Origin: a virus
IMG/VR virus record: IMGVR_UViG_3300045988_150084
Strand: one strand, 5' to 3'
Length of the DNA: 64,000 nucleotides
Shown here piece after piece: positions 1 to 64,000 of the stretch. The position numbers were made by a program, and so were the translations under genes. The notes beneath the pieces were generated by a model. The model did not search any database. It was not told the DNA's origin and saw nothing but the letters and a program-made list of their open reading frames with translations. How positions within the stretch are numbered: the first letter of the stretch is position 1; each line of letters opens with the position of its first letter.

Positions 1-1683
1 CGTAAAGAAATCATGGTCTGTGACACCCTTGACAACACCGAAACGCTTCTTGGTCTTATTCATCAAAGTAAAACAAGCATTTTCAGCTGGAGTGGAGAAC
101 ACGGCATACGCAACGTGATATTTCTGTGTGGCCTTATCCGTCATAGCTTTCATGTGCTTGATGATTTCAAGGCCGAGTTCCTGAGATTTCTCCGATTCGC
201 CGTGATGTTTTCCAGTAAGAGCAATCAGACACTCAGCAAGACCAATGTAGCCTACCGAGAGAGAGCCATTTCTGAAACACTTCTCCATGCTATCGTTCTC
301 GTCTTTGAGGTTTTCATGTCCCATATACCACTTAGACGCAAACGGAAAATCTTTAGCCTTGAAGGAACACATGATACCGTACCGCTCGTGAAGTTCCCCG
401 ATAGCATCGCTTACTGCTTCGTGAAGAATATCCCAGAACTCGGACAGCGGGTCGGAAGGATTCTTCTCTTTTGCAAGCAGAGCAAGATAGGGAAGATTCA
501 CAGTATCAAAAGCAAGGTTGCCACGCGCTTCTGGGGAACTATCTCCGTTGATGTTCGTACCGACGTTCGTGCGACATCCCATTCTGGCGCAATTCATCTT
601 GTCTTTATACATATCGCTGTCAGCCAAGACGAAACGCGGCATGATTCTTATTCCTACACAATCTAAGGCAAGCATTGTAAGGTCAAAGTTAGGGTCACCT
701 TCGTAAAGATTGATACCCTTTTTCAGTCTAAAGCAGAGAACAGGGAAGAACGGCATTTCTCCATTCCCCATACCATCCATGAACGCTTTCAACGTCATTT
801 CAGAAATCATGCGTCCCCAGAAGGAAGTATCTGTACCGAAATTGATAGAAGAGAACACATTCTGGCCGCCACTGCGAGCCTTTTGAGTATTTGCATTGTA
901 TACGAACGCTTGCATGGCTTGGAAAACAGCATCCCTCGTGCGTTTCATGGCAAGCTCGTAGACCTTTTCGTAATTTACATATCCGTCACCATAGACTTCC
1001 TTGATTTGCTTCACTTGCCGCTTGTATTCTCCCTCTGCATACGGCGCGAGGTCGGTGTCCCAATGTACATATCCTTCGCCGCCGAAGAAATTACTCTGCA
1101 TGGACTGGAGGATGATACTAGCCAATGCTCCTGCCGTCGTGATATGCTTCGGAGGTCTTACATACCCTGTACCATTGTCAAATCCCTCTTTCAGCATTTT
1201 ATAGAGGGGAGAGAAAAAACAGTTTACACTCATGTGCCTATACGGAAGGTCGTGAATATAGCAGATACCCTTTCGATGATTTTCCGCATACTTCGGATTC
1301 ATCTTGAGAAGCTCGGTTTCCTTGAGAACATGTTCAGCAACAAAGTGAGCCTTAGAAGCCATACTATTCTCACTGTTCGCGTTATCTTTGGACGCTTCGA
1401 GAAGTAAACCGTCAATACCCTTCACCATATCCGTTTTCCCAAGACGATAATCTGTGCGTTTCTGCCGATAGAGGATATACGCCTTGGCAACGTCAGGATA
1501 TTTCTCCATCAACTTCTTTTCTACCGCATCGTGAATCTCATCCACGGTTACGTCCCTATCGAACGAGATTTCACTAGCGATTTCCTTGCCAACTTCTGCG
1601 CTCTTAGCGGCTTTCGCCACCGCGTTTTCAATCTTTTCTCTTTTGAACGGCTCCTTCCGTCCGTCATGCTTCGTTACTGTCAT
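1..1683 (-). CDS. nrdD: Anaerobic ribonucleoside-triphosphate reductase (class III, NrdD), N-terminal 561 aa; C-terminus runs off the window start
   Basis: My own minus-strand translation is open from the ATG at 1683..1681 (GGAGG RBS upstream) to position 1, in frame with the window edge. The N-terminus MTVTKHDGRKEPFKREKIENAV is an ATP-cone and the body looks NrdD-like. Family call rests on remembered motifs. Confidence 0.6.
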   Translation of the reverse strand, partial: MTVTKHDGRKEPFKREKIENAVAKAAKSAEVGKEIASEISFDRDVTVDEIHDAVEKKLMEKYPDVAKAYILYRQKRTDYRLGKTDMVKGIDGLLLEASKDNANSENSMASKAHFVAEHVLKETELLKMNPKYAENHRKGICYIHDLPYRHMSVNCFFSPLYKMLKEGFDNGTGYVRPPKHITTAGALASIILQSMQSNFFGGEGYVHWDTDLAPYAEGEYKRQVKQIKEVYGDGYVNYEKVYELAMKRTRDAVFQAMQAFVYNANTQKARSGGQNVFSSINFGTDTSFWGRMISEMTLKAFMDGMGNGEMPFFPVLCFRLKKGINLYEGDPNFDLTMLALDCVGIRIMPRFVLADSDMYKDKMNCARMGCRTNVGTNINGDSSPEARGNLAFDTVNLPYLALLAKEKNPSDPLSEFWDILHEAVSDAIGELHERYGIMCSFKAKDFPFASKWYMGHENLKDENDSMEKCFRNGSLSVGYIGLAECLIALTGKHHGESEKSQELGLEIIKHMKAMTDKATQKYHVAYAVFSTPAENACFTLMNKTKKRFGVVKGVTDHDFFT

Positions 1684-1849
1684 TCTTCTCCTCCAAAACC
1701 TTATACATACCTCCCGCTCGATAAGCAACAACTACGTTACCCTCGGCATCCTTGAACAAGTACACATCGCCACAATCGCACCTAGCATACCCATTCTCCA
1801 TATACTTATCCCACAGTACATCCCAGCACCTTGCACACTTGACTTTCAT
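1664..1849 (-). CDS. Small Cys-containing protein (61 aa), possible zinc ribbon
   Basis: ORF track entry with a CxxC...CDC pattern. It overlaps the nrdD start and the phoH stop. Confidence 0.35.
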   Translation of the reverse strand: MKVKCARCWDVLWDKYMENGYARCDCGDVYLFKDAEGNVVVAYRAGGMYKVLEEKNDSNEA

Positions 1850-2508
1850 ACTGCAAAATCCTCTGCAAGCTGACTGAACTTACCACGGAAATTTTTCGTA
1901 AGGGAAATCGAATTGCCGAGAACTGACAGATATTTACCATACTTCACAAAATCATTGTTATGATAACCCCTGTTGTCCTTCTGGAAACTGTCTCCGATAA
2001 GCACCACATGGCAATCATCGTGGCAACGTGTGAAAATGAGCTTCAAGGTTTCATAGTCGCAGTTTTCGGCTTCATCGATAATCACGCCAGCGTTCTCAAA
2101 ATTTACGCCCCTGAGATTACTGTCTGTGGTCAAGTGCAAGAGCTTCCCTGCCCTGAGTGCTTGAATCTCATACGGTGTGAATCCCAGCGTCTCCATAGCG
2201 TCGTACACAGGGTTAAACAACGCTTCTGTCTTATCCTCCATAGTCCCAGGTAAAAATCCGTTCTGCAAGAACCTCTGAGAGACTTTCTGGATATAAATAA
2301 TCTTGTTGATTACGTCATTCGCCAGAAGGTCAATCATAGCTGCACAGGAAACAATCGTCTTGCCAGTACCAGCCGCGGCTTCGATAAAGGTAAACACATT
2401 GTCTGTGATACTGCTGAAAGCATCCTTCTGCTCCTGCGTCATGCCTGCATAGAACCTATCGCGGTCTTTTCTATTCTTGAGTTCGATATATGGCTTATCG
2501 TTCACCAT
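1846..2508 (-). CDS. phoH: PhoH-like ATPase
   Basis: Walker A motif AAAGTGKT and PhoH-like length and motif layout. PhoH is common in phages. Confidence 0.65.
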   Translation of the reverse strand: MVNDKPYIELKNRKDRDRFYAGMTQEQKDAFSSITDNVFTFIEAAAGTGKTIVSCAAMIDLLANDVINKIIYIQKVSQRFLQNGFLPGTMEDKTEALFNPVYDAMETLGFTPYEIQALRAGKLLHLTTDSNLRGVNFENAGVIIDEAENCDYETLKLIFTRCHDDCHVVLIGDSFQKDNRGYHNNDFVKYGKYLSVLGNSISLTKNFRGKFSQLAEDFAV

Positions 2509-2740
2509 ATTTACCCTCTACATACTTCTTCGCAAGACTTACAATAACATTGGCAACCATATCCTTGTTCTTCTCCTCTTTTTCAAGTACAAAGCCGACG
2601 AGATAGATAGCCGCGCGAATCAAAGCCCCCTCGCCGTGAGCTGCTACATAATCTTCATCATCTCCGAACATGACCATAGCATAACCGCTATAACCATGTT
2701 TCTTACACTCATCGAGAACCTGACTCTCAAAATCGTCCAT
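2495..2740 (-). CDS. Hypothetical protein (81 aa)
   Basis: ORF track entry, same strand and tight packing with neighbours. Confidence 0.4.
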   Translation of the reverse strand: MDDFESQVLDECKKHGYSGYAMVMFGDDEDYVAAHGEGALIRAAIYLVGFVLEKEEKNKDMVANVIVSLAKKYVEGKYGER

Positions 2741-2743
2741 TGA

Positions 2744-3199
2744 CTACCTCCAAATCTTCACCAAGATACGTTGTCTACCAAAACGAAAGGCTTCTTTCTT
2801 TGTGTTCATGTAAATATCTATTCGATTTGTATATCCACCACCGAACCTATCTTCGACGGTGTAAATGTGACCGTTTATTTCAACCTTTGTACCGAAGGGA
2901 ACGCCGTCCATAGCGATTGTCCTGCCAGCTGTTGCTCTCCTGCCGCTTGCTGTTATGCCGTCACCCTTGCCGCACTCATCGTCCGAAGAGGTATAAGCAC
3001 TAACATTGGCAACCATCTCTCGATAAGCAGGTTCTTCTACCTTCTGAACAGACTCAACAACAGGCTCTTTTACAGGTGATATGTATGTATCGTGCCAAAC
3101 CTTATGAGCCTTTGCCGCATGATGAGGTTTTAGCAGCAGGAACACAACGAGGACAGCCTTGACCAAACCGAAAAACAGTTTACGACCCAACGACACCAA
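2744..3199 (-). CDS. 3D-domain protein with N-terminal signal/TM segment (cell-wall binding, lytic-transglycosylase-like)
   Basis: The C-terminal stretch GRTIAMDGVPFGTKVEINGHIYTVEDRFGGGYTNRIDIYM matches the 3D-domain pattern of YocH/YuiC/MltA. The N-terminus is hydrophobic. The ORF begins with TTG/GTG, so the exact start is uncertain. Confidence 0.55.
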   Translation of the reverse strand: MVSLGRKLFFGLVKAVLVVFLLLKPHHAAKAHKVWHDTYISPVKEPVVESVQKVEEPAYREMVANVSAYTSSDDECGKGDGITASGRRATAGRTIAMDGVPFGTKVEINGHIYTVEDRFGGGYTNRIDIYMNTKKEAFRFGRQRILVKIWR

Positions 3200-3767
3200 A
3201 CTCCTCTGCCCACGGAAGAGTGCTGATAAACTGGCAGAACTCTCTCCACTCAGGAAGTCTATGATTGTGCCGCTGATACCAGATGGTTTTTAACTGAGCG
3301 TAGTTCGTGACGATACCAGCGCCGATACAGATACCCTCTGGCATATTTGCCTTGACCGCGAGGAGATTTTCCTCAGATGGATGTTCTACATACTCCGAAA
3401 CAATATCCTCAAAAATACCAAGGATAGTAGGATGTACATACTTGTTCGCCATCTTTTTATAGTCCAGAGATTTTACCTTGTGCATCGAGGACATACTATT
3501 CTTTGTGAACCAATGGTATGTATCGTGCTGTTGCCACCAATACCGAGGAGCGATGATATCATATCCCACCGTAATCTGTCTGAGGAATTTATCATCCCCA
3601 TGACCATACGGAGAATTACCCAGCTTGTCACCTCGCTTAATCAGCTTGACCTTATCTACGTCCATATCATTCATATCCTTGATTTCTGTGGACATAGGGT
3701 AGCCAGCGCGAATAAGCGCTTCTTGAATCCCCCATACGTCAACATTAAGAATTTTTATGTGCTCCAT
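3180..3767 (-). CDS. ThyX-like (flavin-dependent thymidylate synthase fold) protein with a degenerate active-site motif
   Basis: HGDDKFLRQITVGYDIIAPRYWWQQH aligns with ThyX [30 protein letters not shown], but the RHR motif is replaced by QQH. An ATG with a GGAGG RBS sits at 3767, whereas the ORF track starts at an upstream TTG. Confidence 0.5.
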   Translation of the reverse strand: MEHIKILNVDVWGIQEALIRAGYPMSTEIKDMNDMDVDKVKLIKRGDKLGNSPYGHGDDKFLRQITVGYDIIAPRYWWQQHDTYHWFTKNSMSSMHKVKSLDYKKMANKYVHPTILGIFEDIVSEYVEHPSEENLLAVKANMPEGICIGAGIVTNYAQLKTIWYQRHNHRLPEWREFCQFISTLPWAEEFGVVGS

Positions 3768-4056
3768 GTTTACCTCCTCGAATCGCAATCAGGTATCTAG
3801 CCTTGCCAATCGCCGCGTCATCTGCCTTATAGACAAGATTCATACCTGTCGAATAATCAAAATCGCAGAACATATCGAAGAGAGGAGCTTCTTTGCTTTC
3901 TTCTGGGTAATTCCTTTGCAATTCCACCAGTTGTTTAGCTCTTTTCGTCCAGTCCGCATCCGAGATGATATTTTCATTGAATTTATAGTAAACAACTGAA
4001 TGGACAAGCGTTTGAAGCCGTCTTCTCTTGATAAGTTCTACGATTTGTTCATTCAT
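3745..4056 (-). CDS. Hypothetical protein (103 aa)
   Basis: ORF track entry in an operon-like arrangement. Confidence 0.4.
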   Translation of the reverse strand: MNEQIVELIKRRRLQTLVHSVVYYKFNENIISDADWTKRAKQLVELQRNYPEESKEAPLFDMFCDFDYSTGMNLVYKADDAAIGKARYLIAIRGGKHGAHKNS

Positions 4057-4733
4057 TATTTCCCTGTGCTCCCAATACCGCCATCACGCAAATCGACAGG
4101 AACATCCTCACCAACAAGGAACTTCTGGAAGATACCCTGTGCAATCTTATCTCCCTTATGGATAGCATGCGGCTCATCGTCGTAGTTATACAGGAAAATC
4201 ATAATATGACCCTCATTTGAAGAGTTGTTGTAGTAGTCAGAATCAATAATTCCCACCGAATTAGGAAGGATAAGGTGCTTCTTTACCCCCATCGAAGAAC
4301 GAGGATAGATTTTCAACACCTCATCGGAGAGCATATACGCTTTCACTCCAGAAGGGATGCTCTTTTGTTCACCGCTACCGATAACGCAATCGATAGGAGA
4401 ATAGAAATCGTATCCTGCCGAGAAAATTGTGCTACGCCTTGGAAGGATAATATCCTCTGGGTTGAGGTTTGTGTTCTCTACCCTCTCGAAGCCGCGCACA
4501 GGTCTTTCCAGTACGTCGCAGAAGGAATTACAAACGCCTTCAATAGCACTCATCCGAAGACCCTTCATAATCTTCTTCTCTTCCCCTGTCACGTTGTTCT
4601 TTTCACAGAACTTATCGAAAAGTTTTTTCTCTCTGCGTACTGCTTCAACCAAAATCTGTGCTGCGTCACCCTTGTTCATCTGCGTTTTCCTTTCTTGTTC
4701 TGTGTTTTCCAATCCATCAATTTCTTCTGCCAC
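4056..4733 (-). CDS. dut: dUTPase (dUTP pyrophosphatase) with an ~80-aa N-terminal extension
   Basis: dUTPase motifs are present: AGYDF, RSS, GIIDSDYY and a C-terminal RDGGIGSTGK. The annotated start is GTG, so the true start may lie downstream. Confidence 0.75.
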   Translation of the reverse strand: MAEEIDGLENTEQERKTQMNKGDAAQILVEAVRREKKLFDKFCEKNNVTGEEKKIMKGLRMSAIEGVCNSFCDVLERPVRGFERVENTNLNPEDIILPRRSTIFSAGYDFYSPIDCVIGSGEQKSIPSGVKAYMLSDEVLKIYPRSSMGVKKHLILPNSVGIIDSDYYNNSSNEGHIMIFLYNYDDEPHAIHKGDKIAQGIFQKFLVGEDVPVDLRDGGIGSTGK

Positions 4734-4951
4734 GGCTCAAGCTCTTCATAAGGAGGAAGACCGCCTATACAATGTTTCAGAATACCTCTCTCAAGGTTTT
4801 CATCGACGATTTTTTCCATTTTCTGCTTGTACTCGTCAGCATTTTTTCTTTCGGAATCATAGTAAATCCATGTTCCATGATACTTGTACTTGTCCAAATA
4901 TTCTGTCCTCCCCGATAAGCAAAGTTTTAATACTCCAGACTTCATAAGCAT
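4676..4951 (-). CDS. Hypothetical protein (91 aa)
   Basis: ORF track entry only. Confidence 0.3.
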   Translation of the reverse strand: MLMKSGVLKLCLSGRTEYLDKYKYHGTWIYYDSERKNADEYKQKMEKIVDENLERGILKHCIGGLPPYEELEPWQKKLMDWKTQNKKGKRR

Positions 4952-5182
4952 CTGTCTCCATTACGCAGGAGAATTTGAACGAAGCACACGCTCCAAACAT
5001 CACGCCGCGATTTCTTTTCGCGGAATACGATACTTAACGCATATCTAGGCCGCCATAGATGCCTTTCATTTTAAGGGGGTCGACTCCGCAGAGTATTGAC
5101 CTCCCGAGACTTACACTATGGTTTTCGATATATGCTTTGCGCTGTATCGGAGTTTTAATGTCTTTTCTTTGACAAATAATGA

Positions 5183-5253
5183 AGACAGCGGCAGGACTTG
5201 AACCTGCGGCAATACCTTATCGGCAAGAACGGTTCCACACCATATTCGCTGTC
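5183..5253 (-). tRNA. tRNA-like element, possibly a degenerate tRNA; anticodon unresolved
   Basis: There is a perfect 7-bp acceptor pairing (GACAGCG/CGCTGTC) and a canonical T-arm (GCAGG TTCAAGT CCTGC). The D and anticodon arms do not fold canonically. It lies 4 nt from the tRNA-Thr gene. Confidence 0.35.
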
Positions 5254-5257
5254 ATAA

Positions 5258-5333
5258 TGGAGCTACCAGTAAGACTCGAACTTACAACCTTCTGATTACA
5301 AGTCAGATGCACTACCAGTTGTGCTATGGTAGC
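5258..5333 (-). tRNA. tRNA-Thr (anticodon TGT), CCA encoded
   Basis: Hand-folded cloverleaf: acceptor GCTACCA/TGGTAGC, D-stem GCAC/GTGC, anticodon loop CTTGTAA, T-loop TTCGAGT, then discriminator T and CCA. Confidence 0.7.
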
Positions 5334-5528
5334 ATGTAGCCGTCAACACCTCTGTGAAGACATCAACGGCATGTGCGGTTAAATTTTATAGAGCGATACC
5401 GTCAAGCTCTAGGAGTGCCAACGCCCAGTTTACGGATTCTAGTCACAGCTATACCGATGGCTATCTTGTTTTGCACCCAGAAGGAGGTACTGAGTGCTTT
5501 ATATAAAAGAGTTTCCTCTCTTATAATC

Positions 5529-5616
5529 TGGTGGGTAGGAGTGGATTTGAACCACCGAAGACATAAAGCCAGCAGATTTACAGTCTGTCTCCTTTAGCCA
5601 ACTTGGATACCTACCC
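5529..5616 (-). tRNA. tRNA-Tyr (anticodon GTA), class II with a long variable arm, CCA encoded
   Basis: Acceptor GGGTAGG/CCTACCC, anticodon loop CTGTAAA, T-loop TTCAAAT, 88 nt. The long variable arm fits bacterial tRNA-Tyr. Confidence 0.6.
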
Positions 5617-5617
5617 A

Positions 5618-5692
5618 TGGCGGGGGATGTTGGACTCGAACCAACGATGCAGGAGTCAAAGTCCTGTGTCTTAACCACTTGACGAATCCCCT
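5618..5692 (-). tRNA. tRNA-Gln (anticodon TTG), CCA encoded, A1:C72 mismatch at the end of the acceptor stem
   Basis: Acceptor AGGGGAT/ATCCCCC, anticodon stem CAGGA/TCCTG with loop CTTTGAC, T-arm GTTGG TTCGAGT CCAAC. It lies 1 nt from the tRNA-Tyr gene. Confidence 0.6.
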
Positions 5693-5694
5693 AT

Positions 5695-5771
5695 TGGTGT
5701 ACCAAGAGCGGCTCGAACGCTCGACCTACGGATTAAAAGTCCGTTGCTCTAGCCTACTAAGCTATTGGTAC
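5695..5771 (-). tRNA. tRNA-Lys (anticodon TTT), CCA encoded
   Basis: Acceptor GTACCAA/TTGGTAC, D-arm GCTT..GAGC, anticodon stem ACGGA/TCCGT with loop CTTTTAA, T-arm GAGCG TTCGAGC CGCTC. Confidence 0.7.
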
Positions 5772-5775
5772 ATGA

Positions 5776-5862
5776 TGGTGCGAAAGACGGGAATCGAACC
5801 CGTACAGTATTTCTACTGGGGGATTTTAAGTCCCCTGCGTCTGCCAGTTACGCCACTCTCGC
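5776..5862 (-). tRNA. tRNA-Leu (anticodon TAA), class II
   Basis: Acceptor GCGAGAG/CTTTCGC with one G-T pair, D-stem GCGT/ACGC, anticodon stem GGGGA/TCCCC with loop CTTAAAA, a long variable stem-loop CAGTAGAAATACTG, T-arm ACGGG TTCGATT CCCGT. Confidence 0.65.
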
Positions 5863-6126
5863 ATGATAAATGGTTTTAGCGTTTTTTCCTTAACGACCTA
5901 GCTTTTCAGATGTGTTTTAGTGCTGGCCAGTCACTTCAAGCATAGTCCCATTCACATCAGGGGCTTTAGGATTCGGTGCGATGCTCCTGCCATTTCAGAC
6001 AGGTTACATTGTAGAGATGGTTCCAAGAGGTTTTCTTCTCTCAGGAAGTTCTCCTCATTACGGTTTATATCATATCACTTTTTCGGTCTGTTGTAAACAA
6101 AAAATTTATTTATATAACGTAATTTT

Positions 6127-6705
6127 TCATTTACCCAACTCATCGAAGAAAGACGGCTGGAGTGCGAACATGAAGTCCTTATATGACTCATCGAGGGAAA
6201 CCATGTCAGCATAGTCTTGTTCAAAAAACTTGTGCAGTTCCCCATAGTTACGGTCAGAGACTTCTCGAATAGCATACTTCTCGCCGCTCTCGCTCTCAAT
6301 CACGTTACCGTTCACGGTCTTGGAGTGCTTTACTAAGTCGTAGAAGATATTCTCATCCATGACATAGCAGAATCCTGTGATATAAAGTATCTTCTTCTCG
6401 CCGATTAGTTTACGAATCCGCTCAAAAGACTGCCGTTTCTTGTTCTCTACCTTGCGTTCTACGCCGAAGATGGTCACGCGCAAGTCAGAATCAGCACCCT
6501 CACGAATCTTTTTATACGCGCCAGAACCGTCAATGATACGAGCTTCAAACCCCTGTCTCTGAAAATGCAGGAGCAACTTTTTTTCAGACTTCTTTCCTCG
6601 CCGCTTATTGGAACGACCGATAGCCTGTCTCGATTTGCTCTTCTTACGCTCAAACTTGTTGTACTCTTTACACTTACGACACATACCGCGAGTCTCACTA
6701 GACAA
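6127..6705 (-). CDS. Putative Holliday-junction resolvase (Hjc/RecU-like PD-(D/E)XK) with a basic N-terminal tail
   Basis: RQGFEARIIDGSGAYKKIREGADSDLRVTIFGVERK resembles the Hjc/RecU E...SG...D..[IV]..E.K core. The assignment is tentative. Confidence 0.4.
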   Translation of the reverse strand: MSSETRGMCRKCKEYNKFERKKSKSRQAIGRSNKRRGKKSEKKLLLHFQRQGFEARIIDGSGAYKKIREGADSDLRVTIFGVERKVENKKRQSFERIRKLIGEKKILYITGFCYVMDENIFYDLVKHSKTVNGNVIESESGEKYAIREVSDRNYGELHKFFEQDYADMVSLDESYKDFMFALQPSFFDELGK

Positions 6706-6716
6706 GCAGTACGGCT

Positions 6717-6905
6717 TTACGACACACTCAGAAATGGTGCATCCACCTCCTCTACATCGTCAATCACGATATTCGCAAACATATCCTCATCTGCATAGTC
6801 CTCTGGATAATCAATCATCCTCTGTTTTGCTTCTTCCTTTGAGGTAGCGCGGACAATAGAACTATCTTCCGTATGCCACCTCACCCGATACATCTTAGCC
6901 TCCAA
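6717..6905 (-). CDS. Hypothetical protein (62 aa)
   Basis: ORF track entry only. Confidence 0.3.
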   Translation of the reverse strand: MEAKMYRVRWHTEDSSIVRATSKEEAKQRMIDYPEDYADEDMFANIVIDDVEEVDAPFLSVS

Positions 6906-7030
6906 AGTGGATATACCTTCCCGCTACTTTCTCGATTAGCGACAAAACACCGTTCATTACAACCCAGCCAAGTGCCAGACCAGCACTTAACATAGCTCCA
7001 TCGACAAACAACATATACATCACTTTCCTT

Positions 7031-7333
7031 TCAGTTAAATAGCCATTTTGCGAGCTCAAGGGCTTCCAAAAACAGCCACGCGCCCATAGTAAAAAAGAAC
7101 CCCATTAATACAAAAGGGAAAAGTTTCACCGTCACATCTGTAAAACCTTCAATAAAGCGTTTAACGACGAGAAGGAAAGGACGCGCCCCCTTTGCCAGCT
7201 CTGGATGTTTCTTATAAAGTTTACAATAAATATTATCCATAAACATTTTATTACTCCAATCTATCAGGTACAGGCTCTCCCCATAAATCATGCCGCGCAA
7301 TATCACAAAACATATCGGCAATGCCAAGTTCAT
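7031..7333 (-). CDS. Hypothetical protein with a C-terminal hydrophobic segment (100 aa)
   Basis: ORF track entry with a hydrophobic C-terminus. Confidence 0.35.
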   Translation of the reverse strand: MNLALPICFVILRGMIYGESLYLIDWSNKMFMDNIYCKLYKKHPELAKGARPFLLVVKRFIEGFTDVTVKLFPFVLMGFFFTMGAWLFLEALELAKWLFN

Positions 7334-7589
7334 TGATACCGAAAGAAATAGCCAGAGCCTTGTTGCCCTTTACTGTCTCGCGAATTTCCTTTAATGTTTC
7401 CAGATACTCCATTATCACCTTCGCTTTCATGTTGCAGATAAGGGGAGAACGACGGAGAGCAAGCTCTGCTGCGTAAAGAGCATTGTTTTCCTCATCTGAA
7501 AAGATAAACTTCATATCTTCTTTTTCTTCTTTCAGACGCATCTTTTCGATAATTTTAATAGCTTTCTTTCTCTTCATTTTACTCACCAA
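7251..7589 (-). CDS. Hypothetical protein (112 aa)
   Basis: ORF track entry in the early gene run. Confidence 0.4.
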   Translation of the reverse strand: MVSKMKRKKAIKIIEKMRLKEEKEDMKFIFSDEENNALYAAELALRRSPLICNMKAKVIMEYLETLKEIRETVKGNKALAISFGINELGIADMFCDIARHDLWGEPVPDRLE

Positions 7590-8092
7590 TCTTCACACAG
7601 AGCTAATTCTTCATCACCATATTTACACCACATATAGCTGCAATAATCGGCTTCATTGACGTGCTTGTTGAAATCATACCAAGCCATATCAACTAACCTA
7701 TCATACACTTTCCTTTTCTTGAAATAATACTTTTGAAGCAAGCGATATTTCGCCAGTTTCTTTCCTTTTTCAAGGTCAAACTCATCATCTGGATGGCACT
7801 TCGCAACACCGACCAGCCCATCTTTTGTAAGCTCATCGGCATACTTTCCTAGGCTGTCCTTCACTTGAATAGAGAGGTGTTTTTCTTCAAAGATACCATT
7901 TACGATTTGATAGCCGTCTGGCTCATCTCCAGAAAACCGAGCGTAGACATTGTTCCCCTTGCGCGTATACTCAATCATTGTTTTCCTCCTCAAGAAGTCC
8001 AAGTGCTTCTGGCAGACTGAGGATGCCATTTTTGTGTAGCCATTCTTTTTCCTTGTCCGCTTTCCATGACGCATCGGAGCAGAAATCATCAT
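7583..8092 (-). CDS. Hypothetical protein (169 aa)
   Basis: ORF track entry. Confidence 0.4.
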   Translation of the reverse strand: MMISAPMRHGKRTRKKNGYTKMASSVCQKHLDFLRRKTMIEYTRKGNNVYARFSGDEPDGYQIVNGIFEEKHLSIQVKDSLGKYADELTKDGLVGVAKCHPDDEFDLEKGKKLAKYRLLQKYYFKKRKVYDRLVDMAWYDFNKHVNEADYCSYMWCKYGDEELALCEDW

Positions 8093-8249
8093 ACCAATCT
8101 AGCAGAGACAGAATCACCTTTCCGCATCTATCGCACCTGCAAACATCATAAATCTTTACGTTCGCGTTCATATAGCTAGAAGAAATTACATACGCTGGAA
8201 TACGCTTTCCTTTCCGCTTATGTCCGAAGAGCTTACAAAGAATATTCAC
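7971..8249 (-). CDS. Hypothetical zinc-ribbon protein (CRCDRCGK); the start is probably internal
   Basis: ORF track entry. It has a GGAGGAATAG RBS before a GTG, and it overlaps the upstream gene so the true start may be later. Confidence 0.35.
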   Translation of the reverse strand: MNILCKLFGHKRKGKRIPAYVISSSYMNANVKIYDVCRCDRCGKVILSLLDWYDDFCSDASWKADKEKEWLHKNGILSLPEALGLLEEENND

Positions 8250-8262
8250 TATCTATTCCTCC

Positions 8263-8427
8263 TCAAAGAATAAATCCTGCAAGTTCCAAGAGTTTCAAGA
8301 GCAAGAAAACTCCCACACCGACCGCTAAAACTATGATGATAAATCTTGCCAAAAGTATAAGGAAACAGACTACGGCAACGAGAATAAACCAAAGTAAACC
8401 ACCGATAATACAGATAATTTCTTTCAT
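8263..8427 (-). CDS. Small hydrophobic membrane protein (about 54 aa), not in the ORF track
   Basis: My own translation is MKEIICIIGGLLWFILVAVVCFLILLARFIIIVLAVGVGVFLLLKLLELAGFIL. An AGGAGG RBS sits 6 nt upstream of the ATG, and the stop overlaps the next RBS. Coordinates are +/-2. Confidence 0.45.
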   Translation of the reverse strand: MKEIICIIGGLLWFILVAVVCFLILLARFIIIVLAVGVGVFLLLKLLELAGFIL

Positions 8428-8654
8428 TTGCTCCTCCTGTACTCCTCACAACTCCACGACAAATCTCCCATAGTGACAGGGGACTGTTTCATACTCTTTT
8501 TACAGAACTCAGAATCTTTATTTCTATGGCAGCTTGTCTCGGCGCAATCGGCTAAACAGAAGCAAATATCCGAACTTTTCCCTGTGTACTTCCATGTATG
8601 ATACTCCTTAGTCCCCAATTCTGGGTTTTGACCCACGACATCAAGGTTTTCCAT
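8424..8654 (-). CDS. Cys-rich small protein (76 aa)
   Basis: ORF track entry with multiple Cys pairs. Confidence 0.4.
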   Translation of the reverse strand: MENLDVVGQNPELGTKEYHTWKYTGKSSDICFCLADCAETSCHRNKDSEFCKKSMKQSPVTMGDLSWSCEEYRRSK

Positions 8655-8872
8655 TACTTGTTTCCTCCTCTGTTCAAAAACGACTTCTTGATATTCTTCA
8701 TCACACTTGCTGGAATACCAGCCGTAACACTCAGAGCAACCAATGTCTCCGATTTGCCGTCCGTATATCCATGAGAGTAATCACTTTCTTCTTTTGGAAT
8801 CATAGAAATTTCTTCACACACATCGGAGTACATACGGATAATTTCCTCTCTGATTTTATTGCTAAGTTCCAT
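8654..8872 (-). CDS. Hypothetical protein (72 aa)
   Basis: ORF track entry. Confidence 0.4.
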   Translation of the reverse strand: MELSNKIREEIIRMYSDVCEEISMIPKEESDYSHGYTDGKSETLVALSVTAGIPASVMKNIKKSFLNRGGNK

Positions 8873-9249
8873 TATTTATCCTCTCTTACCGTAATCCTTA
8901 ATGAGTCCTTACTTATTTCTCCTTCGATAAAAGAAATGATGTAGTCACCGTACAATTCGATTCGGAAGAATCCTCCATAAACAGAATTAATGAAAACAAT
9001 ACCTAATGAAAACTTGTCATGTATAACGCACACCTGTGTATCGTATTTATGTAAAAAGAGAGTCATATCGTTACCAATGACCACTTTATTATGTCCATTC
9101 ACGATAGAGGAAAAGAGGTCTTCAAGGGTTTTTATATTTTGGTAAGCGAGTTTTTTATTCTCCTTCGAAAAGTCTTGTATGTTCATCTTATAAGAGTGGA
9201 GCGTCACTACATTCCTTTCACCGAATACCGAACGTTCAATTATTTGCAT
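8872..9249 (-). CDS. Hypothetical protein (125 aa)
   Basis: ORF track entry. Confidence 0.45.
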   Translation of the reverse strand: MQIIERSVFGERNVVTLHSYKMNIQDFSKENKKLAYQNIKTLEDLFSSIVNGHNKVVIGNDMTLFLHKYDTQVCVIHDKFSLGIVFINSVYGGFFRIELYGDYIISFIEGEISKDSLRITVREDK

Positions 9250-9470
9250 TTCCAGTTTCCATCCTCAAATACTGCGTCAAAAGCATCCCCTGCTAAATAC
9301 TTTTTGTCAAAATCGCTTTCTGGAATAGCGCATCCACAGGTAAGACAATCCTCATCACAACCGTCACAATCCAGTTTATTCCGCGTACAGAAATCGCAAC
9401 ACATGTTGTTCATCTCGCAATCTTCAACAGCGTCCTTACACTTCAAAACACCACGACCTTTCCATGCCAT
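9240..9470 (-). CDS. Cys-rich metal-binding small protein (76 aa, about 13 Cys)
   Basis: Sequence contains CKDAVEDCEMNNMCCDFCTRNKLDCDGCDEDCLTCGC. Confidence 0.45.
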   Translation of the reverse strand: MAWKGRGVLKCKDAVEDCEMNNMCCDFCTRNKLDCDGCDEDCLTCGCAIPESDFDKKYLAGDAFDAVFEDGNWKCK

Positions 9471-9685
9471 CCTTCCTGCATAACCCTACAAACCAAGTTA
9501 TACGCTCCATCCTCTGTATATGTGTGTACCTTCGCTTTAGGTGGATATTTCTTTAGTTCGTGAATCATATCTTCCACAGTCATTCCCTTAATGTATGTAG
9601 CAAACCGTTTTCTCGATGGGGAGCGGTCAATATTTTCAACCTTCGTAATCATGCGTCGAACCCCAGATAGTAGTCCCAAGAGCAA
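9443..9685 (-). CDS. Hypothetical protein (80 aa)
   Basis: ORF track entry. Confidence 0.4.
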   Translation of the reverse strand: MLLGLLSGVRRMITKVENIDRSPSRKRFATYIKGMTVEDMIHELKKYPPKAKVHTYTEDGAYNLVCRVMQEGWHGKVVVF

Positions 9686-9769
9686 GCGACAGACACGGCC
9701 AGTTCGTACTTGCCCCAGCCGACTTCTCTTGCAAGCATAATGACTTCTTTCATTTTCTCGATTAGCTCA

Positions 9770-10018
9770 TCAATCTTCTCTTCTTTTTCCATTCGCTTTC
9801 CTCTCGAACCATAAACGGCATAACTCCTTCGCGTGATTTACCACGTTCACAATATCCTCATTTCCATTCACGTTGATGCTCATTTCTTTCAGCGTCCCCT
9901 GTATAGCATCATCGTAGATAGTAATTGTTATCAAATCTGAACCCACCACCTTTTTTAATGATATAAAGCGCCTCGGCAATCGCCCCAAGAAGCGCTCCAA
10001 AGATAAGCACGGCAACAT
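9770..10018 (-). CDS. Hypothetical protein (82 aa)
   Basis: ORF track entry. Confidence 0.4.
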   Translation of the reverse strand: MLPCLSLERFLGRLPRRFISLKKVVGSDLITITIYDDAIQGTLKEMSINVNGNEDIVNVVNHAKELCRLWFERKANGKRRED

Positions 10019-10100
10019 AGCTCAAAAAAGTAATCATAGTTACCTCAACTTTCTATGAATAAACTTGCAACTAATTAAAACAAATAGCATATAGTTACTG

Positions 10101-10322
10101 CTAAATCAGCATTTTAAGCTCCAAAAGCTCTTTTACAAGGGCCATAATCTTGCGCTTAATGCTGCATGCTGACGAAGCTGTGGTATAGCTGTAGCCCGCC
10201 GTCTTTCCAATCTCATCTGCATCAGCTCTTCCACAAACATCTCTACATAGAGAGTTCACAAGTAATCTACACAGCTCTGCTTTTTCCATAGTGAGTTCTG
10301 TTCTCTCATTCATATCTATCAC
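10101..10322 (-). CDS. Hypothetical protein (73 aa)
   Basis: ORF track entry. Confidence 0.35.
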   Translation of the reverse strand: MIDMNERTELTMEKAELCRLLVNSLCRDVCGRADADEIGKTAGYSYTTASSACSIKRKIMALVKELLELKMLI

Positions 10323-10325
10323 TCC

Positions 10326-10571
10326 TCAGATGATATGCTCTTCTGGCCGCAAAATGCCATTTTCTGTAAGCTCCCTCTCGTCAACAAATGTATACCGATT
10401 GACGAACAGCGGGCATCTGTGGCACTCAGGTAACGTATAGTCCGTCATTGCATCATACCTTCCCCCGCACAGATAGATTTTTCTGCCGCTAGTTGTCTTA
10501 ATTGATTCAACTGCGTTTCCTTTTCTCTTTTCCTCACCCTTGCGTACTAACTCACACGCGCTCTGTCTCAT
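10326..10571 (-). CDS. Hypothetical protein (81 aa) with a CxxC...C...C pattern
   Basis: ORF track entry. Confidence 0.4.
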   Translation of the reverse strand: MRQSACELVRKGEEKRKGNAVESIKTTSGRKIYLCGGRYDAMTDYTLPECHRCPLFVNRYTFVDERELTENGILRPEEHII

Positions 10572-10607
10572 ATTTCTTCCTCCGAATAGATAATATTTGT
10601 TTTACAT

Positions 10608-10970
10608 TCATTTCGTTTCGCGAACAACTTCCGCAATTCTAGAAATAAAATCTACAATATGGTCTTCTGTAATAGAAATATTATCTGGTGTGATAACAGA
10701 TGCAGCAATCATTGCATAGATTGTTTTTCTGTCTGGAATCAAAATCAATACAAGTGTGCATACAACTATGCTGGCAGTACAAATTTTTATTCCTTTAACT
10801 ACAAGCACCCTCATTTTTTCTAAATCAGAATTACTAGTAGTAAAGAATATACCAAACAACAATAGCAGCAAAATAGGCACAGAGATACATAAAACAATGG
10901 CTGATGAATTATAAATTACATCGGAGACATGAATAAGATAAAACCATGTCGGTGAGATAATCGCGTCCAT
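10608..10970 (-). CDS. Integral membrane protein (120 aa, about 3 TM)
   Basis: Hydrophobic stretches spread across the protein. Confidence 0.45.
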   Translation of the reverse strand: MDAIISPTWFYLIHVSDVIYNSSAIVLCISVPILLLLLFGIFFTTSNSDLEKMRVLVVKGIKICTASIVVCTLVLILIPDRKTIYAMIAASVITPDNISITEDHIVDFISRIAEVVRETK

Positions 10971-10987
10971 TTTGCTTAATCACCACC

Positions 10988-11191
10988 CTATATACGTATA
11001 CATTCAAAATCCATAACTTCTGGTGTCTGTTCATCTTTCTCAAGCCAGCCCTTTCCTGCTGGAACTACAAGCGCACCGCTTTTCCCGTCGATATAAATTA
11101 GGTCACCAGTCAAGATACTCCTGTCCGTGTTTCCCTTTGTTACCTTGTAGACTTTATTAGGCTCTAACCTCATTCGCGCTCCCTCCTCCAT
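10988..11191 (-). CDS. Hypothetical protein (67 aa)
   Basis: ORF track entry. Confidence 0.4.
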   Translation of the reverse strand: MEEGARMRLEPNKVYKVTKGNTDRSILTGDLIYIDGKSGALVVPAGKGWLEKDEQTPEVMDFECIRI

Positions 11192-11388
11192 TTCACACCG
11201 TAAATATCAAACTTGTAGAGCAGAATCCAAAATGGATATTGGATTCTTTTCAAATATTCAAATTTACGATTAATAACACGTTGAATCTTTTTGGCTTTCT
11301 GTTCGTCTTTTATAGAATCCCTCCATTCGACTAATTCAAGGATTCCCATAAAGCATGTATATCCTGATTCTCTTGTGTGTCTGCTCAT
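11170..11388 (-). CDS. Hypothetical protein (72 aa)
   Basis: ORF track entry. Confidence 0.35.
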   Translation of the reverse strand: MSRHTRESGYTCFMGILELVEWRDSIKDEQKAKKIQRVINRKFEYLKRIQYPFWILLYKFDIYGVKWRRERE

Positions 11389-11397
11389 CTTATTGCA

Positions 11398-11985
11398 TTA
11401 CATACGCCCTTTCTCTAAGCAATCTATTTCCCTATTGAGATACCACGCAGCTTTTCGGAGGTCTTGTAAGCTGTCGGCGGTCTTGTGCCCGGCGCGGGCG
11501 ATGTACTTGACTACGTTGCCGAGGTTAAAGCCGAGTCCCCATGCTTCGATGGCGTCGATAGCTTCAACACCGCCTGTCTTGTAATACGATGGATGATTAA
11601 CGGCTTCACGTTTCTCGATATGTTCAAGCTGCTCTTGTGCATACGTCGGAGCATCATCAGAGCCATGATTATCTTTTATTCCTGCTTCGTGTTTCCACAT
11701 ATCCTCAAGTGCAAATCTACAACCTATTGTACCCGGATTGCACCCGCACGAGTTCTTACACCTGCATTTACCGCAATTAGTCTTAGTCCTTACAAAATCA
11801 CGCGCCGCATAAGAGAGCGCCTGTTTGTATCTCGTGACCATCTGCTTTTCTTTTTTCGTATTCATTAGCTCTTCTTTCTCTTTAAGGTCTGCAAGCTGCT
11901 CCTGCGCGTATGTCGGAGCGTCAATGATGCAATCTTCTGCATCAATTTCATTTCCGTTTGTGTCGTAATGTACTGTTCTGCTCAT
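11398..11985 (-). CDS. DUF3310-family phage protein with an internally duplicated DAPTYAQEQL segment and a Cys cluster
   Basis: The C-terminal HPSYYKTGGVEAIDAIEAWGLGFNLGNVVKYIARAGHK...DLRKAAWYL fits the DUF3310 pattern. The tandem motif is visible in the sequence. Confidence 0.5.
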   Translation of the reverse strand: MSRTVHYDTNGNEIDAEDCIIDAPTYAQEQLADLKEKEELMNTKKEKQMVTRYKQALSYAARDFVRTKTNCGKCRCKNSCGCNPGTIGCRFALEDMWKHEAGIKDNHGSDDAPTYAQEQLEHIEKREAVNHPSYYKTGGVEAIDAIEAWGLGFNLGNVVKYIARAGHKTADSLQDLRKAAWYLNREIDCLEKGRM

Positions 11986-12002
11986 CTTCTTCTCCCTTCC
12001 TC

Positions 12003-12227
12003 CTATCCGCGTCCCATCATCTTGTTTACGATTCCATCTACCTCAGCCTTTTCATCATCGCTCAGATTGTCGTATTGAGGTGCGATAAACTCGGTTTCTT
12101 TCAGGGCTTTAAGTAGCGACTTTGCGAGAAAACTAAAGACACTTTTCGGAATGTCTGCTCCGCTCTTGTTCAGAATGTCCATGATTTCAGCTATTGCCAA
12201 AACGTCTGAAAGTTTATCCTTGTTCAT
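12003..12227 (-). CDS. Hypothetical acidic protein (74 aa)
   Basis: ORF track entry. Confidence 0.4.
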   Translation of the reverse strand: MNKDKLSDVLAIAEIMDILNKSGADIPKSVFSFLAKSLLKALKETEFIAPQYDNLSDDEKAEVDGIVNKMMGRG

Positions 12228-12736
12228 CTTCTTCTCCTCTTCTTCAAATGACTAATCTCTCTCATCAATCCAGCGAGGAAAACCTTATCCTTACTGTTCC
12301 ATGACTTTTTTAATTCTCTTGATAATGAACGAATCAGGTACATTTTCATGTCATTTTCCCTCGATTTGCTCATACTCTTTCTCTTAGCTTTCTTCACACA
12401 TTCAAGGTCAGTACCTACAAGAACGCCTATCTCATCGGGAATCTTGTCCTTCACGGCCTGATATAAAGCTCTCGGCATGACATAGTAGTTGTAGTGACCT
12501 TCAAAATTGTGTCCGTGCTTGCTGTGGAAATCCCCCTCAGAAACCTTTATCTCATAGCACCAGATTGTCCCCTTCGTGTTTGTCTGCATAAAGTCAACGC
12601 GCTTTTTTCCATACCAGCCAATAGTTACCTCTGGACAACCGAAAGTTCTGAACTCTACCGTTTTTCTGATAAGGGCATGTTCCAGCTTTAGTGTTTCTTC
12701 GCTTTTCATGCTAACCTCTTCAATACTCGAAAGCAC
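12224..12736 (-). CDS. Putative PD-(D/E)XK-fold nuclease (VRR-NUC/MmcB-like) with a basic C-terminus
   Basis: A D...YEIK arrangement (RVDFMQ...IWCYEIKVSEGD). The assignment is weak. Confidence 0.35.
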   Translation of the reverse strand: MLSSIEEVSMKSEETLKLEHALIRKTVEFRTFGCPEVTIGWYGKKRVDFMQTNTKGTIWCYEIKVSEGDFHSKHGHNFEGHYNYYVMPRALYQAVKDKIPDEIGVLVGTDLECVKKAKRKSMSKSRENDMKMYLIRSLSRELKKSWNSKDKVFLAGLMREISHLKKRRRR

Positions 12737-13020
12737 AAATCATCCACGGTAACATTTTGATTAGCTCTTGTGTACCTGTGCTCCCTTTTATTCCTTTCGT
12801 GTTTGATAGGGACGCATAACGCTTCTTCCCCGATATGCAATCCCTTGAATGAACGGTTATTCGCCTGTACCGCTCCCATCTCCTCAATAATTCTCTTGGT
12901 GCAAGGATGTCCTATATAGTGTGGAACACCTTCGATATGTACCGCTTTTCGAGGAATGGTATAGATACTGTAAACACCGTCTTTAGGCATCACGCTAGTC
13001 GATAAAACTGCCACAATCAT
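12706..13020 (-). CDS. Hypothetical protein (104 aa)
   Basis: ORF track entry. Confidence 0.35.
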   Translation of the reverse strand: MIVAVLSTSVMPKDGVYSIYTIPRKAVHIEGVPHYIGHPCTKRIIEEMGAVQANNRSFKGLHIGEEALCVPIKHERNKREHRYTRANQNVTVDDLCFRVLKRLA

Positions 13021-13907
13021 TTCTTTTTATGTGCGCTCCTTCCGAAAGAACAATACTTCCAGACTGGACAGAACCCTGCACACTTGCGCCCTCCCCATCT
13101 CTCTCGATAAGAACATGGAGGAGGAGTTACATGAGCTTCTAGTGCTTCTTGCAACCTGTGAGCCTTGGTCAGCATGTACTTCTGAATCCACTCATCGGAA
13201 ATCTTATTGATACGGATAAGCTGCATATTGGTATTCACACCGCGGTCACGAGCAGAAAACGTCCCAGCATCGCGTGTAAATATCTCCACTTGCATATCAT
13301 CAACAGGAAGGCCGATAGACTCTACCATTATCCGATAAGCATTGAGCTGAATGGCAACATCATGTACATCCCTGATACCGCGCGTGTAGTATGTTTTGTA
13401 CTTCTTCTTACCGTTCCTCCACTTCTCTTGCTTTCCGTCCTTACCGATGACAGGTTCTTTATGCTTGACCAGCCCCATCGCATGAGCCGTCTTAAGGCTC
13501 CCATAGGTCTTCACGTCGTACAGGATATGTCTCTTGCCATCATAGCAGTCAAACTGTCCTGTATACGTCCCTGTTGGGTCTGTGAGCCGTTTCTCTGCAA
13601 CCATCTGGTCATTCTCAAGGAACTGTTCGAGGAAAGCATGACAGCCTGTACCAAAGATAGCGAAAATACTGTCTTGTGGGTTGATTGAGTAGTTCCTCGT
13701 TAGCTTCAAATACTCTTCTCTAGTCCCACTAAGGAGCTGCGTAGCAGATGGCTTTCCAGTCCACTCTCTTTGCTCTGAAATAGCCTTGAGCGTCCTGTGA
13801 GATAAGCACCTCCCTGCATCAAAACATCCTCCGATTCGACACTTCGTTAAACACTTCTCGATTTGCACATCCTTCCCATCAGGGCAGATGTATTTGTTAT
13901 ATGGCAA
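13017..13907 (-). CDS. Cas4/RecB-family PD-(D/E)XK exonuclease with a 4-Cys Fe-S cluster; likely the exonuclease partner of the SSAP
   Basis: LYDVKTYG is a motif III hhDYKT-like sequence and QLNAYRIMV is a QhxxY motif. An N-terminal Cys plus the C-terminal C-x10-C-x3-C-x5-C give the Fe-S cluster. It sits next to the Rad52-like gene. Confidence 0.6.
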   Translation of the reverse strand: MPYNKYICPDGKDVQIEKCLTKCRIGGCFDAGRCLSHRTLKAISEQREWTGKPSATQLLSGTREEYLKLTRNYSINPQDSIFAIFGTGCHAFLEQFLENDQMVAEKRLTDPTGTYTGQFDCYDGKRHILYDVKTYGSLKTAHAMGLVKHKEPVIGKDGKQEKWRNGKKKYKTYYTRGIRDVHDVAIQLNAYRIMVESIGLPVDDMQVEIFTRDAGTFSARDRGVNTNMQLIRINKISDEWIQKYMLTKAHRLQEALEAHVTPPPCSYRERWGGRKCAGFCPVWKYCSFGRSAHKKK

Positions 13908-13931
13908 TTTATCACTTCTCCTCTGTCTATT

Positions 13932-15899
13932 TTAATCTGCGAGACGGATTCTACTCGTATTCAAATCCATCACTAGCTCTACTTCTTCCACCTTCGTACC
14001 ATGTCTAGCCTTGCCAACACCGAGCATGACCTTGTTCTTCTTTAGCTCCGCTTCTTCTGGCATAAGCTCTGGATTTTTACCTGGCCTCCACAGCAGGAAG
14101 ATGTTATCCGCACTCGCTTCAAGGTCGCCGCCGCCTTTGAGGTCTGCCATGCTAGGCTTCTCCCAGATACGGCTACCGCGATTCAACTGACTCAGAACAA
14201 CCACATGAATGTTATTGTCTTTTGCAAGTGGTTTCATTCCTTTAGCCGTCTCAGCAAGAAACTCGAACTGAGAACAGTTCTTCATATACTGAATGTAGTC
14301 GATAAAAACAACATCCAACTGCCCCTCGAAGAGCTTTGCGTTTGCATCCTTGATGTAAGAATCCACCTGTTTGATGTCCAGACCGTTCTTATCAATAATG
14401 TACAGATGTTCCTTGAGCTTATCGAGACAGTTATATACGAGCACATCTCCCTGCTTAATCATCTCGTCAACGATTTCAACAGGTCTTGCCAGCATACACG
14501 CCAGCACGCGCTCATAAAGTGCTCCTGCGCTCATCTCCATTGAGAAATAGAGGATATTCTTACGCTGTCTCACCACCATATCCACGCACATACAGACGGT
14601 GATGAAGGTCTTTCCTGCGCCGCTATATCCACCAATGAAGGTAACATCCTTACGCCGTCCCCCACCTCTCACACCATCGTCAACAGCTGTGATACCATAC
14701 TGGACGCTCTTCTCTTCAAGCATCGCTCTCGTCTCTTCTAGGCATTGCTCTGGCGCTTTGAAATCCTCATCGAGACGAATATCCTCTTGTGACACATGTA
14801 AGAAATCAAGAATTGCAGGACGCTCCAGTTTCCATCTCTTAGCAAGCATGTCGGCAATAGAAATTAATGTCAAGTTGTCTTTGATACTCTTTGAAAAGCT
14901 CTCCGCTACCTTCTTCTCTGCCGATTCGGAGGAACATTTATTAAGCTCCTGTTCCAACACAAAGAGGTCAAGCGATACACGTTCAAGAGAGTCGAGGTCA
15001 TTGTTTCCCTTTGTAAAATACTCATTAGCGTCCTTGATACCGTCAGGAAGAATCAGCACCTCGAACGGCACATCGGCGGCATATTTCAGAACGTTCTTCC
15101 TCACCTTTGTTAGCAGCGGATAAGCTACACCGTCATTATCAGGGACGAGCACCACGGTAAGAGACTCATATATCCTATGAATCTTTTGTAGCTCTTCGAG
15201 GTGATATTTAGACGGCTGAGAGGAATTGTAGGCAACCGCCGCATATCCAGCTTGGTGAAGACTCATCGCGTCGAAGAATCCTTCTACGAGAAACAGCGTA
15301 TTGGTAAGTCGTTCTTTCGCCCCTCTGAGGTTGAACAGGAACTTAGATTTCGTAAAAATATCGTCGTTCTTGTTGGTTAGATACTTAGGAGTTCCCTCGA
15401 ATCGCCGTAAAGCATAGCCGACATAGCGACCGTTAGTATCGACAAACGGAATAAACACATTTCCATGATTATCCGCGCCCAACGTAAACTCATTAATCGT
15501 TTCTTCTGTAAGACCGCGTTCTTTTGTGAGGTAGTCATGCACGACCTTGACGTTTTTGTGATACGTCTCTGCCGCTTCTTCGTTGTAGTTGACGATACTC
15601 TTGCGCTTCACATACCCTTCGTCTTGAGAAATATCAACGTTAAGCTCGTCAGCAAGAATCTCACAAGCGGTAAAGAAGTCAACCTGTTCCATTTCCTCGA
15701 TTAGATTGATTACATCACCGCTCTTGCCACACGCCCAACAATGAAACGTCTTATGGTCATACACGCAGAACTCCGTGGCATTGTCGTGCTTGCAAATCGG
15801 ACAGACACCACGATATACATTTCCCTGACATGTAAGCTCCGTGAACTTCTCGCAATACTCCACGAGGTCTATCTGGTCGATTAGTGCTCTTAAAATCAT
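13932..15899 (-). CDS. Bifunctional DNA primase-helicase (DnaG-type zinc finger and TOPRIM fused to a DnaB-like helicase)
   Basis: The N-terminus has the CHC2 zinc finger CPICKHDNATEFCVYDHKTFHCWACGKSG. The TOPRIM motif is LVEGFFDAMSLHQAGY and the helicase Walker A is GGYSGAGKTF. Confidence 0.8.
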   Translation of the reverse strand: MILRALIDQIDLVEYCEKFTELTCQGNVYRGVCPICKHDNATEFCVYDHKTFHCWACGKSGDVINLIEEMEQVDFFTACEILADELNVDISQDEGYVKRKSIVNYNEEAAETYHKNVKVVHDYLTKERGLTEETINEFTLGADNHGNVFIPFVDTNGRYVGYALRRFEGTPKYLTNKNDDIFTKSKFLFNLRGAKERLTNTLFLVEGFFDAMSLHQAGYAAVAYNSSQPSKYHLEELQKIHRIYESLTVVLVPDNDGVAYPLLTKVRKNVLKYAADVPFEVLILPDGIKDANEYFTKGNNDLDSLERVSLDLFVLEQELNKCSSESAEKKVAESFSKSIKDNLTLISIADMLAKRWKLERPAILDFLHVSQEDIRLDEDFKAPEQCLEETRAMLEEKSVQYGITAVDDGVRGGGRRKDVTFIGGYSGAGKTFITVCMCVDMVVRQRKNILYFSMEMSAGALYERVLACMLARPVEIVDEMIKQGDVLVYNCLDKLKEHLYIIDKNGLDIKQVDSYIKDANAKLFEGQLDVVFIDYIQYMKNCSQFEFLAETAKGMKPLAKDNNIHVVVLSQLNRGSRIWEKPSMADLKGGGDLEASADNIFLLWRPGKNPELMPEEAELKKNKVMLGVGKARHGTKVEEVELVMDLNTSRIRLAD

Positions 15900-16288
15900 G
15901 TACCAAGAAATCCTTTCAAGTCGATGTCATATTCCTTCTTATCCGTAATACTCTTAACGGCTTTCTTCTCTTCTTCGGACTGCCGACTCTCAACCCATAT
16001 CTGAGATATACGCTCAAGTGAGTACACATCTTCAACAGGAATCTCCGTCTCAGTCAGCATCACACAGATATTCTTTATGGTCTGCCGTGGTAGCTTCATA
16101 AGATAACTCCGACAAATGAAATACTCCTTACGCGGCTTACCTCCTACGAATGGTTTCAGATGGATATTTTGAAGCCAAGTGAGACAGCACTTATGCACCT
16201 GTTTATTGAAATCCATCTTACTAAATTCTATAATTTCCTCCTTAGTCATACAGTCACCTCCTTGAATCGTATCAATAAAGTGTTTCAT
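15896..16288 (-). CDS. Hypothetical protein (130 aa)
   Basis: ORF track entry. Confidence 0.45.
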   Translation of the reverse strand: MKHFIDTIQGGDCMTKEEIIEFSKMDFNKQVHKCCLTWLQNIHLKPFVGGKPRKEYFICRSYLMKLPRQTIKNICVMLTETEIPVEDVYSLERISQIWVESRQSEEEKKAVKSITDKKEYDIDLKGFLGT

Positions 16289-16397
16289 AAAGTAGTATCT
16301 ATTTATATTTGATAGTATAAGTTACTACTCTATGGGTAAAAAAAGATGTAAGTATTACACGAAAAGACGGCCTGTTATGACCGTCCACGGAATAGTA

Positions 16398-17111
16398 TTA
16401 TTTACGAGGGAACTTGAAATCAAGCACCTTGGCCGCAGCCTCCTTGAGAACTGGGTCATTGCTGTTGAACTTCATCCACGTCAGAGACTTCATAGAAACC
16501 TCGGACAACTTTTTACCGTTGTTCATACTGCCGTCACTCACCACCATATCGAGGAGCTTCTGGATTTCCTCAGGTGCATTTGCCGTATCGACAGGCTTCT
16601 GATATGTGCTGCTTGAGCCGTAGGACTGCCGCTTGTCATACTCTACCTTGGCTTCGAGATTGCCACTACGCTCGTTCTCTGGGAGCGCCCAATCGGGGAG
16701 AGTAATCTTACCGTAGAAGCGTCCATTATGCAGGTCAACGCGCGGAGAATCAAGCTCATAGAGGTAGCGACCAATACCGAGCTGTGCCGCGGCACGCTTG
16801 AGAGCACCAGAGATAGCACCCTTGAGAGGAGAAGCCTGTTCCGTGAACTCAGCTCCGTCCGACTTGATGATAGTCTTGCCGCCGAACTCACACGCCAGAG
16901 TGCAGATAACACCCTTAGAGCAAGTCTCAAAACTGTCTTTCCAGCCCTCTACGCCGAAGACCTCATCGAGACGGTTCTGGATGCCACGTGCCGAGACATA
17001 GGCAAGCATCGTGCCGCTCTGACGGTCTTTGAAGGTACTACCTACACGCCACTCAATCTCTTTGCTGGAAAACGGTGCGCGGAGCAGTTCAGCTACATTT
17101 TTTTCTGCCAT
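16398..17111 (-). CDS. Rad52-family single-strand annealing protein (Sak-like)
   Basis: YVSARGIQNRLDEVFGVEGWKD...KGAISGALKRAAAQLGIGRYLY parallels the Rad52 N-terminal domain. The likely start is the ATG at 17111 with a GGAGGAAG RBS; the ORF track starts upstream at 17177. Confidence 0.65.
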   Translation of the reverse strand: MAEKNVAELLRAPFSSKEIEWRVGSTFKDRQSGTMLAYVSARGIQNRLDEVFGVEGWKDSFETCSKGVICTLACEFGGKTIIKSDGAEFTEQASPLKGAISGALKRAAAQLGIGRYLYELDSPRVDLHNGRFYGKITLPDWALPENERSGNLEAKVEYDKRQSYGSSSTYQKPVDTANAPEEIQKLLDMVVSDGSMNNGKKLSEVSMKSLTWMKFNSNDPVLKEAAAKVLDFKFPRK

Positions 17112-17286
17112 TTTGTTCTTCCTCCATCTTGAACTGAATATTAACCTTTGGCACATAGCGAGTACCGTGAGAATCAACGGCGTAAATCCTGATTGGAATA
17201 CCGTGTTTTATACAGTTTTTGCAATAAGCTGTTGCTTCGTTTACTTCGTCCGTGAGCACTCCAAATTCTTCGTGGATAAACGTCAT
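17089..17286 (-). CDS. Small CxxC protein (65 aa) leading the recombination operon; contains the spacer-2 protospacer
   Basis: An AGGAGG RBS sits 8 nt upstream of the ATG at 17286, and the protein has a CKNC motif. It overlaps the SSAP start. Confidence 0.45.
   Translation of the reverse strand: MTFIHEEFGVLTDEVNEATAYCKNCIKHGIPIRIYAVDSHGTRYVPKVNIQFKMEEEQNGRKKCS
17204..17243 (-). other. Protospacer-like self-match: 40/40 identity to spacer 2 of the array at 59539-59578 (in the reverse-complement sense)
   Basis: Checked base by base: plus strand 17204-17243 reads tgttttatacagtttttgcaataagctgttgcttcgttta, the reverse complement of spacer 2. Its position within ORF 17089..17286 was confirmed against that ORF's translation. 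Confidence 0.9.
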
Positions 17287-17434
17287 TCTTACGACCTCCT
17301 ATGTGATAATACCAGTATAGCAGAGTTAGAGCTTTACGTCAATAAAAAATTCATTTACCCAGTAATACTTTTCGGCAGACGTTCTCGTGGTAAATCAATA
17401 ATAGCACTTTGTTCGATTAGTGTCAATCTTAACT

Positions 17435-18211
17435 TTACTTAGAAAGACGCTTTGCGAGACGTACAGCGAGAGCAGGGTTTGTCTTAGAGAGACTACGCAT
17501 AAAGTCAGAATCGATAGCTTTTTTTGAAGAGACGATAGGCTTCACATCGACGGCATAGACAACGGCATGGTTTCTAGCAGGTTTCCCAATATCCTTCTTA
17601 GCTTTTTTGCCGAGTTGCCAGTTGTTTTTAAGAGCAGCGAAAAAGTAGGCAATAGGATTCTTGACAGAGAGGGAGCTATTGAGAAGGGCGAGCTTTTCTT
17701 CAACGTAGTTTACGCCAAGCTCTTTCATCTCCTCGAAGGAGCACGGCTTATTGCCAGCCAGCTTGCGTCCGTATTCCAGAACTTTCGTTGCGTAGAGGAC
17801 GGGGGAAATACCGAGGGCAGCAGCTTTCTGTCCAACGGCGGCATGGTGGCTAGTCTCAGTCTCCTTCTCAACATCGTTATTATTTGTTTTAACTATTCTA
17901 GTTTGTTCTTTGCGATTCGTAGCCATAGGGCATGTCATGGGCTTCTCGAGGATGCGGACATAGCGGCCAAGCACCATTTTAGGGATTTTGGGAGAGTACA
18001 TGAGCTTGACGGCAACAAGACCAGCGCGGCGAAGGTCGGTAATGATATGACTGATACGCGACATGGATTTACCCATCATCTCTGCAAGGCTTCGATTGTT
18101 CGCCCAGCATGAACCTGTTTTTGCGGAAAGATATTCAATTCTCTCGAACAGCAATACATGTGTGGATGTCATTTTGATACCGTTAATAGTGTCGTTCGGT
18201 TTGAACTTCAT
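17435..18211 (-). CDS. Winged-helix DNA-binding protein, putative replication initiator (Rep-like)
   Basis: A predicted HTH (SLAEMMGKSMSRISHIITDLRRAGLV) sits in the N-terminal third. The gene is divergent from the partition cassette. Function is inferred from context. Confidence 0.4.
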   Translation of the reverse strand: MKFKPNDTINGIKMTSTHVLLFERIEYLSAKTGSCWANNRSLAEMMGKSMSRISHIITDLRRAGLVAVKLMYSPKIPKMVLGRYVRILEKPMTCPMATNRKEQTRIVKTNNNDVEKETETSHHAAVGQKAAALGISPVLYATKVLEYGRKLAGNKPCSFEEMKELGVNYVEEKLALLNSSLSVKNPIAYFFAALKNNWQLGKKAKKDIGKPARNHAVVYAVDVKPIVSSKKAIDSDFMRSLSKTNPALAVRLAKRLSK

Positions 18212-18650
18212 GTTGTACCTCCATTTTTAATAAAAAAATAAGCGTCCAACACACCTTTTTGGTGCATCAGACGCTCTTGTTTCTTGAATCAGATGCTAGA
18301 CTATGTTATAATAGTCGTAGATAGTTGATGAAACAGGTGTTGTCTATTTATTTTGTTTCACCGACTTGCGTAGCTGAGTGGTGTGAAGATTACCAGCCGC
18401 GCTCGCTCTACTGGGTGGTGTAAAGGTAGACCAGTAAAGCCGCTTCTAAGTGACGCCAATCACTTGGGAGCATTTTTTTTGTTCAATTTTCAAGGAAATG
18501 TGGATAACGCTGTGGATAACTCGTGCTTCACAGATTGCTACCTACGTCTTATATGATAACTCGCTAACCCTTATGTAGTCAACGCTTAAAAGCAAATATT
18601 TACACAAAAGGTTCGGTATATTACTGAGTATTACTCAATGATATTTTTTC

Positions 18651-18679
18651 TTGACGTATCGCTTATAGTGTTATACAAT
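18651..18679 (+). promoter_or_regulatory. Sigma70-like promoter upstream of parM: TTGACG, 17-nt spacer, TACAAT
   Basis: The -35 and -10 hexamers with 17-nt spacing are read directly, about 44 nt upstream of the parM ATG. Confidence 0.5.
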
Positions 18680-18722
18680 GTGAGCGTAGATGATTTTTGC
18701 TTATCGAGAAGGAGGAATTGCC

Positions 18723-19634
18723 ATGATTTCTATCGACGTAGGATTCGGTAACACTAAGGTGTATGACGGCGAAACCTTAAACGTGTTCCCCTCTATCTAT
18801 TACCGCGCCAAGGCAGCCGAAGCCGTGAACGACCCAAGAGATATGCTCCTTGAACTTGACGGTGAAAGGTATCATGTTGGTATCACAGCCCTGCATAAAG
18901 GTGGGGAGTCACAGATGGAGCGTCACAACCTCCTCCGTCACAAGCTCTTCATTCTCTCTGCGATTTGCGCTACAACGAGAGGGGATTTCTCCGATAAGGT
19001 TCTTCTTGGTCTTCCGATTAGCGACATGGAGACGATGAAGGAATCTGTTGAAGGATTGAAAGGCGTATACCACGTTATTTTCAACGGAGAGACGCGAGAA
19101 ATCAACATCACGGCTATTAAGGTATATCCCCAGTCAGAAGCCGTATACAACCTCCTAGAGCGTCAGGACGAGAATATCAGAGACAAGGCAATCGGTATCA
19201 TCGACGTGGGACAGAAAACAGTTGACCTCGCCTACTACAACTACGGCACGCTTGATGATGATAGGTGCGGTAGTCTCACAAAACTCGGTTGCAAGTCGGC
19301 ATACCTTGACATCCAGAAAGCGCTTAATCGTGTCTGCGACATCGATACTGAGTGGTATCTGGTATCTAAGTTCTTGAACCGCGAAGCAATAGAAGAAGAT
19401 AAGAATCGTGCGTTTGAGGACATGGCGCGTAAGATTCTGAGCGCAACCAGTAATCTTGGATGGAACTACCATGAACTCGATGCAGTATACCTTATCGGCG
19501 GCGGTAGTTCTTATGTTGAGCCGTTTGTAAAAGAGCATGTAAAGGTTCTTACTGGAGAGAGCGAAAAAGTTATTATTCCGTCTAACCCAGTATTCGCGAA
19601 TGTGAGGAGTTACTACGAGGGGGAATTGAAATGA
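18723..19634 (+). CDS. parM: ParM/StbA-like actin-type partition ATPase
   Basis: Phosphate-1 ISIDVGFGNTK, phosphate-2 GIIDVGQKTVDLA, adenosine motif LIGGGS. A GAAGGAGGAA RBS precedes the ATG at 18723; the ORF track starts at an upstream ATG with no RBS. Confidence 0.7.
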   Translation: MISIDVGFGNTKVYDGETLNVFPSIYYRAKAAEAVNDPRDMLLELDGERYHVGITALHKGGESQMERHNLLRHKLFILSAICATTRGDFSDKVLLGLPISDMETMKESVEGLKGVYHVIFNGETREINITAIKVYPQSEAVYNLLERQDENIRDKAIGIIDVGQKTVDLAYYNYGTLDDDRCGSLTKLGCKSAYLDIQKALNRVCDIDTEWYLVSKFLNREAIEEDKNRAFEDMARKILSATSNLGWNYHELDAVYLIGGGSSYVEPFVKEHVKVLTGESEKVIIPSNPVFANVRSYYEGELK

Positions 19635-20044
19635 GCAAGAGAGTCTCAGTAGTATTTCCTGGGCTTATCGGGGACTATGTGGAAAAACGCATGAACCAGC
19701 TCGGTCTTACTCCTAGTCAGTTCCTTCATATCATGGTTATCAGGGACTTAATCAGACCGTTGACCATTGAAGAAGCTGGCATCTTGAGCATCGGCGTAGG
19801 TCGTATGAAGTCAGGCGGCAGTGCGGAACAGGTTATCGCTGGACTTGCCCCACTATTCGAGAGAGAAGGTTACTCCAAAAAACAGGAAGAGGAAGAACCT
19901 TTAGGAGACGATGACGTAAAGAAAGTGGTTAGCGACATCCTCTCCGAGCCAATCCCAGAACCGCCAAAGGTAGAAGAGCCAAAACAGACCGTAGAGAAAC
20001 ACCAAGACGAGCCTAAGATGGGGAATATGACAGGCTACATCTGA
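19631..20044 (+). CDS. parR: ParR-like ribbon-helix-helix partition adaptor with an acidic C-terminal tail
   Basis: The N-terminus RVSVVFPGLIGDYVEKRMNQLGLTPSQFLHIMV has an RHH-like strand-helix pattern. The gene overlaps parM (ATGA junction). The C-terminus is rich in E/D/P. Confidence 0.5.
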   Translation: MSKRVSVVFPGLIGDYVEKRMNQLGLTPSQFLHIMVIRDLIRPLTIEEAGILSIGVGRMKSGGSAEQVIAGLAPLFEREGYSKKQEEEEPLGDDDVKKVVSDILSEPIPEPPKVEEPKQTVEKHQDEPKMGNMTGYI

Positions 20045-20050
20045 AAATAG

Positions 20051-20092
20051 GCAAAAAAATAAGGGGACTGCGAAAGCAGCCCTCTTTTTATA
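20051..20092. terminator. Bidirectional intrinsic terminator between parR (+) and the XRE gene (-)
   Basis: The hairpin GGGACTGCGAAAGCAGCCC is flanked by an A-run on one side and a T-run on the other. Confidence 0.55.
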
Positions 20093-20534
20093 GTTTATTT
20101 TTTCTTTTCATCGGATATAAAGCGAATACGGCTTTCTCAAGGTCAGACGCAAGGTTTTTCTCCGCTGCTTCTTTTTCCAGCCGTAATTTTTCCTCGATTT
20201 GTTTCTTCTTATAAGCGGCGTAACCCCTTACGAGATAGTCGCGCCCTTCTCTTGTGTGAATCCATTTTTCCACATCAGCAGGGAGTGTAACAAGTTGTTC
20301 AGAAACACTAGCTTCACCTAACAGCGTATCGACAGGGATATTCATGCCCTCTGCGGCTTTGATGATGTTTTTGAGATAGACACGGCTACCCTTCATCGCT
20401 TGTAGGTATTGTGGTTTCCAGCCAATGCTACGGCAAAACTCGGCGGCAGAGATTTTATGCTGCTTGGTATATCTCTTAATAGTCTCGAACAGATAATCTC
20501 CGCTAATGTGTGTTGACTTACTATTATTTACCAT
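20088..20534 (-). CDS. XRE-family helix-turn-helix transcriptional regulator (candidate repressor)
   Basis: HTH ISAAEFCRSIGWKPQYLQAMKG. The ATG at 20534 has an AAGGAG RBS; the ORF track starts upstream. Confidence 0.55.
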   Translation of the reverse strand: MVNNSKSTHISGDYLFETIKRYTKQHKISAAEFCRSIGWKPQYLQAMKGSRVYLKNIIKAAEGMNIPVDTLLGEASVSEQLVTLPADVEKWIHTREGRDYLVRGYAAYKKKQIEEKLRLEKEAAEKNLASDLEKAVFALYPMKRKNKL

Positions 20535-20764
20535 TCGAACACACTCCTTACCAATAAATAATACAATGTGCAATCGCATGTTATCAGTACATATAATTTT
20601 TACTTTGTCCTAGTATAAAAAGCAACGAAATTTATTTATTCAAATATGATAGTATGCTTTTCTTTCATAACTAGTTAGATAACATCGTAGAGCGTCACAA
20701 GACTCTATTTACATTATATTGAATAGCAGGAGAATCCGCAAGACCTAAATCATGCTAGTTAATA

Positions 20765-23700
20765 TTAAATAATACTCCTAAATTTGTTGCCAACAACAGA
20801 CATCCGATAGATTTTATTCGTCTCGATTGGTACATAAACACTATTGAACATTACCATATCGTGCTGAGTTCCATCGGGACATTCCAGAGTAAAGAACATC
20901 ATAGGCTTACCGTTTTTCTGTTTCCAATGTTTGATACGTCGCACAACACCGAGAACAATACGGACACGTTTGTCTTGCTCATCGGGAGCCTGATATTTAC
21001 TTGTATCATAATCAGCGAAAATATCTTCAAAGGTCATGCCGAGCACTTCCAGCTCTCCAGCCTTGTAATCATAGTCTTCGTCGGTATTCTTAACCTCTTT
21101 GATTTTCTGTTCGATGTCCCAATACTTAGAGCTGTAATCAAGATACTTCTTATGAGCTTCTTTCTTCTTCTTCGTACCGTCTTTCGCTGTCTCATAGATA
21201 GCCTTATTCTTCTCGATTCGCTCTTTCACGGTAGAAAGCTGTCTGTTCAGCTTGTCAAGCGTGCCGCTCTGGTATACATCCTGCAAGAGTTCACTCCTGT
21301 CACCGAGGAAGTCAAGTGCTCCTGCTTTGATAAGATTTTCTACCTTGTCCTTTGGGAGTTTCTTATAGCTCTGATAGTCAAGAGGAACAGGAATATCGCC
21401 AATGCCAGAGATATAGTTAATAGCCATTCTGATAGTTTTATCGTCAACCACTTCCCAATCACAGGTATGTGAACGCGCATCGGGAGGGAGAATCTTGATA
21501 CCGTGCCGACGAGCGTCATTGACATATACTAGAAGGTCTTCCTGTTTGTCTCCGTTGTAGGCGTTGAGATAGGCACAAAGGAACTCAGCAGGGTAATGAG
21601 CCTTGAGGTATGCCGTCTGATAGCAAGTATAGCCGTAAGCCGCGCTGTGCGATTTGTTGAACTGATACGCCGCCGCATTGGACAACCATTCTGCCAACTT
21701 TTGAGCGACATCTTGACTTACACCACGTTTCTCGCAATCATTCACAAACTGAGGGACAAGTTTAGCCATCTCCTCTGGAATCTTCCTACCGATAGCACGA
21801 CGAAACACATCTGCTTGACCAAGGTCATACCCTGCCATAGCCTGTACAATCTGCATAGCCTGTTCCTGATAAAGCATGACACCATAGGTATCTTTCAAGC
21901 AATCCTCTACCCAAGGATGGATGTATGTAAACGGCTGTCCTTTTCTCCGATTCGTAAACTCATCAACCATGCCGCTCTGAATAGTGCTAGGACGATACAA
22001 TGCCACCAACGGAACAATATCGAACACATTTTGAGGTTTGATGTCTTGAATGATTTTCCGCATACCACCAGACTCAATCTGAAAACATCCGAGAACATCA
22101 TCATGGTTCAGCATATCGAAGGTAGCCGTATCTGTGTCAGGAAGGTTGTCTACGTCCACAGACGCGCCGTAACGTGCCTCCACCATCTTACAGGTGTTAT
22201 CTATCACGTCAAGCGTTTTAATGCCCAGAACGTCCTCTTTGAGTAGTCCCATGGCTTCGAGGTCGTGATACTCATAGGCACACACATAGTCTTCTCCCTG
22301 TTTCTCAATAGCACACCACTCCGTAGGGTCACTAGAAAAAAGCATGACAGCACTTGCATGACAGCCATAGTTTTGAATAATGCCAACATACTTCATCGCA
22401 AGGTCTTTCAAACGCTCATCGGTCTGTTCTTCAATGGTCTTAGGAAGATTGCGAATCGCAGAAGGTTCATAGCCAAGACTTCTAGCCGCTCTTTGAATTG
22501 CCGCACGCTCCCCCATCAGTCCAAAAGTGCGAACGTGATATACCTCGTGATACTTGTCTACAAGATATTGGATAGCATCGCCGCGCCTACTGTTGGGAAC
22601 ATCCGTGTCAATATCTGCGCTCGAACTTCTTTTGTCGTGTGCAAACCTTTCAAAGATAAGCCCGTACTTGATAGGGTCAATGCGAGTAATGTCCATGAGG
22701 TAAGCAACAAGACAGCCACCGACACTACCACGTCCGATACCCGTCCTGATACCGAGGTTGTGACATCCTCTTACAAAGTCCTCTGTCATAAGCATGTAGT
22801 TCGTATAGTCAATCTTATCGAGAACCTTGATTTCATGGTCAATCTGCGCTTTGTACTTGGGATATTCTGACTCAGGAACATGACCGACAATCTTCTTTTT
22901 GAACCCATCCGCTACTAGCTTGCACATCTGAGAGAGGGGCGTTTCGCCGTCAGGAACTTCAAAGACAGGATAATGTTTTTCTCCAAAAGGAATCTCTACC
23001 TGCTCACACTTGTCCGCTACACGCTCAGTTTCCTCGATTAGCTCATCAGCAATAGTGCCGTCAAGGTAGCTCAGAGCATCGCGTGCTTGCTGTTCGGAAT
23101 GGATATAGTAATCGTCAGTCTGATAGTAAGTGCTGTCTTCGTCGATACCGAGCCATTTCCTATGTGTGTCCGCTTCATCTTTGTTGACATAGTGAGAGTC
23201 CTCAGTAACATAAGCAGAGATACCTAAGTCCGTGGCGAGGTCAAGCATGTTCTGGTTATACTTCTTTTGCTCTTCATCTGTACCGAGCTGCAATTCAACA
23301 TAAAAATCCTCACCAAAAACATCTTGGAAGGTCTTAGCACGGTCATAGGCAAGGTCATAGTCCCACTCGTCACCGTTTCGCGGATTGAGAAGACCACCCA
23401 TGCAAGCAGAGGAAATAATCAGACCTTCTTTATGAGCGATAATATCCTCGGTAGTGAGCCGCATTGTGTAGAAGAAATTATCAGGTTTATTTCCCTTGTC
23501 ACCATATCCAATCGTTGCTAATCGGAGAAGATTATGATAGCCTGTCTCGTTCTTAGCAAGTAAGATAATATGGCAACTAGCCTTTCTGTCTTTGACGTAA
23601 TAGTTAGGAACCCAGTACCCCTCCATACCAAAGATAAACTTGATAGATGTACCGTGCTCCTTGTTGTACTTCTTTGTCTCTTTGTACGCCTCCATAAGAC

Positions 23701-23833
23701 CGCTCGTCGTGCCGTGGTCTGTCAGCGCCCAAGCAGTTTGTCCAAGCTCTCCGATTCGAGAAACCATCTCTGGAATTTTAGCAATGGCATCTCTCTTTGA
23801 GTAATGACTGTGCCTATGTAACCCTACGAACAT
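20765..23833 (-). CDS. dnaE: DNA polymerase III alpha subunit (DnaE-type, PHP domain plus polymerase core)
   Basis: 1022 aa. The N-terminal PHP motif is GLHRHSHYS...ALTDHGTTSG, and the length and layout are those of a replicative polymerase. Confidence 0.8.
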   Translation of the reverse strand: MFVGLHRHSHYSKRDAIAKIPEMVSRIGELGQTAWALTDHGTTSGLMEAYKETKKYNKEHGTSIKFIFGMEGYWVPNYYVKDRKASCHIILLAKNETGYHNLLRLATIGYGDKGNKPDNFFYTMRLTTEDIIAHKEGLIISSACMGGLLNPRNGDEWDYDLAYDRAKTFQDVFGEDFYVELQLGTDEEQKKYNQNMLDLATDLGISAYVTEDSHYVNKDEADTHRKWLGIDEDSTYYQTDDYYIHSEQQARDALSYLDGTIADELIEETERVADKCEQVEIPFGEKHYPVFEVPDGETPLSQMCKLVADGFKKKIVGHVPESEYPKYKAQIDHEIKVLDKIDYTNYMLMTEDFVRGCHNLGIRTGIGRGSVGGCLVAYLMDITRIDPIKYGLIFERFAHDKRSSSADIDTDVPNSRRGDAIQYLVDKYHEVYHVRTFGLMGERAAIQRAARSLGYEPSAIRNLPKTIEEQTDERLKDLAMKYVGIIQNYGCHASAVMLFSSDPTEWCAIEKQGEDYVCAYEYHDLEAMGLLKEDVLGIKTLDVIDNTCKMVEARYGASVDVDNLPDTDTATFDMLNHDDVLGCFQIESGGMRKIIQDIKPQNVFDIVPLVALYRPSTIQSGMVDEFTNRRKGQPFTYIHPWVEDCLKDTYGVMLYQEQAMQIVQAMAGYDLGQADVFRRAIGRKIPEEMAKLVPQFVNDCEKRGVSQDVAQKLAEWLSNAAAYQFNKSHSAAYGYTCYQTAYLKAHYPAEFLCAYLNAYNGDKQEDLLVYVNDARRHGIKILPPDARSHTCDWEVVDDKTIRMAINYISGIGDIPVPLDYQSYKKLPKDKVENLIKAGALDFLGDRSELLQDVYQSGTLDKLNRQLSTVKERIEKNKAIYETAKDGTKKKKEAHKKYLDYSSKYWDIEQKIKEVKNTDEDYDYKAGELEVLGMTFEDIFADYDTSKYQAPDEQDKRVRIVLGVVRRIKHWKQKNGKPMMFFTLECPDGTQHDMVMFNSVYVPIETNKIYRMSVVGNKFRSII

Positions 23834-24546
23834 TTCAACCTCTCCTCCGCAATCTCAAAATACGCATCATTCTGCTCCCAGCCGATATAGTTCCTGTTTG
23901 TATTCTTAGCCGCAATAGCCGTTGTTCCACTACCTATAAATGGGTCAAGAATTACATCCCCTTCGTTACTGTATGTCTTGATGAAGTATTCACACAATGA
24001 AACAGGCTTCTGCGTAGGATGTAGAGTCTTGCTAAAGGAAGGTCGCCATTGAACTTTTAGAACGTCGCGAGGGAATCTTGTACCAGTAGGGTTTTCACTA
24101 CGGAAACGTTTCATCGCGTTATAGTTACTACTATTTCTGTCTGTCAGCCCACACCGATACGGCTTACCGTGCCCCATAATAGGGTGATAGACAGGCAACT
24201 TATCGTAGAACACTAATACATTCTCGTGACACTTCATAGGCATCCGACGAGCATTTAGAAAACCTGTTGAGTTCGCTTTCTCACAAATCCATTCATATCG
24301 GAACATCTTAGGATTGGACATAACTACCGTTGCCGTGAATGGCATCTGAGTGAAAATGAGAATGGCAGAATTTTTCTTTGTCACCCTCTTAATTTCCTTC
24401 CAGAACGCATCCATATCAACAACCGTGTCCCATTTATTTCTTGTCGTGCCGTAAGGAGGGTCGGTCAACACCATGTCAACTGAATTATCAGGCAGAATCT
24501 TCATTCCCTCGATACAGTCACCGTGATAGATAATATTCTTTTCCAT
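23824..24546 (-). CDS. DNA methyltransferase, beta-class (DPPY then FxGxG), likely N6-adenine
   Basis: Motif IV VLTDPPYG near the N-terminus and motif I DPFIGSGTT near the C-terminus. The ATG start MEKNIIYHGD is at 24546. Confidence 0.7.
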   Translation of the reverse strand: MEKNIIYHGDCIEGMKILPDNSVDMVLTDPPYGTTRNKWDTVVDMDAFWKEIKRVTKKNSAILIFTQMPFTATVVMSNPKMFRYEWICEKANSTGFLNARRMPMKCHENVLVFYDKLPVYHPIMGHGKPYRCGLTDRNSSNYNAMKRFRSENPTGTRFPRDVLKVQWRPSFSKTLHPTQKPVSLCEYFIKTYSNEGDVILDPFIGSGTTAIAAKNTNRNYIGWEQNDAYFEIAEERLKCS

Positions 24547-24575
24547 ACAAAAAAAGAAGGAAGCTCTCGCTCCTC

Positions 24576-24758
24576 TCAGCAGACAACCCCGATAGCAGAG
24601 TTGAATCCGCACTTATATCCCCTTGTCGCTGCCTTGAGGGCCTCTTGAGCCTCGTGCAACGTTTTATAGCGTCCTACATGGTGCTTCTGCCTTACACCGA
24701 TACCGACACGCCATTTACCTCTTTCCGTATCAAACCAAATCACGCCATCTTTACGCAA
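24576..24758 (-). CDS. AP2-like DNA-binding domain protein (60 aa)
   Basis: GKWRVGIGVRQKHHVGRYKTLHEAQEALKAA resembles AP2 domains, which are often linked to HNH endonucleases in phages. Confidence 0.4.
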   Translation of the reverse strand: MRKDGVIWFDTERGKWRVGIGVRQKHHVGRYKTLHEAQEALKAATRGYKCGFNSAIGVVC

Positions 24759-24769
24759 ACAAATCTCTC

Positions 24770-24970
24770 CTAATCATCTTCATGTAGCATCTCATACATA
24801 CGTCTCCACCTTCTGCCCTGTCTGCAATTCTTCCACGCTCCATCGCGTTTCCAAGGGTCACCAGTACACTTACCGTTTACCCAATAGATACAGGCAAGAC
24901 AGAAACACCACTTGTCGCAAGCGTTCTCTATACACCTACGACAGAACCGTTTCAACGCACAACTAAACAT
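24770..24970 (-). CDS. Cys-rich small protein (66 aa)
   Basis: ORF track entry with 9 Cys. Confidence 0.35.
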   Translation of the reverse strand: MFSCALKRFCRRCIENACDKWCFCLACIYWVNGKCTGDPWKRDGAWKNCRQGRRWRRMYEMLHEDD

Positions 24971-25018
24971 ATCGCATCAACTCGTTTTTAGACCCCCGAA
25001 GGGGTACAGTATATTTTG

Positions 25019-25615
25019 TCAAGGAATCATAACTCCACCGATAAGACCAATGCCAGCACCGATGAGGAACGATTCAAACGTCTTTTTATGACGCTTTTTA
25101 GCTTCGTCCTTCTTCACTTGCTGGACTTCTTTATCTTTCTGCTCGGTGAGTGTCTTTGTATTCTGTTCCACGGCAATTTGTACTTCACGTTCAACGATGG
25201 GAGTCACGTCGAGAGTAGTCTTACTAGACTGTTCCACTTTCAGTTTACCCTTATCAAACTTCTGCGTCTCGTTGTCAAGAGTATCAAACGCCGTCTCTTT
25301 GCCGTTGTAGTTAATTACCACTTGCGGCTTATCGGAGCGAATCTCTACGTCAGCGTCGTTAGGAGTCTCCTTCTGGACGTACTGAATAACAGATTCTTTC
25401 TGCGATTCGACAGGGATTTTTACCTCTTTGACCTCAGTAACAACCTTGGGAACTTCCACTCGATTAGCACCGTATTTCTTACACGCTTGCCATCCACACA
25501 TGAAAGAGATAGCAAGGAGAGAAACAATGATGATGCCATAGAGCACCTTATCTTTGTTCTTCCAGACAATACCGAGAAAACCAGTAGCCTTATCCTTGAT
25601 TTCCTGCTTATTCAT
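25019..25615 (-). CDS. Membrane-anchored lysis accessory protein (unimolecular spanin-like, N- and C-terminal TM)
   Basis: An N-terminal TM (VLYGIIIVSLLAISFMCGW), a K/E-rich middle region and a C-terminal TM (LIGAGIGLIGGVMIP). The ATG sits 2 nt downstream of the endolysin stop. Confidence 0.45.
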   Translation of the reverse strand: MNKQEIKDKATGFLGIVWKNKDKVLYGIIIVSLLAISFMCGWQACKKYGANRVEVPKVVTEVKEVKIPVESQKESVIQYVQKETPNDADVEIRSDKPQVVINYNGKETAFDTLDNETQKFDKGKLKVEQSSKTTLDVTPIVEREVQIAVEQNTKTLTEQKDKEVQQVKKDEAKKRHKKTFESFLIGAGIGLIGGVMIP

Positions 25616-26207
25616 AGATAACATCTGCATCAAACTCCTTATCGCCAATGATAGCCTTGTCCGTGTACTGCCACATGAAACCCTTGATACCGTCCGTACC
25701 ATCATCGTCAGCGGTAGGGTTATACCCATTCTTCCACGCAGCGTTCCACACAGCACAATCAAGCGACTGCCAATCAATGTAGTTGTTCAGCCATCCCTCC
25801 GAAGCGTATACACCGCAATCAAGTGGGTACATACAGTTGAGGAAAGCGCGGCAGATACCTGTCACATTATCGCTAGAGAACTCAAACCCATGCCTAGACT
25901 TATAACCGTCCGCATCCTCCATGTCATAGAAGATAGGCAGCTCGAGGAGCACTCCAGCTCCTGAGATTACCTCCTTACAGTTATCGGCTTCAATCGTTGC
26001 TTCATACGGCGTAAGTCCATATCCATAGTGATAAGCGCCCACTTGCAGACCTACCGCATGAGCACCGTTCACATTTTCGAGAAACCTATCGTCGCGGCCT
26101 GTCTTGCCATAGGAGCACCGTACAATAGCGAAATCATACCCTGCATCCTTCACCGCTTGCCAATCGACAACACCGTTATTCTCTGAAACATCAATACCAT
26201 ATCTCAT
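25608..26207 (-). CDS. GH25 muramidase endolysin
   Basis: GIDVSENNGVVDW...DFAIVRCSYG...GAYHY is the GH25 signature. Confidence 0.75.
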   Translation of the reverse strand: MRYGIDVSENNGVVDWQAVKDAGYDFAIVRCSYGKTGRDDRFLENVNGAHAVGLQVGAYHYGYGLTPYEATIEADNCKEVISGAGVLLELPIFYDMEDADGYKSRHGFEFSSDNVTGICRAFLNCMYPLDCGVYASEGWLNNYIDWQSLDCAVWNAAWKNGYNPTADDDGTDGIKGFMWQYTDKAIIGDKEFDADVIYE

Positions 26208-26220
26208 ATACCATTCCCCT

Positions 26221-26469
26221 TTAACTCCACCAAAGAAACATGCCTAACACAATGCAGACCACGATGATAAGCGGCATAATCTTCCCAATCAGAATTAAGG
26301 CAAGTAATGCCCAAAATGCACCGATGGCGAAAGCATAGTAGACAACACAAAGAACAAACATACAGAACATAGAAAGAAACCAAAGGACGGCTTTTTCAGC
26401 TTTCCTTCCCATCTCTTTCAGCTTCTCGATATGAGGAATCTTGTGAAACAAACTCTTAATCTTATCCAT
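26221..26469 (-). CDS. Holin (82 aa, 2 TM)
   Basis: Two hydrophobic helices, and the gene sits immediately upstream of the endolysin. Confidence 0.5.
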   Translation of the reverse strand: MDKIKSLFHKIPHIEKLKEMGRKAEKAVLWFLSMFCMFVLCVVYYAFAIGAFWALLALILIGKIMPLIIVVCIVLGMFLWWS

Positions 26470-26472
26470 GAA

Positions 26473-26793
26473 TTACCTCCTTACAGGTGGAGCACCGTTA
26501 GGACTGTTCAACTCACTATCAATCCGATACTTGCCGAGAGACTGTCTGACAAGACCATAAATAGAAGGGACAGCGCCGATAACACCAAGTAGCCCCTGCC
26601 AACAGCTAGACAGCTCGAAGTGATACCCACAAAGACCATTAAGCCAATAACCTACCAGCCAAGAAGTACCCACGCACATGAAAAACAGCCCCCATAGGAT
26701 AGCCATGAGAGCTGCACATGTATAGACATTGTTTCTCACCCAATCGGCAGTAGCCAATGCCTTGTTCTTTAGCTTTTCAAAAACCAATGACAA
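26473..26793 (-). CDS. Holin-like membrane protein (106 aa)
   Basis: Multiple TM segments and a position inside the lysis cassette. Confidence 0.45.
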   Translation of the reverse strand: MSLVFEKLKNKALATADWVRNNVYTCAALMAILWGLFFMCVGTSWLVGYWLNGLCGYHFELSSCWQGLLGVIGAVPSIYGLVRQSLGKYRIDSELNSPNGAPPVRR

Positions 26794-27031
26794 ATCTGAG
26801 CAGAGTTACGATAAGAGCACCGCCACCAGAAATAATAGCCCAGAAAGCCGTGTTCTTATTCTTCTCAAGCTCACCAACCCTCCTTTCAAGGTCGCTCATC
26901 TCAGAACGATAGACTTCCTTCGATGGGTACAGACTAGGTAAATCAGACTTTAAGTCATTGAGACTAGCAAGAATCTCCGAAGACTGTTCCTCTAACCTTT
27001 TCAGCCTGTACTCAAGCGTTTCTTGTTCCAA
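26777..27031 (-). CDS. Coiled-coil protein with a C-terminal TM anchor (84 aa), lysis-associated
   Basis: A heptad-rich N-terminus and a C-terminal AFWAIISGGGALIVTLLRFVIGF segment. Confidence 0.4.
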   Translation of the reverse strand: MEQETLEYRLKRLEEQSSEILASLNDLKSDLPSLYPSKEVYRSEMSDLERRVGELEKNKNTAFWAIISGGGALIVTLLRFVIGF

Positions 27032-27035
27032 TCAA

Positions 27036-29378
27036 TCACCCTCTTATCATCAAAGATACCTGACCGTCTATATATGTTCCACTTTCGTTTTTGAGGTACA
27101 CAGTACACCCATAGCGCGTTATATTCTTTATTTCAATCGTGCCACCTGTATACGATGGGAAAATGCTAGGAGTTTTGAAGTAGAGATTATCGAAAGCAAC
27201 ATCTGTGCCGCTTGCCGTGACATCAATGACCTGTGTCTCTTCTTGGATTGGTGCAACAATCTTTAATTCTGCCGCATTACAATAGCCATTAATGAGAATA
27301 CGGAACTGGATGTATCTACAATCTATCTTCTTCGCCGTGTAATCTTCCCACTCTCCGTAGGAATCAGAGCCATAACGCATCTGGGCGCGACAAGTGCCTT
27401 GCAAATCGAGGTAGGGAATTATCGTATACACATCATCAAGGTCAATTCCATCACACTCACACACCGCATAGGAGGACGTAGGAATCGAGGAAAGCTCTCT
27501 TTCTGTGGAGAAGTTCTTACGTTGCCATGTAAAGTGGTCGTTGTTGGTAGTTCTGAGAGAGTCAAACTCTTTAATAGAGGGTATTGCCAGTCTGCGAATC
27601 GAAGAGAACTCATAAGAAAATCCTCTGCTCGTCTTTCTGAGGGCATCGTTGTCTGCATACTCATAAGAAACCATCCTACGAATTGCAACATAGTCATCCG
27701 AAACATTGAGCCTGTCAGTATAGAGCGCTCTCGATAAGTCAGAATCACTAGATACACCGACTGTTGAACGCACACAGGTGTCATAATCATCCTTGACATT
27801 GACTCGGGGGTTGAAATCCTTAGTGAACGACCAATAGAGGGACATATTGTTTTTGTTGCCGCTCTCATCGTAGACAGTCCAAGGAATCGACGTTCTATCT
27901 TTTGTATCTGAGTTAAACTTATCAAACCTAGCCAGCGAATCGGAAGGAATCTTGTTAAGTTCATCGTCCGTCAGGGAACGCTTAAATACTTGCAGTCCGT
28001 AAAGATTGAACTGTGTATGGCTATTTCCGTCATAGAACGCACCAAGGTAGGTAGTGGAATCACACACGCCACGGCTTTGAGGTAACTCTACTGGCAGCTT
28101 CTTTCCGTCGCAGAATAGCTCCAGCCTTGTTCCTGTCGCCCTCAGAATGATTCTATGCTTTTTACCATCGTTGACGCGGACACCAGTATTGTATACATAA
28201 TCGCCGCCGTTTAACCGCTGTGTGTATTTATAGGCAACCCTCCGATTAGCGTCATAGTCAATAGAGACAGGAATTGCCTTTCGGATAGTTCTGTCCGTAT
28301 CGAGAAAACAGGAAACAGACAACACTTTATGTATCTTCGTGTCATATTCTGCTGTCCTTCCTGTGTATTTCACAAAACGACTAGCATCAAAAGAATCAGA
28401 TACGAAAGTGAGTGTTTTTGTTTTTCCGATAAGGTTGATGTTTGAAAAATCTCTATTTGCTCCACCTGTGGTATTTTTAGAGAGGATGCGATAATAGGAA
28501 CTTCCCCCTGTTTTTAGAGGTACGACAGTTGGAGTATTACCGCTGCACTTGAACGAAGCAATATCAGTATATGTCACGCCATCCGAAGAGCTTTGAATAA
28601 CGGCATCGCTAGGAGGGTCGGAATCATTACTCAAGAAAATAGCAGTTGTAAGTGAAACAGGTTCTTTGATGAAAATATCTAAATATTGACCATTGTTTAT
28701 CCTGTTCATATACGAGCTGTAACTTGAATCGAAAGCACAGTATGGGTCACTTACACCACTAGAACCTCTTACCGCAAAATTATCAACACCCCAGTTACCA
28801 TTGGAGGACAGAGCAGGGTTATACCAAATGCCGTTTTCGTCTATTTTCTCGTCTGAAATGGTGAAATTAGAGAGTGCGTTAGCTCTTTGCGAATAATTAT
28901 CACCGCCGCCTGTACACGAAAAGGCAATAGTCGTTACTTTTAGCCCCTTGAGCCAAGAATAGGTAACTTTATTGATATAGACACCATTTAGCCAAAGTTC
29001 CGCTGTTCCGTCTATCGTGCTGAAATGGATATACACATGATTGATACCTGGATGCCCATTGATACCAGAATCACCGAAAGTGAAGTAATTATTATCACTA
29101 CCACCAACAAGTGCAGTTGTAGGTCTGTCGATAGAATTTTCATTCAAAGAAACAACATGCCAAAACCACGAATCACACCCACGATGAGTTCCGTATGTGT
29201 AAAAGTCGTAGCTAATCCAATACTCACTACATGATGGAACGTTCTTGGTGATTTTATTGGCAAAACCGACGTTTAAGGCCGTGCCAGTAATAGTTTTGTA
29301 CGAGTCTGTAATTACAACATAGCTATTGTGGACATCAAAGAAGTCTGCTTCTCCTTTTGATTTATAGAGAAAACTCAT
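27036..29378 (-). CDS. Putative receptor-binding tail fibre/spike protein (780 aa)
   Basis: A large protein rich in Ser/Thr/Asn/Gly and Asn-Gly-rich, beta-rich, sitting last in the tail module before the lysis genes. Confidence 0.5.
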   Translation of the reverse strand: MSFLYKSKGEADFFDVHNSYVVITDSYKTITGTALNVGFANKITKNVPSCSEYWISYDFYTYGTHRGCDSWFWHVVSLNENSIDRPTTALVGGSDNNYFTFGDSGINGHPGINHVYIHFSTIDGTAELWLNGVYINKVTYSWLKGLKVTTIAFSCTGGGDNYSQRANALSNFTISDEKIDENGIWYNPALSSNGNWGVDNFAVRGSSGVSDPYCAFDSSYSSYMNRINNGQYLDIFIKEPVSLTTAIFLSNDSDPPSDAVIQSSSDGVTYTDIASFKCSGNTPTVVPLKTGGSSYYRILSKNTTGGANRDFSNINLIGKTKTLTFVSDSFDASRFVKYTGRTAEYDTKIHKVLSVSCFLDTDRTIRKAIPVSIDYDANRRVAYKYTQRLNGGDYVYNTGVRVNDGKKHRIILRATGTRLELFCDGKKLPVELPQSRGVCDSTTYLGAFYDGNSHTQFNLYGLQVFKRSLTDDELNKIPSDSLARFDKFNSDTKDRTSIPWTVYDESGNKNNMSLYWSFTKDFNPRVNVKDDYDTCVRSTVGVSSDSDLSRALYTDRLNVSDDYVAIRRMVSYEYADNDALRKTSRGFSYEFSSIRRLAIPSIKEFDSLRTTNNDHFTWQRKNFSTERELSSIPTSSYAVCECDGIDLDDVYTIIPYLDLQGTCRAQMRYGSDSYGEWEDYTAKKIDCRYIQFRILINGYCNAAELKIVAPIQEETQVIDVTASGTDVAFDNLYFKTPSIFPSYTGGTIEIKNITRYGCTVYLKNESGTYIDGQVSLMIRG

Positions 29379-29917
29379 TTAAGCACCACCTCTCCACTTC
29401 CACCAAGACCGCTATACAGGTACAACATACCATTGTCTATGCCAATATTAAATTCACCACTCACAGTGCCGTTCTTAGTCACGTTTAGGAATGTTTCCCT
29501 TCTCGAATAGTCCTTGCTCTTCGTATCTTGCGAATCGGAGGAATCTATATCCATGACAACAGTAAACTCAGTAGCGTCTTTCAGAATATTTCCCATCGTT
29601 GCATAGGACACTTTTCCGTCGAATTGTACCTTTGTCTCATAGTCAATATCATGGATTTCTCGAACAGCATCATAGTTTGTAGATACAGAAATCTTCCTAC
29701 GAACGACCTTTACGCCAACGTCAAAAAACTTGAACGTTACTTCATCAACAATTTTTTCTTTTGGTACGACAAAAACTTGAATGTCCTTTGCGACGAGTTT
29801 ATAGTGAGGAAAATAGTAAGCGACAACTTTTCTAGGAGTAACCTTTACGCGTTCAGAATTGATGATGGCTACGAGCTTTACATCGCTTACAGTTACCCTA
29901 TCGTCCATGTCACTCAC
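29375..29917 (-). CDS. Tail/baseplate protein (180 aa)
   Basis: Synteny within the tail module. Confidence 0.4.
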   Translation of the reverse strand: MSDMDDRVTVSDVKLVAIINSERVKVTPRKVVAYYFPHYKLVAKDIQVFVVPKEKIVDEVTFKFFDVGVKVVRRKISVSTNYDAVREIHDIDYETKVQFDGKVSYATMGNILKDATEFTVVMDIDSSDSQDTKSKDYSRRETFLNVTKNGTVSGEFNIGIDNGMLYLYSGLGGSGEVVLK

Positions 29918-30717
29918 CCCTTAATTACAATTTTTATGTTCTGCATATCGGACGGACTATCAAATTTCAGCGGAATATAGCAAGTGGAAGTGCCAACTGG
30001 AATCTCGTATGTACCGACCTTATCGCCAACGGAAAATTGCAGAGTTTTGAGTTTAGACCCCTTCTTTTCAAGCTGACAGCAGAGATAACAGGACATAATA
30101 TCAGATGTCTGTTTCAGATTTGCCAACTGCTCATTATCAAGCTGAATTACGCCCTCTTTATCTATATCCGTGAGAAGATAATTTCCGTCCGTTCCTTTCT
30201 CCCAATTCGTGATGTCATTGATAGTGAGGTGTGTGTATTCGGCATAAACTGGAATCTCCGTGTCAGAAATAAAAATATCCTTAACCAACGCTCCACCCGA
30301 ATAGTCATTTCCGAATGTGACAGACATAGGCAAAGACTTTACACTCGTGTCAACTGTGCTATATTTAGCCCCAGCGATTGTTACCTCTACTAAAAGGCCA
30401 TCATCTTGAACATGAAAGTGACAGAAAACCCTTACTCCTGTACCAAGGTCAGCATGTTTGTCAGTGAATAAAGAACTAAAGGTTGTCGCGTTGACACGAA
30501 GTTCTTTATTTTTGAGCGTGAACGAAAACCATGGGTCAGCGTATGTGTAATCTTTGGAATAGAAGAAAGAGTAATAAGCGTCCTTTGTCTCGATTGGTGT
30601 AGGAATAGAAAAATAACAACCCTTGTCAATGCGAATATATTCTCCTGACTGACTAACACCTTTAGAAGAGTTAGGGAGTAAGGTAACATCACCCTTGTTG
30701 TAATAGGAAAAACTCAT
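29914..30717 (-). CDS. Tail/baseplate protein (267 aa)
   Basis: Synteny within the tail module. Confidence 0.4.
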   Translation of the reverse strand: MSFSYYNKGDVTLLPNSSKGVSQSGEYIRIDKGCYFSIPTPIETKDAYYSFFYSKDYTYADPWFSFTLKNKELRVNATTFSSLFTDKHADLGTGVRVFCHFHVQDDGLLVEVTIAGAKYSTVDTSVKSLPMSVTFGNDYSGGALVKDIFISDTEIPVYAEYTHLTINDITNWEKGTDGNYLLTDIDKEGVIQLDNEQLANLKQTSDIMSCYLCCQLEKKGSKLKTLQFSVGDKVGTYEIPVGTSTCYIPLKFDSPSDMQNIKIVIKG

Positions 30718-31712
30718 TCTGAAATCCTCCTTGTTGTAAGAGTAAGTGTATCAATACCATCAACGAAATCCCATGCCGTGCCGATAGAGTGGTCACCGTA
30801 GTCAACCTTTTGCTGGGAAGTATTCGTACCATAAGCTACATCGAGCGCGTTGATATTCTCTCCAGTTCTTGAGGTAGTACCACAGAAACCAAATTTACGA
30901 ACATCAACTAGCGTTTTAGCTTTTGCGAGGGAATCAGCATTGACTTTTAGTGTAGCCGTAGCGTTTGTGAACTGCGTCGTATACTTATCGCCGACCTTTG
31001 CCCATCCATCTCCTGTAATGCTCTCTACATCAACCTCTTGTACCGTATCGGAGAAGGTGATAGGGTCTTCTGAAACAATCAGGTTGCGGAGATAAACACC
31101 TTGAAAAGCAATCTTGAATGGAACAGCCCTAGCTCTTACAATACTGCTCTGAATAGAGGAGATATGTTTGCATTGACCGCCTACCTTGTTATGGTAGTAT
31201 ACCTTGAGAACATTCCCCCCTTCGATATATGACTTTAAGACATCAACGTTCGCATAGGAAGAACCGTATGAATCGTATTTATCACCCCAACTTCCCATTG
31301 GAGGTATATCAGGCAGCCAATTTCCATCACCATGATGTTCGTAGAGCCAGTCCCAATGATAGTCGTTCCAATTATACCTGATTCTTGCCACATGATTTAC
31401 AGAATAGTCTGTGACACTATCACTTGCCGATGTATAGTACCTTACATAAGAAGAAAGCGTATCTCCGTTCGGCATTTCTGCTTTATACATCTTTGTGAAA
31501 TCCTTGGGAATAGGAATAACCTCTGCCGAATAGTAGAAATCCGACAGGGACTTAGGGTTAATCATAAATCCTGCTTCAATGTTATACGGAATACGAATCC
31601 ATTTCTTATCGAGATAGGTGATTTCCTCAAGTGCCGTAGAACCGTTACCCTTATCGTTGACATAGTTCAGAAGGTCTGCATTGTGCGTATTTGCGTAGAA
31701 GAACTTACCCAA
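30714..31712 (-). CDS. Tail/baseplate protein (332 aa)
   Basis: Synteny within the tail module. Confidence 0.4.
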   Translation of the reverse strand: MGKFFYANTHNADLLNYVNDKGNGSTALEEITYLDKKWIRIPYNIEAGFMINPKSLSDFYYSAEVIPIPKDFTKMYKAEMPNGDTLSSYVRYYTSASDSVTDYSVNHVARIRYNWNDYHWDWLYEHHGDGNWLPDIPPMGSWGDKYDSYGSSYANVDVLKSYIEGGNVLKVYYHNKVGGQCKHISSIQSSIVRARAVPFKIAFQGVYLRNLIVSEDPITFSDTVQEVDVESITGDGWAKVGDKYTTQFTNATATLKVNADSLAKAKTLVDVRKFGFCGTTSRTGENINALDVAYGTNTSQQKVDYGDHSIGTAWDFVDGIDTLTLTTRRISE

Positions 31713-31725
31713 AAGGAATCCCCCT

Positions 31726-32181
31726 TTATGCCTGTTCGATTACTGCTTCAATATGGATAGATTCATCCGTGTCGTTTGCTGGAATTTCTGCCTTGCTAGA
31801 AGCCGCCTTGACCCAGATAAGCGTATTTTTATCCGTGATTACGTCGCTGATTGTGAGCTTGTTAGACCACGCTGCGTTTGTAAGCGCATTTGCCGCTGAG
31901 TCATAGTCACCAACAGCAAAAAACCACTTAGCTGTATCACCCGTATTAGGCTCATACTTCTTTGTCTCAGAGTTGTAGTGGTAAGCCGTGATAACCGTAT
32001 CTCCGTAAGTCTTATAGCCACTATCGCACCGAATCGCAATCTGTTGGCAGGAGGACTCCTCTTTAGCCGCGTTCAGCGTGAAGGACAAGGGATTTGTCTG
32101 TGTACCGTTCTGGGAAAGCTCTGTTCCGTCAGTTGCATCCTTTGTTACCGTACCATTGTAAAGTTTAATCAGGTCGCTCAT
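31726..32181 (-). CDS. Tail protein (151 aa)
   Basis: Synteny within the tail module. Confidence 0.4.
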   Translation of the reverse strand: MSDLIKLYNGTVTKDATDGTELSQNGTQTNPLSFTLNAAKEESSCQQIAIRCDSGYKTYGDTVITAYHYNSETKKYEPNTGDTAKWFFAVGDYDSAANALTNAAWSNKLTISDVITDKNTLIWVKAASSKAEIPANDTDESIHIEAVIEQA

Positions 32182-35162
32182 TATTTATCAATCTCCTTTT
32201 TCACAAGAGTTTTTACTCCGTCTTCAATAAGAAATTCTGAATTATTATCAAGAGTTACCGAATCGAGAAGATTTATACTTCGTATCTCAGTCCCTTTTCC
32301 TTCGCTTGCGTCTGTGTCTACTGTAAATTTATATGGAGAAGCGAAACAATAGTCATTACCAGAACGAATACTAAGAGAAAGGCTCTGCTTGGTTGCCTTA
32401 AACGTAATCTTCGTCTCGTATGTCACAGCATGATAGTCACCGCTTATCTCATAGAACGTCGCGCCGATTGCTTCATCCCAAGAAAGGGTAACGTATTCTC
32501 CAGACATACTCTGCCGTACAAAGGCAACAGGGTTAGGCATTAACGACATCGTGAACGTCTTTGTAGTGCTTGCCGAATTGCCAGCTTGGTCATAAGCCGT
32601 GATAACGACCGTATTAATACCATCTACGCCAATACCTGTGTATCGAGTGTTGGTTGTGTGTTCGAGCTTGTCGCGGTATTTGACCGTGTATTCCTTGAAG
32701 TCTCCCTCCGTATTCTTATCCCATGTAAGACTGAACTTTGCGCCATCTTTTGTGAGAATGACGTTCTGTGGTGTGGCTGGAGGACTGTCCGTGAGGTGAA
32801 GAGTAACCGTACCTGTCTCAATCGCTTTAGAGTACAGACCGCTCTCATTTCTGACGATAACGCGGAACGCTACATTTGCATCCTGTTTTTCTTCGGCCTC
32901 ATAGGAACAAACATTTGTATCTGTGAGAAGCTCCCATTCCCCATCTGGATATTTACGATAGAGAGAATAATACACCCCGATTTGTGTAGGAGAAGCTCCC
33001 CACGTTACTTTTGCTTTTAGCTTTGTGATAGGCGTATCGAGAATATCATCAAGAACCGTAACTCTGATACCGTCAGCTGGCAATGGCGTGCCAAGAACAG
33101 GCTTATTAAGAGAATAGTTAGGCATTGTGATTGTCGCACCGAGCGTATCGTTGTAGATAGTCGGATTGTACTGTCTTCCCTTAATGGTATATTCGCCGTC
33201 TTCTGTCTCTTGAATCTCCGTAATTCTAAAGGGCATTTCTACGAAAATATCCTTATAGGTAATGGAAACAACATCGGACGGTTCGAGGTGTGCAGCTTGA
33301 TAGCCAGTCTTGAACTCTACTTGAAGAGTACACGTTCTGTTGTAGTCTCGATAGAAACGACCAAGACGAAGAGCTTGAGCCTGAGAAGTAACGCCCTCCA
33401 GTTCAACCTCTTTTGTAATAATCTTGTGCCGTTGTCGTTGGTCACCATAATCATCAACAATAGCGGTTGCCGTTTGCCAGTTATTGAGAGGGTCGATAAA
33501 CTTGATTTGATATTGGTTCGGACACTCATCGAGGGAAATCTGTGAGATAGAGAAATCCTTGATAGAACTGTCCGTGAACTTGTAGGATATATCAGTCTGT
33601 CTCTCGATTCGCAGATGAAGTTTATTCTTAGACAGGACAAGATAGCCGCAGAAAGAAGCCATGATATTTTGAATCCAGTCCCACATAGATTGCTGATTGT
33701 CCATGACAAGGTTCAATTCATATCTCTTGCCTGTAAGAACTGTTCCGTCAGCCATCTTGTAGGAGACTTCCGCGTCGCACCAGTCAGCCGCTTCTTTGAA
33801 ACTATCCTCGTCGATATTTTCCTCTGTCAGCCAAAGACCGCCGCCGTATGTCTTGTTGAGAAGCAAGTCCCTGAGACACATAGCAGGATTTGTTGAATAT
33901 ACCCATTGATTAGTTCGCGTATCATATACCTTGCGTCCTTTTACAAGTGCTTCGATAGACGGATTTCCGTTTAGCTCACTACATACAGAAAAAGTAAGGT
34001 CTAGCCATGCCATATTAGGATAGCCGCCGACCGTTTCATAGTTCTCAGGTGTGTCTCCGTCGTGATACGTCATTTTAGTCTGTCCTGCAATCGTAGAAGC
34101 AACGGCTGGAACAGGCTTGCGGTAGCACGGAGAGGGCTTGCTGTTCACTACATATCGGTCAAATGTACAATACCATGCCTTACGTTTTCGCATGTGATGC
34201 CAATGAGATTCGCTGTGTCTAGTGTTAGGGACAGAGAGGAGAACCATACCGTCTCTATAAGCCCTAATGTCCCAATCATCGCCGCCATCCTTGCGTAGTT
34301 CCGCGCGTCCCTTGAAGGTTAAGTCACCAATGAGGATGTCTCCTGCACTTCGAGAGGTATTAGCAACAGGGAACGCCTCCCATCCGTCCTGCAATCTATT
34401 GATATACGAGATGAGGGAAGACACTTCCATCTGCCAAGACCAATAACTTGCGTCCGAGCTTTGTGTATCGTCCTGATTTTTTAAGTCTAACTTTTTGAGG
34501 TTTCCGTTCCAGTACAGTTGAAGCTGTTTTCCGTCCATCTGTACCCATGCGTCCTCGAATCGTCTGTTCTGCACATAGAAGATAGTCCTGCTCTGAATAT
34601 CATCTTTACTCGATGAGTCGGGGATGTTGTAAGAAGCAGCCGTGACGTTTTCGACACCTTCAATACCACCCTCGCAGAGAACAACATGCTTATGAAGTGT
34701 ATTTGCATCTGCGTCTGTTTCGTGAAGCGTCTGATTGCCAGTTACTTTTCTTCTACCATAGACAACTGGGATAACACCGCCGAGAGACTGAGTTTCCTGT
34801 TCGCGGTCAAACCTCATTACACTTACGTTGCTATTCGATTGTCCTTGCTGACCACCAAAAGCCGTCCAAATCGAGGAGAAAAGAGAAGCCCCCATGATAC
34901 CAGCCGCAAGGGAAACGCCGTGAGCCGCTTGTAAGCCAAACATAGCAGGATTGCAGAAGCCAACCGCAAAACCAACGACGGATAAAGCAACCTTACCAGC
35001 GTCCTTACCTCCACCGCCTTTACCGAATCGTTGAAGGTCAAACTTGAACGCTTTAGAGGAAAATTTCAGAAATTCGTCACCGTAAACCTCATCGCTCAAG
35101 GCATTGCGGGACGTGATAAATCTATCCTTCATTGTTCCCTCCTTAGTGATAATTAGCTTCAA
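32181..35162 (-). CDS. Central tail fibre/host specificity protein (J-like, 993 aa)
   Basis: A large protein downstream of the tape measure and NlpC/P60 genes, with C-terminal Ig/FN3-like beta repeats. Called by analogy to lambda gpJ. Confidence 0.5.
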   Translation of the reverse strand: MKLIITKEGTMKDRFITSRNALSDEVYGDEFLKFSSKAFKFDLQRFGKGGGGKDAGKVALSVVGFAVGFCNPAMFGLQAAHGVSLAAGIMGASLFSSIWTAFGGQQGQSNSNVSVMRFDREQETQSLGGVIPVVYGRRKVTGNQTLHETDADANTLHKHVVLCEGGIEGVENVTAASYNIPDSSSKDDIQSRTIFYVQNRRFEDAWVQMDGKQLQLYWNGNLKKLDLKNQDDTQSSDASYWSWQMEVSSLISYINRLQDGWEAFPVANTSRSAGDILIGDLTFKGRAELRKDGGDDWDIRAYRDGMVLLSVPNTRHSESHWHHMRKRKAWYCTFDRYVVNSKPSPCYRKPVPAVASTIAGQTKMTYHDGDTPENYETVGGYPNMAWLDLTFSVCSELNGNPSIEALVKGRKVYDTRTNQWVYSTNPAMCLRDLLLNKTYGGGLWLTEENIDEDSFKEAADWCDAEVSYKMADGTVLTGKRYELNLVMDNQQSMWDWIQNIMASFCGYLVLSKNKLHLRIERQTDISYKFTDSSIKDFSISQISLDECPNQYQIKFIDPLNNWQTATAIVDDYGDQRQRHKIITKEVELEGVTSQAQALRLGRFYRDYNRTCTLQVEFKTGYQAAHLEPSDVVSITYKDIFVEMPFRITEIQETEDGEYTIKGRQYNPTIYNDTLGATITMPNYSLNKPVLGTPLPADGIRVTVLDDILDTPITKLKAKVTWGASPTQIGVYYSLYRKYPDGEWELLTDTNVCSYEAEEKQDANVAFRVIVRNESGLYSKAIETGTVTLHLTDSPPATPQNVILTKDGAKFSLTWDKNTEGDFKEYTVKYRDKLEHTTNTRYTGIGVDGINTVVITAYDQAGNSASTTKTFTMSLMPNPVAFVRQSMSGEYVTLSWDEAIGATFYEISGDYHAVTYETKITFKATKQSLSLSIRSGNDYCFASPYKFTVDTDASEGKGTEIRSINLLDSVTLDNNSEFLIEDGVKTLVKKEIDK

Positions 35163-35946
35163 ACGGAATTGCTGGGAAACCGCTGAAATGTTTTAGATTA
35201 TTGAACTTCTTACAACACTCTTTTGTCTTATCGCAACCACGTTCGAGAATCACATACTGACCAACCAAATCACTTTGTAGAAAGTTGATACCAAGCGTGA
35301 TATTGTTTCCGTCATTGCTGATAATATTCCTCGATTCGCCACGGATAATAGCCATTCCAAAGGAAAAGAAATCCTTATCGAAAGAGCTTTCAACAGTCAG
35401 AACATTTCCATCCGTACTCACATTGGTGATTTTTACGTTGTACTGCTTTTGTTCAAGAGCACAATTCGCATCGCCAAAGTTACTATTGCATTGTGTCTGG
35501 TAAAGCCTTTGCGGAGTATTAACCGTGGGGAAAATGGAACGTAGCGTACATGAAAAAACACCCTCTGAATAAGAAGGTGAATCAAGGTAGCCGATAAAGA
35601 TAGGGAGACAAGAACCATCTTTCAGACTGTCAGGGTATTGTATTTTCCAGATACCAACCTCACATCCGCGAAAGTCAAAACCATTCAACACATAAGACAG
35701 CTTAGTTCCGTCAACATCGCCAAGATGTACCTGTGTCTCATCGAAAAGATTATCAGCACTCCTCGTAATATCGTCTCTCGAAAAGGGAATGTGTACAAAG
35801 GTTTGACCATTGAAAACAATATCCTCATCACATGCAGCAATATAGGAAAGTCCTGTTCTGAGCTTTAGGACATACAGTTCAATAAAGAACGGAGCGTTTG
35901 AGTCTTTTGCTTTCTCCATTTCAACAGGGATATAAGACAAAATCAA
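35143..35946 (-). CDS. Tail assembly/tip protein (267 aa)
   Basis: Synteny within the tail module. Confidence 0.4.
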   Translation of the reverse strand: MILSYIPVEMEKAKDSNAPFFIELYVLKLRTGLSYIAACDEDIVFNGQTFVHIPFSRDDITRSADNLFDETQVHLGDVDGTKLSYVLNGFDFRGCEVGIWKIQYPDSLKDGSCLPIFIGYLDSPSYSEGVFSCTLRSIFPTVNTPQRLYQTQCNSNFGDANCALEQKQYNVKITNVSTDGNVLTVESSFDKDFFSFGMAIIRGESRNIISNDGNNITLGINFLQSDLVGQYVILERGCDKTKECCKKFNNLKHFSGFPAIPFEANYH

Positions 35947-36878
35947 TCACCGTCCTTTTTCATAGGAGCACCAACAACAACGAGGTGCATAGTGGAGGAA
36001 CTTGCTGTCTGAGGAATCATAGGAGCACCAAAAAGGTACGTCTTTCCCTTATCAACACCGAGTAATTCACTTTTTTCCTTACCGCTGAAATAGCAAACAG
36101 CTCTCTTGAAATAGAACTCATTGCTCTCTCCGAAAAGGTAAGAATACGGCTTCAACACGACATGGTTTGCTGCCCCATTGTCCGAAGTAAGAGTCATTTG
36201 ACACTTATATCCAACAATGTTCTGCATTTCTCGAATATCTGTAATAGTAAGCTCACTAGGCATATACACATTATAGATATTTCCGTGGTTAATGAACTGG
36301 AGAGGAGAGAAATCACCGTAGCGGTTATACAGAGCCATCAGCCTATCTCGCTCTTTCTTTTTTCCATTCATATTGAAGGTGAAAGTGTGGATAGGATTGT
36401 TCCATGTTTTTTCTCTAGCGTCAGCAAGCGTTTCGAGGATATTTGTATTCCAATCGTCTGTATCTTCAATTTCTCCTCGAATCGGAAAATCAAACTCGGC
36501 AAATTCTGGAAGTTCTTGATATAAAACCTTACTTCTATCAATCTGCAACTTAATTTCAGCACTATAACCGACGATGTTCTGCATCTCACGAATCTGTTTG
36601 AATGTTATTTTTTCTGCAAAACAACACGTTTCTTTTGTTCCATTATAGTTGAAATAAAACTTATCGAGAAGTCCGTGATGTCTGTCATAGAAGTCGCGAA
36701 GATACCCGAGCATATTTTCCTTACCATACACAACAAAAGATAGCATTTTCTTTGCTCTTGCTCTCCTGCGATTATGGACAACCATACCGTTATAGAACTG
36801 AATTTCTTTGCTTTCCCATGAGTAAATATTTTGTACTTCCCCACGAGGGACAATATTTAATACTTCAATATCACTCAT
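35943..36878 (-). CDS. Minor tail protein (311 aa, internally duplicated REMQNIVGY segment)
   Basis: Synteny. The sequences IREMQNIVGYSAEIKLQ and IREMQNIVGYKCQMTL indicate a tandem domain duplication. Confidence 0.4.
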   Translation of the reverse strand: MSDIEVLNIVPRGEVQNIYSWESKEIQFYNGMVVHNRRRARAKKMLSFVVYGKENMLGYLRDFYDRHHGLLDKFYFNYNGTKETCCFAEKITFKQIREMQNIVGYSAEIKLQIDRSKVLYQELPEFAEFDFPIRGEIEDTDDWNTNILETLADAREKTWNNPIHTFTFNMNGKKKERDRLMALYNRYGDFSPLQFINHGNIYNVYMPSELTITDIREMQNIVGYKCQMTLTSDNGAANHVVLKPYSYLFGESNEFYFKRAVCYFSGKEKSELLGVDKGKTYLFGAPMIPQTASSSTMHLVVVGAPMKKDGD

Positions 36879-37276
36879 CGTTTATAACCTGCCTTGAATC
36901 CTTTTTGCCAGAAATCTCTATGGTAAATTGTGCTTGATGTTTCTCCTTCGATTGTGGGAACTTGCATAGCTAAAACCTTACCATATCCAAGATAGATACC
37001 AAGGTGGGAGTCACCGAGAACGTCAAAGAGAATAATATCTCCGAATTGCAGTTTCTCGTAATCATTCTCTCTTGTGAAATGGCCATTGAGATACCTTGCT
37101 AATCGGAAAGGCTCTCTCTTCTCCCAGTCCTTTGTAATAGGCCGTCCATCGTCAAATGTCTGCTCCCAGCCATGCTCTTTGTAAAACAAGGAACACAGAC
37201 CAAGGCAGTCACATCCGTCGAAGTCACGACCGTTGAATTTATGAAGAATACCAATGTATTTATCTATATTTTCCAT
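36875..37276 (-). CDS. NlpC/P60-family peptidase (tail-associated, lambda gpK-like position)
   Basis: A catalytic Cys (DCLGLCS), a His (GDSHLGIYLG) and a third polar residue downstream. The gene lies directly after the tape measure gene. Confidence 0.6.
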   Translation of the reverse strand: MENIDKYIGILHKFNGRDFDGCDCLGLCSLFYKEHGWEQTFDDGRPITKDWEKREPFRLARYLNGHFTRENDYEKLQFGDIILFDVLGDSHLGIYLGYGKVLAMQVPTIEGETSSTIYHRDFWQKGFKAGYKR

Positions 37277-37359
37277 GATACCTCCTTAACGCCTGAGCTT
37301 CTTGCGGCGTTTACTAGGCTTTTCACCTAGGCTTTCCCTTTATGGGAGCTTACGAAAGA

Positions 37360-40300
37360 TTATCTGAAACCGTGACGCTGTTGATTGCCCATGATTCTCT
37401 GGAAAGCACGCGGGTTCTTTTGAATTGCTCTCATAACACTTGCACTATCTGCTTGCGTATTGAGAACAACCATATTCCCAGAACCGTTATCTTTACTCCC
37501 CATAGCGGCTAACATATCGTTCTGTTGTTGCATAAGCTGTTCCAGACGTTTGTTGCTGCTTGTCTTAATCACGGTGTTATTACGGTTGAACTTGCGGTAA
37601 TTCTCCACAGTTTTAGGACTCATAACAGGCTCATAGGACTCACCAAGGTCACCGCCGTCCGCGTATCGCTTCATACCAGCAATAGCTTCTGGATTGGCAT
37701 TGAGCGTATCGAGGAAGGAAACTCCGACCTTATCCACCGTGGATTTCTTGATGATATACTCACCATTGGATGTGCGGATAAACTGCCCTCGATTAGCAAG
37801 GTAGGTAAGAATGGAATCACTTGTACCTGTTCCTGCTCCTCCGATAAGACCTGTTGTGTCACCGCCAGTAGCGAACTTAGGAATCAATCCACCAGCAGCC
37901 ATTGGGAAGAAATTCCTTGTCATCATCGTCCCATTCAAGGTCATAACCGAACCAGACAAAATATCCATGACCGAAGTATTTGCTGTTGTTGTAGCCGTTC
38001 CTGTAACCTTTGCGCTAGTGTCTAATGCCGTTTTAGCCGTGCCGAGGATTGTCTCTTTTGTGAGAAGTCTAGTTGCATTTGACATGGCATTTGTGACTGC
38101 TGAAGCACCCTTAACAGTAGTAGAATTGATTGCCAGCTTTTGTCCGAGGTCTGAGAACGCTTTTGTATAGTCTGCCTTACCGCCGAATTGGTTTGTTGCA
38201 CCGTATCGAGAGGAAGGAATCCTATCCATGACGTTTCCGCTCCAGCCGCTCATAAAGCCGCCTACTCTGCCGATATTGTTGACAAAGTTTCTCCTCTGCA
38301 CCCTTCTCGTGATGTTCTCACCGCTAAGAATGTCCTTGAGTCCCCATTTCTGCATCTGAACCTTGAGGATTTGTTGGAGAGCGAGCTTTGCAATATCACT
38401 CCAGAGTGCTTTCCACGACTCTTTGAACGACTTTCCTTCGAGCAGCACATCGGAGAATATAGAATGGACACCATTTTCGATGATGTCGGCAAGTTGGTCT
38501 GTCACAGCATTAAGAGATTTCTTTACATCGTCAATGGATTTCTGAACCTCTGTCAAGTCCTTCTTATATTGCTGTGTAGCTTCGCCGCCGTGTTCGCGGT
38601 TTTGGTCAATCCTATCGGTAAGTTCATCTACATGCTTAGAAACCTTTTGAATCTCGGCATTGAGTGTCTTATCTTCGCTTGTGAGGGTCTTGCGTTTCTC
38701 GATAAGCAAATCAAGGCGTTTCTGTTCGGCATCACGTTCTGTCTCCCAGCCGCTACGCTTCTCGTAGTCGCTTGACTCTGCCTTAGATAACTGAGAATGA
38801 ATCCAGTCGTATTTCTTTTGCAGGATGTCAAGTTTCTGTGCATAGAACCGCATATTCTCCATATAGGACTCATTGTCGGTCATGCCGTTTACTTTGTACT
38901 CGTGTGCGTTGGAAAGACTCTCAAGCTGTGCGTCCAGACGTTCCGTAGGAGACATAGAGCCATAAACCTTACGGTCGCGCTCCGCTTTGTCTTCTACATA
39001 CTTCGATTCGAGGGAATCTAGTTGACTACGAGACTTGATGATAGAGTTAATAGCCTTGGTGAAATCACCCTTGCCCTCTTTATCAAACTTCTTCGCAATC
39101 TCTTGAATCTCAGAATCTGGAAGTGTCTTGATACCTTCGATGGACAGATTATTCTCACTCAGGAAACCCTTGAAGCCACTGAACTTATCGGAATAGTCCT
39201 TGAGGAAGTCTTCGCCGTTCTGTTGGATTGCTCTCCAGTAACTAAGCGTAGTCTCCGTAGACTTGAGTTTAGCTTCTTCGTTCTCGGCAATCTTCTTATA
39301 GATTTCAGCCGTATAGCCACTCAGTTTAGCTTCGGTTTCAAGGCGTTTCTGTTCCCTCTCATAGCGCTTCTGGTCAGTCTCGTACCGATAAGCAGCTTCT
39401 TCGATACCGTTTCTATGGAACGCATTTTCACCACGGTATTTCTCCCAACGGTCAACAGACTCGCTCGAACTAATCGAAGGAGAGCCATATTTAACACCGT
39501 TAGCTTGAGCAAGTTCTTTGATGTCTACACGACCGAGAACAGCTCCGAAATACTGTTGCGCTTCTTCCATTGTTCCATGATGAACGCCGCCGCTACTGTT
39601 CCGTGCGATATACCCACCGTTGCCGTCATAGATACCTACATGCTTATTCCAGTTGATGATGTCACCAGCATTGAGAGGAGCTTCACCAGCGTGATATGCA
39701 CTTCCTGCCTGTTCCATAAGCGTGTCGCCGTTCGGACTATTGACAGATGTGATACCGTGCTTGTTCATCATGTAGGAAACCCAAGACGAACATTGACTCT
39801 CCCATGTAGAGTTATCATCAAAACCTGCATCTATGCCGCGCCATTGTTCGCCAGCATGAGCGTCAGCTTCTTTGACCATGGCTTCACCGATGTTCTCGCC
39901 AATGGTTTGTGTTGCCGTGTTCCAACCAGACTCATTAGCGTATTGGTCAATAGAACGAGAGTAATTATATCCATCTTCGTCCTCGGGCCAAGCATTAGTG
40001 TGACCGACATTATACCAATCCGTAGCGGTTTTAGCGTCATCGTAGCGCATACCGTTATAAGCGTCACCGCGAATGTATGTCTTAGCTAATTCATCGATGA
40101 GGTCTGCCTCGTCTTTGAAACTTCCCATATAGCCGCCGATGTGAGCGTTTGTAGTAAACTCAGTAACGTTAGGAGTTTCAGACATAAATTGGCCATACAT
40201 CATATTAGGAGTGATATAGCGGCCTGTTGTGTCTTGGATTTCTTTCGACACCCTTACCGCAAGTTCAGCAAGATATGGATTTGTGAAGGAACTGTAATCA

Positions 40301-43300
40301 TACCCACCAGCATTAAGCCGAGAACCTTCCGTCATGCGATGTTCATCGTTTCGGGAATAGTCCCTAGAATACTTCGTACTGTTGTACTTCTTATCAAATT
40401 CCTCGATATAGTCAGGAAGAACCTTGTCTAGTTGCTCATCGGAGAGGAAATTGCCATAGAGTTTCTTCCAAATCTCACCCTCGGATAACCCCTGTGAAGC
40501 AAGGTTACCAAACTTTTCGAGGAGCTTATAAGCAGAATCAAATGGGTCAGAACCGCCAGTAGCAAACAGGTCGCTGATACCAGAGAAGTCTGTATTCTTA
40601 GCACCCTTGCCATAGAACAGGTTCAGAAGACTAAACAAGGAAGATTCTTTCACGCCATACTTGGAAAAATCACCGCGAGACATCATATCTTTGACTGTGG
40701 CGATAGCCTGTTGCTGTTCGTCAGAGTAGTTTATATACTCTTTCGGTTCTTTCTTCTCATGGCCAGATGAATCCCTTCCAGAACCAGAACCACCACGCCC
40801 AGAGCCGAAATTCTCAGAATCCTTGCCTTCGTTGTTGCGTCCCTCTGTAATGTCTTTGGACTCATAAGGAGTAACCTTTTGGAGTCCTTCAATCGCTTCT
40901 TGCGCTTTTTTGTTCTCTTCGTCTAGGTAGCCTTGAATATCTTCTAACGCTTTTCCTTTAACTTCACTTTGGTCTTCTGTTACCCAGTCAAGGTGTCTCT
41001 GGATATTATCTATCTGTGCTTCTTTGATTTTTTTAAGCACGGTGTCTAAAAGACCGTCCCCAAGGCTTTCTTGCTCCTCTTTAAGTGATTCAATAGATTG
41101 TTTGTCTACTTCAATCGCTTGCGCATCCATGTTGTATCTAAATTGATAGAACATAGCGTATGCTTTTTGAAGGATATTTAACCCATCGAGCTGTGAGGTT
41201 GTCCATTTACCAAAGTTTTGAATGGATTTTTCCAACCTATCTCTTTCTTTATTCGTCCATTCAACTTGATTGAGATAATATTGATAGAGAGAAGTGTTTG
41301 CTTCTTTTAGTTTTTCTTCTTTTGCATTTGTCGCAGTAATATAATTATCTTTTTCAGCATTATATGCTTCTGTTGTGTAACCAGCTTGCTTGATTCTTTC
41401 TGCTGCATCTGCGCCAAACACATCTGTCAAATGTTGGTCAATGTCGATTAGCTTACTTTTTGAAGTTGCAAGTTCTTCTTCTGAGAGTTTCCCAGATTCA
41501 ATAGCTTCTTTCAGTTCTTGTGCTTTTTCTATGCTGCTATCTGTCATTTCGATGTTCTTTTTACGAGCATCAACCTCTTTAGAAAGCGTATCAACTTCTG
41601 TTTCCAGACTTTCCTTTACCTTATCAGTAGCTTCACTAAAATCGAGAAAAAGAGGAACAACAACTGCAAGAAGGGTAATTATAACTCCGATAGGCCCACC
41701 AAAAGCAGAAAAGGCAATATTGAGAACGCGAGCTGCCATAGAAGCAGCAGTCATCCCTGCGGCCGCAAGTCTGCCTGCGTCAGCCATAGCAATCATTTTA
41801 ACTCTAGCGATTTCGGTACTTACTGCGTTCGCTTTAGCGTATCTATCAGCTATCCTGAGTTGCTGTGCATAAGACATCTGAGCCAGTTGTACCGCTTTCG
41901 TAGACGTAACAACCTTTTTGTCAGTAGTGATGAGACGTTCAAGCTCTGCTCTATATTCTTTTGTTTGTCTTATTGAATTAACGGTAGCAGAACTTTTCGA
42001 ATCGGATTTATTTATTGACGTAGCCGCTGGGATATTCATCACCTGAGTCATGTATGAAGACCTGCCAGACGCATAAGCAGCTTGAAGGTTTCCAGCAAGA
42101 GAGGAGATGATACCTGCATTTTTTTGTGCAGCACCGACTTCCCACATCGCAGTAGTTTTACCAGCTAAAGAAGCAATTTGTCTGAGGATAGGAGGTAATA
42201 ACTTGTATGCCGCAACAATAGCAAGGATACCCTTCGCGAACTGATAAGCGTGAGATGTTCCTTTTTGACTTTTTTCAAGGAGACTATTTAAGAGATTGAG
42301 AATCCACTTAATGTCATTAACAAGACCGTTGTTGCCGTTCGACATGAAGAGCTTTGCGATATTCGCTTTCAGAGTCTCTACCTTACGAGCAACCGTGTCC
42401 ATCTGGAGAGCTAACTGTTGGTCTGTGAATCCAGCGGAATCCTTGGTCAGCTCGATAGTACGTTTCAACTCGTTGTAGTTGTTCAAGAGAGCGATGGTCT
42501 TGGATGATTGCCACTTACCACCAGAGATAGCAAGCATAAAATCAGACAAGGACTTAGAATCAAGGTTTGTGTGTTGCAGTCCTTTGGAAATATCAAGAAT
42601 CAGGTCTTCAACAGGACGTAACTCTTTCTTTCCGTTTGCGCCAATCTTATAAACCTCAATGCCGAATTTTTGCATAGCCTTGACAGCCTTATCTGACTGA
42701 ATCGAGGCAAACAAGGATTTCAGCATTGTACCGATTTCATTACCACTCTTAGCCGTGGTACGGACACCTGTTGCGATGAGTGCGTTTAAGAAACCAAAGG
42801 AAACACCAGCGGCGTTCGCGGCAGCTCCTGATTGCTTAACACCTTCTGTCAAATCCTGCGCCGAAGCACCAGATGTATGAGCAAGTTTCGTCCACACATC
42901 GAGGATATGAGTAGAACGTGCCATCAATAGGTTACTGTCCTCTGTCTGCATATTGAACTGGGAGAGTGCCGACTCAAGACCAAGTACAGCGTCCTTCATC
43001 TCAAAGTTATCTGTGGTAGCCATCTTAGCCGCTTGCGCCGTCAGAATTTCAGTATTCTTAGCGCCCACGTCAGCGTCACCGCCGCCTTGGCCATACAAAC
43101 GACCGACAGACCTTGCCGCTTCGAGGACATTATCAGCAGACTGTCCGAATTGAGCACCGATAGAAGCAAACTTTGAGAACTCTCCGTTCATCGCCGCTTG
43201 TCCTTCTTCTACCTTCGGCAACACCTGTGCGATACCAGCCATAGCAAGCTCGTACTTAGAAACGTCAGATACCACATCGGAGGGGAAACTGATAATATGA

Positions 43301-46089
43301 TTCTCAATAGAACTACCGATTGCCCAGTTCGCAGATTCTCTAGCTCTCCTGAGGATGTTCTCTATATTAAGCGCATGACGAGGAGCTTTAGAAATTTCCT
43401 CATTGAATCGCTCTGCCTGACGGTTGAGAAGTCTGAGTTCGGTTCTTGCTCTCTCAAAACCAATCTTATCAGTAATAGAATTTGTCTTTTGGAACTGTAA
43501 GTAGAGGTCTTGAGCGTTCTTACGCGCTTCGGAGAGCCGTGCATTGAACGATTCGGAGATAGAGAGGGCTTCAACCTTGTTATCCTTGAGAGGAGCTGGC
43601 TTCTTGACGTTTACGCCCTTTAGCATGGACTCGTCAACGCCTACGGCCTTTCCCTCTTCGCCAAGTTGCTTGAGTGCCTTTGCAATATCCTCGATACGGT
43701 TCTTCTCCGTGATATAGCTGTTCTGAGTATAGACAAGCCCAGCCTTACCAGTATGCTGGGAGATTCTTCTCTTTACCTTCTCAAGAGCTTTAAGCTGATT
43801 AGCAATCTGCTCCTGCCGAGCGGCTTCTTCTGCATCGGCTTTCTTCTGAGCAGCTTGACGAGCTTTCTGGATAGCAAGGCGTGTCTTTTGTTCCGCTTGG
43901 AGGACTTTCTCTCTTTCTTGTGCGGATTTCTCTGCTTGCTTAGTTTCCTCTTTTTGAGCCTTGGCTTCTTCCTCCATTTGCTTCTTGAGGAGGGCAGAAC
44001 TTTTCTTTGCGGCCTGTTCCTGTTGCTTAATTTCCTCATCGAAAAGGTTAGTGACTTTCATACCACTACGCGCTTTTTCAATGTCTCTCAAGCTCATGGG
44101 CTGATTCTGTACGTTCTTTACATAGTCAGCGTATTTTCCCTCTGAGAATGGATTTGTTGTAGAAAGGTCACCTTTAAGTTCTGAAAGAACCTTGCGTAAA
44201 GCAATAATTCTCTGCCGAGCTTGTTCCCACTTGCGTTCATTGAGAATCGTGCCGTTATCTCTGCTGTTCCATCCGCTGTTGACGAGCTTATCATGCTCTT
44301 TCTGAGCGGCTTCAAGACGCTTTGCAGGTTCTTCGCCAAGTTTCCTACTTACTGACCGTTTGAGTTCCTCGAAATGCCTACGAAGGGTTTCAAGCGTTGT
44401 GAGATACTTTCTAGCATCCCTGTCAGCGCGATTGATACCTTGAGCGAAATCACCGTTGCCGAGTTGCTGGAGGAGCGCTTCTGCCTGTGTGATTCTTGCG
44501 AGGGCGCGGGCATATTTGCCAAGGGATTCGTCCTGCTCTGCTCCCTTTTTGAGAAGTTGTACAAGGTCATTCTGTTGCTTAGAAACATCAACCTTTGTGT
44601 CGTTGGTTTTCTTTCCGCTTGCATAAGCCTTGCGAAGTTCTTCCTCTTTAGCGCGGATTTGCGAATCGAGGGTCTTTACTTCTGGTTTCTCAGGAGCTTT
44701 CTTCTCTTTGGATGATTCTTTTTTCTCTGCTTCTGCCTGTGCCTTACGCTCCGCGGCTTTTTCAACAACATCCTTACCGAATTTCTTGAGTGTATCACGA
44801 GCCTCGTTTACAACAGCGAAAGCATTGGCAATAGAGGAAAAGTCGATATGTGCCGCGTTCCAGAGGTATTCATACATAGAGCGCGTATCGGCAGCAAGAG
44901 CATTGATAGCGGAGACAGGGAGAGATTTACCTACGTTTTCCCATGCGCGAGAAAGACGTTCTGTATAGTCCTTGATGTCCTCATTCGCGTCCGTACTCTT
45001 GACAGACGGTTTCTTCGCTTTAGGAGCGGTAGTTCCCTTGACGTTCAGCCTCGGCGGTTCGGGAATCTTGATGTTCTTAAAGCTCTCGTTTATCTCGTGT
45101 GCCAGCTTCTTCGTCGATTCGACCATAGCGACTGTCTTATCGTTTGCATTGACCAGACTCGAATTAACTTTTGTGTCAAGAACGTTAGCAATTTCCAGCC
45201 ATTTCTTTTTGATACCGTCGAGAAGCCCAGCGGCTTCGGCATACTCTTCCAGAATAGCCTTAACTGCCTTTTCGGAGAAACTATCATCTGTTGTAAGAGC
45301 TTCTTTAGCGTTCTTCTCTGTCTTAGCCTTTGCCTTTGCAGCTTCTTTTTCCCTTTCCGCTTCTCTTTTCGCTTGAGCCGCCTTTGCAGCAGAAAGAAGA
45401 GTATACTCATTCCTAAGAGCGCGGATTTCCTCTCTCTGTCCTTCTACGGAGAGGTCTTTGGGAAGTCCCTTGACTTTATTAAGTCCTGAGATAAAGTTGC
45501 CCAAATCCATCTTGACTAGATTATTGCCAGCAAGAGAATGTAACTCCTTTTTGATATTAGCTACGTTTTTACTGACGATACCAGAATAAGTTCTTACATT
45601 GTCAGCGGCTTTCTCTAGGTTAATACCATCAACAGCATTTGTCCTGATTTTCTCTGCTGATGAAGCAATCTCATTGATAGCCGTTTTGATTGACTTGGAT
45701 TGTGCTAGAAACTTATCTAAAGCATCATCTTGAGCCTTTGCTGTCTCTTCTGTTGCCTTTTTTACGCCTTTTGCGGCATCGATTTGCTCTTTAGACGCAT
45801 TGACACTCTCTTGCAGCTTCTTGTTCACGTCTCCAATCTCTTTGGTCATGGTCGTTAAGCCAAGGGATTTAGAGATTTTTTCAAGGTTTCGTGCTAGTTC
45901 GAGAGCAGAGCCACCAGTCTCATTTAGGGAAGAGATGATAGACTTCCTGTATTCATCCTTAAAATCGGTAAACTTGATGTCGTTGATGGAATTGAGCGCA
46001 TCTTTTACTTTTTCGAGATTAGTAAGAGACTTGCCAATTTCAACTTCCAAGTTATATGAGATTTTCGTAGACTTAGAATCGTCTGGCAT
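37360..46089 (-). CDS. Tail tape measure protein (2909 aa) with an embedded CHAP peptidoglycan-hydrolase domain
   Basis: A giant ORF with long A/E/K-rich coiled coils and a hydrophobic transmembrane-like segment. QCSSWVSYMM...HVGIYDGNGGYIARNSSGGVHHG carries a CHAP-type Cys/His pair. It follows the G/GT chaperones. Confidence 0.8.
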   Translation of the reverse strand: MPDDSKSTKISYNLEVEIGKSLTNLEKVKDALNSINDIKFTDFKDEYRKSIISSLNETGGSALELARNLEKISKSLGLTTMTKEIGDVNKKLQESVNASKEQIDAAKGVKKATEETAKAQDDALDKFLAQSKSIKTAINEIASSAEKIRTNAVDGINLEKAADNVRTYSGIVSKNVANIKKELHSLAGNNLVKMDLGNFISGLNKVKGLPKDLSVEGQREEIRALRNEYTLLSAAKAAQAKREAEREKEAAKAKAKTEKNAKEALTTDDSFSEKAVKAILEEYAEAAGLLDGIKKKWLEIANVLDTKVNSSLVNANDKTVAMVESTKKLAHEINESFKNIKIPEPPRLNVKGTTAPKAKKPSVKSTDANEDIKDYTERLSRAWENVGKSLPVSAINALAADTRSMYEYLWNAAHIDFSSIANAFAVVNEARDTLKKFGKDVVEKAAERKAQAEAEKKESSKEKKAPEKPEVKTLDSQIRAKEEELRKAYASGKKTNDTKVDVSKQQNDLVQLLKKGAEQDESLGKYARALARITQAEALLQQLGNGDFAQGINRADRDARKYLTTLETLRRHFEELKRSVSRKLGEEPAKRLEAAQKEHDKLVNSGWNSRDNGTILNERKWEQARQRIIALRKVLSELKGDLSTTNPFSEGKYADYVKNVQNQPMSLRDIEKARSGMKVTNLFDEEIKQQEQAAKKSSALLKKQMEEEAKAQKEETKQAEKSAQEREKVLQAEQKTRLAIQKARQAAQKKADAEEAARQEQIANQLKALEKVKRRISQHTGKAGLVYTQNSYITEKNRIEDIAKALKQLGEEGKAVGVDESMLKGVNVKKPAPLKDNKVEALSISESFNARLSEARKNAQDLYLQFQKTNSITDKIGFERARTELRLLNRQAERFNEEISKAPRHALNIENILRRARESANWAIGSSIENHIISFPSDVVSDVSKYELAMAGIAQVLPKVEEGQAAMNGEFSKFASIGAQFGQSADNVLEAARSVGRLYGQGGGDADVGAKNTEILTAQAAKMATTDNFEMKDAVLGLESALSQFNMQTEDSNLLMARSTHILDVWTKLAHTSGASAQDLTEGVKQSGAAANAAGVSFGFLNALIATGVRTTAKSGNEIGTMLKSLFASIQSDKAVKAMQKFGIEVYKIGANGKKELRPVEDLILDISKGLQHTNLDSKSLSDFMLAISGGKWQSSKTIALLNNYNELKRTIELTKDSAGFTDQQLALQMDTVARKVETLKANIAKLFMSNGNNGLVNDIKWILNLLNSLLEKSQKGTSHAYQFAKGILAIVAAYKLLPPILRQIASLAGKTTAMWEVGAAQKNAGIISSLAGNLQAAYASGRSSYMTQVMNIPAATSINKSDSKSSATVNSIRQTKEYRAELERLITTDKKVVTSTKAVQLAQMSYAQQLRIADRYAKANAVSTEIARVKMIAMADAGRLAAAGMTAASMAARVLNIAFSAFGGPIGVIITLLAVVVPLFLDFSEATDKVKESLETEVDTLSKEVDARKKNIEMTDSSIEKAQELKEAIESGKLSEEELATSKSKLIDIDQHLTDVFGADAAERIKQAGYTTEAYNAEKDNYITATNAKEEKLKEANTSLYQYYLNQVEWTNKERDRLEKSIQNFGKWTTSQLDGLNILQKAYAMFYQFRYNMDAQAIEVDKQSIESLKEEQESLGDGLLDTVLKKIKEAQIDNIQRHLDWVTEDQSEVKGKALEDIQGYLDEENKKAQEAIEGLQKVTPYESKDITEGRNNEGKDSENFGSGRGGSGSGRDSSGHEKKEPKEYINYSDEQQQAIATVKDMMSRGDFSKYGVKESSLFSLLNLFYGKGAKNTDFSGISDLFATGGSDPFDSAYKLLEKFGNLASQGLSEGEIWKKLYGNFLSDEQLDKVLPDYIEEFDKKYNSTKYSRDYSRNDEHRMTEGSRLNAGGYDYSSFTNPYLAELAVRVSKEIQDTTGRYITPNMMYGQFMSETPNVTEFTTNAHIGGYMGSFKDEADLIDELAKTYIRGDAYNGMRYDDAKTATDWYNVGHTNAWPEDEDGYNYSRSIDQYANESGWNTATQTIGENIGEAMVKEADAHAGEQWRGIDAGFDDNSTWESQCSSWVSYMMNKHGITSVNSPNGDTLMEQAGSAYHAGEAPLNAGDIINWNKHVGIYDGNGGYIARNSSGGVHHGTMEEAQQYFGAVLGRVDIKELAQANGVKYGSPSISSSESVDRWEKYRGENAFHRNGIEEAAYRYETDQKRYEREQKRLETEAKLSGYTAEIYKKIAENEEAKLKSTETTLSYWRAIQQNGEDFLKDYSDKFSGFKGFLSENNLSIEGIKTLPDSEIQEIAKKFDKEGKGDFTKAINSIIKSRSQLDSLESKYVEDKAERDRKVYGSMSPTERLDAQLESLSNAHEYKVNGMTDNESYMENMRFYAQKLDILQKKYDWIHSQLSKAESSDYEKRSGWETERDAEQKRLDLLIEKRKTLTSEDKTLNAEIQKVSKHVDELTDRIDQNREHGGEATQQYKKDLTEVQKSIDDVKKSLNAVTDQLADIIENGVHSIFSDVLLEGKSFKESWKALWSDIAKLALQQILKVQMQKWGLKDILSGENITRRVQRRNFVNNIGRVGGFMSGWSGNVMDRIPSSRYGATNQFGGKADYTKAFSDLGQKLAINSTTVKGASAVTNAMSNATRLLTKETILGTAKTALDTSAKVTGTATTTANTSVMDILSGSVMTLNGTMMTRNFFPMAAGGLIPKFATGGDTTGLIGGAGTGTSDSILTYLANRGQFIRTSNGEYIIKKSTVDKVGVSFLDTLNANPEAIAGMKRYADGGDLGESYEPVMSPKTVENYRKFNRNNTVIKTSSNKRLEQLMQQQNDMLAAMGSKDNGSGNMVVLNTQADSASVMRAIQKNPRAFQRIMGNQQRHGFR

Positions 46090-46273
46090 ATAAATCCTCC
46101 TTCGGATTGTTCTTTTGATTAGAATATGCTATACTTAATTGGTGAATTTAATACGACAGAACGAATAAGCCTGTTGTATATTATAGGTACAAAATAACAA
46201 AAATGTTCCTTTACGCATCGGGGAATATTTGCTATAATGTACCTAAGTAAATTGTGTGTTTTTCTAGAATGGA

Positions 46274-46711
46274 GTGATGAGGATGCAAAATAACGAGAAA
46301 GACGGCGCGTTTATTACTATGTCCGAGACTACATTTTTTTCTATACTGACGCTAACACTATTACCCACAATTATTTCTTTAATTATTTTAATTTATTTCA
46401 AGTTGTCGCACGGTGTTCTCGTGGAGATTGACTTCGTTATAGCATTTGTTATAGCATTTGTAGCAAGTGTACCTTTTGTTCTTGTTGGATTAATTCCTGC
46501 ATTTATCGCAAAAAGTAAAGGAAGGAATTTTGGGAAATGGTGGTTGTATGGCACAATGACATTTATGATTGCCGTTATTCACTCTCTCCTCATAAAAAAG
46601 AATGATACTGTTTTAGCAGAGGACAAATCTCTCAAGAAATGCCCTTACTGCGCCGAGTATATCAAGAAAGAATCTAAGGTCTGCCGTTACTGTGGGAAGG
46701 AGCTTGAGTAA
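46274..46711 (+). CDS. Membrane protein (about 3 TM) with a C-terminal CxxC...CxxC zinc ribbon, opposite-strand insert in the tail module
   Basis: The gene is on the plus strand between tape-measure start and the chaperone genes, with a TATAAT-like box upstream. The C-terminus carries CPYCAEYIKKESKVCRYCGKELE. Confidence 0.5.
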   Translation: MMRMQNNEKDGAFITMSETTFFSILTLTLLPTIISLIILIYFKLSHGVLVEIDFVIAFVIAFVASVPFVLVGLIPAFIAKSKGRNFGKWWLYGTMTFMIAVIHSLLIKKNDTVLAEDKSLKKCPYCAEYIKKESKVCRYCGKELE

Positions 46712-47286
46712 TTACTGATTCTGCATGAACTCCATGAAGTCATTTGCGTCACCATGAGTACGCTGGACACCTTTCAGTTCATCTTGCTCGCGCTCGGAGT
46801 TCTTAGTCATACCTTCCATAAGACCTTCTAACTCAGGATAGGACAAGTTCTTGATGTCTTGTACCGTCATGCTCGTATTAGCTACGATGCTGGCAACAAG
46901 TTCATCCCAAGTTACTTGTCCTTCTTTGTCTTTTTTTTTGCTTCTCCATATCCGCTCGTCGCGAAGAACACATCGAAGATTTTCGGAATCATAGCAACGT
47001 CAACGAAGCCCTCGATTTCCTCTCGCGTATACTTCTCACCAAAAGCAAGCACGAGCAGTTCCATCATGGCTTCATACGGCTCATCAGAGAAATACTCCTT
47101 ATCATTGTCGCTCGTAGGCGTGGACTCAACAACTTTTTGCACATCGGGAGAAATGATATTGAGAATAGCCATATCCGTTCTGAACCGTGTGATATAGTGG
47201 CGAATCTTGTTCTTGTACTTGATAAGTGCAGGGAAAATCTCGCGCTCCTTACCATCACGGCATTTGATGAAATTATCTTTTTCCAT
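46712..47286 (-). CDS. Tail assembly chaperone frameshift product (GT-like), made by a -1 programmed frameshift at A AAA AAG near 46933
   Basis: On the minus strand GCA AAA AAA AAG ACA sits 5 codons before the G stop. The -1 frame stays open for about 76 codons (KDKEGQVTWDELVASIVANTSMTVQDIKNL...) to a TAA at 46714..46712. Confidence 0.5.
46912..47286 (-). CDS. Tail assembly chaperone (G-like, 124 aa)
   Basis: An acidic protein immediately upstream of the tape measure gene that ends in a slippery A9 run. Confidence 0.55.
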   Translation of the reverse strand: MEKDNFIKCRDGKEREIFPALIKYKNKIRHYITRFRTDMAILNIISPDVQKVVESTPTSDNDKEYFSDEPYEAMMELLVLAFGEKYTREEIEGFVDVAMIPKIFDVFFATSGYGEAKKKTKKDK

Positions 47287-47388
47287 ATTGTCATAACCTT
47301 TCGTAATAGATTTCAGTTTTTCGTCAATGAGGGTTTCCCCTCAAAGACAAGAAAAGAGAAGAGATAGTAACCTCTCCTCCATCATTCA

Positions 47389-48207
47389 TTAGTGACCTGC
47401 GTCTGTGCCTGTGGAACCCGTGCTAGACGAACCCGCCGAGGCGGTCGGAGCAGTAACATCCTTGTTGTCGGACTCTGCCTCCGTGACATCCTCCGTAGCG
47501 AAGCTCCAGAACTTGCCGTCCTTACGCTCAGGGTCAACAATGGAGAATTTCAGCTCAGGAGCAAAAGCGTTCTTGTGCTTGAAATCCAGCTTGAGAGAGC
47601 CGTCGGAACGCGTCTTGTAAAGGATAACGTTCATGCGGACGATACGACCGTTTTTCTGCTTCATCGGCTTCGACTTGAAGTAAATCGTGGCATAGCCAGG
47701 AACGGAAACCGTCTGCACATCAAGACCAACAGCACCAGTATCGGTCGTATATGCGTAGGTAGCTTTAAGCTCCTTGCCAGCATACGTCGCATCAACCTTG
47801 CTGTCCGTCACCTTCACCACGTTACCCTCATCGTCAGCGACAACGAGCGTAGCAAGGTCAGCCGTATCAGCGTGTGCCAGCTTAATAGCACCGCCAGTAC
47901 CGACCGTGACAGCTTCATCAAGAGCGAAGACAACAACACCCTTCTCCTTGGCCTTTACGCCCTGAGTGAGTGCGACCGTCTGCGTGTCCATCGAAGCGTT
48001 CGTAAACGTGACGGAACCGCTCTTCTCAGTCTGATACGAGAACAGGGACGTATTGGACTCGCCGCCGAAAATGTCCTCCATCTTGGACGAGAACTCGAAC
48101 GTAGCGTTCTGGAGGTGGATGTAACCAACCTTGCCAGTCTCACCGACTACAATAGCCTTACCAGTACCCTCAACAAAGAAGGACTCGTTCTTAGTGATTG
48201 GATTCAA
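47389..48207 (-). CDS. Major tail (tube) protein
   Basis: 272 aa with a Thr/Val-rich beta-type composition, located between the head-tail genes and the chaperones. Confidence 0.55.
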   Translation of the reverse strand: MNPITKNESFFVEGTGKAIVVGETGKVGYIHLQNATFEFSSKMEDIFGGESNTSLFSYQTEKSGSVTFTNASMDTQTVALTQGVKAKEKGVVVFALDEAVTVGTGGAIKLAHADTADLATLVVADDEGNVVKVTDSKVDATYAGKELKATYAYTTDTGAVGLDVQTVSVPGYATIYFKSKPMKQKNGRIVRMNVILYKTRSDGSLKLDFKHKNAFAPELKFSIVDPERKDGKFWSFATEDVTEAESDNKDVTAPTASAGSSSTGSTGTDAGH

Positions 48208-48224
48208 ATTAATTCTCCTTTTCT

Positions 48225-48623
48225 TTATGCAAAAATTAACGGACGATAACGCTGTGCATATTTATATACGCCCTTCGTGTCAGATGGAAGGTTATAGCAC
48301 GAACCAACGAAAAAATCCTCCTCGCGCAGCTCTTCCGTAATGATTCGCTTCATAGCTTTCAAATCTGCCCTCGATTTAGCATAATAATCTACGCACAAAA
48401 AACCTCTCAGCACATAAATATTATCCGTTTCAGTTGCGGACGAGAAATATATGCTTACGAAGTTTACGTTATCAACTGTGGCGTAACTAAGCGGCGTTAA
48501 TTCCCTGCGGATTCGCTGATTAATTTCGCCCTCGGTTTTTGGATTTCCCAGCAGTTTTATGAGGTCTTTATTCTTTTTGAGCTTGCGGTAAACATCATCA
48601 AGGACTCCCATATCATCTGTCAT
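48225..48623 (-). CDS. Tail completion/terminator-like protein (132 aa)
   Basis: Synteny. Confidence 0.4.
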   Translation of the reverse strand: MTDDMGVLDDVYRKLKKNKDLIKLLGNPKTEGEINQRIRRELTPLSYATVDNVNFVSIYFSSATETDNIYVLRGFLCVDYYAKSRADLKAMKRIITEELREEDFFVGSCYNLPSDTKGVYKYAQRYRPLIFA

Positions 48624-49255
48624 AGAGAAATTCTCACCTTCTTCATTTCACTCTTAAAATATCTAGCGACACATTCGACAAAAACGTTGTGAATCTCTTC
48701 TTCCATATCGGAGAGGAGATTATTGTCCAGCAGCGCCCTTTTTAGAACATGATAAGCTGGAGATGGTGTGTAGAAATAGCCATCAATTTTCAGTCTGTGG
48801 TTGCGTCCTCTGAGGTTTATATGGCGTGAAGACCACCAATCCTCAAGGTTTACCCACTCAGCACTACCGCTAGAGGAATATTCGTTTCCGTCAAGGTCTT
48901 TATATACGCCCTTCGGTCTACCCATGATAGCCAAGCCATCCGCAAGACGGTTTTTGTTGAAATTGGAAGAAGCCAAGTAATTGGACAGGTATGGATTCTC
49001 ATCCGATTTGTCCATTAGGCTGCCCTTTCCGTACTCAGCAATCCACGCCTTCTGTCCCCACGCTTCTACGATATAGCTCACAACTGCATCCGTTGGATAA
49101 TATTGCCCAGTAGATAAGATGTGTGCTTCACCGTCAATCGTGTTCATCTTCTGCCACTCTGTACGAACGTTATCTTTTGCCGCTTTGATATATTTTGAGA
49201 CAACCCTACGGACACCTTCACCAAGGTTTTTCCCTAGGTCAAATCTTCTACTCAT
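48620..49255 (-). CDS. Head-tail joining protein (211 aa)
   Basis: Synteny. Confidence 0.4.
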   Translation of the reverse strand: MSRRFDLGKNLGEGVRRVVSKYIKAAKDNVRTEWQKMNTIDGEAHILSTGQYYPTDAVVSYIVEAWGQKAWIAEYGKGSLMDKSDENPYLSNYLASSNFNKNRLADGLAIMGRPKGVYKDLDGNEYSSSGSAEWVNLEDWWSSRHINLRGRNHRLKIDGYFYTPSPAYHVLKRALLDNNLLSDMEEEIHNVFVECVARYFKSEMKKVRISL

Positions 49256-49827
49256 AGGTTACGGTTATCGTCGCTTGTCTGAACCGCAAGGAGTCCAGCA
49301 AACTTCGTGGTGTCAATAGCGTCTACACAATAGTTCTTGCTGTCGAGTGTGATACGGTCAAGTAACTTAATATCGCAAATCGGAACGCGGAACTCTTTTG
49401 TCGTGCTAGGAAGAAGCCCTGCATCCATCATTCGCATATTGGCATTTACTGTCACATGATTGCATGGCGTGTCGAGAACATGAACCAGTTCCGTGCCAAT
49501 CAAATCACCGTCTTCGTTATACTTCTCTTCGCCCTTCCTTGTTACGGAGATAGCGCCGTTGCACATATACACCGTAGCTTGCACCGACTCGGCAGAGGGA
49601 CGTAATGCAACAACGATGAAATTTTTCTTAGTTCCCTTTATCGTGCAGGAAAACAGGTCACCATTTTGGAGCTCCGTGTTCTCTTGAAGGAGTCCAGTAA
49701 AAACAAAGTTGCTCTTGAAGTTAGAAGCATTACTTTTACCGACTCGTGTGAGAACAATCTTTTCTGGGTCTTTACCGACAATATCAATCGGCTGTTTGAA
49801 CCTATTAAAAAGCGCGAACATCGGCAT
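49252..49827 (-). CDS. Head-tail joining protein (191 aa)
   Basis: Synteny. Confidence 0.4.
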   Translation of the reverse strand: MPMFALFNRFKQPIDIVGKDPEKIVLTRVGKSNASNFKSNFVFTGLLQENTELQNGDLFSCTIKGTKKNFIVVALRPSAESVQATVYMCNGAISVTRKGEEKYNEDGDLIGTELVHVLDTPCNHVTVNANMRMMDAGLLPSTTKEFRVPICDIKLLDRITLDSKNYCVDAIDTTKFAGLLAVQTSDDNRNL

Positions 49828-50383
49828 TTAACCCCCTCAGAAGCATCTTGATGTCAGAAGTGAAGAAACTATCGTCTGTCATCATAATGTTAAAGTCAAG
49901 AGATGTTAATTGCTTTGCTCCAGCGAAACTCTGTGCCTGTCTGATATTGCAAGCAAGCATAGCCGTTGCCGTCTTGAGACGTTTAGGATACTCGTCGAAA
50001 CCACTCTTGTACTTGATTTCAAGTTTAGACGGTCTGGAGTGGAAGAGCATCATGTTAATATCGAAAGAGCCGATGTAGGTGAAGTACCCATCATTCTCAG
50101 TATCAAGCTCAATATCATTCACATCGAGAGCATTTGTACTCCTGCCGAACAACGTATCAGAGATACAGGTAACTGACTCGATTTCAATGATAGGAGAATG
50201 ACTGAGCTTTCCTCGATTAGTCTTAGATAGCTTTACCCTGTCAACGTATTCCTTTGGAACAAACGACCGACCAAGAAAGCTGTTGATAAGGTCTGTTGCC
50301 ATCGCTACATCTGAGGAATTAACTCCATCAATCGTAGAGCAATAAACAGGAATTTCTTCTTCTGTGAGGTACATATCACTCAT
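49805..50383 (-). CDS. Head-tail connector/adaptor protein (192 aa)
   Basis: Synteny. Confidence 0.4.
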   Translation of the reverse strand: MSDMYLTEEEIPVYCSTIDGVNSSDVAMATDLINSFLGRSFVPKEYVDRVKLSKTNRGKLSHSPIIEIESVTCISDTLFGRSTNALDVNDIELDTENDGYFTYIGSFDINMMLFHSRPSKLEIKYKSGFDEYPKRLKTATAMLACNIRQAQSFAGAKQLTSLDFNIMMTDDSFFTSDIKMLLRGLNADVRAF

Positions 50384-50570
50384 TGGAAATCAGCCCCATC
50401 ACCTTAACCTCTGCAAACTCCTCTGGATTGACAAGAACATACCCATCGTGAGCGATAACCGCGCGGTGTTTGAGAATAATGACATCCTCATTCGTTCTTA
50501 CCTTGTAGACAACATTCTTTGGAGTATCCTTCGGTGCAACCTTCGTCGTAGTGGTTTTTCTTCGTGGCAT
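50376..50570 (-). CDS. Small head protein (64 aa)
   Basis: ORF track entry between the capsid and connector genes. Confidence 0.35.
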   Translation of the reverse strand: MPRRKTTTTKVAPKDTPKNVVYKVRTNEDVIILKHRAVIAHDGYVLVNPEEFAEVKVMGLISNE

Positions 50571-50654
50571 TGAATCAACTCCTTTAGAAGCCGCCGCTGA
50601 CGCTTTTTGTTTATTTGTTGGCTTACCAAGCGACTTATTACGAAAGGTTAGAGA

Positions 50655-51713
50655 TTAGTCGTGACTTGCCCCAGCACCAGCCGTAGCGTTCGTGGACGGA
50701 CTCTCATCTGTCTTGTTGACCGTGATAACATCCGTACCAACAGGAACCGTAGCCTCCGTCTCGCCGTCAATCGTGAGCAGGAGGTGACCGTAGTTACCGC
50801 CGCGCACGATGAACGTATCGAACAGAACCGCGATATAACGCTGTGCAAGGTCTTTCTCCGTGCCAAGCTGATACATACGCGGAACATCACTAGCCACGTA
50901 CTGACGCTCAAGGAGGTTCTCATCGACAATAGCAATCTTACCGACAGGGCAGTAAATATCCGTCACAATCGGCAGAACGCCAGCGACCGTCATAATGCCA
51001 GTCACCTTAATGCCAGGAAGAACCTCGACATCGTAGGTCTTGACCTTATCCTTCGCGTTAATCTCCTGAGACTCAAGTTTTGCCTTATCGAGCGGATTCA
51101 TGTAGATAGCAGTCGGCGTAACCTTGTACTTCTTGTTGTACATAAGCATAGCCACACCGTTGCGGATAGCCTCCGTCAGACGCGCGTCCTTAGCAATCGT
51201 ACCAGTCTTCTTAATCTGCGTGATGATGGAGCAATACTCGTGAGATGTGGAGTCCATGAGGTCTTTCGCACCGCCAGTCCACACAGCGCGGTCTTGTGCA
51301 TCGAGCATATCAGAGACAACTTCCGAAAGGTCTTGCGCTTGAAGGTCACCGAAAAGCCCCTGCTGCTGCGTAACCTCACGGTCAAACTTGCCGAACGTGA
51401 TACCATCAACCTCTGCGCGAATCAGAGCCGAACGCTCAACACGCTGGACTTGCGTATCAAGAGCATGGTCGATTGCACGCGGGTCAATGAACTTCTCCTT
51501 GGTGTCATGTGCGAGCTTCTCGAAGTAGCGCGTCGGATGGCCTGTTGCAGCCTTGGCCTTAACGCGCTGAAGGAGCGTACCCCGCTTGCGCGTCTTATCC
51601 ATAATCTGCGACTCGAAAACAGGGACATACAGTGCGCCTGTGCCGATATAGTCAGCCGTCGCGTTCGCGAAACTCATAAAGCGGCTCTCGCCGTCAAAAA
51701 GTCGAATACTCAA
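50655..51713 (-). CDS. Major capsid protein (HK97-fold candidate)
   Basis: 352 aa, directly downstream of the protease/scaffold gene. Called on position and size. Confidence 0.6.
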   Translation of the reverse strand: MSIRLFDGESRFMSFANATADYIGTGALYVPVFESQIMDKTRKRGTLLQRVKAKAATGHPTRYFEKLAHDTKEKFIDPRAIDHALDTQVQRVERSALIRAEVDGITFGKFDREVTQQQGLFGDLQAQDLSEVVSDMLDAQDRAVWTGGAKDLMDSTSHEYCSIITQIKKTGTIAKDARLTEAIRNGVAMLMYNKKYKVTPTAIYMNPLDKAKLESQEINAKDKVKTYDVEVLPGIKVTGIMTVAGVLPIVTDIYCPVGKIAIVDENLLERQYVASDVPRMYQLGTEKDLAQRYIAVLFDTFIVRGGNYGHLLLTIDGETEATVPVGTDVITVNKTDESPSTNATAGAGASHD

Positions 51714-51729
51714 ATTTTACCTTCCTCTC

Positions 51730-52752
51730 TTATGCCTGAAACTCGTCTTGATGCTCATTCCAGAGCTGGATTTTCTTCGCCCATTTCTGCTCTGCCGTCA
51801 GCTTATCGTTATCGTCGATAGCCTTGGAAAGCTCCATAGCCGTCTTCTTCTCACCGTCGAAACGCGGAAGGGATGCAAAGTCAACCTTCGTCTTGCGCTC
51901 TGGCTCTTTCTCCTCTGCCTTCGTCTCAACCTTCTTCTCGGCAAGTGTCTGTGCCATAGCGTCCTTGATACCAGCCGTGATAGCATCCTGCATAGCCGCA
52001 AAATCCATCTTCGGCTCTTCCTGCTTCGGCTCAGCCTTGTCTTCAACCTTGGACAGCTTTTCAACCGTCTCCGTCAGCGTCTTCATAGATGCTTCAAGAG
52101 CGGAAAACTTAGCGTCGAAAGCCTTTTTCTGCTCATCGAGAGCGTTCTTCGTTTCCTCGTTCAATTCTTCATTCTCCTTATTCATCATGGAACACATAAA
52201 CTTAGTATTCTGAAATGCCGCCTTGTTCTTGTAGAGGATTGCAACCCCTGTGAAGTGCGCTCCCAGCCCTGTAAGAGTCTGCGCTTTATCATCCCTCATC
52301 ACACCGTCAAAGTAAACTTCGACAGAGAACCCAAGAGAATCTTTTGCACTCTCAATCGTGTCACACACATCGGGAAAATCATTCTTCCACAAATGACCAG
52401 CAACAGCAATTTCATTACCGTTCAAATGAGCTTCATCAACCACGCCGACCTTAAATCGAGGAGCATGGTCTTTCAGATTATGTGCAGGGTCGCTAAAGAA
52501 ATCATCACTCCATTGGACGTTTACGCCGCTACCAGCAAGGGACTCCACATCAATATTTTCACTACTGATAATGGTTTTATATCCCATAATGCCGCCGCAT
52601 GGTGTACCGTCCGTGGGAGTATCAACATACCCAGCAACGCCGCTGAAATTCAATACGTCAGGATTGTTCTCGTCCTGCATCGTACTGAAACTAGAGAAAT
52701 TAAGCGTTACGCTCTTTCCCTCTGTCTTCTTCTGCTCGTTTCTTTTCGCCAT
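51730..52752 (-). CDS. Prohead protease fused to a scaffolding-like coiled-coil C-terminus
   Basis: An N-terminal globular domain followed by a long E/K/A-rich helical tail, between the portal and capsid genes. Confidence 0.5.
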   Translation of the reverse strand: MAKRNEQKKTEGKSVTLNFSSFSTMQDENNPDVLNFSGVAGYVDTPTDGTPCGGIMGYKTIISSENIDVESLAGSGVNVQWSDDFFSDPAHNLKDHAPRFKVGVVDEAHLNGNEIAVAGHLWKNDFPDVCDTIESAKDSLGFSVEVYFDGVMRDDKAQTLTGLGAHFTGVAILYKNKAAFQNTKFMCSMMNKENEELNEETKNALDEQKKAFDAKFSALEASMKTLTETVEKLSKVEDKAEPKQEEPKMDFAAMQDAITAGIKDAMAQTLAEKKVETKAEEKEPERKTKVDFASLPRFDGEKKTAMELSKAIDDNDKLTAEQKWAKKIQLWNEHQDEFQA

Positions 52753-54055
52753 CAGTCTTCTTTTTCACATCCTCTTTTTGGTCTTTGCCTAAACCATTAA
52801 ATCCACCAGTCTGCACAGCATATTTTTTATTCAATACCGATTTCATTTCTGCCTGAGTCATGTCGTTATACGGACTGTCAATATGCGGCATACCGATAGC
52901 ATTTCTATACTCTGCAAAGGTAATACCGTTGTTGTTCCATTGTTCCGTGAGCATCGTCTGCTTCTGTTGCTTCTGCGTCAGCGTGTCTTCAAAGACAAAC
53001 TCGAACTTCAAATAATCGCCCATACCTAAACGACCAATGATTTTCTTGTTAATCTCATCGGCAAGCAGTAAGCAATACGGACGAACCGCTTCATTAAGCA
53101 TGGACTCATTCTGCTCTTCCACAGTAGAACGGTCTGTATTGCTGCCCTGACCAAGTTTCTTAGGGTCAATACCAAAGGCAAGAGCAATCTCCGTGATTAA
53201 CTCTTTCTGCCATTCGAGGAACAGCCCTTCGTCACCGTCAGCACCAAGATGAAGTGCTTGAGCACCCTTTGTACCGCCGATAATTGCCTGTTCGCCGCGT
53301 CCCTGTACCTCTTCACGCCAATACTTTCTGAACGCATCGAGGTCTGCCTGTGAGACGTTCTCTCCAAGGTCAAGGGCATATTTAGGAATAGCATTGTCGG
53401 TCTGTGTAGAAGCGTATTCTTGAGCACTACTTAACGCATTGATATGCTGGAAAGCCGCTTCGATAGGAGATAAACCGTATGGCGTATCGACGGTCTTATT
53501 ATGCTGCAAATAAAGAACATCCTTGTCATACAGATACGTTCTATTCGCTCCTACGACCTGACAGAATCGGTAAAAATCTGGATTTGTGAAAAACCCTGTG
53601 ACATATTCAAGAGCGAAACCGTTAATCGGATATAACTTCATTGGTCTGCGAATGTCTCCAGTAAAGACAATCTCGGCCGCTCCATTATCTCCAATCAGGG
53701 TTTCATTGATAACCTGTCCCCAGAAAGACTCGTAGGTGTCTGTCTCGTTAGGGTGCAGGATAATATTCTCCAATGCTTTGATAGCAGCACCATAGGTACG
53801 TTTATCTCCTGCATTGGTAGGGACAATCCTCCAATTCTGCGCTAATACTCCGTCCCGAATAAGGGAAATAGCACGGTGAGGAATTGCCATTCGAGAAAAG
53901 TTCCGCAAGCTCCGTTCGTTTACCTTGATAAGCGAATCTTTTGGAGTAAAGTTAGGCAAAGAAATAATCGTCGTGGCAGACTGCCTTTGAAGGTGTCCGT
54001 CAGACGGTGTTTTAATGCCAAGGTGGAAAATCTTCCCGAAAGCTCTTATCTCCAT
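52700..54055 (-). CDS. Portal protein
   Basis: 451 aa immediately downstream of TerL, overlapping it by 10 nt. Confidence 0.6.
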   Translation of the reverse strand: MEIRAFGKIFHLGIKTPSDGHLQRQSATTIISLPNFTPKDSLIKVNERSLRNFSRMAIPHRAISLIRDGVLAQNWRIVPTNAGDKRTYGAAIKALENIILHPNETDTYESFWGQVINETLIGDNGAAEIVFTGDIRRPMKLYPINGFALEYVTGFFTNPDFYRFCQVVGANRTYLYDKDVLYLQHNKTVDTPYGLSPIEAAFQHINALSSAQEYASTQTDNAIPKYALDLGENVSQADLDAFRKYWREEVQGRGEQAIIGGTKGAQALHLGADGDEGLFLEWQKELITEIALAFGIDPKKLGQGSNTDRSTVEEQNESMLNEAVRPYCLLLADEINKKIIGRLGMGDYLKFEFVFEDTLTQKQQKQTMLTEQWNNNGITFAEYRNAIGMPHIDSPYNDMTQAEMKSVLNKKYAVQTGGFNGLGKDQKEDVKKKTDGEKKRAEEDRGKERNA

Positions 54056-55596
54056 TTTGTGAAAATCCCTCCCATCGGTGTTGGTTTCATGCGCGAGGAT
54101 AGTCCTCCAAAAACAAGGCGGTGAGACATATCAGGGAAAGCAGCAGAACAAATCATGTTAAGTGCATCCATTCCATCATCACTACCCTTTGGAAATCGTA
54201 AAAATTCGTTGACAAGTACAGTCTGGTCTTTGCGGAACTTGATGTATTTGTTCTTGATTCTCGGAATCATACCGCGAAGACGTAACTGCTTTTCAACCTT
54301 GCTGTTGTACTCATTAATTGGAATCTGAATACCAGCGTTCAGACCTCTCTTAGCAACTTCATCCTTGAACATTGCTTGGAACTGAACTGTCTCAATCGTC
54401 ACCGAAACAAGGTGGCTCTGATATTTCATAGAACCCGCAATAATGAGGTCAATGAGCCTGTCTGGCTTAAATCTTCCCATAGTCACATCAAGTACATAGA
54501 GGAACCCGTTCTCATCCTTACCAGCGAATATGATTGCTGCTCGGTCTGATTTTGCCTTGCCAAGAGAAGGGTCAACAGCGCCATAAACTTCCTTGATTTC
54601 TGGAAGTTCATAGTAGTAATCAAACCACTCAGGAAGGAACTCCGCGTTCGCAGGGTCAATCGGTTCATTCTGATACTCACTTGCAAAAGAACTACTATCG
54701 GAAACCCGAAGTTCCATCATATTCTCGTAATAATCTGGAGAACTCTCAGGCCAAAGAGATTCGACACCTTTAAGCATCTCATCTCTGTGCTTCTGATAGA
54801 ATTGATAGGCATCTTCGCCAGCCTTAGGGTTGTGCTCGTCCGTGAGAATTTGTTCCCAATCATCCCACAACGGAGAATCCGAAAAGTGCTGTACCGCTTG
54901 GTATCTCTTTCTGTCCCACATTGAGAACGCAGGAGCAGTTAAGAGCTTTTGCAGTAATGACTCATAGTGAAGCACCGTCCCAATATAGATATAGTCGCTT
55001 GTTGGTGTACCTACTGGGATAAGGGCTTTCATAAACCAGTTGAACAACTTTTTTCGTTGCGCTTCTGTCTCTACGTTTTCATCGTTCTCCAAATCATCGA
55101 TGATGATTAACTCAGGGCGAATCGAGCCGAACTTATTACCGCGAAGTTTCTGTCCAGCACCACGGCCATAAACCTGTACACGGTTAGAAGTAATAATCTT
55201 ATCTTGCGCCCATTTCTCTTCCGAAACAAGGTCACCAAAATCGGTTTTGATAAGGTCATTTTCTTCAAGTTCTGTCTTTATCGCCGAGATGAAAGAACGC
55301 GCTTGGTCTAACGTATCAGAAACGAGCAAAATGTTCCTTTTGTACTTGTAAACTATGCACCAGATAATCAGCAAAAACGAGATAACCTGCGACTTACCAT
55401 GTCCACGCGGAGCGGCTCGAACATAGAAGTTTTTTCGTCTTTTTCTCCTCAGAATCATGTCCTCTGCGGACTTGAAAATTTCCTTGTGTAAAGGGGAAAA
55501 TGCACAAGAAAATACCGAGGGGAAATAGGTAAGAGCGAACTTTTCAAGGGAAGTAGCACAGTCTTTCATGCGCTGTCCCGCGTCCTCTCTATCCAT
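54046..55596 (-). CDS. terL: Terminase large subunit
   Basis: Walker A motif RAAPRGHGKS, an ATPase N-domain and a nuclease C-domain, 516 aa. Confidence 0.8.
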   Translation of the reverse strand: MDREDAGQRMKDCATSLEKFALTYFPSVFSCAFSPLHKEIFKSAEDMILRRKRRKNFYVRAAPRGHGKSQVISFLLIIWCIVYKYKRNILLVSDTLDQARSFISAIKTELEENDLIKTDFGDLVSEEKWAQDKIITSNRVQVYGRGAGQKLRGNKFGSIRPELIIIDDLENDENVETEAQRKKLFNWFMKALIPVGTPTSDYIYIGTVLHYESLLQKLLTAPAFSMWDRKRYQAVQHFSDSPLWDDWEQILTDEHNPKAGEDAYQFYQKHRDEMLKGVESLWPESSPDYYENMMELRVSDSSSFASEYQNEPIDPANAEFLPEWFDYYYELPEIKEVYGAVDPSLGKAKSDRAAIIFAGKDENGFLYVLDVTMGRFKPDRLIDLIIAGSMKYQSHLVSVTIETVQFQAMFKDEVAKRGLNAGIQIPINEYNSKVEKQLRLRGMIPRIKNKYIKFRKDQTVLVNEFLRFPKGSDDGMDALNMICSAAFPDMSHRLVFGGLSSRMKPTPMGGIFTKWR

Positions 55597-55777
55597 TACC
55601 GCCTCGGCTGACGTAGTTTCCTCGATTGCCTTTGCTAACTCATCAAAATATCTTTTCTGCTTTATAGAATCACCCCTTTTAGTGCCTTGTCCCTGTCAGC
55701 ACCTTGGACACTCCCAAATTGCATGTCTTCCTCGTGCCTCAGCCTCGTGCCTACACTCATAAGCTAGGACTTTTGTT

Positions 55778-56317
55778 TTAGATGGCTCTGATTGTCTCGA
55801 ACATATCCGAACGTCGAAGCTCTTCAAAGACCTCGGCTTTAACTTGCGGGTATCTGTCTAGGATTTTCAAAAAGACTTCAAGAACTTTTCGCACCTTCTG
55901 GATGCCTAGCTGTTCTTTCTGAATTCTTGAAACGCTCTCGTTCAAATCTTCGAGAAACTTGCACGAATGGAGATAGGCGTTTGAGATGGAGGAAATCTCA
56001 GACAGCTTCTCTTCATCGTCTTTGAGGTTATCGAGTATTCTGCCGAGCTTGTTTGTATGCCTTACAAGACGGTTGCGGACACTCCATGCCTCGGAAAGAG
56101 CATTAAAGCGATTAACCGCTGTTGCGACATCATTCCTGCCTACGTCCGTTAAGCCATGCGCGGCGCAGTATCTTGAAATAGTCATTTTGTTCAACGGCTG
56201 CTCGCCAGCTGGGAGGGATTCTCTGTTGATTACATCGGCTACTTCTTCACAGGTAAGCGTCTTGCGGAGTTCAAGAACCTTCCTACCCAACCCGAGTTCA
56301 TCAATCCTGTACTTCAT
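55778..56317 (-). CDS. terS: Terminase small subunit (HTH)
   Basis: Upstream of terL, with an N-terminal HTH (LTCEEVADVINRESLPAGEQPLNKMTISRYCAAHG). The ATG at 56317 follows a GAGAGGTGA RBS. Confidence 0.5.
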   Translation of the reverse strand: MKYRIDELGLGRKVLELRKTLTCEEVADVINRESLPAGEQPLNKMTISRYCAAHGLTDVGRNDVATAVNRFNALSEAWSVRNRLVRHTNKLGRILDNLKDDEEKLSEISSISNAYLHSCKFLEDLNESVSRIQKEQLGIQKVRKVLEVFLKILDRYPQVKAEVFEELRRSDMFETIRAI

Positions 56318-56341
56318 GTAATCACCTCTCAATTTGTCCTC

Positions 56342-56376
56342 TCATATATTATCTATGGTGGCTTTTCAAGTAAAAA
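56342..56376 (-). promoter_or_regulatory. Conserved upstream element, copy A (TTTTTACTTGAAAAGCCACCATAGATAATATATGA on the minus strand), upstream of terS
   Basis: 31/35 identical to copy B at 57946-57980. Contains TTGAAA and TAATAT boxes. Confidence 0.45.
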
Positions 56377-56640
56377 AGGGCTGAAATTCCAAAAAAAATC
56401 ATTTTTAATCAAATTTTTAACTAAAATAGCTATAAGATATATCTTTTATAAAGAACCTGAGAGTAAGAACAGGAAGTTGACCTCGGATGCGACGAGGACA
56501 TGAAGCGATGATTTTGTGACTATATTTTCGTGCTCCTTGTGACGCTCCAGAGCAAAGATGTCATTTTTCGCGTTTTTTACGATAAAAAGTACCCTCGATT
56601 TTGCCACGCGATAACTTATACCTGTGAAAGATTCGAGAGG

Positions 56641-56670
56641 GATTTCCTTCGTAAATTTACGAAGGAAATC
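56641..56670. repeat. Perfect 30-bp palindrome gatttccttcgtaaatttacgaaggaaatc
   Basis: The first half is the reverse complement of the second half. It lies 25 nt downstream of the ORF 56695..56982 stop and 310 nt upstream of terS. Confidence 0.6.
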
Positions 56671-56694
56671 CGCTTAAAATCGATTTTACGTTAA

Positions 56695-56982
56695 TTACCT
56701 ACCCCCTTTTCCCTTGTTGAGAGTCTTCATAGCGGCAGAACGAGCTTTTTTTGTGCTGTCAGAAATACTATTTTTCCCACGTCGGAATGTAAGTAGCTTC
56801 TTTGGAACTCGATATTCTACTGCCCAGATATGTCGATTGGTCTTGAATACCTGATAGCGTGGATAAATCTTGTCCAGCTTCGTAATCATCTTCGTGTCGC
56901 TTGTCCAAATCCTCATCTCGTCAGGCTCTCGCTCAAACTCAATAACGGTTTCTTGTTCTTCTTTTGCTGTGTACTCTTTCAT
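56695..56982 (-). CDS. Hypothetical basic protein (96 aa)
   Basis: The ATG at 56982 has an AAGGAG RBS 7 nt upstream. The ORF track extends upstream without an RBS. Confidence 0.45.
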   Translation of the reverse strand: MKEYTAKEEQETVIEFEREPDEMRIWTSDTKMITKLDKIYPRYQVFKTNRHIWAVEYRVPKKLLTFRRGKNSISDSTKKARSAAMKTLNKGKGGR

Positions 56983-57492
56983 GTAAACTCCTTTCAGCGT
57001 TCGGCTAAAGCCGAATTGTCTTTTCCAGACAATCAAATGTTTGCTAATCGAGGAAATAGGGTTGTGACTGCCTACAAGCGGCGTAGCCGCATACCTAGCC
57101 ATATAGATATATTTATACCCATTGGTCGTGCGAAGGGGCTTAGAGCGAACGTCAGGCGGTCGGTTTCTATCGACGGCGTGGCTTCGTGATACGCCCGAGT
57201 GCGTGGTGAGCGGAACACACACTCTTGGTTCGTCTGCTTGATATATATAAATACATCTACACAGATTGAAACATGAATGTTTCTTTTGCTAATCTCTTAC
57301 AGAGAGTTTTACTAATCGGAGAAGTTGGTCGGGGGAAGGCTTGTCAAAGCCGACACCGATATTATTTATTTAAGATATACGTTAGTATAGATTAAATAAA
57401 TAATACATTTTATTAACACCCTTGTATGTATATATATTAATTAGATGGGGTAATTTTTCCCCCTAATTGTGCTGCCTGTCAGATTTGCCCCC

Positions 57493-57795
57493 TCAGATGG
57501 TGATTTTAAGTCGATACAGAGACGGGACTCCCCTCTGGCGCGATGGTGCATATTCAATCATTCCCTTCTCGATTAGTTCCCTTCTTGCTCTATGAATCGT
57601 TTTTCTGGCCATTCCAGTATCTTGAACCGCTAGGCGGTCTGTGTAACAGAACTCTCCTTCTCTGCCCTTCCAAGACAAAATGAGAAACAGTTTCAATGCC
57701 GATGGCGAGGTTTCCTTGATTCTCTTGATAAATTCGTAGTTCACTTCTTCCTCCTGTGATTCTTCTTCCTGATTCGCGACCATTTCAGCCGACAT
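57493..57795 (-). CDS. Winged-helix transcriptional regulator (100 aa)
   Basis: An acidic N-terminus followed by a wHTH-like KTIHRARRELIEKGMIEY. Confidence 0.45.
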   Translation of the reverse strand: MSAEMVANQEEESQEEEVNYEFIKRIKETSPSALKLFLILSWKGREGEFCYTDRLAVQDTGMARKTIHRARRELIEKGMIEYAPSRQRGVPSLYRLKITI

Positions 57796-57926
57796 TTCAC
57801 CTTTGCGCCGCTATACACTTTCTTCCGATGGGGACATTCATAGACACCTTCCCAGTAGTATAACCCCTGACAGTACATCAAAGCATAGTTCCTCGATAAG
57901 CCGATTTTGTTTCCTAGTATCTTCAT
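57741..57926 (-). CDS. Small basic protein (61 aa)
   Basis: ATG with a GAAGGGGGAA RBS, directly downstream of conserved element copy B. Confidence 0.35.
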   Translation of the reverse strand: MKILGNKIGLSRNYALMYCQGLYYWEGVYECPHRKKVYSGAKVKCRLKWSRIRKKNHRRKK

Positions 57927-57945
57927 GGCGTAAAAATTCCCCCTT

Positions 57946-57980
57946 CATATATTATCCGCGGTGACTTTTCAAGTAAAAAC
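57946..57980 (-). promoter_or_regulatory. Conserved upstream element, copy B
   Basis: tcatatattatccgcggtgacttttcaagtaaaaa is 31/35 identical to copy A. Confidence 0.45.
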
Positions 57981-58453
57981 ACGCTCAAATACATTAAAGT
58001 TACATTAGAATTATATTATAGAAAGCTATAAGAGTTAACATGATGTAATGCTACCCAGTAACACTCAATCATATTGCCTTGACATCCCTTTTGCCATGCG
58101 CCCTCGGCGGCTCTGAAATTGTCCTCCCTGAGTGATACTTGACAATAGCGCGTAACACCGTGAGTAACGCCAAAAACTGCTGCCTATGTACACCCTCAAC
58201 AGACACCATCTTCCTCGATTTGTAAACTAAAAAACGCAAAGTGCTTGACGATGTATACGAGAATAAAGCGCCCCCTAGCTGGATTAAGTGTTTTTTGCAG
58301 GTTTGCCGAAAATTGCCCCATCTAGCCCCAATCCTTTAGTTAGTTGAAGAGCCTGTGAAGCCTTATACCACAAGGGCTGGCGGCACTTCCACGTTGCATA
58401 ATTGATATTATAAAACGATTGAGAATAATTTCCAATAACGTGTATTAATCAAG

Positions 58454-58974
58454 TTGTCTGACAATTTCTTATTGATAGATTTTCTCATTTACTTTGACCT
58501 TTTGTCCTATATCATTTCTGCATATTATGCGCGCGTATTATGCTATTTTTGTATGTACGCCTCCAGTGGACACGTTACTAAAATATACCCCTCTAGGGTA
58601 TACCAAAGTCAAACTTAATTTTACTTCTATTTTATCCAATTCAATTTAGCTAAATCGTTTTTATCCTTAGTAGCATCAAGGCTTTTCGCATATCCAGTCC
58701 CATTTAGTAATATATCTTGTTACATAATCATACCCGATATCATTAAGTCTTATTCAATCATACCTAGTAATACCCTTGCATATCGGAGAAGTGTGTTTTA
58801 GCAAAGTAAAGTAAATAGTATTCATACTTGATTGCTATGTTTTAGTAAAGTAAAGAGACAGGAAAATAGTCCTATTTAATTCTCTCAACCCTTGTAATTA
58901 CTAGCTTCATCGCCCTTGTACTCTCTCGATGCACATTTGTTTTGCCTTATCAAATTATTATTGTCTGACAATTT
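58454..58974. repeat. AT-rich noncoding region with several direct repeat families (iteron-like)
   Basis: TTGTCTGACAATTT appears twice (58454, 58961) and contains a TTGTC-N-GACAA palindrome. TTTTAG(C/T)AAAGTAAAG appears twice (58796, 58840). CCCTTGTAATTACTAGCTTCATC appears twice (58889, 58996). No ORF of 60 aa or more lies between 57930 and 59345. Confidence 0.55.
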
Positions 58975-59428
58975 ATTTTTCTTGTTGCCCGCCAGCCCTT
59001 GTAATTACTAGCTTCATCACTGTTTTCTACCTTTTTCTAATAAAACAAAATATCCATGCTCATATATCAACGCCCCGCCAGCCCACTAACTACGCCGCCT
59101 GATAGCCTTTTCGATTAGCAAAAAATCATCACTTTCTCTCATATAAAAATACACGCGAGGAAATCCCTTATTGATAATATTTCTCAAAGGAATTAAAAAT
59201 AAAAAGACTTGCACGTTATTCGTCGCTTGCTATAACAAAGTTGCAATCGGGAACGGCCCGAAAGGGAAATGAACCGAAAGCAATCCATCCGACGCCCGCG
59301 GGGGGGCCGAACAAGACGCCCCGCTTAAAAGAGAAAGAAAGGAGATGAAAAGGCCGCTATCAGGCCCAGCACGCCCGCCGCAGTCAACTTCTATTAATAG
59401 TTCTTTGAAAATTTCATATTGCAGGGGG

Positions 59429-59613
59429 GTTTCCGTCCCCTTACGGGGATTTTGTTTTTCAACGAAGAAGAGTTTTATTCGACCGTCGCGCCCGCTGATG
59501 AAAGTTTCCGTCCCCTTACGGGGATTTTGTTTTTCAACTAAACGAAGCAACAGCTTATTGCAAAAACTGTATAAAACAGTTTCCGTCCCCTTACGGGGAT
59601 TTTGTTTTTCAAC
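59429..59613 (-). CRISPR. Mini-CRISPR array with 3 identical 35-nt repeats (gtttccgtccccttacggggattttgtttttcaac on the plus strand) and two 40-nt spacers; type III-A-like repeat read on the minus strand
   Basis: Repeats at 59429-59463, 59504-59538 and 59579-59613 are identical. Spacers are 59464-59503 and 59539-59578. The repeat reverse complement GTTGAAAAACAAAATCCCCGTAAGGGGACGGAAAC has the hairpin plus ACGGAAAC tag layout typical of type III-A repeats. Strand is inferred from that. Confidence 0.8.
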
Positions 59614-59734
59614 ACGCTCGTCGGGAATAGAGTTACGCGAGTACCCTGCTATATGGATTAATATTGACCCGTAGACTCCGAGAACAGGGGACGCGGCCGG
59701 CGAGGGCCTCTAACGTGACAGGTTAGTAGGTACG

Positions 59735-59989
59735 GTGAACCACACTCAAGCCGGTTTTAAGAAGTACCGAAGGCCTTCTTGCGTCTCACACGACAACCGA
59801 CTCGGGGAGACAGGCCGGAGGGGCGTTAAGTTGCGCCCGCTTGTTGGCAGCACGGTATTACTTTATGTAGTATCGCCGGAGGTCGAGCAGTTCAATAAGG
59901 CCGAGTATGACGTCAAGGCGGGCCGCGTTGATAATCTCGGCGTGTTCTGTCAGCAGTTCATGCTGGCCGGTATGAAGGAGGTGAAGTAA
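59735..59989 (+). CDS. Doubtful ORF (GTG start, weak RBS) in the GC-rich region between the array and the early genes
   Basis: ORF track entry only. The region may instead be the array leader or a structured RNA. Confidence 0.2.
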   Translation: MNHTQAGFKKYRRPSCVSHDNRLGETGRRGVKLRPLVGSTVLLYVVSPEVEQFNKAEYDVKAGRVDNLGVFCQQFMLAGMKEVK

Positions 59990-59991
59990 AG

Positions 59992-60180
59992 ATGTTCTGG
60001 AAAGCGTTCCACTCCTACTACTACACGGAGGACGAGGAAGAACGTGCCGAACTGTTGCAGGACTTCCCCGCCGCCGTGCCGATGACGGAAGAAGAGTTTT
60101 ATTCGACCGTCGTGCCCGCTGATGAAATCATGGTGACGGGGAACTACCTTCACGCCTATGGAGAAGTAGATTTCCTGTAA
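59992..60180 (+). CDS. Small acidic early protein (62 aa); contains the spacer-1 protospacer
   Basis: ATG preceded by GGAGGTG. First in the plus-strand run of small genes. Confidence 0.55.
   Translation: MFWKAFHSYYYTEDEEERAELLQDFPAAVPMTEEEFYSTVVPADEIMVTGNYLHAYGEVDFL
60088..60127 (+). other. Protospacer-like self-match: 39/40 identity to spacer 1 (59464-59503), single C/T difference at 60113
   Basis: Aligned by hand. The mismatch converts GCG (Ala) in the spacer version to GTG (Val) in the gene. Confidence 0.85.
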
Positions 60181-60331
60181 GGCACGCGCCCAAACCGACC
60201 ATTTCCGGCCGCGCCGGGCGTTTGTTTTCGCGCTTGAACGCGCTACGAGCCTACGCAAGTTTCCCCGATTTGCATAGGTTTGCTAATGCTGTCAAGCAGA
60301 TTTGTTGTTTCTATCTAAGGGAGGAAAAACC

Positions 60332-60655
60332 ATGAAACTTGTCAATCTTACGCCGCACGCTATCAACATCTATGGGCAGGACGCGTCGACGGTGCTCGTC
60401 ACGGTCGAACCGACTGCGCCCGCCGCTCGTTGCGCCCAGCGCTCCGAGGTTTGCGGGTACGCAGGGGAAATCCCCATCTACCGCATGGAGTTCGGGGAGG
60501 TGGAGAACCTGCCCGAGCCTGTCGAGGGAACGGTTTACATTGTCTCGCGGCTGGTCGCTACGGCGGTCAATCGTGCCGATGTGTTCTGCCCTGGCGCGGC
60601 GGTACGCGACGAGGCTGGCCGTGTCGTGGGCTGTGTAGGACTGTCCCGCGTGTAA
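60332..60655 (+). CDS. Hypothetical protein (107 aa), markedly GC-rich relative to its neighbours
   Basis: ATG with an AAGGGAGGAAAAACC RBS. Rich in Ala/Arg/Val/Gly. Confidence 0.5.
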   Translation: MKLVNLTPHAINIYGQDASTVLVTVEPTAPAARCAQRSEVCGYAGEIPIYRMEFGEVENLPEPVEGTVYIVSRLVATAVNRADVFCPGAAVRDEAGRVVGCVGLSRV

Positions 60656-60738
60656 GAGAGAACAAGATACACAAAGGCACTCATGGAAACATGGGTGCTT
60701 TTATTGTGTTTTGTTCTAGTTCAAGGGAGGAATTGATT

Positions 60739-60969
60739 ATGAAGTCATTTACCTTTGGTGCGTGGAAAGTATGTATCTGGGAGGCCTTTGATGGTGTGTA
60801 CCAAGGGGAGGCTGTCCTAACGAAAGCCCCGCCGAAAGGCGCTGATGTACCTTCTATCATGCTGGAGGGTATTCCATTCATAGTAAGCTCGAAGGGAGTA
60901 GAGGGAAAGAACGTGAAGTATATCTTCCCGCCACTTATCCCGCGTATCCTCGACGCGCTCAAGGGCTGA
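60739..60969 (+). CDS. Hypothetical protein (76 aa)
   Basis: ATG with an AAGGGAGGAATTG RBS. The ORF track extends upstream in a spurious GC-rich frame. Confidence 0.5.
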   Translation: MKSFTFGAWKVCIWEAFDGVYQGEAVLTKAPPKGADVPSIMLEGIPFIVSSKGVEGKNVKYIFPPLIPRILDALKG

Positions 60970-61050
60970 AACAAGGCAGATAAAGCCGTCTATCGTGACA
61001 GGTAGGCGGCTTTCTTGTGTTTTGTTTTTCTCTAAAAAGGAGGTATTTTC

Positions 61051-61281
61051 ATGGAATTTGTACTGTACCACGACAGGGATTACGTCTCTGTTCGCGGGGA
61101 GGGTGCTCTGTATGTTCTGATGGACAAGGCGAGCGCGGAAATGATTGTTGATGCCGCGTTTGTGATTTTCCAAGACGGCACTACGGAAAGGGAGTTATGG
61201 GAGAACGCGACAATCCTCGAGCAGACGCGCGACAAGCGCGCTATTGCGGCTCTCAAACAGCAGTATAAGGAGGTGTATTAA
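61051..61281 (+). CDS. Hypothetical protein (76 aa)
   Basis: AAAAGGAGGTATTTTC RBS. Confidence 0.5.
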   Translation: MEFVLYHDRDYVSVRGEGALYVLMDKASAEMIVDAAFVIFQDGTTERELWENATILEQTRDKRAIAALKQQYKEVY

Positions 61282-61434
61282 ATGCGTACCGTAGCGACTT
61301 ACGGCTGTTATCAGCTGGAGCAGCTGGGCAACGGCCTTTTCCGTATTCTGCGGAACTGGCATCCGTTCAAGGAACTGTACCTCGTAGGGGAAGAAAACGC
61401 TAAAGCATACTTTTACGAGTTCGTTCGCGGCTGA
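61282..61434 (+). CDS. Hypothetical small protein (50 aa), not in the ORF track
   Basis: A TAAATG junction with the preceding gene. My own translation is MRTVATYGCYQLEQLGNGLFRILRNWHPFKELYLVGEENAKAYFYEFVRG. Confidence 0.35.
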   Translation: MRTVATYGCYQLEQLGNGLFRILRNWHPFKELYLVGEENAKAYFYEFVRG

Positions 61435-61515
61435 TTGATAGCGACGGAGGGAATAAGGCAACTCGTTCCTTCTACGGTGTTAACCAACTATCTATATCTA
61501 TGGGAGGTAATAACA

Positions 61516-61785
61516 ATGAAGTTAAACTGGCTTGAGGATGTAAAAATCCGAAACAAGAACTGGAAGGCCTCTTTAATGAGGTATGAACTTCCAAAACAGG
61601 GAAAGGTCTGGTACGCAGGATGGGTTCACTACAGCAGGAAATATCTCCGCGCCGAAAAACTGATGGGTACGGAGTGGGAAGGCGACGGCGTAACGGTGTA
61701 CCAAGCCGGCCGTATCTCTTTCGACTGGCAAGGCTGGGTTTCTCCCTTCATCTCCGCCGAGCTTGCGAAGAAGTGCAAGTTCTGA
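61516..61785 (+). CDS. Hypothetical Trp-rich protein (89 aa)
   Basis: ATG with a TATGGGAGGTAATAACA RBS. Confidence 0.5.
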   Translation: MKLNWLEDVKIRNKNWKASLMRYELPKQGKVWYAGWVHYSRKYLRAEKLMGTEWEGDGVTVYQAGRISFDWQGWVSPFISAELAKKCKF

Positions 61786-61872
61786 GAATCAAGGCAGAAA
61801 GAAAGCCGCTTATCGCAAAAGGTAGGCGGTTTTATTGTGCCGTGATTTTATCTATTAAGGGAGGAAACAACA

Positions 61873-62259
61873 ATGAAAGCAACAATGAAAAATGGGAAGG
61901 TAATCTATACCGACAAGGCAAGCGACTACGCGAAAAAGAAGGGGCGTCTTGACTATGCTTCTATGGTCGAGTGGTGTACGGAGGGGCAAATGGTGATGCT
62001 GTCCGTATCTCCGTGGAAACTCTCGGAGGACTGGCAAAAACAGGTCGAAGAGGAAGAGACGGAGGAGGCATACGAGGACGAGGAGGAAGAAGTTTTTCAG
62101 TGGTTTATCATTGACGATACTGCGGCAGATTTCTTTGCACAGCTCACGAACGAACTGATTTATTACAGCGAATACCTTGATATGTATCTGCTCGGCGTGA
62201 CTCATTGGGGAACAAGATGGGATTATGTTTTGACCGAGTGGAAACTGGAGGAGGAATAA
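61873..62259 (+). CDS. Hypothetical acidic protein (128 aa)
   Basis: TTAAGGGAGGAAACAACA RBS and an internal poly-E stretch. Confidence 0.5.
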   Translation: MKATMKNGKVIYTDKASDYAKKKGRLDYASMVEWCTEGQMVMLSVSPWKLSEDWQKQVEEEETEEAYEDEEEEVFQWFIIDDTAADFFAQLTNELIYYSEYLDMYLLGVTHWGTRWDYVLTEWKLEEE

Positions 62260-62262
62260 ACG

Positions 62263-62544
62263 ATGAAGGAGTGTAAAAACATCTACGAGTTAAAGGACTT
62301 TCCCTATGAAAAGTTTGATTACTGGGACGTAGAGGATTTGACGAAGAGCATCAAGAGGATTGTTGACAATACGGTAGAGGAACAAATCGAGGACGCTATT
62401 GCAGAAGAACAGGAGGAGACTGTTTACTGGCAAAACCTCGCCGACGACGTTGCGTCCGAGCGCGACGAATTACAGAAGGAGGTTGATGAGCTGAAAGAAA
62501 AGTTGAAGGAATACGAGGATGATGGGGAAGTCTTTCCATTTTAA
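62263..62544 (+). CDS. Hypothetical acidic coiled-coil protein (93 aa)
   Basis: CTGGAGGAGGAATAAACG RBS. Confidence 0.5.
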   Translation: MKECKNIYELKDFPYEKFDYWDVEDLTKSIKRIVDNTVEEQIEDAIAEEQEETVYWQNLADDVASERDELQKEVDELKEKLKEYEDDGEVFPF

Positions 62545-62556
62545 GGAGGAGTAACA

Positions 62557-62808
62557 ATGAAAATGAAAGCTATGCCGAGCGCGATGGACACGCTTCTCGA
62601 TTTGAGAGACAGCATTGTGCATGAACTGAATTACATTGAGAAAGCGCAGAAGGTGATGGATGAAGAGTATATGGGAGACTATTTCAAAGCGGTGAACAAG
62701 AGGAAGAAATCGTTCCTTATCGCGACATACAATATGCTCCCCGATGAGGTAGAGGAAGGTGTTATCAAGAAGGAAGGTGAAGAGGAATGGCACGAAAACT
62801 GGTTCTGA
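62557..62808 (+). CDS. Hypothetical protein (83 aa)
   Basis: TTAAGGAGGAGTAACA RBS. Confidence 0.5.
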   Translation: MKMKAMPSAMDTLLDLRDSIVHELNYIEKAQKVMDEEYMGDYFKAVNKRKKSFLIATYNMLPDEVEEGVIKKEGEEEWHENWF

Positions 62809-62936
62809 TTGTTCTCGGTGTGATTGGAATGGTCATTCATCCCTTTCAACGAGAGCGCATTTGCGTGTATAATGAGGATAACCAATTAGAGACGTTCGCA
62901 TACGGTGACCGTCCGATTAGCAAGCTGTGGAGATAA
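62787..62936 (+). CDS. Small membrane-anchored protein (49 aa), not in the ORF track
   Basis: ATG after a GAAGAGGA RBS. The protein has the MARKLVLIVLGVIGMVIHPF TM segment, and the ORF overlaps the preceding stop. Confidence 0.3.
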   Translation: MARKLVLIVLGVIGMVIHPFQRERICVYNEDNQLETFAYGDRPISKLWR

Positions 62937-63028
62937 TTGAAATGAAACTGAAAGGAAAAGTCACTATCTATGCCGACGATGAAATCTATGATGTGCGGTA
63001 TGATGTTGATTGAGAGGAGGTTTTTGAC

Positions 63029-63427
63029 ATGAAAAAGACTACGGTTCAGATTGTAGGCTTTGAAGGGTATGACAGTGATTTAGGAGGCTTTACGCTCCGT
63101 GTCCGCATTAACGGAACCGAGCATGAAATCATTAATCAATGTTTTCCGTATGAAGATGGCTATGCAGAGAGTCTGGTAGATGTGTATGGGAGCCGTGCAG
63201 ATTGCCTTTGCTTTGTAGATGGCAGAGACTGGTTACCAGAGGACTTCGTTTCTGATTGCGGCGGAGACGAGGAGTTTGCCGAGAAAGTGCTCCACTCTCT
63301 TGTAGACGAGGTGGTCAATGCGTATGGAATTTACGAAGAAGAAAGGACAGAGACAAGCGGTAAAGACAAAGAATACGAGCAGAAAGCGGCTAATGGCTGG
63401 TTTGTCGATGTAGAGTGTGGAGATTAA
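63029..63427 (+). CDS. Hypothetical acidic protein (132 aa)
   Basis: GAGAGGAGGTTTTTGAC RBS. Confidence 0.5.
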   Translation: MKKTTVQIVGFEGYDSDLGGFTLRVRINGTEHEIINQCFPYEDGYAESLVDVYGSRADCLCFVDGRDWLPEDFVSDCGGDEEFAEKVLHSLVDEVVNAYGIYEEERTETSGKDKEYEQKAANGWFVDVECGD

Positions 63428-63445
63428 GTAAAGGAAGGTAAGAGC

Positions 63446-63682
63446 ATGGAGTACATTAATTCTCGAGGCTGGCGTTATCGCGTCATGCGAGGAATTCCTA
63501 GCCTTCCGCGGTTCGACAACTGGTATGACACGTCGGCGAGGGGAACGGCATACAAGGCTTACCGCAAAACAAGCGGAGGTAGGTGGAAATGTGTCAGAAC
63601 GTTGCCATGGCGAGATACCAGAGAAGCGGCAGAGAAAGACCTGGCTGCGTATGCTGCTAGGCATGGGATGAAGGAGGAATAA
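63446..63682 (+). CDS. Hypothetical basic protein (78 aa)
   Basis: AAAGGAAGGTAAGAGC RBS. Confidence 0.5.
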   Translation: MEYINSRGWRYRVMRGIPSLPRFDNWYDTSARGTAYKAYRKTSGGRWKCVRTLPWRDTREAAEKDLAAYAARHGMKEE

Positions 63683-63684
63683 GT

Positions 63685-63927
63685 ATGAAGAGACGAGACG
63701 TGCAAGGCAACAAAGAGTTTGACAATGACAACGATACGGATGAGATGCTCAAATGGATGGGTATCTGCCTGTTGATTTATGCTGGCTTTTTTATCTTTGC
63801 CGCAGGATTAGCCAAGCTCATACTATCGACTGGTGCTAACCCAAGTGACTTGGTTTTTGGATGCGTTGTATTGCTGATTATTATTTGCTCATCGAGGGCA
63901 TTTGAGGACTGGAAAGACAGATTGTGA
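63685..63927 (+). CDS. Small membrane protein (80 aa, 2 TM)
   Basis: GGAGGAATAAGT RBS and two hydrophobic helices. Confidence 0.5.
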   Translation: MKRRDVQGNKEFDNDNDTDEMLKWMGICLLIYAGFFIFAAGLAKLILSTGANPSDLVFGCVVLLIIICSSRAFEDWKDRL

Positions 63928-64000
63928 GGAGGAATTAAAATGAAAGACAAAATTTTTCCGTGTATCTTATGGATATGTTGACAAGGCCGTGGATGGAGGA

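What the first reader, a model, noticed from the sequence alone, without database searches (positions are those of the whole stretch)
3180..3767. ThyX-fold protein lacking the RHR catalytic motif, next to dUTPase and NrdD
The protein tracks ThyX closely through the HG[HD]xx[FP][FL]..I.....APxF..RQW segment. At the position of the ThyX signature RHR(x7)S it has QQH-DTYH. A second ThyX-like block (TNYAQLKTIWYQRHNHRLPEW) follows. It is a degenerate or neo-functionalised ThyX paralog sitting in a nucleotide-metabolism operon (NrdD, PhoH, 3D-domain protein, ThyX-like, dUTPase). It could be a regulatory or inactive paralog or part of a nucleotide-modification pathway. This matters because the phage also carries its own adenine methyltransferase.
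Basis: partly seen in the sequence, partly recalled or inferred. Interest (0 to 1): 0.55.

Follow-up and report, generated by a model that had tools for sequence, protein, structure and literature searches.

The report
Remodelled ThyX-like enzyme in phage
This phage gene encodes a protein with the fold of the flavin-dependent thymidylate synthase ThyX but a rebuilt active site. It belongs to a large, uncharacterised phage family that sits beside or is fused to dUTPase, nucleotide kinases and ribonucleotide reductase, so it probably still makes a DNA precursor, though which one is unknown.

Summary
Window 3180-3767 (-) is a real 195-aa gene with a GGAGG ribosome-binding site, overlapping both neighbours. 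Pfam, NCBIfam and PDB sequence searches give no usable hit. The AlphaFold model (pLDDT 89.8) matches only ThyX structures (Foldseek E about 2e-8, TM about 0.65). T83-Y84-H85-x7-S93 replaces ThyX RHRx7S. R90, Y91 and H53 become M95, H96 and D58. R174, S88, N163 and H178 are kept as R166, S93, N155 and H169.

It is not a decayed paralog. It belongs to PHROG 6721 (E 1.7e-60), a family with over 4,200 representatives at 50% identity and its own invariant motifs (Y84, SxSTMH, QRxxHRLPEW). The 64-kb window holds no canonical ThyA or ThyX, and neither do 94 related loci.

Relatives are fused to a T7 gp1.7-type nucleotide kinase, a guanylate-kinase domain and a dimeric dUTPase. The commonest neighbours are NrdD/NrdG, dUTPase, dNMP kinases and class II RNR. 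All cultured-phage hits with a named host infect strict anaerobes.

Most likely it is an active ThyX-derived enzyme acting on dUMP. The product may be dTMP or a modified dNMP, and this is untested. I class it as a new variant of a known kind.

The parts
3180..3767 (-). ThyX-fold protein, 195 aa, member of PHROG 6721
   Evidence: ORF and translation. PHROG 6721 at E 1.7e-60. AF2 model pLDDT 89.8. Foldseek hits to ThyX.
3773..3779 (-). Shine-Dalgarno sequence GAGGAGG, 5 nt upstream of the ATG at 3767
   Evidence: Read directly from the sequence.
3582..3605 (-). G55-L62 (GHGDDKFL), equivalent to ThyX K50-F57. D58 takes the place of the flavin/folate-stacking His53. This position is H in 157 and D in 74 of 240 family members.
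   Evidence: hhalign and hmmsearch alignments. Column statistics. Role of H53 from PMC11940539.
3480..3521 (-). T83-Y84-H85-x7-S93-S-M95-H96, the counterpart of the ThyX motif RHRx7S plus R90-Y91 (the active-site loop). Y84, S93, M95 and H96 are nearly invariant in the family.
   Evidence: Residue roles in ThyX from PMC11940539 and PMC8316439.
3246..3275 (-). Q165-R166-H-N-H169-R-L-P-E-W174, the family signature. R166 aligns with ThyX R174 (the dUMP activator) and H169 with H178.
4056..4733 (-). Trimeric-type dUTPase of 225 aa (domain at residues 95-206, with an N-terminal extension of about 90 aa). It lies two genes upstream in the same overlapping gene string.
   Evidence: Pfam PF00692 at E 3e-17 and PHROG 135.
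3745..4056 (-). Stand-alone Nlig-Ia protein (the NAD+-binding Ia domain of DNA ligase). It overlaps the ThyX-like start by 23 nt. It is not a conserved partner of the family.
   Evidence: Pfam PF22745 at E 1e-24. Zero hits in 80 IMG/VR loci.
2744..3199 (-). 3D-domain protein with a hydrophobic N-terminus. It overlaps the ThyX-like stop codon.
   Evidence: Pfam PF06725 at 23.6 bits, just under the gathering score of 23.8, so the assignment is borderline. PHROG hits.
1846..2508 (-). PhoH-like ATPase
   Evidence: Pfam PF02562 at E 7e-30.
1..1683 (-). Anaerobic ribonucleoside-triphosphate reductase NrdD with an ATP-cone. The gene runs off the window.
   Evidence: Pfam PF13597 at E 5e-109 and PF03477.
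11398..11985 (-). DUF3310 protein, named nucleotide kinase in PHROGs. This is the same domain that is fused to a ThyX-like protein in P0224.
   Evidence: Pfam PF11753. PHROG 236/1689 'nucleotide kinase'. The fusion in P0224.

Best explanation
The gene encodes an active enzyme of the ThyX (flavin-dependent thymidylate synthase) superfamily with a remodelled active site. It works at the deoxynucleoside-monophosphate level.

Proposed pathway: the phage NrdD makes dNTPs, the dUTPase two genes upstream turns dUTP into dUMP, and the ThyX-like protein modifies C5 of dUMP. The simplest product is dTMP. The phage DUF3310 (gp1.7-type) kinase then phosphorylates the product.

What is shown:
- The fold.
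- The loss of RHR, R90, Y91 and H53, with retention of the R174, S88, N163 and H178 equivalents.
- The family's size and conservation.
- The fusions and the gene neighbourhoods.
- The absence of any canonical thymidylate synthase.

What is inferred:
- That the protein is catalytic.
- That it uses a flavin.
- That dUMP is the substrate.
- The identity of the product.
For: 1. ThyX fold.

2. Retained active-site positions. Family-invariant polar residues fall on ThyX active-site positions: S93 on S88, H96 on Y91, R166 on R174, N155 on N163, H169 on H178, and H58 in two thirds of members on H53. In ThyX, R174 activates dUMP, and S88 and Y91 act as acids (PMC8316439; PMC11940539).

3. Fusions with enzymes that act just before or after a dUMP-converting step:
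- P0224 carries DUF3310.
- P0201 carries Guanylate_kin (32.3 bits against a cut-off of 25.2).
- P0230 carries dUTPase_2 (39.6 bits against 22.9).

4. Unbiased neighbour ranking over 94 loci, which fall into 50 clusters at 70% identity:
- NrdD in 20 clusters.
- dUTPase in 16.
- NrdG in 9.
- Class II RNR in 7.
- P-loop, DNMK and DUF3310 kinases in 7, 5 and 4.
- NT5C in 5.
Kinases are usually within 500 bp. One is coupled by a 4-nt overlap.

5. No ThyA or canonical ThyX occurs in the window, in the 94 loci or in the complete genomes of XP41-N3 and ProddE. The FNU1 paper lists none either.

6. The tandem-duplicated member P0092 keeps the R/Y/QRxxHR set only in its first half and the SxSTMH set only in its second half. 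This is what a site built from two subunits, as in ThyX, would predict.

7. The positive charge appears to have moved rather than been lost. T83 goes with R75 (93 of 112) and K139 (95 of 112). R83 goes with neither.
Against: - Residues whose mutation cripples T. maritima ThyX are replaced. R90A lowers a key rate constant, Y91A lowers it by more than 100-fold, and Y91F lowers flavin oxidation about 1000-fold. In the query the flavin-N1-facing R78 and the stacking H53 are also replaced.
- No ligand binding or oligomeric state could be tested.
- Sequence-profile significance against ThyX is marginal, so individual residue equivalences carry some risk.
- Neighbourhood and fusion evidence shows involvement in dNMP/dNTP metabolism. 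It does not show catalysis or identify the product.
- The covariation in point 7 may simply reflect two clades.
- P0092 is a single sequence.
Confidence: 0.5

Rival explanations
1. The protein is a ThyX-derived enzyme that makes a non-canonical pyrimidine dNMP for phage DNA modification, for example a 5-hydroxymethyl, 5-hydroxy or other C5-substituted dUMP or dCMP. It would be the ThyX-superfamily counterpart of the ThyA-type enzymes such as T4 gp42 and RB69 gp48.
For: - The active-site loop is rebuilt (ELSGRY becomes SQSTMH) rather than conserved.
- A dedicated dNMP kinase is often adjacent or fused. That is the known signature of modified-dNMP pathways: a ThyA homolog plus a cognate dNMP kinase (PMC13326640).
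- NT5C-type deoxynucleotidases lie nearby in 5 clusters. These could clear a canonical dNMP.
- In one Selenomonas prophage a GLF-type flavoprotein overlaps the gene.
Against: - No glycosyltransferase, 5-hmdU DNA kinase, aGPT-Pplase or other downstream hypermodification gene appeared among the 16 commonest neighbour families or in the loci whose Pfam tables were read.
- Small phages that carry the family (38-43 kb) show no annotated modification module.
- Phages with ordinary DNA also encode dNMP kinases.
- No data exist on the DNA composition of any carrier phage.
Confidence: 0.22
2. The protein is a non-catalytic ThyX-fold protein. It would bind a nucleotide or a flavin and act as a regulator, scaffold or sequestering protein within the phage dNTP-synthesis machinery.
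For: - Several catalytic ThyX residues are lost: R78, R80, R90, Y91 and H53 in the query.
- Conservation of a pocket is also compatible with binding alone.
- The association with RNR, dUTPase and kinases would fit a member of a dNTP-synthetase complex.
Against: - The retained residues are the ones that act on the reactive parts of the substrate in ThyX, namely the R174 and S88 equivalents.
- Fusions are to enzymes one step upstream and one step downstream of a dUMP-converting step.
- No canonical thymidylate synthase is present for it to regulate.
Confidence: 0.15
3. The protein acts on a polynucleotide, such as uracil in DNA or tRNA, or has some other unrelated role such as anti-defence, using the ThyX scaffold.
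For: - Several arginines that are conserved in ThyX (R78, R80, R90 and R147 equivalents) are the residues missing here. From my memory of the ThyX structures, not checked here, some of them hold the mononucleotide phosphate.
- The gene lies in replication and recombination modules in some phages.
- Five tRNA genes lie 1.5 kb away.
Against: - Fusion and adjacency are to mononucleotide enzymes.
- Conserved basic residues at positions 97, 160 and 170 could bind a phosphate instead.
- The PADLOC defence library was not searched, so no defence context was tested.
Confidence: 0.08
4. The protein is a degenerate, inactive remnant of a ThyX gene.
For: The linear RHR motif is lost and there is no Pfam hit.
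Against: - The family has 4,203 representatives, 1,567 of them at E<=1e-30.
- At least 586 IMG/VR stretches encode a relative.
- About 20 columns are nearly invariant.
- The gene has an intact RBS and is translationally coupled to its neighbours.
- Members carry homing-endonuclease-like insertions (HNH_3, NUMOD4).
Confidence: 0.03

Closest known systems
ThyX / flavin-dependent thymidylate synthase (Pfam PF02511, TIGR02170; T. maritima TM0449, PDB 1O26, 4GT9, 8REO)
   Same: - Same fold over the full length (Foldseek E about 2e-8, TM about 0.65).
- The order of motifs is collinear.
- The equivalents of H53 (in most family members), Q75, S88, N163, R174 and H178 are retained.
- The gene context is the same as for phage ThyX genes: dUTPase, RNR and kinases.
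   Different: - RHR becomes TYH, or RY[HR] in the other half of the family, with Tyr invariant in place of His79.
- The active-site loop ELSGRY becomes SQSTMH, so R90 is M and Y91 is H.
- R147 becomes K or a hydrophobic residue.
- In the query, H53 becomes D.
- The family has a signature of its own, QRxxHRLPEW...FC.
- The query scores below the Pfam and TIGR thresholds.
- Among cultured phages it was seen only in phages of strict anaerobes.
PHROG 6721 (unknown function)
   Same: The query matches over residues 3-191 at E 1.7e-60. This is the family it belongs to.
   Different: The PHROG carries no annotation. The link to ThyX, the fusions and the neighbourhood pattern are not recorded there.
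ThyA-superfamily phage dNMP-modifying enzymes with their cognate dNMP kinases (T4 gp42/gp1; RB69 gp48/gp159 5-hydroxy-dCMP synthase, PMC13326640)
   Same: The gene logic is the same: a thymidylate-synthase homolog with altered active-site residues, paired with a dNMP kinase and a dNTP pyrophosphatase.
   Different: The fold is unrelated. No ThyA similarity was found and the model is ThyX-like. No modified base is known for any phage that carries this family.
PolB of the polyoxin pathway, a ThyX homolog that methylates UMP (from memory, not tested here)
   Same: It is a precedent for a ThyX-fold enzyme recruited to a different nucleotide substrate.
   Different: As far as I recall, PolB keeps the ThyX motif and its flavin/folate chemistry and belongs to a Streptomyces antibiotic cluster. 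The present family has lost the motif and is phage-borne.

Membership tests
ThyX / FDTS | ThyX alpha/beta fold | tested here: met
   AF2 model with pLDDT 89.8. All 50 listed PDB matches are T. maritima ThyX, at E 1.7e-8 to 6e-8 and TM 0.61-0.69. Phage ThyX proteins follow the family members in BFVD.
ThyX / FDTS | Scores above the curated profile thresholds (Pfam PF02511 GA 24.8; TIGR02170 cut-off 87.9) | tested here: not met
   The window protein gives no hit. 8 of 31 relatives hit Thy1 weakly. Only P0224 passes the gathering score, at 29.3 bits.
ThyX / FDTS | ThyX motif R-H-R-x7-S | tested here: not met
   The query has T83-Y84-H85-x7-S93. Only the Ser is kept. Across 240 relatives, position 83 is R in 125 and T in 112, position 84 is Y in 239 of 239, and position 85 is mostly H, G or K.
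ThyX / FDTS | dUMP-activating Arg174, plus Ser88, Asn163 and His178 | tested here: met
   R166 (239 of 240), S93 (239 of 240), N155 (222 of 240) and H169 (238 of 240) align to these residues.
ThyX / FDTS | Arg90, Tyr91, Arg147 and His53 | tested here: not met
   These positions are M95 (231 of 240), H96 (233 of 240), K139 and D58 in the query. H58 occurs in 157 of 240 relatives.
ThyX / FDTS | Homotetramer with FAD bound at subunit interfaces | not testable with these tools
   Only a monomer model was available, with no ligands. The complementary motif loss in the tandem duplicate P0092 hints at an inter-subunit site.
ThyX / FDTS | Reductive methylation of dUMP to dTMP using CH2-THF and reduced flavin | not testable with these tools
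   This needs biochemistry or genetic complementation.
PHROG 6721 | Full-length match to the family HMM | tested here: met
   E 1.7e-60, 205 bits, residues 3-191 matched to profile positions 7-215 of 218.
ThyA-type thymidylate synthase / dNMP hydroxymethylase | ThyA sequence and fold | tested here: not met
   phmmer with E. coli ThyA finds nothing in the window. The model is ThyX-like.
Phage dNTP-precursor module (works-like test) | Linked on the same strand to dUTPase, RNR and dNMP kinase genes across divergent phages | tested here: met
.

The most novel reading that the evidence does not exclude
This family would be the first functionally distinct branch of the ThyX superfamily in viruses. 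It would be a flavin-type enzyme with a rebuilt active-site loop (SxSTMH, with Tyr replacing His79). Either it makes a non-canonical C5-modified pyrimidine dNMP for phage DNA, or it makes dTMP by a variant mechanism or cofactor set adapted to strictly anaerobic hosts.
Probability: 0.3. Interest if true: 0.85.

Novelty: new variant of a known kind. Interest (0 to 1): 0.66.

Why it matters
ThyX is a mechanistic model for flavin-mediated carbon transfer and an antibiotic target, and its RHR motif is treated as its signature. A family numbering in the thousands keeps the fold and the dUMP-activating arginine but replaces RHR, R90 and Y91. It still occupies the thymidylate-synthase position in phage nucleotide modules. 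That would mean one of two things:
- ThyX chemistry tolerates a very different active site.
- There is a new route to a modified DNA base. All known phage pyrimidine-modifying synthases come from the unrelated ThyA fold.

The family is also a large block of 'hypothetical' phage genes in gut and rumen viromes that could now receive a testable annotation.

Tried and rejected
- Direct searches with the query gave nothing usable: Pfam, NCBIfam and PDB sequence search. A PDB search with the family profile gave only a chance hit to a photosystem protein, and P0088 gave none.
- hhalign of the family against T. maritima ThyX alone, or against a shallow ThyX alignment (57% identity or more), was not significant. 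A deeper local run gave a full-length collinear alignment at only P 0.07. I therefore rest homology on the fold match and on the Pfam Thy1 hits of relatives.
- The afdb50 fold library was unavailable.
- Megablast of the window against phages found only a tRNA-sized match. Against plasmids it found nothing.
- The first locus scan with the broad alignment failed for lack of a conserved stretch. A narrower alignment worked.
- The genome-contig scan used only the strict pattern HNHRLPEW and returned 6 gut MAG loci. It undercounts and says little about hosts.
- Literature searches for a characterised ThyX-like family lacking RHR found none. The T-hypermodification paper mentions ThyX only as a mechanistic comparison.
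- I considered the idea that Nlig-Ia, the 3D-domain protein or PhoH are functional partners and dropped it. They occur in 0, 2 and 4 of 80 loci.
- I also dropped a GLF-type flavoprotein partner. It was seen only in one Selenomonas prophage and is not among the recurrent neighbours.
- 'Arginine relocation' (R83 to R75/K139) is kept only as a covariation. The two positions flank a short helix in the model, and their proximity could not be checked.

Full report
**The gene**

Window 3180-3767 on the minus strand is a 195-aa ORF. It starts at an ATG that is preceded by GAGGAGG. It overlaps the upstream gene by 23 nt and the downstream gene by 20 nt.

It is therefore part of one tightly packed minus-strand string: dUTPase (4056-4733), a stand-alone Nlig-Ia protein (3745-4056), the ThyX-like gene, a 3D-domain protein (2744-3199), a small ORF, PhoH (1846-2508), a small zinc-ribbon-like ORF, and NrdD with an ATP-cone (from about 1683 to the window edge). 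Promoter-like and terminator-like sites in this stretch do not exceed chance.

The window is a phage. It carries a portal protein, a GH25 lysin, DNA polymerase III alpha, a primase-helicase, Rad52, an N6/N4 methylase and five tRNAs.

**Is it ThyX-like?**

Sequence searches with the protein alone say nothing useful. Pfam and NCBIfam give no ThyX hit, and the PDB search gives one non-significant match. The protein does match PHROG 6721, of unknown function, at E 1.7e-60.

Of 31 aligned homologs, 8 touch Pfam Thy1 (best E 5e-5). One distant relative has a precomputed Thy1 hit. Another, P0224, passes the Thy1 gathering score.

A template-free AlphaFold2 model built on the family alignment is confident (pLDDT 89.8, pTM 0.86). 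Foldseek against the PDB lists only T. maritima ThyX chains among its 50 best matches, at E about 2e-8, probability 1.00 and TM 0.61-0.69. In BFVD the best matches are two uncharacterised family members, followed by phage ThyX proteins.

Profile-profile comparison with the ThyX alignments I could build was not statistically significant. The ThyX alignment was shallow. I verified the T. maritima sequence against the PDB and drew relatives of 57% identity or more. Even so, the alignment is collinear over the whole length and agrees with independent hmmsearch local alignments.

The fold claim is solid. Individual residue equivalences are good but not certain.

**What changed and what stayed**

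The mapping is in T. maritima ThyX numbering.

Replaced:
- R78-H79-R80 becomes T83-Y84-H85.
- R90 becomes M95.
- Y91 becomes H96.
- H53 becomes D58.
- R147 becomes K139.

Kept:
- S88 as S93.
- N163 as N155.
- R174 as R166.
- H178 as H169.

Across 240 family sequences, these are nearly invariant: Y84, S91, S93, M95, H96, P143, G145, N155, Y156, Q165, R166, H169, L171, W174 and C178.

The literature assigns these roles in ThyX:
- R174 activates dUMP.
- S88 and Y91 act as acids towards the flavin carbinolamine.
- R90 polarises Y91.
- R78 faces flavin N1/C2=O.
- H53 stacks on the flavin or the folate and hydrogen-bonds Y91 (PMC8316439 and PMC11940539).

The family therefore keeps the residues that touch the reacting uracil. 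It rewrites the active-site loop (ELSGRY to SQSTMH) and the RHR motif.

The family splits into two types:
- One has R83 with H58.
- The other, which includes the query, has T83 with R75 (93 of 112), K139 (95 of 112) and mostly D58.

Nearly every member has a basic residue at one position or the other. This may be compensation or may be plain clade structure.

One tandem-duplicated member, P0092, keeps the R/Y/QRxxHR set only in its N-terminal half and the SxSTMH set only in its C-terminal half. That is what one expects if the two sets meet across a subunit interface, as in ThyX. It is a single sequence.

**Size and spread of the family**

- A full HMMER scan of 1.84 billion representatives found 4,203 proteins at E<=1e-3 and 1,567 at E<=1e-30.
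- A narrow pattern found only 6 loci in species-representative genomes, all in gut MAGs.
- Among cultured phages, tblastn finds 25 records. Every record with a named host infects a strict anaerobe: Clostridium perfringens, Clostridioides difficile (the phiCD211 group), Fusobacterium, Enterocloster or Desulfovibrio. All the annotated records call the protein hypothetical.
- The closest relatives of the query are in rumen and gut metagenomes and in Selenomonas ruminantium, both in a chromosomal prophage and on the 73-kb plasmid pSRC3.

**Context**

In individual loci the gene lies beside nucleotide-metabolism genes:
- NrdD/NrdG and dUTPase (P0088 loci).
- A T4 gp1-type dNMP kinase, PF21448, overlapping by 4 nt (P0079 loci).
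- NrdD and dUTPase (P0071 loci).
- Class II RNR, dUTPase and DUF3310 on pSRC3.
- DUF3310 directly downstream in the Selenomonas prophage.
- Between DNA polymerase and exonuclease in the T7-like Desulfovibrio phage ProddE, with a DR2231-type NTP pyrophosphatase, a kinase and NrdD/NrdG following.

I then ran an unbiased clustering of same-strand ORFs within 4 kb, over 94 loci that fall into 50 clusters at 70% identity. I checked the cluster representatives against Pfam.

| Neighbour family | Clusters |
|---|---|
| NrdD | 20 |
| dUTPase | 16 |
| NrdG | 9 |
| DnaB | 8 |
| Class II RNR | 7 |
| P-loop kinase related to the guanylate-kinase domain of P0201 | 7 |
| DNMK | 5 |
| NT5C deoxynucleotidase | 5 |
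| Glutaredoxin-like | 5 |
| DUF3310 | 4 |

The kinases are usually within 500 bp.

Three different fusions exist: ThyX-like with DUF3310, with guanylate kinase, and with dimeric dUTPase.

No ThyA or canonical ThyX was found in the window, in the loci or in the annotation of two complete small carrier genomes. The FNU1 genome paper lists a dUTPase but no thymidylate synthase. My ThyX profile is narrow, but T. maritima ThyX alone detects the M. tuberculosis, H. pylori and PBCV-1 enzymes, so canonical enzymes would have been seen.

**Interpretation**

This is not a decaying paralog. It is a conserved, phage-borne branch of the ThyX superfamily. It occupies the position a thymidylate synthase normally holds in phage dNTP modules: after dUTPase, which makes dUMP, and before a dNMP kinase.

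The most economical reading is an active enzyme that modifies dUMP at C5, probably still with a flavin. The product could be dTMP. It could also be a non-canonical nucleotide. The rebuilt loop, the frequent dedicated kinase and the occasional NT5C recall the ThyA-type modification pathways. Against that, no downstream hypermodification genes recur nearby.

A non-catalytic binding role cannot be excluded, because several residues important in ThyX are gone.

The restriction to phages of anaerobes and the pairing with class III or class II RNR suggest oxygen-sensitive chemistry or an anaerobe-specific reductant. This is speculation and may partly reflect sampling.

**Novelty**

Pfam, PHROGs, NCBIfam, the PDB and the held literature contain no characterised member. 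I rate it a new variant of a known kind. It is a member of the ThyX superfamily by fold. It fails the ThyX family's defining motif and profile thresholds, so it should not be annotated as thymidylate synthase ThyX without experiment.

Noticed in passing
P0094, P0116, P0156 (insertion after about residue 30); P0200, P0203 (insertion after about residue 125): Several family members carry in-frame insertions with HNH_3, NUMOD4, AP2 or HTH homing-endonuclease domains, at two different sites. I did not resolve whether these are inteins or in-frame endonuclease insertions.
   Followed up: partly
window 4056-4733 (-); L007 10668-11495; L013 11774-12598: The dUTPases linked to this family are unusually long (225-275 aa). 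They have an N-terminal extension of about 90-130 aa with no Pfam match.
   Followed up: no
window 3745-4056 (-): A stand-alone 103-aa protein consists only of the NAD+-binding Ia domain of NAD-dependent DNA ligase (PF22745, PHROG 6466). It is wedged between dUTPase and the ThyX-like gene and overlaps both. It is absent from 80 related viral loci.
   Followed up: partly
window 2744-3199 (-): A 3D-domain protein with a hydrophobic, signal-like N-terminus lies inside the nucleotide-metabolism gene string. This is an odd place for a likely cell-wall-active protein. The Pfam score (23.6) is just under the gathering score (23.8).
   Followed up: no
window 18690-19634 (+); L101 (S. ruminantium plasmid pSRC3, AP012300.1): The phage encodes an ALP_N/ParM-like actin. 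A related ThyX-like gene sits on a 73-kb Selenomonas plasmid that has an integrase, primase-helicase, class II RNR, dUTPase and DUF3310. This suggests a phage-plasmid lifestyle.
   Followed up: partly
L102 6905-8008 and 8617-8889 (S. ruminantium chromosome AP012292.1): In a chromosomal prophage, the gene that overlaps the ThyX-like start is a GLF/NAD_binding_8 flavoprotein resembling UDP-galactopyranose mutase. A 90-aa DUF3310 protein follows directly, and an ATP-grasp gene lies 5 kb downstream. This was seen only once.
   Followed up: partly
L007-L009, about 4670-8650: The anaerobic RNR gene nrdD is split into three pieces by two free-standing HNH endonuclease genes in gut-metagenome phages that carry the family.
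   Followed up: no
window 5258-5862 (-): A cluster of five tRNA genes (Thr, Tyr, Gln, Lys, Leu) lies just upstream of the nucleotide operon. The tRNA-Lys region is the only part of the window's first 12 kb with a near match in the phage collection (Ralstonia phage RSP15).
   Followed up: no
L075 11625-12284 and 7 other loci: NT5C-type 5'(3')-deoxyribonucleotidase genes (PF06941, E 2e-26) recur near the family, in 5 of 50 clusters. Such enzymes can deplete a canonical dNMP.
   Followed up: partly
window 37360-46089 (-): A single 2,909-aa ORF lies in the structural region. I did not examine it.
   Followed up: no

Follow-up and report, generated by a model that had tools for sequence, protein, structure and literature searches.

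A type III-A CRISPR mini-array with self-matching spacers in an early noncoding RNA locus of a Selenomonas phage-plasmid: a possible fragment of a host array

The DNA considered here (the window) is a stretch of 64,000 nucleotides from a virus, IMG/VR record IMGVR_UViG_3300045988_150084. At about 17 kb its minus strand carries an operon that starts with a small ORF of 65 aa (Table 1). An AGGAGG is found 7 nt ahead of the ATG of this ORF, which overlaps the start of the gene for a Rad52-family single-strand annealing protein (SSAP). Besides the SSAP, the operon includes a primase-helicase and an MmcB-like nuclease. Two promoter-like sites are located upstream: one reads TTGACA-17-TATTAT (11/12, with TG) and the other TTGACG-17-TATACT (10/12). 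As these strong promoter-like sites lie directly upstream, the protospacer inside the 65-aa ORF (protospacer 2) is placed near the 5' end of a replication/recombination operon. The initial annotation of this DNA had described a small CxxC ORF with its own AGGAGG that overlaps the SSAP start and heads a recombination module, and both the ORF and its position were found as described. Neither the 65-aa protein nor the 62-aa protein that is matched by the other spacer gave a match in Pfam or PHROGs. The gene beyond the promoters of the 65-aa ORF (17435-18211) resembles replication initiators. Divergent from it lies a ParM-like actin gene (18690-20044), followed by a small ORF. This ParM-like/replication-initiator-like pair has the character of a plasmid-type maintenance module and fits the phage-plasmid life of the relative NC_017069.1.

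The remainder of the window displays the gene content of a tailed phage (terminase, portal, capsid, tube, a 2909-aa tape measure and endolysin), in addition to a DNA polymerase III alpha, the primase-helicase and the ParM-like segregation protein. An integrase-family gene is situated just past the right end of the window. The very long tape-measure-like gene (37360-46089) shows PhageMin_Tail and NlpC/P60 matches, and five tRNA genes (Thr, Tyr, Gln, Lys, Leu) are clustered on the minus strand at 5258-5862. The nearest relative among isolate genomes is the 72.9-kb plasmid NC_017069.1 of Selenomonas ruminantium TAM6421, the TerL of which is 83% identical. Since this relative is a plasmid and a ParM-like gene is present, the window can be assigned to a family of Selenomonas phage-plasmids. 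Among 50,697 published phage records no DNA match was obtained for 56-64 kb or for 13-21 kb, and in IMG/VR neither the CRISPR repeat described below nor relatives of the SSAP were found. A gene-free, A+T-rich gap at 57900-59200 contains several direct repeats in and around it (56331/57934, 57 nt, 77%; 58886/58993, 26 nt, 96%; 58454/58961/59401), as well as several promoter-like sites, which face in both directions. An origin or a packaging region may be located here.

Near 59.5 kb, three 35-nt repeats (100% identical) and two 40-nt spacers form a CRISPR mini-array. Its spacers are host-like in length (host spacers measure 34-41 nt), and no further repeat-like copy with up to 9 mismatches occurs within the 64-kb window. 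Spacer 2 is the exact reverse complement of the plus strand at protospacer 2, with 40 of 40 positions matching and 0 mismatches. Not one of 100 dinucleotide-preserving shuffles of the window gave a 40/40 pair of this kind. The virus-borne mini-array with a perfect self match that had been noted before was thereby borne out on recomputation. The initial annotation had overlooked that spacer 1 also matches the phage itself, at 39 of 40 positions, inside a 62-aa plus-strand ORF only 624 bp away. The single mismatch corresponds to a G·U wobble at guide position 15 of the guide:mRNA duplex. When the array is read in the crRNA sense, both guides would be complementary to their target mRNAs. At both protospacers the anti-tag is absent, as the flanks are not complementary to the tag; the 3' flank of protospacer 2 is CGGTATTC, where a perfect anti-tag would be GTTTCCGT. 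Given production of guides and transcription of the targets, the phage would look foreign to the host complex. In type III systems, full pairing without an anti-tag activates Cas10 and Csm6.

Table 1. Features of the window around the mini-array and its two targets
Feature	Position	Strand	Basis or remark
Rad52-family single-strand annealing protein gene	16398..17111	-	PF04098
65-aa ORF, one CxxC motif, first gene of the operon	17089..17286	-	no Pfam/PHROG match
Protospacer 2	17204..17243	-	match to spacer 2; target RNA would be the minus-strand mRNA
Pair of sigma-70-like promoter sites directly ahead of the 65-aa ORF	17314..17426	-	promoter scan
Promoter-like TTGCAC-16-TGcTATAAC	59209..59236	+	conserved in all relatives; below scan threshold
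Noncoding RNA, 5' part (RNA interrupted by the array)	59243..59428	+	homology with relatives
CRISPR repeat 1 (35 nt)	59429..59463	-	crRNA sense GTTGAAAAACAAAATCCCCGTAAGGGGACGGAAAC, 8-nt tag ACGGAAAC
Spacer 1 (40 nt)	59464..59503	-	39/40 self, 40/40 L032; missing in L016
CRISPR repeat 2	59504..59538	-	identical to repeats 1 and 3
Spacer 2 (40 nt)	59539..59578	-	40/40 to 17204-17243; in all array-bearing contigs
CRISPR repeat 3	59579..59613	-	identical to repeats 1 and 2
Noncoding RNA, 3' part	59614..59845	+	homology restarts; consensus fold
Early-operon promoter-like site over imperfect palindrome	59844..59873	+	scan and alignment
3' remnant of the 192-aa first early gene	about 59870..59989	+	tblastn: 39 aa, 92% identity
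62-aa acidic early ORF, spacer 1 target	59992..60180	+	without family match
Protospacer 1, the phage's own copy	60088..60127	+	39/40 to spacer 1

An identical 35-nt repeat is found in long arrays of an uncultured Selenomonas (MAG CAKPXP01) and of two metagenome (JGI) contigs. Selenomonas arrays with this repeat flank a complete type III-A locus, consisting of cas1, cas2, cas10/csm1, csm2-5, cas6 and csm6. Three host arrays have the same leader to the right of the right-hand repeat, and the cas genes read leftward. In addition, a degenerate terminal repeat is present at the left end of the L001 array, where it adjoins cas1, and of the L048 array. Leader side, degenerate terminal repeats and cas gene order together establish that the crRNA sense corresponds to the minus strand of the window. 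The tag ACGGAAAC and the best Rfam match of the repeat (CRISPR-DR18, on the minus strand) agree with this orientation. The host leader (GTCCCTCCGAAAAGCCTTGTCATTCC...) is absent at the phage array, where phage homology restarts straight after repeat 3. Likewise, no sigma-70-like minus-strand promoter was detected at 59600-60300, although the scan is a crude one and Selenomonas promoters are poorly known. When read on the plus strand, the repeats form a terminator-like hairpin followed by a T/U run (-9.6 kcal/mol). At the gathering threshold Rfam returned five tRNAs only, and a permissive search of 57.8-60.1 kb yielded no more than weak CRISPR-repeat models, with the flanking noncoding RNA assigned to no family. 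L003, considered as a related phage mini-array, was rejected, as it is a short host array beside histidine biosynthesis genes.

The array interrupts a noncoding region of about 0.5 kb that is shared by all relatives and is preceded by a conserved plus-strand promoter-like sequence. As this sequence (TTGCAC-16-TGcTATAAC) falls below the scan threshold and was read from the alignment, it is regarded here as a putative promoter. The consensus fold of the 3' half of the noncoding RNA reaches -40.2 kcal/mol on the plus strand versus -17.7 kcal/mol on the minus strand, with compensatory pairs. A variable 5' hairpin and a terminal hairpin with a U-rich tail complete the RNA, which corresponds to no Rfam family. 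The sequence GTTGCAAT... at 59240 was considered as a second repeat type and rejected: it belongs to the variable 5' hairpin and is shared with L034. At the promoter-like site of the early operon, the inverted repeat (59844-59873) differs by lineage, GCACGCTATTAA-TTT-TAATAGTGC versus CGGTATTAC...GTAGTATCG, and may be an operator that defines immunity types. G+C content is raised from 59230 to 60650 (53-66% versus about 44% elsewhere), a stretch that extends over the array as well as the noncoding RNA and the first early genes, one of which (107 aa) matches PHROGs of unknown function. With Pfam and PHROGs, no anti-CRISPR-like or ring-nuclease domain was found in the early genes. The early operons of distant relatives contain ArdA (anti-restriction) and RadC-like genes (L025 4502-5038; L023/L024 1731-2186), which suggests that the region adjoining the array is the counter-defence region of the family.

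The noncoding RNA is the main target of the host type III-A spacers. Among the 84 spacers examined in host arrays, nine match the phage family, with no target outside the noncoding RNA and the first few early genes. Eight of them are complementary to the plus-strand RNA. These orientations indicate plus-strand transcription of the noncoding region, to which the phage array is thus antisense. The matches also identify Selenomonas strains with the III-A system as hosts of the phage family. Several of the targeted sites are close to the array. Host spacer L047_sp10, which matches a relative at 35/35, targets the segment that was replaced by the array, and L004_sp2 matches the last ~40 nt of the 5' noncoding RNA part in relatives and abuts the left junction. 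To the right, L047_sp15 matches 59666-59695 (27/30), 50 nt beyond the right junction. Three further matches concern the 192-aa first early gene that is deleted in the array-bearing lineage. The sole one of the nine oriented such that it would not pair with its mRNA is L048 spacer 7, an early-gene match of 34/34 (L034 4361-4394).

Close relatives were collected by lookups with the terminase (TerL) and a neighbouring gene. About 18 distinct ones lack the array, some of them with an identical TerL, and the array is confined to the window's own lineage. In more distant relatives with a TerL about 80% identical, among them the S. ruminantium plasmid, the corresponding gap is likewise free of an array. 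Homology to the relatives ends at 59428 (alignments: 59416-59428) and restarts at 59614/59621. The break at 59428 and the restart at 59614 define the insert as exactly repeat-spacer-repeat-spacer-repeat, without a leader. About 105 nt from the central part of the conserved early noncoding RNA are replaced by it. The array-less sibling L032 is ~99% identical over the flank adjoining the array (99.7% over 15 kb). In comparison with this sibling, the right junction is a mosaic: the first 21 nt past repeat 3 are unlike L032, and the following 39 nt are identical to it. This pattern fits a donor patch with its end within a flanking spacer. No such mosaic is clearly evident at the left junction, which is uninformative.

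Spacer 1 matches the array-less L032 perfectly (40/40). The initial annotation had proposed to look for the spacer 2 protospacer in related phages, with or without mismatches, and it is present in both forms. It is exact in the window's lineage, in a contig of the sample of L032 and in a relative with 96% identity, and it differs from spacer 2 by 3-4 or 10-12 mismatches in the remaining relatives. Array-bearing and array-less siblings both occur in one sample series (BRIT16 prefix; short contigs PRJNA217052). Compared to L032, the array-bearing lineage lacks ~625 bp, that is, most of the 192-aa first early gene, which is complete in the sibling (L032 5051-5629). An 84-aa ORF at this site was rejected as a gene, its last 39 codons being the 3' remnant of the 192-aa gene.

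The array with the same flanks on both sides was recovered at least five times independently, in assemblies that differ in sample and assembler; this recurrence had not been noticed in the initial annotation. Array-bearing loci of independent origin are L016 (= L027, L049), L017, L019 and L020. Of these, L016 (9209-10009) represents a variant that had also gone unnoticed: it contains two repeats and spacer 2, and exactly repeat 1 and spacer 1 are missing. Identical proteins of both target ORFs are encoded on many contigs from various samples and assemblers, and a 67.9-kb contig matches the window at 100% identity over 20 kb. The concern had been raised that a mis-assembly joined a host array to a phage contig, and a 40-nt identity between spacer and protospacer is indeed able to confuse assembly graphs. 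The recurrence of the same array with identical flanks in independent assemblies excludes such an artefact for practical purposes. Moreover, repeats flank both spacers, and both protospacers are in intact genes.

The explanation that we favour, and that we hold at roughly even probability, is that the array is a leaderless two-spacer piece of a host III-A array that was captured by recombination in one phage-plasmid lineage. The captured fragment probably makes no guides. According to this explanation, hosts would load their arrays with spacers against the earliest transcripts of the phage family, namely the noncoding RNA and the first early genes. The donor would be a host array with consecutive spacers against this family, for which the expected order is ...TTGCAGGGGG-R-S1-R-S2-R-ACGCTCGTCGGGAATAGAGTT.... 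Crossover may then have proceeded through the ~40-nt homologies between the flanking spacers of the donor and their phage protospacers. Such an exchange would be akin to recombineering, and the phage has its own Rad52-type annealing protein. The result would be the swap of ~105 nt of the noncoding RNA locus for repeat-spacer1-repeat-spacer2-repeat. In this way, the spacers would match the phage because the host took them from the phage or its sibling. Functional type III spacers have one shared orientation relative to transcripts, and a captured fragment is therefore necessarily antisense to local transcription. In the plus-strand RNA, the target-sense spacers 1 and 2 and the protospacer ending at 59428 are each followed by a perfect anti-tag (GUUUCCGU). 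The phage copy would thus be read as target-sense RNA between perfect anti-tags, not as guides, and hence there would be no self-targeting. The identity with the host repeat, the orientation, the junctions, the absence from relatives and the hot spot of host targeting are observations, whereas the route by recombination and the lack of guides are deduced.

Five features that a capture predicts are all seen at the locus: junctions at the repeat edges, no leader, an antisense array, flanks that are matched by host spacers, and spacers that match the phage's own lineage. Both junctions lie at sequence matched by host spacers (L004_sp2/L047_sp10 at the left junction, L047_sp15 near the right one). 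Further support comes from the deletion of most of the heavily targeted 192-aa gene in the same lineage, as deletion of a targeted gene is an expected escape route from type III systems. [quoted passage not shown] Against a capture speaks that four consecutive spacers on one phage family would be needed, whereas no more than two adjacent ones (L047_sp9 and sp10) were observed. Repeat scans of genomes and metagenomes did not yield the donor array, and neither spacer 1 nor spacer 2 occurs among the 84 host spacers examined. A search of a protein database with the spurious translation of the array returned nothing. It is the missing donor that keeps the capture explanation at an even level. The array was kept with perfectly identical repeats in at least five samples. 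Such persistence might point to a selected function, but in so young a lineage the identity of the repeats is not informative.

The standard view of viral mini-arrays is that they exclude related viruses through host Cas proteins (PMC6858448, PMC11656645). Applied to the present case, the guides of a working mini-array would be processed and used via host Cas6/Csm, and would kill incoming siblings that transcribe their early and replication operons. Transcription of the array would proceed in the crRNA sense, for instance while the phage persists as a plasmid prophage, and the resident would be spared as long as its operons are silent in lysogeny. As type III requires transcription of the target, a silent resident copy could indeed be spared. 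This reading, superinfection exclusion, is the strongest alternative, though clearly less probable than a capture. Both guides would be antisense to their target mRNAs, spacer 1 matches the array-less L032 better than its own phage (40/40 versus 39/40), and several relatives differ from spacer 2 by 0-4 mismatches. The target of spacer 1 adjoins the array, as in other viral mini-arrays (PMC6858448), and the host system is complete, with Cas6 and Csm6. A quiescent state exists in a phage-plasmid family (ParM-like gene, 72.9-kb plasmid relative), and array-bearing and array-less siblings both occur in that one sample series (BRIT16/PRJNA217052). The same guides, however, would hit the carrier itself on induction or lytic infection, as spacer 2 is a 40/40 self match, spacer 1 deviates only by a G·U wobble, and no anti-tag is present. 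In a mini-array for superinfection exclusion, the carrier's own orthologous loci would be mutated or deleted so that self is spared, which is not the pattern here. Furthermore, neither a leader nor a crRNA-sense promoter was found, the array is antisense inside a conserved plus-strand RNA, and no anti-CRISPR or ring-nuclease domain was found among the early genes. Silence of the replication operon in a plasmid prophage is also doubtful.

Two other readings take the array as formed or used in place, and both are considerably less probable. In the one, a solitary host repeat was present first, and host Cas1-Cas2 then inserted spacers derived from the phage itself as the most abundant DNA in the cell, with a neutral or mildly harmful outcome. 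The host possesses Cas1 and Cas2, the one-spacer variant L016 could be an intermediate, and 40-nt spacers are within the host range of 34-41 nt. Such an acquisition is nevertheless very unlikely, given that no leader adjoins any repeat, that a solitary repeat was found in no relative (at the site or elsewhere), and that spacer 1 matches the sibling L032 better than the phage itself. The orientation of both spacers is, moreover, the one that selection in the host would give. Off-target spacer integration at a native pseudo-repeat was rejected, since the three repeats match the host repeat and not native phage sequence. The other reading, favoured by the initial annotation, holds that the self-targeting is conditional or regulatory, with the host Csm complex and the phage guides tuning or timing the replication/recombination and early operons. 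Both targets do lie at operon 5' ends behind promoter-like sites. Full 40-nt pairing without an anti-tag would, however, fully activate Cas10 and Csm6 and not merely trim the mRNA, and the relatives do without the array. A leader and a crRNA-sense promoter were not found, and the array is antisense to the conserved early RNA. The full-length pairing lies in coding sequence, whereas known regulatory CRISPR-like RNAs pair partially with promoters (bioRxiv 10.1101/2023.03.03.530964), and the junctions look like those of a host-array capture. A regulatory role is accordingly not supported and very unlikely.

An unlikely, though not negligible, proposal is that the fragment serves as a sequence-specific RNA decoy against type III immunity. 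In this case, the conserved early promoter would drive the plus-strand RNA, which a matching host Csm complex would bind as 'self', so that Cas10 would not be activated. Csm would in this way be diverted from the genuine targets (17.2 kb and 60.1 kb). As a variant, the same antisense RNA could be the switch that makes a self-matching exclusion array tolerable in the lytic cycle. In the literature searched, no report of an RNA decoy by an anti-tagged array transcript was found.

Returning to the captured host fragment, its anatomy points to host immune memory that was captured by recombination at a hot spot of type III targeting. Viral mini-arrays as such are known, but ideas on their origin are largely conjectural, and they are reported to avoid exact self matches. 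The present locus offers a natural, datable example, with ~99% identity between array-bearing and array-less siblings along their common flank next to the array. What appears to be new is a type III-A mini-array on a phage-plasmid with true self matches, the anatomy of which hints at how arrays of this kind originate. The case bears on the question whether the transcription dependence of type III can let a phage carry guides against itself, and on whether an anti-tagged antisense array RNA can weaken type III immunity. It also connects a family of Selenomonas phage-plasmids from the human gut and rumen to its hosts and to a complete III-A system.

Among known systems, the conditional tolerance of type III-A offers a first parallel: in the work of Goldberg (Nature, 2014), a perfect spacer match to a lytic gene of a resident prophage is reportedly tolerated while that gene is silent. 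The spacer is located in the host array there, whereas here it resides on the phage itself. The same distinction applies to self-targeting spacers against prophages (PMC7708048), where spacer and exact phage-DNA target likewise share one replicon or genome; in the present case the array is part of the phage.

The closest resemblance is to virus-borne mini-arrays that serve in interviral conflict, such as those of SPV1 and SPV2 (Medvedeva 2019, PMC6858448). These have one or two spacers, no cas genes and repeats identical to those of the host, their spacers match close relatives, and one target adjoins the array. Many phage mini-arrays (surveyed by Faure 2019, as cited in PMC6858448, PMC8616872 and PMC11656645) are leaderless, as is the one described here. 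In the described virus-borne mini-arrays, however, the carrier's own loci are mutated or deleted, whereas here the carrier is matched at 40/40 by one spacer and with one wobble-only difference by the other. The earlier statement that exact self matches are atypical of viral mini-arrays agrees with the literature (PMC6858448, PMC8616872). A further difference is that the present system is type III-A, which is RNA-guided and dependent on target transcription, and that the array is antisense in a transcribed noncoding RNA.

Repeats of host type in phages without cas genes are also known from RNA anti-CRISPRs and solitary repeat units (PMC11656645). RNA anti-CRISPRs are single repeats in the crRNA sense that trap Cas proteins, while the array described here consists of two complete spacers between three complete repeats and is probably read in the antisense direction. 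Regulatory mini-arrays and repeat-like RNAs (bioRxiv 10.1101/2023.03.03.530964) are similarly small, occur in part on prophages and have a defined target. Their pairing to cas promoters is partial and their repeats are often degenerate, in contrast to the full-length matches in phage coding sequence and the perfect repeats found here. With respect to the route of formation, the recombination described by Varble 2019 (Nat Microbiol), as far as it is presented in PMC8616872, likewise uses short homology between spacer and protospacer as substrate and joins CRISPR DNA to phage DNA. In that account, entire CRISPR-cas loci are moved by hybrid transducing particles, which are the products of the exchange. 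The present case looks like a double exchange, with a small and stable insert remaining in a phage lineage that is viable and in circulation.

Follow-up and report, generated by a model that had tools for sequence, protein, structure and literature searches.

The window analysed here is a stretch of 64,000 nucleotides from a gut phage genome of 67,731 bp that closes circularly. Positions 17435 to 20534 hold a leftward gene for a Rep-like protein, a 510-bp intergenic control region, a rightward parM–parR cassette and a regulator gene convergent with it. The individual features are given below, with the basis of each call in brackets.

17435–18211, minus strand: Rep-like protein, 258 aa (HTH_36, PHROG, AF2 winged helix)
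18230–18276, minus strand: terminator-like hairpin of 16 bp with a U-run, candidate leader attenuator (terminator scan; MFE fold of the leader)
18284–18312, plus strand: small-RNA promoter TTGAAT-17-TATAAT with extended TG (promoter scan)
18319–18480, plus strand: candidate structured non-coding RNA of ~160 nt (folding versus shuffles)
18499–18507 and 18511–18519, minus strand: two perfect DnaA boxes, TTATCCACA (box scan)
18553–18582, minus strand: candidate leftward rep-operon promoter TTGACT-18-TATCAT (promoter scan)
18618–18644, no strand assigned: palindrome and TATTACT repeats within an inverted repeat, candidate ParR operator or minimal parC (inverted-repeat search and direct reading)
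18651–18679, plus strand: parMR promoter TTGACG-17-TACAAT (promoter scan)
18723–19634, plus strand: parM, actin-like segregation ATPase, 303 aa (Pfam, PHROG, PDB profile, motifs)
19631–20044, plus strand: parR-like adaptor, 137 aa (orthologue profile match to CopG; orthologue alignments)
20051–20092, no strand assigned: bidirectional terminator separating parR from the regulator gene that converges on it (terminator scan and direct reading)
20088–20534, minus strand: putative HTH regulator, 148 aa as called (PHROG 8 "transcriptional regulator", 2e-6)

Judged by its sequence, ParM is an actin-fold ATPase of the ParM/ALP superfamily with all three motifs expected in a type II ParMRC system. It exceeded the Pfam cutoffs for ALP_N (5.7e-19, 69 bits against 26.3) and MreB-like_C (7e-8, 33.5 bits against 27.8), and it matched PHROG 691 "partition protein" over its full length (1e-49); a ParM C-terminal model was matched at 1e-5, under its cutoff. 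A 12-sequence ParM profile recovered the solved ParMs of pCBH (6ixw, 2e-19), ALP12, Cbc-ParM and pSK41. The phosphate-1 (D5-G7-G9-N10-K12), phosphate-2 (D161-G163-Q-K-T166-D168) and adenosine (G259-G261) motifs show no variation among 12 homologues. The match to known ParMs is distant, the NCBIfam ParM model giving 20.8 bits where 417 are required. Matches in phages reach 21–28% identity only, and the single protein found nothing in IMG/VR or the GTDB species genomes. Searching GTDB with the ParM alignment returned only Desulfobacterota actin-like proteins at 22–27% identity, which we judged irrelevant. Gene callers place the start at ATG 18723, 6 nt past the AGGAGG at 18711–18716; a start at ATG 18690 was rejected in favour of that choice.

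Directly 3′ of parM lies the gene for a small adaptor, whose start codon (ATG, 19631) shares an ATGA with the stop codon of parM. Its product appears to consist of a ribbon-helix-helix (RHH) N-terminus, an acidic linker rich in proline and, at the C-terminus, a short hydrophobic tail. Alone, the protein matched no family in Pfam, PHROGs or NCBIfam. A profile of five orthologues matched the RHH repressor CopG (1b01/2cpg, 3e-5, residues 1–37), and the orthologue from lineage L081 passes Pfam RHH_1 (25.6 bits, cutoff 20.5). In seven orthologues the linker is variable and leads into a short C-terminal end, mostly of hydrophobic residues. Profile searches, which an earlier note on this DNA had proposed as a check, therefore bear out its ParM with complete actin-fold motifs directly and its overlapping RHH ParR by way of the orthologues, the single protein being unmatched.

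The cassette has the layout of the type II ParMRC systems of R1, pSK41, clostridial pCBH and ALP12/pE88, with an ATPase-then-RHH-adaptor operon behind a sigma-70-type promoter and a predicted flexible linker and C-terminal tail in the adaptor. It differs from these systems in being phage-borne, in the distance of the match and in that no iterated centromere array is visible in the window. By profile, its nearest solved counterparts are the ParMs of clostridial plasmids. The Clostridium botulinum phage c-st also encodes a ParM, and the solved clostridial protein deposited as Cbc-ParM is among the matches of our 12-sequence profile.

The TTGACG-17-TACAAT promoter that the earlier note had described is present at 18651–18679, and all seven lineages compared have a promoter at the equivalent position before parM. 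Upstream of it, TGAGTATTACTCA at 18625–18637 forms a perfect 6-1-6 palindrome enclosed by a TATTACT repeat pair with a spacing of 11 bp (18619 and 18630), and the inverted repeat that contains them stops 6 bp short of the parMR −35 element. L014, the closest relative, does not conserve the palindrome despite a near-identical ParR N-terminus. Within the parC candidate region no 7-mer occurs three or more times, and no convincing parC array was found in the 64-kb window. At the corresponding place L015, L018, pSRC4 and L081 carry three to five AT-rich iterons, repeats of 7–9 bp that span the parM promoter (for example four copies of AAATATGTG in L015). The palindrome and repeats at 18618–18644 are our best candidate for a ParR operator or a minimal parC. 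The direct repeats and near-palindrome reported earlier upstream of parM do exist (GATAACTCG twice, TGTGGATAAC twice, and TGAGTATTACTCA); as parC or operator sites, the palindrome stays a candidate, whereas the GGATAAC/GATAACTCG repeats proved to be DnaA boxes.

At the other end of the cassette, the hairpin at 20051–20092, bordered by an A-run on its left and a T-run on its right, agrees with the bidirectional terminator named in the earlier note. The promoter, ribosome-binding site and terminator of the cassette are conserved in relatives. The regulator gene beyond lies upstream of the gene for DNA polymerase III alpha. Its product, previously called an XRE regulator, keeps a regulator assignment through PHROG 8 and matched nothing in Pfam or the PDB.

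The components suggest how partition would proceed. ParM and ParR would be made from one translationally coupled operon driven by the promoter at 18651–18679. With their RHH N-termini, ParR dimers would bind DNA that overlaps this promoter or lies upstream of it, and such binding would also repress the operon. The C-terminal tail of ParR would then capture ParM filaments at their ends; driven by ATP, the filaments would push sister copies apart. The partition components can be identified from the cassette, and we infer the mechanism from them.

The Rep-like gene opens a leftward replication operon in the order rep, 65-aa ORF, Rad52, 117-aa ORF and primase-helicase. Its product matches Pfam HTH_36 (1e-4) and, over the N-terminus only, the PHROG replication-initiator families 2880, 19658 and 391 (1e-6 to 1e-5); the orthologue P0015 has PF13730, and a profile of the protein gave nothing significant against PDB sequences. 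The AF2 model has a pLDDT of about 57–86 per 10-residue block over residues 1–90. The "Rep" assignment is weak, because the model is confident for the N-terminal winged helix-turn-helix (wHTH) only and its Foldseek matches are generic wHTH folds. The Rep-like wHTH protein of the earlier note accordingly keeps its winged helix, seen by AF2 and Foldseek, while the name "Rep" leans on weak PHROG matches and gene context.

The intergenic control region contains the only two perfect DnaA boxes in the 64 kb, on either strand (12 bp apart), beside an AT-rich stretch at 18472–18497. L014, L015 and L081 each have a perfect box at this position, and L016 has boxes with one mismatch. We rejected the GGATAAC/GATAACTCG repeats as parC because they match the DnaA-box consensus exactly and keep their position across lineages with differing ParR. 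The boxes are candidate marks of an origin or a DnaA-regulated site; with the AT-rich patch, they might form an origin or control site dependent on host DnaA. They adjoin the candidate leftward promoter of the rep/Rad52/primase-helicase operon; a minus-strand promoter adjoins the boxes in six of seven lineages and has a perfect consensus in L081.

Between this promoter and rep lies a candidate RNA of the opposite strand, antisense over its entire length to the rep leader. A terminator (stem 18442–18471 and T8) closes it; the RNA has an MFE of −56.7 kcal/mol (z = −4.25) and folds better than every one of 200 shuffles. A matching promoter is found at the same place in 7/7 lineages, and the equivalent RNAs of relatives span 125–163 nt with z from −2.9 to −5.9. 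The RNA matched no Rfam family and contains no conserved ORF; Rfam searches of the window and of the intergenic region gave tRNAs and sub-threshold noise only. A consensus fold was attempted with three homologues, whose alignment was poor, and for that reason we make no claim of covariation. A type I toxin ORF opposite the RNA was rejected, there being no convincing small hydrophobic ORF. The hairpin at 18230–18276 sits between the rep ribosome-binding site and every possible rep promoter. Relatives have an equivalent hairpin and T-run, and in L015 and L016 no Rep-like ORF follows it.

The leader of rep would thus be ~300 nt long, antisense to the ~160-nt RNA, and would end in a strong terminator shortly before the ribosome-binding site. 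An antisense RNA gene in the rep leader and a terminator 5′ of the ribosome-binding site, features of such attenuation control, are both predicted here and kept in 6–7 lineages. Since the small RNA is antisense to the leader and the terminator precedes rep, Rep synthesis is probably gated by attenuation. In pT181 and in pIP501/pAMbeta1, rep is controlled by countertranscript-driven attenuation. The window shares with them an opposing gene for a small structured RNA across the rep leader and an intrinsic terminator 5′ of the ribosome-binding site; it differs in having no sequence or Rfam relationship to them, and in that the MFE fold of its leader displays the terminator and no obvious anti-terminator pairing that would pre-empt it. 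The architecture is that of replication control, and the control function is proposed from it. We suggest tentatively, while considering it less likely than not, that the 510-bp region is a compact switch that selects plasmid-mode or lytic replication, and in which the small RNA antisense to the rep leader would act by countertranscript-driven attenuation on a leader terminator gating the whole leftward operon (Rep-like, Rad52, primase-helicase), with host DnaA binding beside the leftward promoter. If true, a copy-control circuit of Gram-positive type would govern lysogeny and replication in a phage-plasmid family of Negativicutes, so far undescribed, that lives in gut and rumen.

The block belongs to a complete phage. 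The virion, packaging and lysis genes are all present, including a TerL with tblastn matches to annotated large terminases, a PF04860 portal, an SU10-type capsid protein, a 2909-aa tape-measure protein, tail and baseplate proteins and a GH25 lysin. The genome also encodes its own replisome, NrdDG, dUTPase and tRNAs. The phage is probably temperate, is siphovirus-like and packages by headful, and its host is probably a Negativicutes bacterium. The two window ends are linked through 3,731 bp in independent contigs. The 100.5-kb contig scaffold_103 has ~33 kb extra, which may be wrap-around of the circle or foreign DNA. A 4-kb DNA query (17000–21000) had no match in a phage collection.

Within the 3.7 kb that the window omits, ~460 bp past position 64000, lies the gene for an Xer-like tyrosine recombinase of 293 aa. 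The earlier note had argued from the lack of an integrase in 64 kb. This is literally true of the window, but it is an artefact of where the window ends, and an absence claim from a truncated window is unsafe when the "missing" gene lies 460 bp away. The recombinase matches PF00589 and PHROG 1 "integrase" (2e-32), can be aligned from end to end with enzymes of XerA/XerC/XerD type, which are its best matches, and is short, without an arm-binding domain. In all eight long metagenome contigs with the last window gene, the recombinase follows and then nrdG/nrdD/phoH. The note had named an integrase with flanking att sites as what would speak against it. A recombinase is there, beside a convergent intergenic region in which we found a bidirectional terminator only, with no att site or lox/dif-like core; no host junction occurs in the eight contigs, which come from several samples and cross this region. 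The genome as a whole therefore does carry a potential integration module, the absence of which is not strictly required of phage-plasmids.

P1, a model phage-plasmid, has ParAB-parS, a RepA origin with DnaA boxes and Cre-lox. Such recombinases may serve dimer resolution in phage-plasmids like P1 (PMC7969092), and multimer resolution is most likely the role of the putative Xer-like enzyme here. The present phage resembles P1 in having partition genes on a temperate phage, a DnaA-box replication region near the initiator and a small tyrosine recombinase that need not act as an integrase (PMC7969092); it has no sequence relationship to P1, its partition is type II rather than type I, and its plasmid state is inferred.

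The closest parallel is pSRC4 (NC_017069.1), recorded as a complete circular plasmid of 72,893 bp in a cultured isolate, Selenomonas ruminantium TAM6421. Nearly all of it is colinear with the window genome. Amino-acid identities are 80–83% for TerL, 68% for the major capsid protein, 64% for the portal, 62% for PolIII-alpha, 60% for primase-helicase, 46% for ParM, 36% for the Rep-like protein and 32% for the recombinase; the likeness is thus one of proteins at 32–83% identity, to a record that annotates a plasmid with phage genes. The two share the parM/parR/rep block, the terminator hairpin, the intergenic small-RNA architecture and the tyrosine recombinase. In pSRC4, by contrast, the intergenic region has no DnaA box within one mismatch, an amidase replaces the GH25 lysin, and there are extra genes. 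No paper on pSRC4 or NC_017069 turned up in the literature library searched. The cassette lies between Rep-like/Rad52 and regulator/PolIII-alpha in all lineages whose surroundings could be read, even where ParM identity falls to 44–46%, and we saw no frameshifted or missing copies in relatives.

We conclude that the region is probably a plasmid-maintenance block and that the phage is probably kept by its lysogens as a circular episome of low copy number, in other words a phage-plasmid, because its close relative pSRC4 is a circular plasmid. Partition and replication functions of plasmid type are represented by parMR, the Rep-like wHTH protein and the tandem DnaA boxes, with their presumed origin function. 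The low-copy plasmid prophage proposed earlier thus remains the best reading, carried now by colinearity with pSRC4 and no longer by the argument from a missing integrase. In principle, pSRC4 could itself be a replicating or carrier-state phage genome labelled as a plasmid.

It is less likely, though a real alternative, that the actin-like protein and its adaptor serve the lytic cycle of a virulent or integrative phage by moving or positioning replicating phage DNA. The AlpC/AlpA pair of the Corynebacterium prophage CGP3 sets the precedent: a phage actin-like protein and a DNA-binding adaptor with sites upstream of their own operon, ParMR-like and needed for efficient phage DNA replication (PMC4446434, PMC5539076). 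AlpAC acts in replication and transport after induction of an integrated prophage, and we detected no specific sequence similarity between it and the window. Partition genes also occur in phages not known as plasmids, the BigBertha group (PMC7969092). The parMR cassette is a core gene set of the lineage, embedded in a replication module that runs from Rep-like/Rad52/primase-helicase to PolIII-alpha, in a phage with its own replisome and nucleotide metabolism; circular contigs without host junctions would fit a virulent phage equally well. Against this, pSRC4 is a circular replicon from a cultured, sequenced isolate; the RHH ParR, the promoter-proximal repeats of relatives and the operon order form the classical type II plasmid arrangement; and the DnaA boxes and terminator-gated rep leader resemble low-copy replication control. 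A lytic role and a partition role are, moreover, compatible.

Still less probable is an integrative temperate phage, with the recombinase as its integrase and parMR as a remnant or an accessory that stabilises a transient excised form. All catalytic residues of the recombinase can be read in its sequence, so that it might enable the phage to integrate or to change from one state to the other, and the adjoining convergent intergenic region is where attP often sits. However, the Xer-like character of the enzyme and the absence of junctions from the eight contigs argue otherwise, an orthologue of the recombinase coexists with the plasmid state in pSRC4, and a GTDB scan found no relative inside a chromosome. 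That the cassette is decaying or a chance feature without function is highly improbable: the window lacks a clear parC and its ParR matched nothing alone, but the ORFs are intact, the catalytic motifs of ParM are invariant, the expression signals are conserved and synteny holds across lineages at 36–46% identity.

The window, at least eight related metagenome lineages and pSRC4 define a putative phage-plasmid lineage of human-gut and rumen communities. Good descriptions of phage-plasmids exist for enterobacteria, Bacillus, clostridia and mycobacteria; we know of none from Negativicutes, and searches of the literature library found none. The finding affects whether such contigs are classified as virus, plasmid or both. 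Those who build genetic tools for Selenomonas-like bacteria could try the lineage as a source of a replicon and a stability cassette. If the phage is episomal, this may also bear on how its mini-CRISPR-like array, which has a self-matching spacer, is tolerated.

We consider the identification of the ParM/ParR partition cassette solid, with little room for doubt. ParM scores above threshold with Pfam ALP_N and MreB-like_C and matches PHROG 691 'partition protein' over its full length (1e-49). A profile of 12 ParM sequences also matches ParMs of solved structure, namely pCBH ParM (2e-19), ALP12, Cbc-ParM and pSK41 ParM, and every family member keeps the phosphate-1, phosphate-2 and adenosine motifs unchanged. 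The ParR protein of the window matches no family by itself, but when five orthologues are combined into a profile, residues 1–37 match the RHH repressor CopG (3e-5), and one orthologue passes Pfam RHH_1. Seven ParR orthologues share a common plan: the RHH domain is followed by a linker that varies between them and is acidic or rich in proline, and the protein closes with a short, mostly hydrophobic C-terminal stretch. These matches bear out the ParM and RHH ParR calls that an earlier note had made from the sequence alone, and the promoter before parM and the bidirectional terminator that it described were both found. Gene calls on nine contigs begin parM at ATG 18723 and not at the ATG at 18690.

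Features of the window, in window coordinates
5258–5862, minus strand: cluster of five tRNA genes (Thr, Tyr, Gln, Lys, Leu)
13932–15899: primase-helicase
16398–17177: Rad52
18276–18230, minus strand: strong hairpin with a U-run, whose end lies about 20 nt ahead of the rep ribosome-binding site
18284–18312, plus strand: promoter
18319–18480, plus strand: predicted structured small RNA with terminator (z = −4.25)
18499–18507 and 18511–18519, minus strand: two perfect DnaA boxes (TTATCCACA)
18618–18644: inverted repeat enclosing the palindrome TGAGTATTACTCA and two TATTACT repeats, ending 6 bp before the −35 element (putative centromere element)
18651–18679, plus strand: parM promoter
18723, plus strand: parM start ATG, with AGGAGG 6 nt upstream
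19631–20044, plus strand: parR, with an ATGA overlap with the parM stop codon
20051–20092, both strands: bidirectional terminator
20765–23833: PolIII-alpha, a single 1022-aa ORF

The GGATAAC direct repeats, which had been proposed as the parC centromere, were rejected in that role, since they are exact DnaA boxes whose position is kept in relatives. Neither strand of the 64 kb has a further perfect copy, and chance alone would give about 0.5 in all. The closest relative, L014, and two further related loci, L015 and L081, each have one perfect box, the sole one in the locus, at about 215–265 bp from parM as in the window, and L016 has two 1-mismatch boxes at the matching position; none was found at the matching locus in L018 or in pSRC4 (NC_017069.1), a circular plasmid of Selenomonas ruminantium TAM6421. 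In the interval from the DnaA boxes to parM, and over the parM promoter, AT-rich 7–9-mers are iterated three to five times in relatives; AAATATGTG, with four copies in L015, and repeats of the TACATAA type in L018, pSRC4 and L081 are examples. The window and L014 have no such iterated repeats there. The only such element of the window in this interval is the palindrome with its TATTACT pair, which is not preserved in L014, whose ParR nevertheless has almost the same N-terminus.

The architecture of the intergenic control region (18212–18722) is common to seven lineages despite low sequence identity. It comprises the leader hairpin, the plus-strand promoter, the small RNA with its terminator, DnaA boxes adjoining an AT-rich patch, a minus-strand promoter beside these boxes (in six of the seven lineages, with perfect consensus in L081) and the parM promoter. 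The predicted small RNA measures 125–163 nt across lineages, with z from −2.9 to −5.9 in relatives. Because every leftward transcript into rep passes first through the stretch complementary to the small RNA and next through the terminator, we infer that the replication operon would be controlled by attenuation or antisense action. Such control would be similar in type to that of pT181/pIP501-type plasmids. The small RNA has no Rfam relative, and folding of the rep leader demonstrated no alternative structure.

ParM homologues are rare, forming 12 clusters among 5.8 billion proteins in a word-indexed search. Wherever context is available, the gene order is Rad52, small ORF, Rep-like gene, intergenic region, parM, parR, convergent regulator and PolIII-alpha, and this order persists down to 44–46% ParM identity. 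Its recurrence marks parM and parR as a core gene pair of the phage lineage and not as recent arrivals. Of the flanking genes named in the earlier note, the Rep-like one encodes a protein whose N-terminal winged helix is confidently predicted but which is weakly linked to replication initiators, and the 'XRE' regulator has one weak PHROG match. In L015 and L016 no Rep-like ORF follows the hairpin, and about 1.1 kb free of ORFs takes its place (L016 4760–5900 and L015 1–250). The two lineages are partly alike in this stretch (about 70% over 240 nt), and its only Rfam match is a sub-threshold one to EGFOA RNA (29.4 bits, where the gathering score is 37.7); a decayed gene or a large structured RNA may lie here.

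The window covers the greater part of a phage genome, with transcription running mainly from the minus strand. Human samples from Fiji gave independent metagenome contigs, 99.9–100% identical to it, that join position 64000 to position 1 through 3,731 bp to give a 67,731-bp circle; 5.5% of the genome is thus missing from the window, whose start cuts through nrdD. The omitted 3.7 kb (10973–14703 of contig record L006) contains a 146-aa ORF, an Xer-like tyrosine recombinase, a 72-aa ORF, a sigma/LuxR-like 246-aa protein, an 81-aa ORF, nrdG and the 5′ part of nrdD.

A tblastn search of a plasmid collection returned one close ParM, in pSRC4 (46% identity, 2e-76), a complete circular plasmid of 72,893 bp from the isolate S. 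ruminantium subsp. lactilytica TAM6421. ORF-by-ORF tblastn showed it to be colinear almost throughout with the closed phage genome, with amino acid identities of 80–83% for TerL, 68% for capsid, 64% for portal, 62% for PolIII-alpha, 60% for primase-helicase, 46% for ParM, 36% for the Rep-like protein and 32% for the recombinase, of which pSRC4 carries an orthologue. Judged by sequence, the whole of pSRC4 is a phage genome of the same family, extrachromosomal in a cultured strain. Of the evidence at hand, it speaks most strongly for a phage-plasmid lifestyle of the family, and it points to Negativicutes hosts; the library searched held no papers on pSRC4 or its accession. A second plasmid of about 73 kb in TAM6421 (NC_017073.1, 73,380 bp) also has a gene for a phage large terminase, at 38% identity, so that this strain may carry two phage-plasmids.

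A phage-plasmid lifestyle is the best-supported reading and probably the correct one. The earlier note proposed it too, but the note's argument from a missing integrase fails; what favours it is pSRC4, together with a replication and partition block of plasmid type and the lack of host junctions. No recombinase is encoded within the window, as stated there, but a 293-aa tyrosine recombinase begins about 460 bp beyond position 64000 (L006 11432–12313). A lytic-cycle role for the cassette, AlpAC-like (PMC4446434, PMC5539076), seems unlikely.

Ordinary integration through the recombinase is quite improbable. The enzyme matches PF00589 (69.9 bits) and PHROG 1 'integrase' (2e-32), but its presence does not establish integration, and neither att-like nor lox/dif-like sites were found. 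Over its full length it aligns with enzymes of the XerA/XerC/XerD type; it has Xer proteins as its closest solved relatives and is without an additional arm-binding domain. In all eight long contigs with the neighbouring gene it is followed by nrdG, nrdD and phoH, genes that lead into the other end of the window, and none of the eight shows bacterial DNA. In phage-plasmids such enzymes can serve dimer resolution or state switching (PMC7969092).

Besides the tRNA cluster, the window encodes a DNA methyltransferase, grouped with primase-helicase, Rad52 and PolIII-alpha among the replication and nucleotide genes, a GH25 lysin, tail and baseplate proteins with a 2909-aa tape-measure protein, an SU10-type capsid protein, a portal and a packaging terminase, matched by tblastn. 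The nearest matches of the terminase are Mu-like headful enzymes, in agreement with a circularly permuted genome. A 100.5-kb scaffold carrying the phage (ENA ERZ28569052 scaffold_103, of which 65284–86195 is record L001) exceeds one genome length by about 33 kb and departs from the window over window positions 8723–10447; the surplus may be a wrap-around of the circle, a strain chimera or foreign DNA. PolIII-alpha is split into two ORFs in three relatives (L014 12076–15423, L016 8540–12484, L017 2332–5827); in L016 an HNH/NUMOD4 homing-endonuclease gene sits between the halves, which suggests a mobile intron or intein-type insertion. The L017 contig ends (9098–9246) with a 407-aa reverse-transcriptase (RVT_1) gene adjoining structural genes, which may be part of a diversity-generating retroelement.

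The window also contains a mini CRISPR-like array (59429–59616) of three repeats of about 35 nt (GTTTCCGTCCCCTTACGGGGATTTTGTTTTTCAAC), 75 bp apart. Its spacer 1 (59464–59503) matches the phage's own 60088–60127 at 39 of 40 positions. Contig k119_101089 lacks about 40–75 bp inside the array, roughly at 59464–59503, so the array varies between samples.

Follow-up and report, generated by a model that had tools for sequence, protein, structure and literature searches.

What is a CRISPR array doing in the genome of a phage that has no cas genes, and against whom, if anyone, would it be directed? The locus lies in a 64,000-nt stretch of phage DNA (the window), in which the repeat GTTTCCGTCCCCTTACGGGGATTTTGTTTTTCAAC is present in three identical 35-nt copies, at positions 59429-59463, 59504-59538 and 59579-59613, separated by two spacers of 40 nt each (59464-59503 and 59539-59578), giving an array period of 75 nt. 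Dinucleotide shuffles yielded zero expected matches to this arrangement, and coordinates and shuffles together confirmed the three repeats and two spacers reported in a preliminary description made from the sequence. Three near-identical direct repeats, regular spacing, spacers of similar length (host spacers are 36-42 nt long) and a repeat shared with a cas-linked array of a cellular genome, all features by which CRISPR arrays are recognized, were found at this locus; a leader with a promoter adjoining the first repeat was not. We conclude that the element is a genuine CRISPR mini-array (repeat-spacer-repeat-spacer-repeat) carried by a phage without cas genes. The repeat folds into a 5-bp hairpin with an energy of -9.8 kcal/mol, and its best match in Rfam was CRISPR-DR18, on the minus strand, with a score of 35 bits, below the gathering score of 50. 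At a permissive E-value Rfam returned only CRISPR-DR families; the GC-rich flanks (59244-59428 and 59640-59990) matched none of its RNA families. Read as plus-strand RNA, each repeat resembles a terminator, with its hairpin leading into a U-tract. Two open reading frames predicted across the array, at 59230-59550 (minus) and 59345-59674 (plus), had been dismissed as repeat translations, rightly, as the translated array had no homologue and the ORFs of host loci matched the repeats only in tblastn.

The exact repeat was found in an uncultured Selenomonas MAG (contigs L001/L002), whose array counts 32 repeats, and in two metagenome contigs (L082 and L083). The search for a host with a matching repeat and cas locus, proposed with the preliminary description, thus succeeded: the cas-linked host arrays contain 12 to 32 repeats and lie beside cas1, cas2, cas10/csm1, csm2, csm3, csm4, csm5, cas6 and csm6. 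These genes make up a complete type III-A (Csm) system of uncultured Selenomonas-like gut bacteria. In the host loci on L002, L082 and L083, the terminal repeat at the cas1 side is degenerate and the opposite side has a conserved leader; for this reason the crRNA sense of the phage array is read as the minus strand of the window (GTTGAAAAACAAAATCCCCGTAAGGGGACGGAAAC), an orientation with which the Rfam match agrees. In type III-A systems, the last 8 nt of the Cas6-processed repeat form the crRNA tag, which here would be ACGGAAAC. Comparison of the array flanks with the conserved host leader (L002, L082 and L083) or trailer revealed no similarity, the single match being tRNA against tRNA; the phage tRNA gene at 5529-5619 is 76% identical to one beside the CRISPR leader of the Selenomonas MAG (L002, about 1417-1505). 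Neither spacer 1 nor spacer 2 had an equal among the 71 available host spacers, and the longest match of the spacers to the four host loci was 11 nt, at chance level. The Selenomonas MAG array itself holds pairs of similar or overlapping spacers (L001 7368-7397 and 7883-7912; L001 7210 and L002 322), with ...CTACGTGCTGAACGACAGCAC..., for example, occurring twice, which indicates repeated acquisition from variants of one protospacer.

A 62-aa early protein encoded next to the array is present on 15 contigs from several human-gut assemblies. Contigs L085, L087 and L088, obtained from different samples with different assemblers, have this array of three repeats and two spacers in identical form and between the same flanks, and L084 (ERZ27229728 k119_101089, positions 9513-9622) is a natural variant retaining two repeats and spacer 2 only, its loss of the spacer 1 unit being a repeat-mediated deletion of the kind expected from recombination between repeats. 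Since four independent assemblies carry it, the array is not an assembly artefact. The phage genomes are 99.8-100% identical between samples, and because the population is so nearly clonal there has been no time for the repeats to decay; it therefore does not follow, as had been argued, that intact repeats mark a recently made or actively maintained array. Nor is the intact terminal repeat a sign of an active array, as a piece cut from within a host array would look alike, with all repeats perfect and no degenerate end; degenerate terminal repeats are present in the host arrays and absent from the phage array.

Contig L084 also links window position 64000 to position 1 via 3,731 bases, so the 64,000 bases of the window belong to a circular genome of about 67.7 kb (approximately 67,731 bases). 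The linking segment includes a tyrosine integrase gene (L084 14469-15350) that lies just outside the window, 470-1350 nt past its end. Every long contig runs on in phage genes and closes the circle, and a host junction of an integrated prophage was not found on any of them. The circle-closing contigs without host flanks, together with the integrase and a ParM/ALP-like actin segregation gene (18690-20044, plus strand, opposite in orientation to and inside the replication module), suggest a plasmid-like prophage. Annotation revealed a siphovirus-type structural module, endolysin, DNA polymerase, primase-helicase, Erf/Rad52 recombinase and replication initiator, as well as the ParM-like segregation ATPase, NrdD/NrdG, PhoH, dUTPase and five tRNAs (Thr, Tyr, Gln, Lys and Leu, clustered at 5258-5862 on the minus strand). 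An N6/N4 DNA methylase, the anaerobic ribonucleotide reductase NrdD/NrdG, PhoH and dUTPase, noted for the regions 23824-24612 and 1-2508 (both minus), are auxiliary and unrelated to the array. The tail module contains an unusually long single ORF of 2,909 aa (37360-46089, minus), presumed to encode the tape-measure protein, with several short tandem repeats, for example at 43895-43941 and 45329-45374.

As the preliminary description had it, the array is placed between packaging genes and early genes, with the minus-strand large terminase gene TerL (54046-55596, Mu-like terminase family) on one side and plus-strand early genes starting at 59992 on the other, in a non-coding gap of about 2 kb. 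To the left of the array, the AT-rich non-coding stretch 57950-59230 contains paired direct repeats (58886-58911/58993-59018 and 58794-58811/58838-58855) and the motif TTGTCTGACAATTT repeated near 58455 and 58962. Several sites resembling promoters also occur there, on either strand, and the stretch may serve in regulation or packaging or as an origin. The claim that the window lacks cas genes held in every search: tblastn queries made from all ORFs of the cognate host cas loci matched the repeats alone, no cas gene was detected when about 56 window ORFs were scanned against Pfam, PHROG and NCBIfam, and none was present among the precomputed Pfam annotations of the called genes. Megablast and blastn searches of GenBank phages and PLSDB plasmids gave no match to the locus or the array, the exact repeat was absent from IMG/VR, codon-degenerate patterns of both protospacers matched nothing there, and the translated array used as a protein query revealed no further arrays.

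The spacers had been described as unique, which is incorrect, as both recur in the phage's own genome. Spacer 1 is a copy of phage early-gene sequence, matching 39 of 40 nt at 60088-60127 (plus), inside the 62-aa early ORF (59992-60180, plus), where the protospacer has the 3' flank UCAUGGUG. The one difference is a T in the gene for a C in the spacer, placing a crRNA G opposite an mRNA U (a G·U wobble). Spacer 2 copies 17204-17243 (minus) without any mismatch (40/40); this site has the 3' flank CGGUAUUC and lies inside a 65-aa ORF (17089-17286, minus) of the replication module. The ORF has the replication-initiator and Erf genes on either side and is preceded by a good promoter sequence (TTGACG-17-TATACT) and an AGGAGG ribosome-binding site. 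Both self-matches end exactly at the spacer borders, which points to Cas1-Cas2 acquisition, of which such border-exact matches are the signature, and not to duplication. The two spacers are also oriented like functional host spacers, in that canonical-sense crRNAs would pair with mRNA. Neither 3' flank is complementary to the tag, and because neither can pair with it, both of the phage's own targets would count as licensed under the self/non-self rules of type III systems.

A sibling phage from another sample, L091, is 99.5% identical to the window over 50546-59243 and has no array, and its orthologous early gene matches spacer 1 at 40/40. The alanine codon (GCG) in L091 is also present in L118, a relative from pig gut, and in L124, and because these two share it, the GCG allele is ancestral and the window phage's own spacer 1 target derived. 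As window and sibling are just 91% identical in the region around this target, a single self-mismatch is no striking sign of self-avoidance. The spacer 2 target was identical in all ten independent contigs read, among them a contig from the sibling's sample and a contig of a relative with 94% identity. No array was found in L118 or L124, nor in the more distant IMG/VR relatives (78-83% TerL identity), and among the relatives we saw no spacer turnover at the site, the deletion of the spacer 1 unit in L084 being the sole variant. A different group of IMG/VR contigs (L125, L126, L128, L129, L132 and L134; 87-110 kb) has an orphan array with five copies of a related repeat (GATAAGAACCATAATCCCCGTAAGGGGACGGAAAC), the last degenerate, and four spacers, identical across six samples. 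The one spacer of that array tested had no second copy in those contigs, which underlines how unusual the double self-match is.

The site occupied by the array is one under attack by the host. Exactly where the window has the array (59429-59620), L091, L118 and L124 carry a segment of about 105 nt. On the left, a conserved phage block (59387-59428, plus) abuts repeat 1 and is a recurrent host protospacer, matched by spacer L002_174 of the Selenomonas MAG; on the right, homology with the array-less relatives resumes in a second conserved block (59621-59700, plus), in which host spacer L082_11158 matches 59661-59700 at about 31/40 in the window and about 36/40 in L091 when all 40 spacer nt are counted by hand (27/30 and 34/36, respectively, by BLAST). 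Among the 71 available host spacers, seven match this phage group, all within the first 2 kb or so of the early leader and operon, and six of them in the plus sense. Spacer L082_1184 matches, at 34/36 in L118, the very segment that the array replaced. A second loss lies near 59885, where a scar at 59880-59890 with GAGCAG microhomology marks, by comparison with L091, L118 and L124, a deletion of about 620 nt that removed three host-targeted protospacers and most of a 192-aa early ORF present in the relatives, leaving an 84-aa remnant (59735-59989). Thus, four of the seven host-targeted sites are gone from the window phage, one by array replacement and three by the 620-nt deletion. This placement of host spacers agrees with experiments showing that protective type III spacers cluster in early regions with a strand bias (PMC7515739, PMC13575424); deletion is the documented route of escape from type III immunity (PMC7515739).

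The array appears to be antisense to local transcription. A predicted leader promoter (TTGCAC, 16 nt, TGcTATAAC; 59207-59234, plus), conserved in L118, points into the array, and a second one (TTGGCA-18-TAGTAT; 59844-59873, plus), in surroundings 100% conserved with L091, lies downstream, between the array and the early genes. Because the host spacers are biased to the plus sense (six of seven), rightward transcription of the leader is implied, the direction being drawn from consensus promoter scans and from this strand bias. A promoter scan to the right of the array found no convincing promoter for crRNA-sense transcription. Identity with L091 stops at the predicted transcription start near 59241-59244. 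The first 140 nt or so of the predicted leader transcript (59244-59386) exist as two very different alleles, one shared by the window and L118 and the other by L091 and L124, with the switch falling exactly at this predicted start; the RNA fold shows no unusual stability. A structured plus-strand leader RNA was considered and dropped, as the fold of 59241-59470 was no better than that of shuffled sequence (z = 0.05).

The reading that we prefer, while giving it somewhat less than an even chance, is that a piece from the interior of a host array was captured into a hotspot of CRISPR targeting, where it probably yields no crRNA during lytic growth. According to this scenario, a piece of a host array with both spacers raised against this phage lineage would have entered the early leader of the phage, taking the place of the 105-nt segment targeted by a host spacer, likely by spacer/protospacer recombination or by repair of a CRISPR-induced break. 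The array is collinear with the host spacers, so that its crRNA sense falls on the minus strand of the phage, in antisense to the predicted leader promoter, and no leader accompanies it. From such an antisense, leaderless position, functional crRNA would probably not be made during lytic growth, which would account for the tolerated perfect self-match. The phage demonstrably lost one targeted protospacer through the replacement; further gains may be three terminator-like elements (hairpin plus U-tract) in its leader, and a leader RNA carrying tag-complementary ('self') copies of two protospacers. The weight of the evidence, namely the self-matching spacers, the collinear orientation, the lack of a leader and of a degenerate end, the lack of turnover, and a precise replacement beside a second escape deletion, favours such a one-off capture, and the element looks more like a captured relic of the fight between phage and CRISPR than like a weapon owned by the phage. 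We hold capture no more firmly because a search of the 71 host spacers turned up no donor array, so that the donor is hypothetical, and because transcription is predicted from sequence. A 4-5-nt offset separates the left junction from the known host spacer of the 59387-59428 block, and the junctions do not prove recombination through spacers; the start of the repeat and the ancestral 105-nt segment share 9 identical nt (TTTCCGTCC), which were rejected as recombination microhomology, since the junction lies elsewhere. Counting against capture are a minus-strand, terminator-like hairpin (59367-59351), left of the array and thus downstream in the crRNA sense, which would fit a minus-strand transcription unit, and spacer 1, whose 40/40 match to the sibling with one change to self is the pattern of weaponised viral mini-arrays (PMC6858448). 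In addition, the persistence of the array unchanged across several samples could reflect selection.

Capture has partial parallels. Recombination between phages and CRISPR loci via spacer/protospacer homology was reportedly described by Varble et al. in Nat Microbiol in 2019 (via PMC7099407), the cases said to include integration of phages into arrays and transduction of CRISPR loci. As in those cases, homology is provided by host spacers against the phage, the orientation of the captured array follows that of the host spacers, and the insertion lies in the most heavily targeted region; unlike them, a stable three-repeat fragment is fixed in the phage genome, and its donor array was not found among the 71 host spacers. 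The locus likewise resembles the deletion escapers from type III immunity of Artamonova et al. 2020 (PMC7515739) in the loss of targeted, non-essential early sequence, the 105-nt replacement and the 620-nt deletion together removing four host protospacers, but differs in that one lost segment was replaced by a piece of a CRISPR array, which is not known for escapers.

The element belongs with the virus-borne mini-CRISPR arrays, which have been linked to interviral conflict in the portogloboviruses SPV1 and SPV2 (Medvedeva et al. 2019, PMC6858448) and described in bacterial and archaeal (pro)viruses (Faure et al. 2019, as summarised in PMC7099407 and PMC11656645). The main competitor of the capture reading, which we regard as plausible but less likely than capture, is that the array is a phage-owned weapon, whose minus-strand transcript would be processed by host Cas6 and loaded into host Csm to exclude superinfecting phages of the same group; the crRNAs would destroy the early transcripts and DNA of the superinfecting phages (heterotypic or homotypic exclusion), and the phage would escape self-damage, as type III systems need target transcription and its lytic genes would be silent in a lysogen or plasmid prophage. 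Much of the likeness to interviral mini-arrays fits this proposal: one or two spacers, no cas genes, and repeats identical to those of a host that has cas6 and csm genes; spacers that match the carrier's own virus group, spacer 1 matching the array-less L091 at 40/40 but the carrier's own derived allele at 39/40, and spacer 2 matching all of the relatives read; and a target close to the array, as in SPV1/SPV2, with a point change in the carrier's copy of one target (PMC6858448). Both crRNAs would be antisense to mRNAs, the minus-strand terminator-like hairpin lies just past the array, the integrase, ParM-like gene and regulator suggest a temperate or plasmid-like lifestyle, and leaderless mini-arrays on plasmids do function with host type III systems (PMC7515739).

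The proposal, and with it the borrowing of host Cas machinery hinted at in the preliminary description, meets its difficulties in the self-matches. Viral carriers of mini-arrays show mutations or deletions in their own loci that prevent self-targeting (PMC6858448), and the published models require that the spacers not be identical to the carrier's own genome (PMC6858448, PMC7099407), whereas here spacer 2 is 100% self-identical and spacer 1 is only a G·U wobble away, with target flanks that would not pair with the tag, so that induction or lytic growth would be self-targeted. Type III systems tolerate mismatches, and escape from them requires deletions (PMC7515739); plasmids are poorly tolerated if they join a type III mini-array and its transcribed target (PMC7515739), and the tolerance of prophages by type III-A immunity is conditional and incomplete (PMC5754349). 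The single mismatch in spacer 1 is, given a sibling only 91% identical in that region, no notable self-avoidance. The array also differs from interviral mini-arrays in its bacterial type III-A repeat and human-gut phage, in having no host-like leader and no convincing minus-strand promoter but an orientation antisense to the local predicted promoter, in the absence of arrays and of spacer turnover from its relatives, and in replacing a host-targeted segment. Thus, three features of interviral conflict that we tested, avoidance of self-targeting, a host-like leader and spacer turnover, fail here.

A further reading, which we consider improbable, is that the RNA of the array is an anti-CRISPR that disables the host type III-A system, either as a Racr-like repeat mimic sequestering Cas6 and Csm subunits or as an antisense decoy or anti-repeat neutralising host crRNAs. 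In its most specific form, to which we likewise assign a low probability, the phage would have captured host type III-A immunity directed against itself and would express it in antisense from the early leader promoter, as an RNA comprising the protospacers, the tag complement and a full anti-repeat. The predicted plus-strand promoter directly upstream fits this reading, and the plus-strand RNA would bear both protospacers, each followed by GUUUCCGU, the exact complement of the tag. Work by Marraffini and Sontheimer in 2010 reportedly established for type III-A that a tag-complementary flank is the configuration treated as self. Antisense array RNA could therefore bind matching host Csm-crRNA complexes in an inert 'self' mode, or could alternatively form duplexes with the repeats of host pre-crRNA, and self-matching spacers are what would be expected of a decoy. 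If true, the antisense array would be a crRNA-specific RNA anti-CRISPR against type III, made from stolen immune memory. However, decoy action is not known for type III, and the repeats in the plus sense resemble intrinsic terminators placed ahead of the spacers. Viral anti-CRISPR RNAs derived from repeats are known, as are Cracr-type regulators (PMC10651486, 10.1101/2024.10.29.618823), and the locus shares with Racr and Cracr its host-type repeats, its location in a non-coding early region of a phage and the absence of cas genes. Unlike Racrs, which are solitary repeats transcribed in the sense direction, it has three repeats with two full-length, phage-derived spacers and a nearby predicted promoter in antisense; we therefore rejected identity with a Racr, as it is not a single spacer-less repeat downstream of a sense promoter. 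Identity with a Cracr was rejected as well, as the spacers are not complementary to host cas loci (the longest match to the four host loci being the 11 nt mentioned above); nor was a sense-strand promoter found. No acr-like gene was recognized nearby, and the small early ORFs had no Pfam match to a ring nuclease or other anti-type III protein.

An assembly chimera, in which host CRISPR reads were mis-joined to the phage contig through spacer identity, is very hard to credit: spacers identical to phage sequence can confuse assemblers, and contig L114 does break at the array, but the same array and flanks recur across samples and assemblers (L085, L087, L088 and the variant L084), both spacers are flanked by repeats and both protospacers lie in normal coding context, which is not the topology of a spacer-mediated mis-join, and the flanks are phage sequence common to relatives, so that this explanation is effectively refuted. 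Least probable of all is a regulatory repeat or tandem terminator cassette of the phage that merely resembles an array, to which the plus-sense hairpin and U-tract might point but which is refuted by the identity of the 35-nt repeat to that of cas-linked host arrays, with spacers that fall within the host length range and are exact 40-nt excerpts of other loci.

Viral mini-CRISPR arrays have been read as weapons against competitors, and both the data and the models presume that the carrier is not its own target. In the present case the array is real and its type III-A source can be named, yet it matches its carrier perfectly, lacks a leader and lies in antisense. For this human-gut phage, the locus bears the footprint of an arms race, with host spacers concentrated on the early leader and most of those sites deleted or replaced. 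Either a temperate phage somehow tolerates type III self-targeting, or some viral mini-arrays are captured fragments or decoys and not weapons, and the existence of a natural sibling that differs at the locus only by the absence of the array makes the case directly testable.
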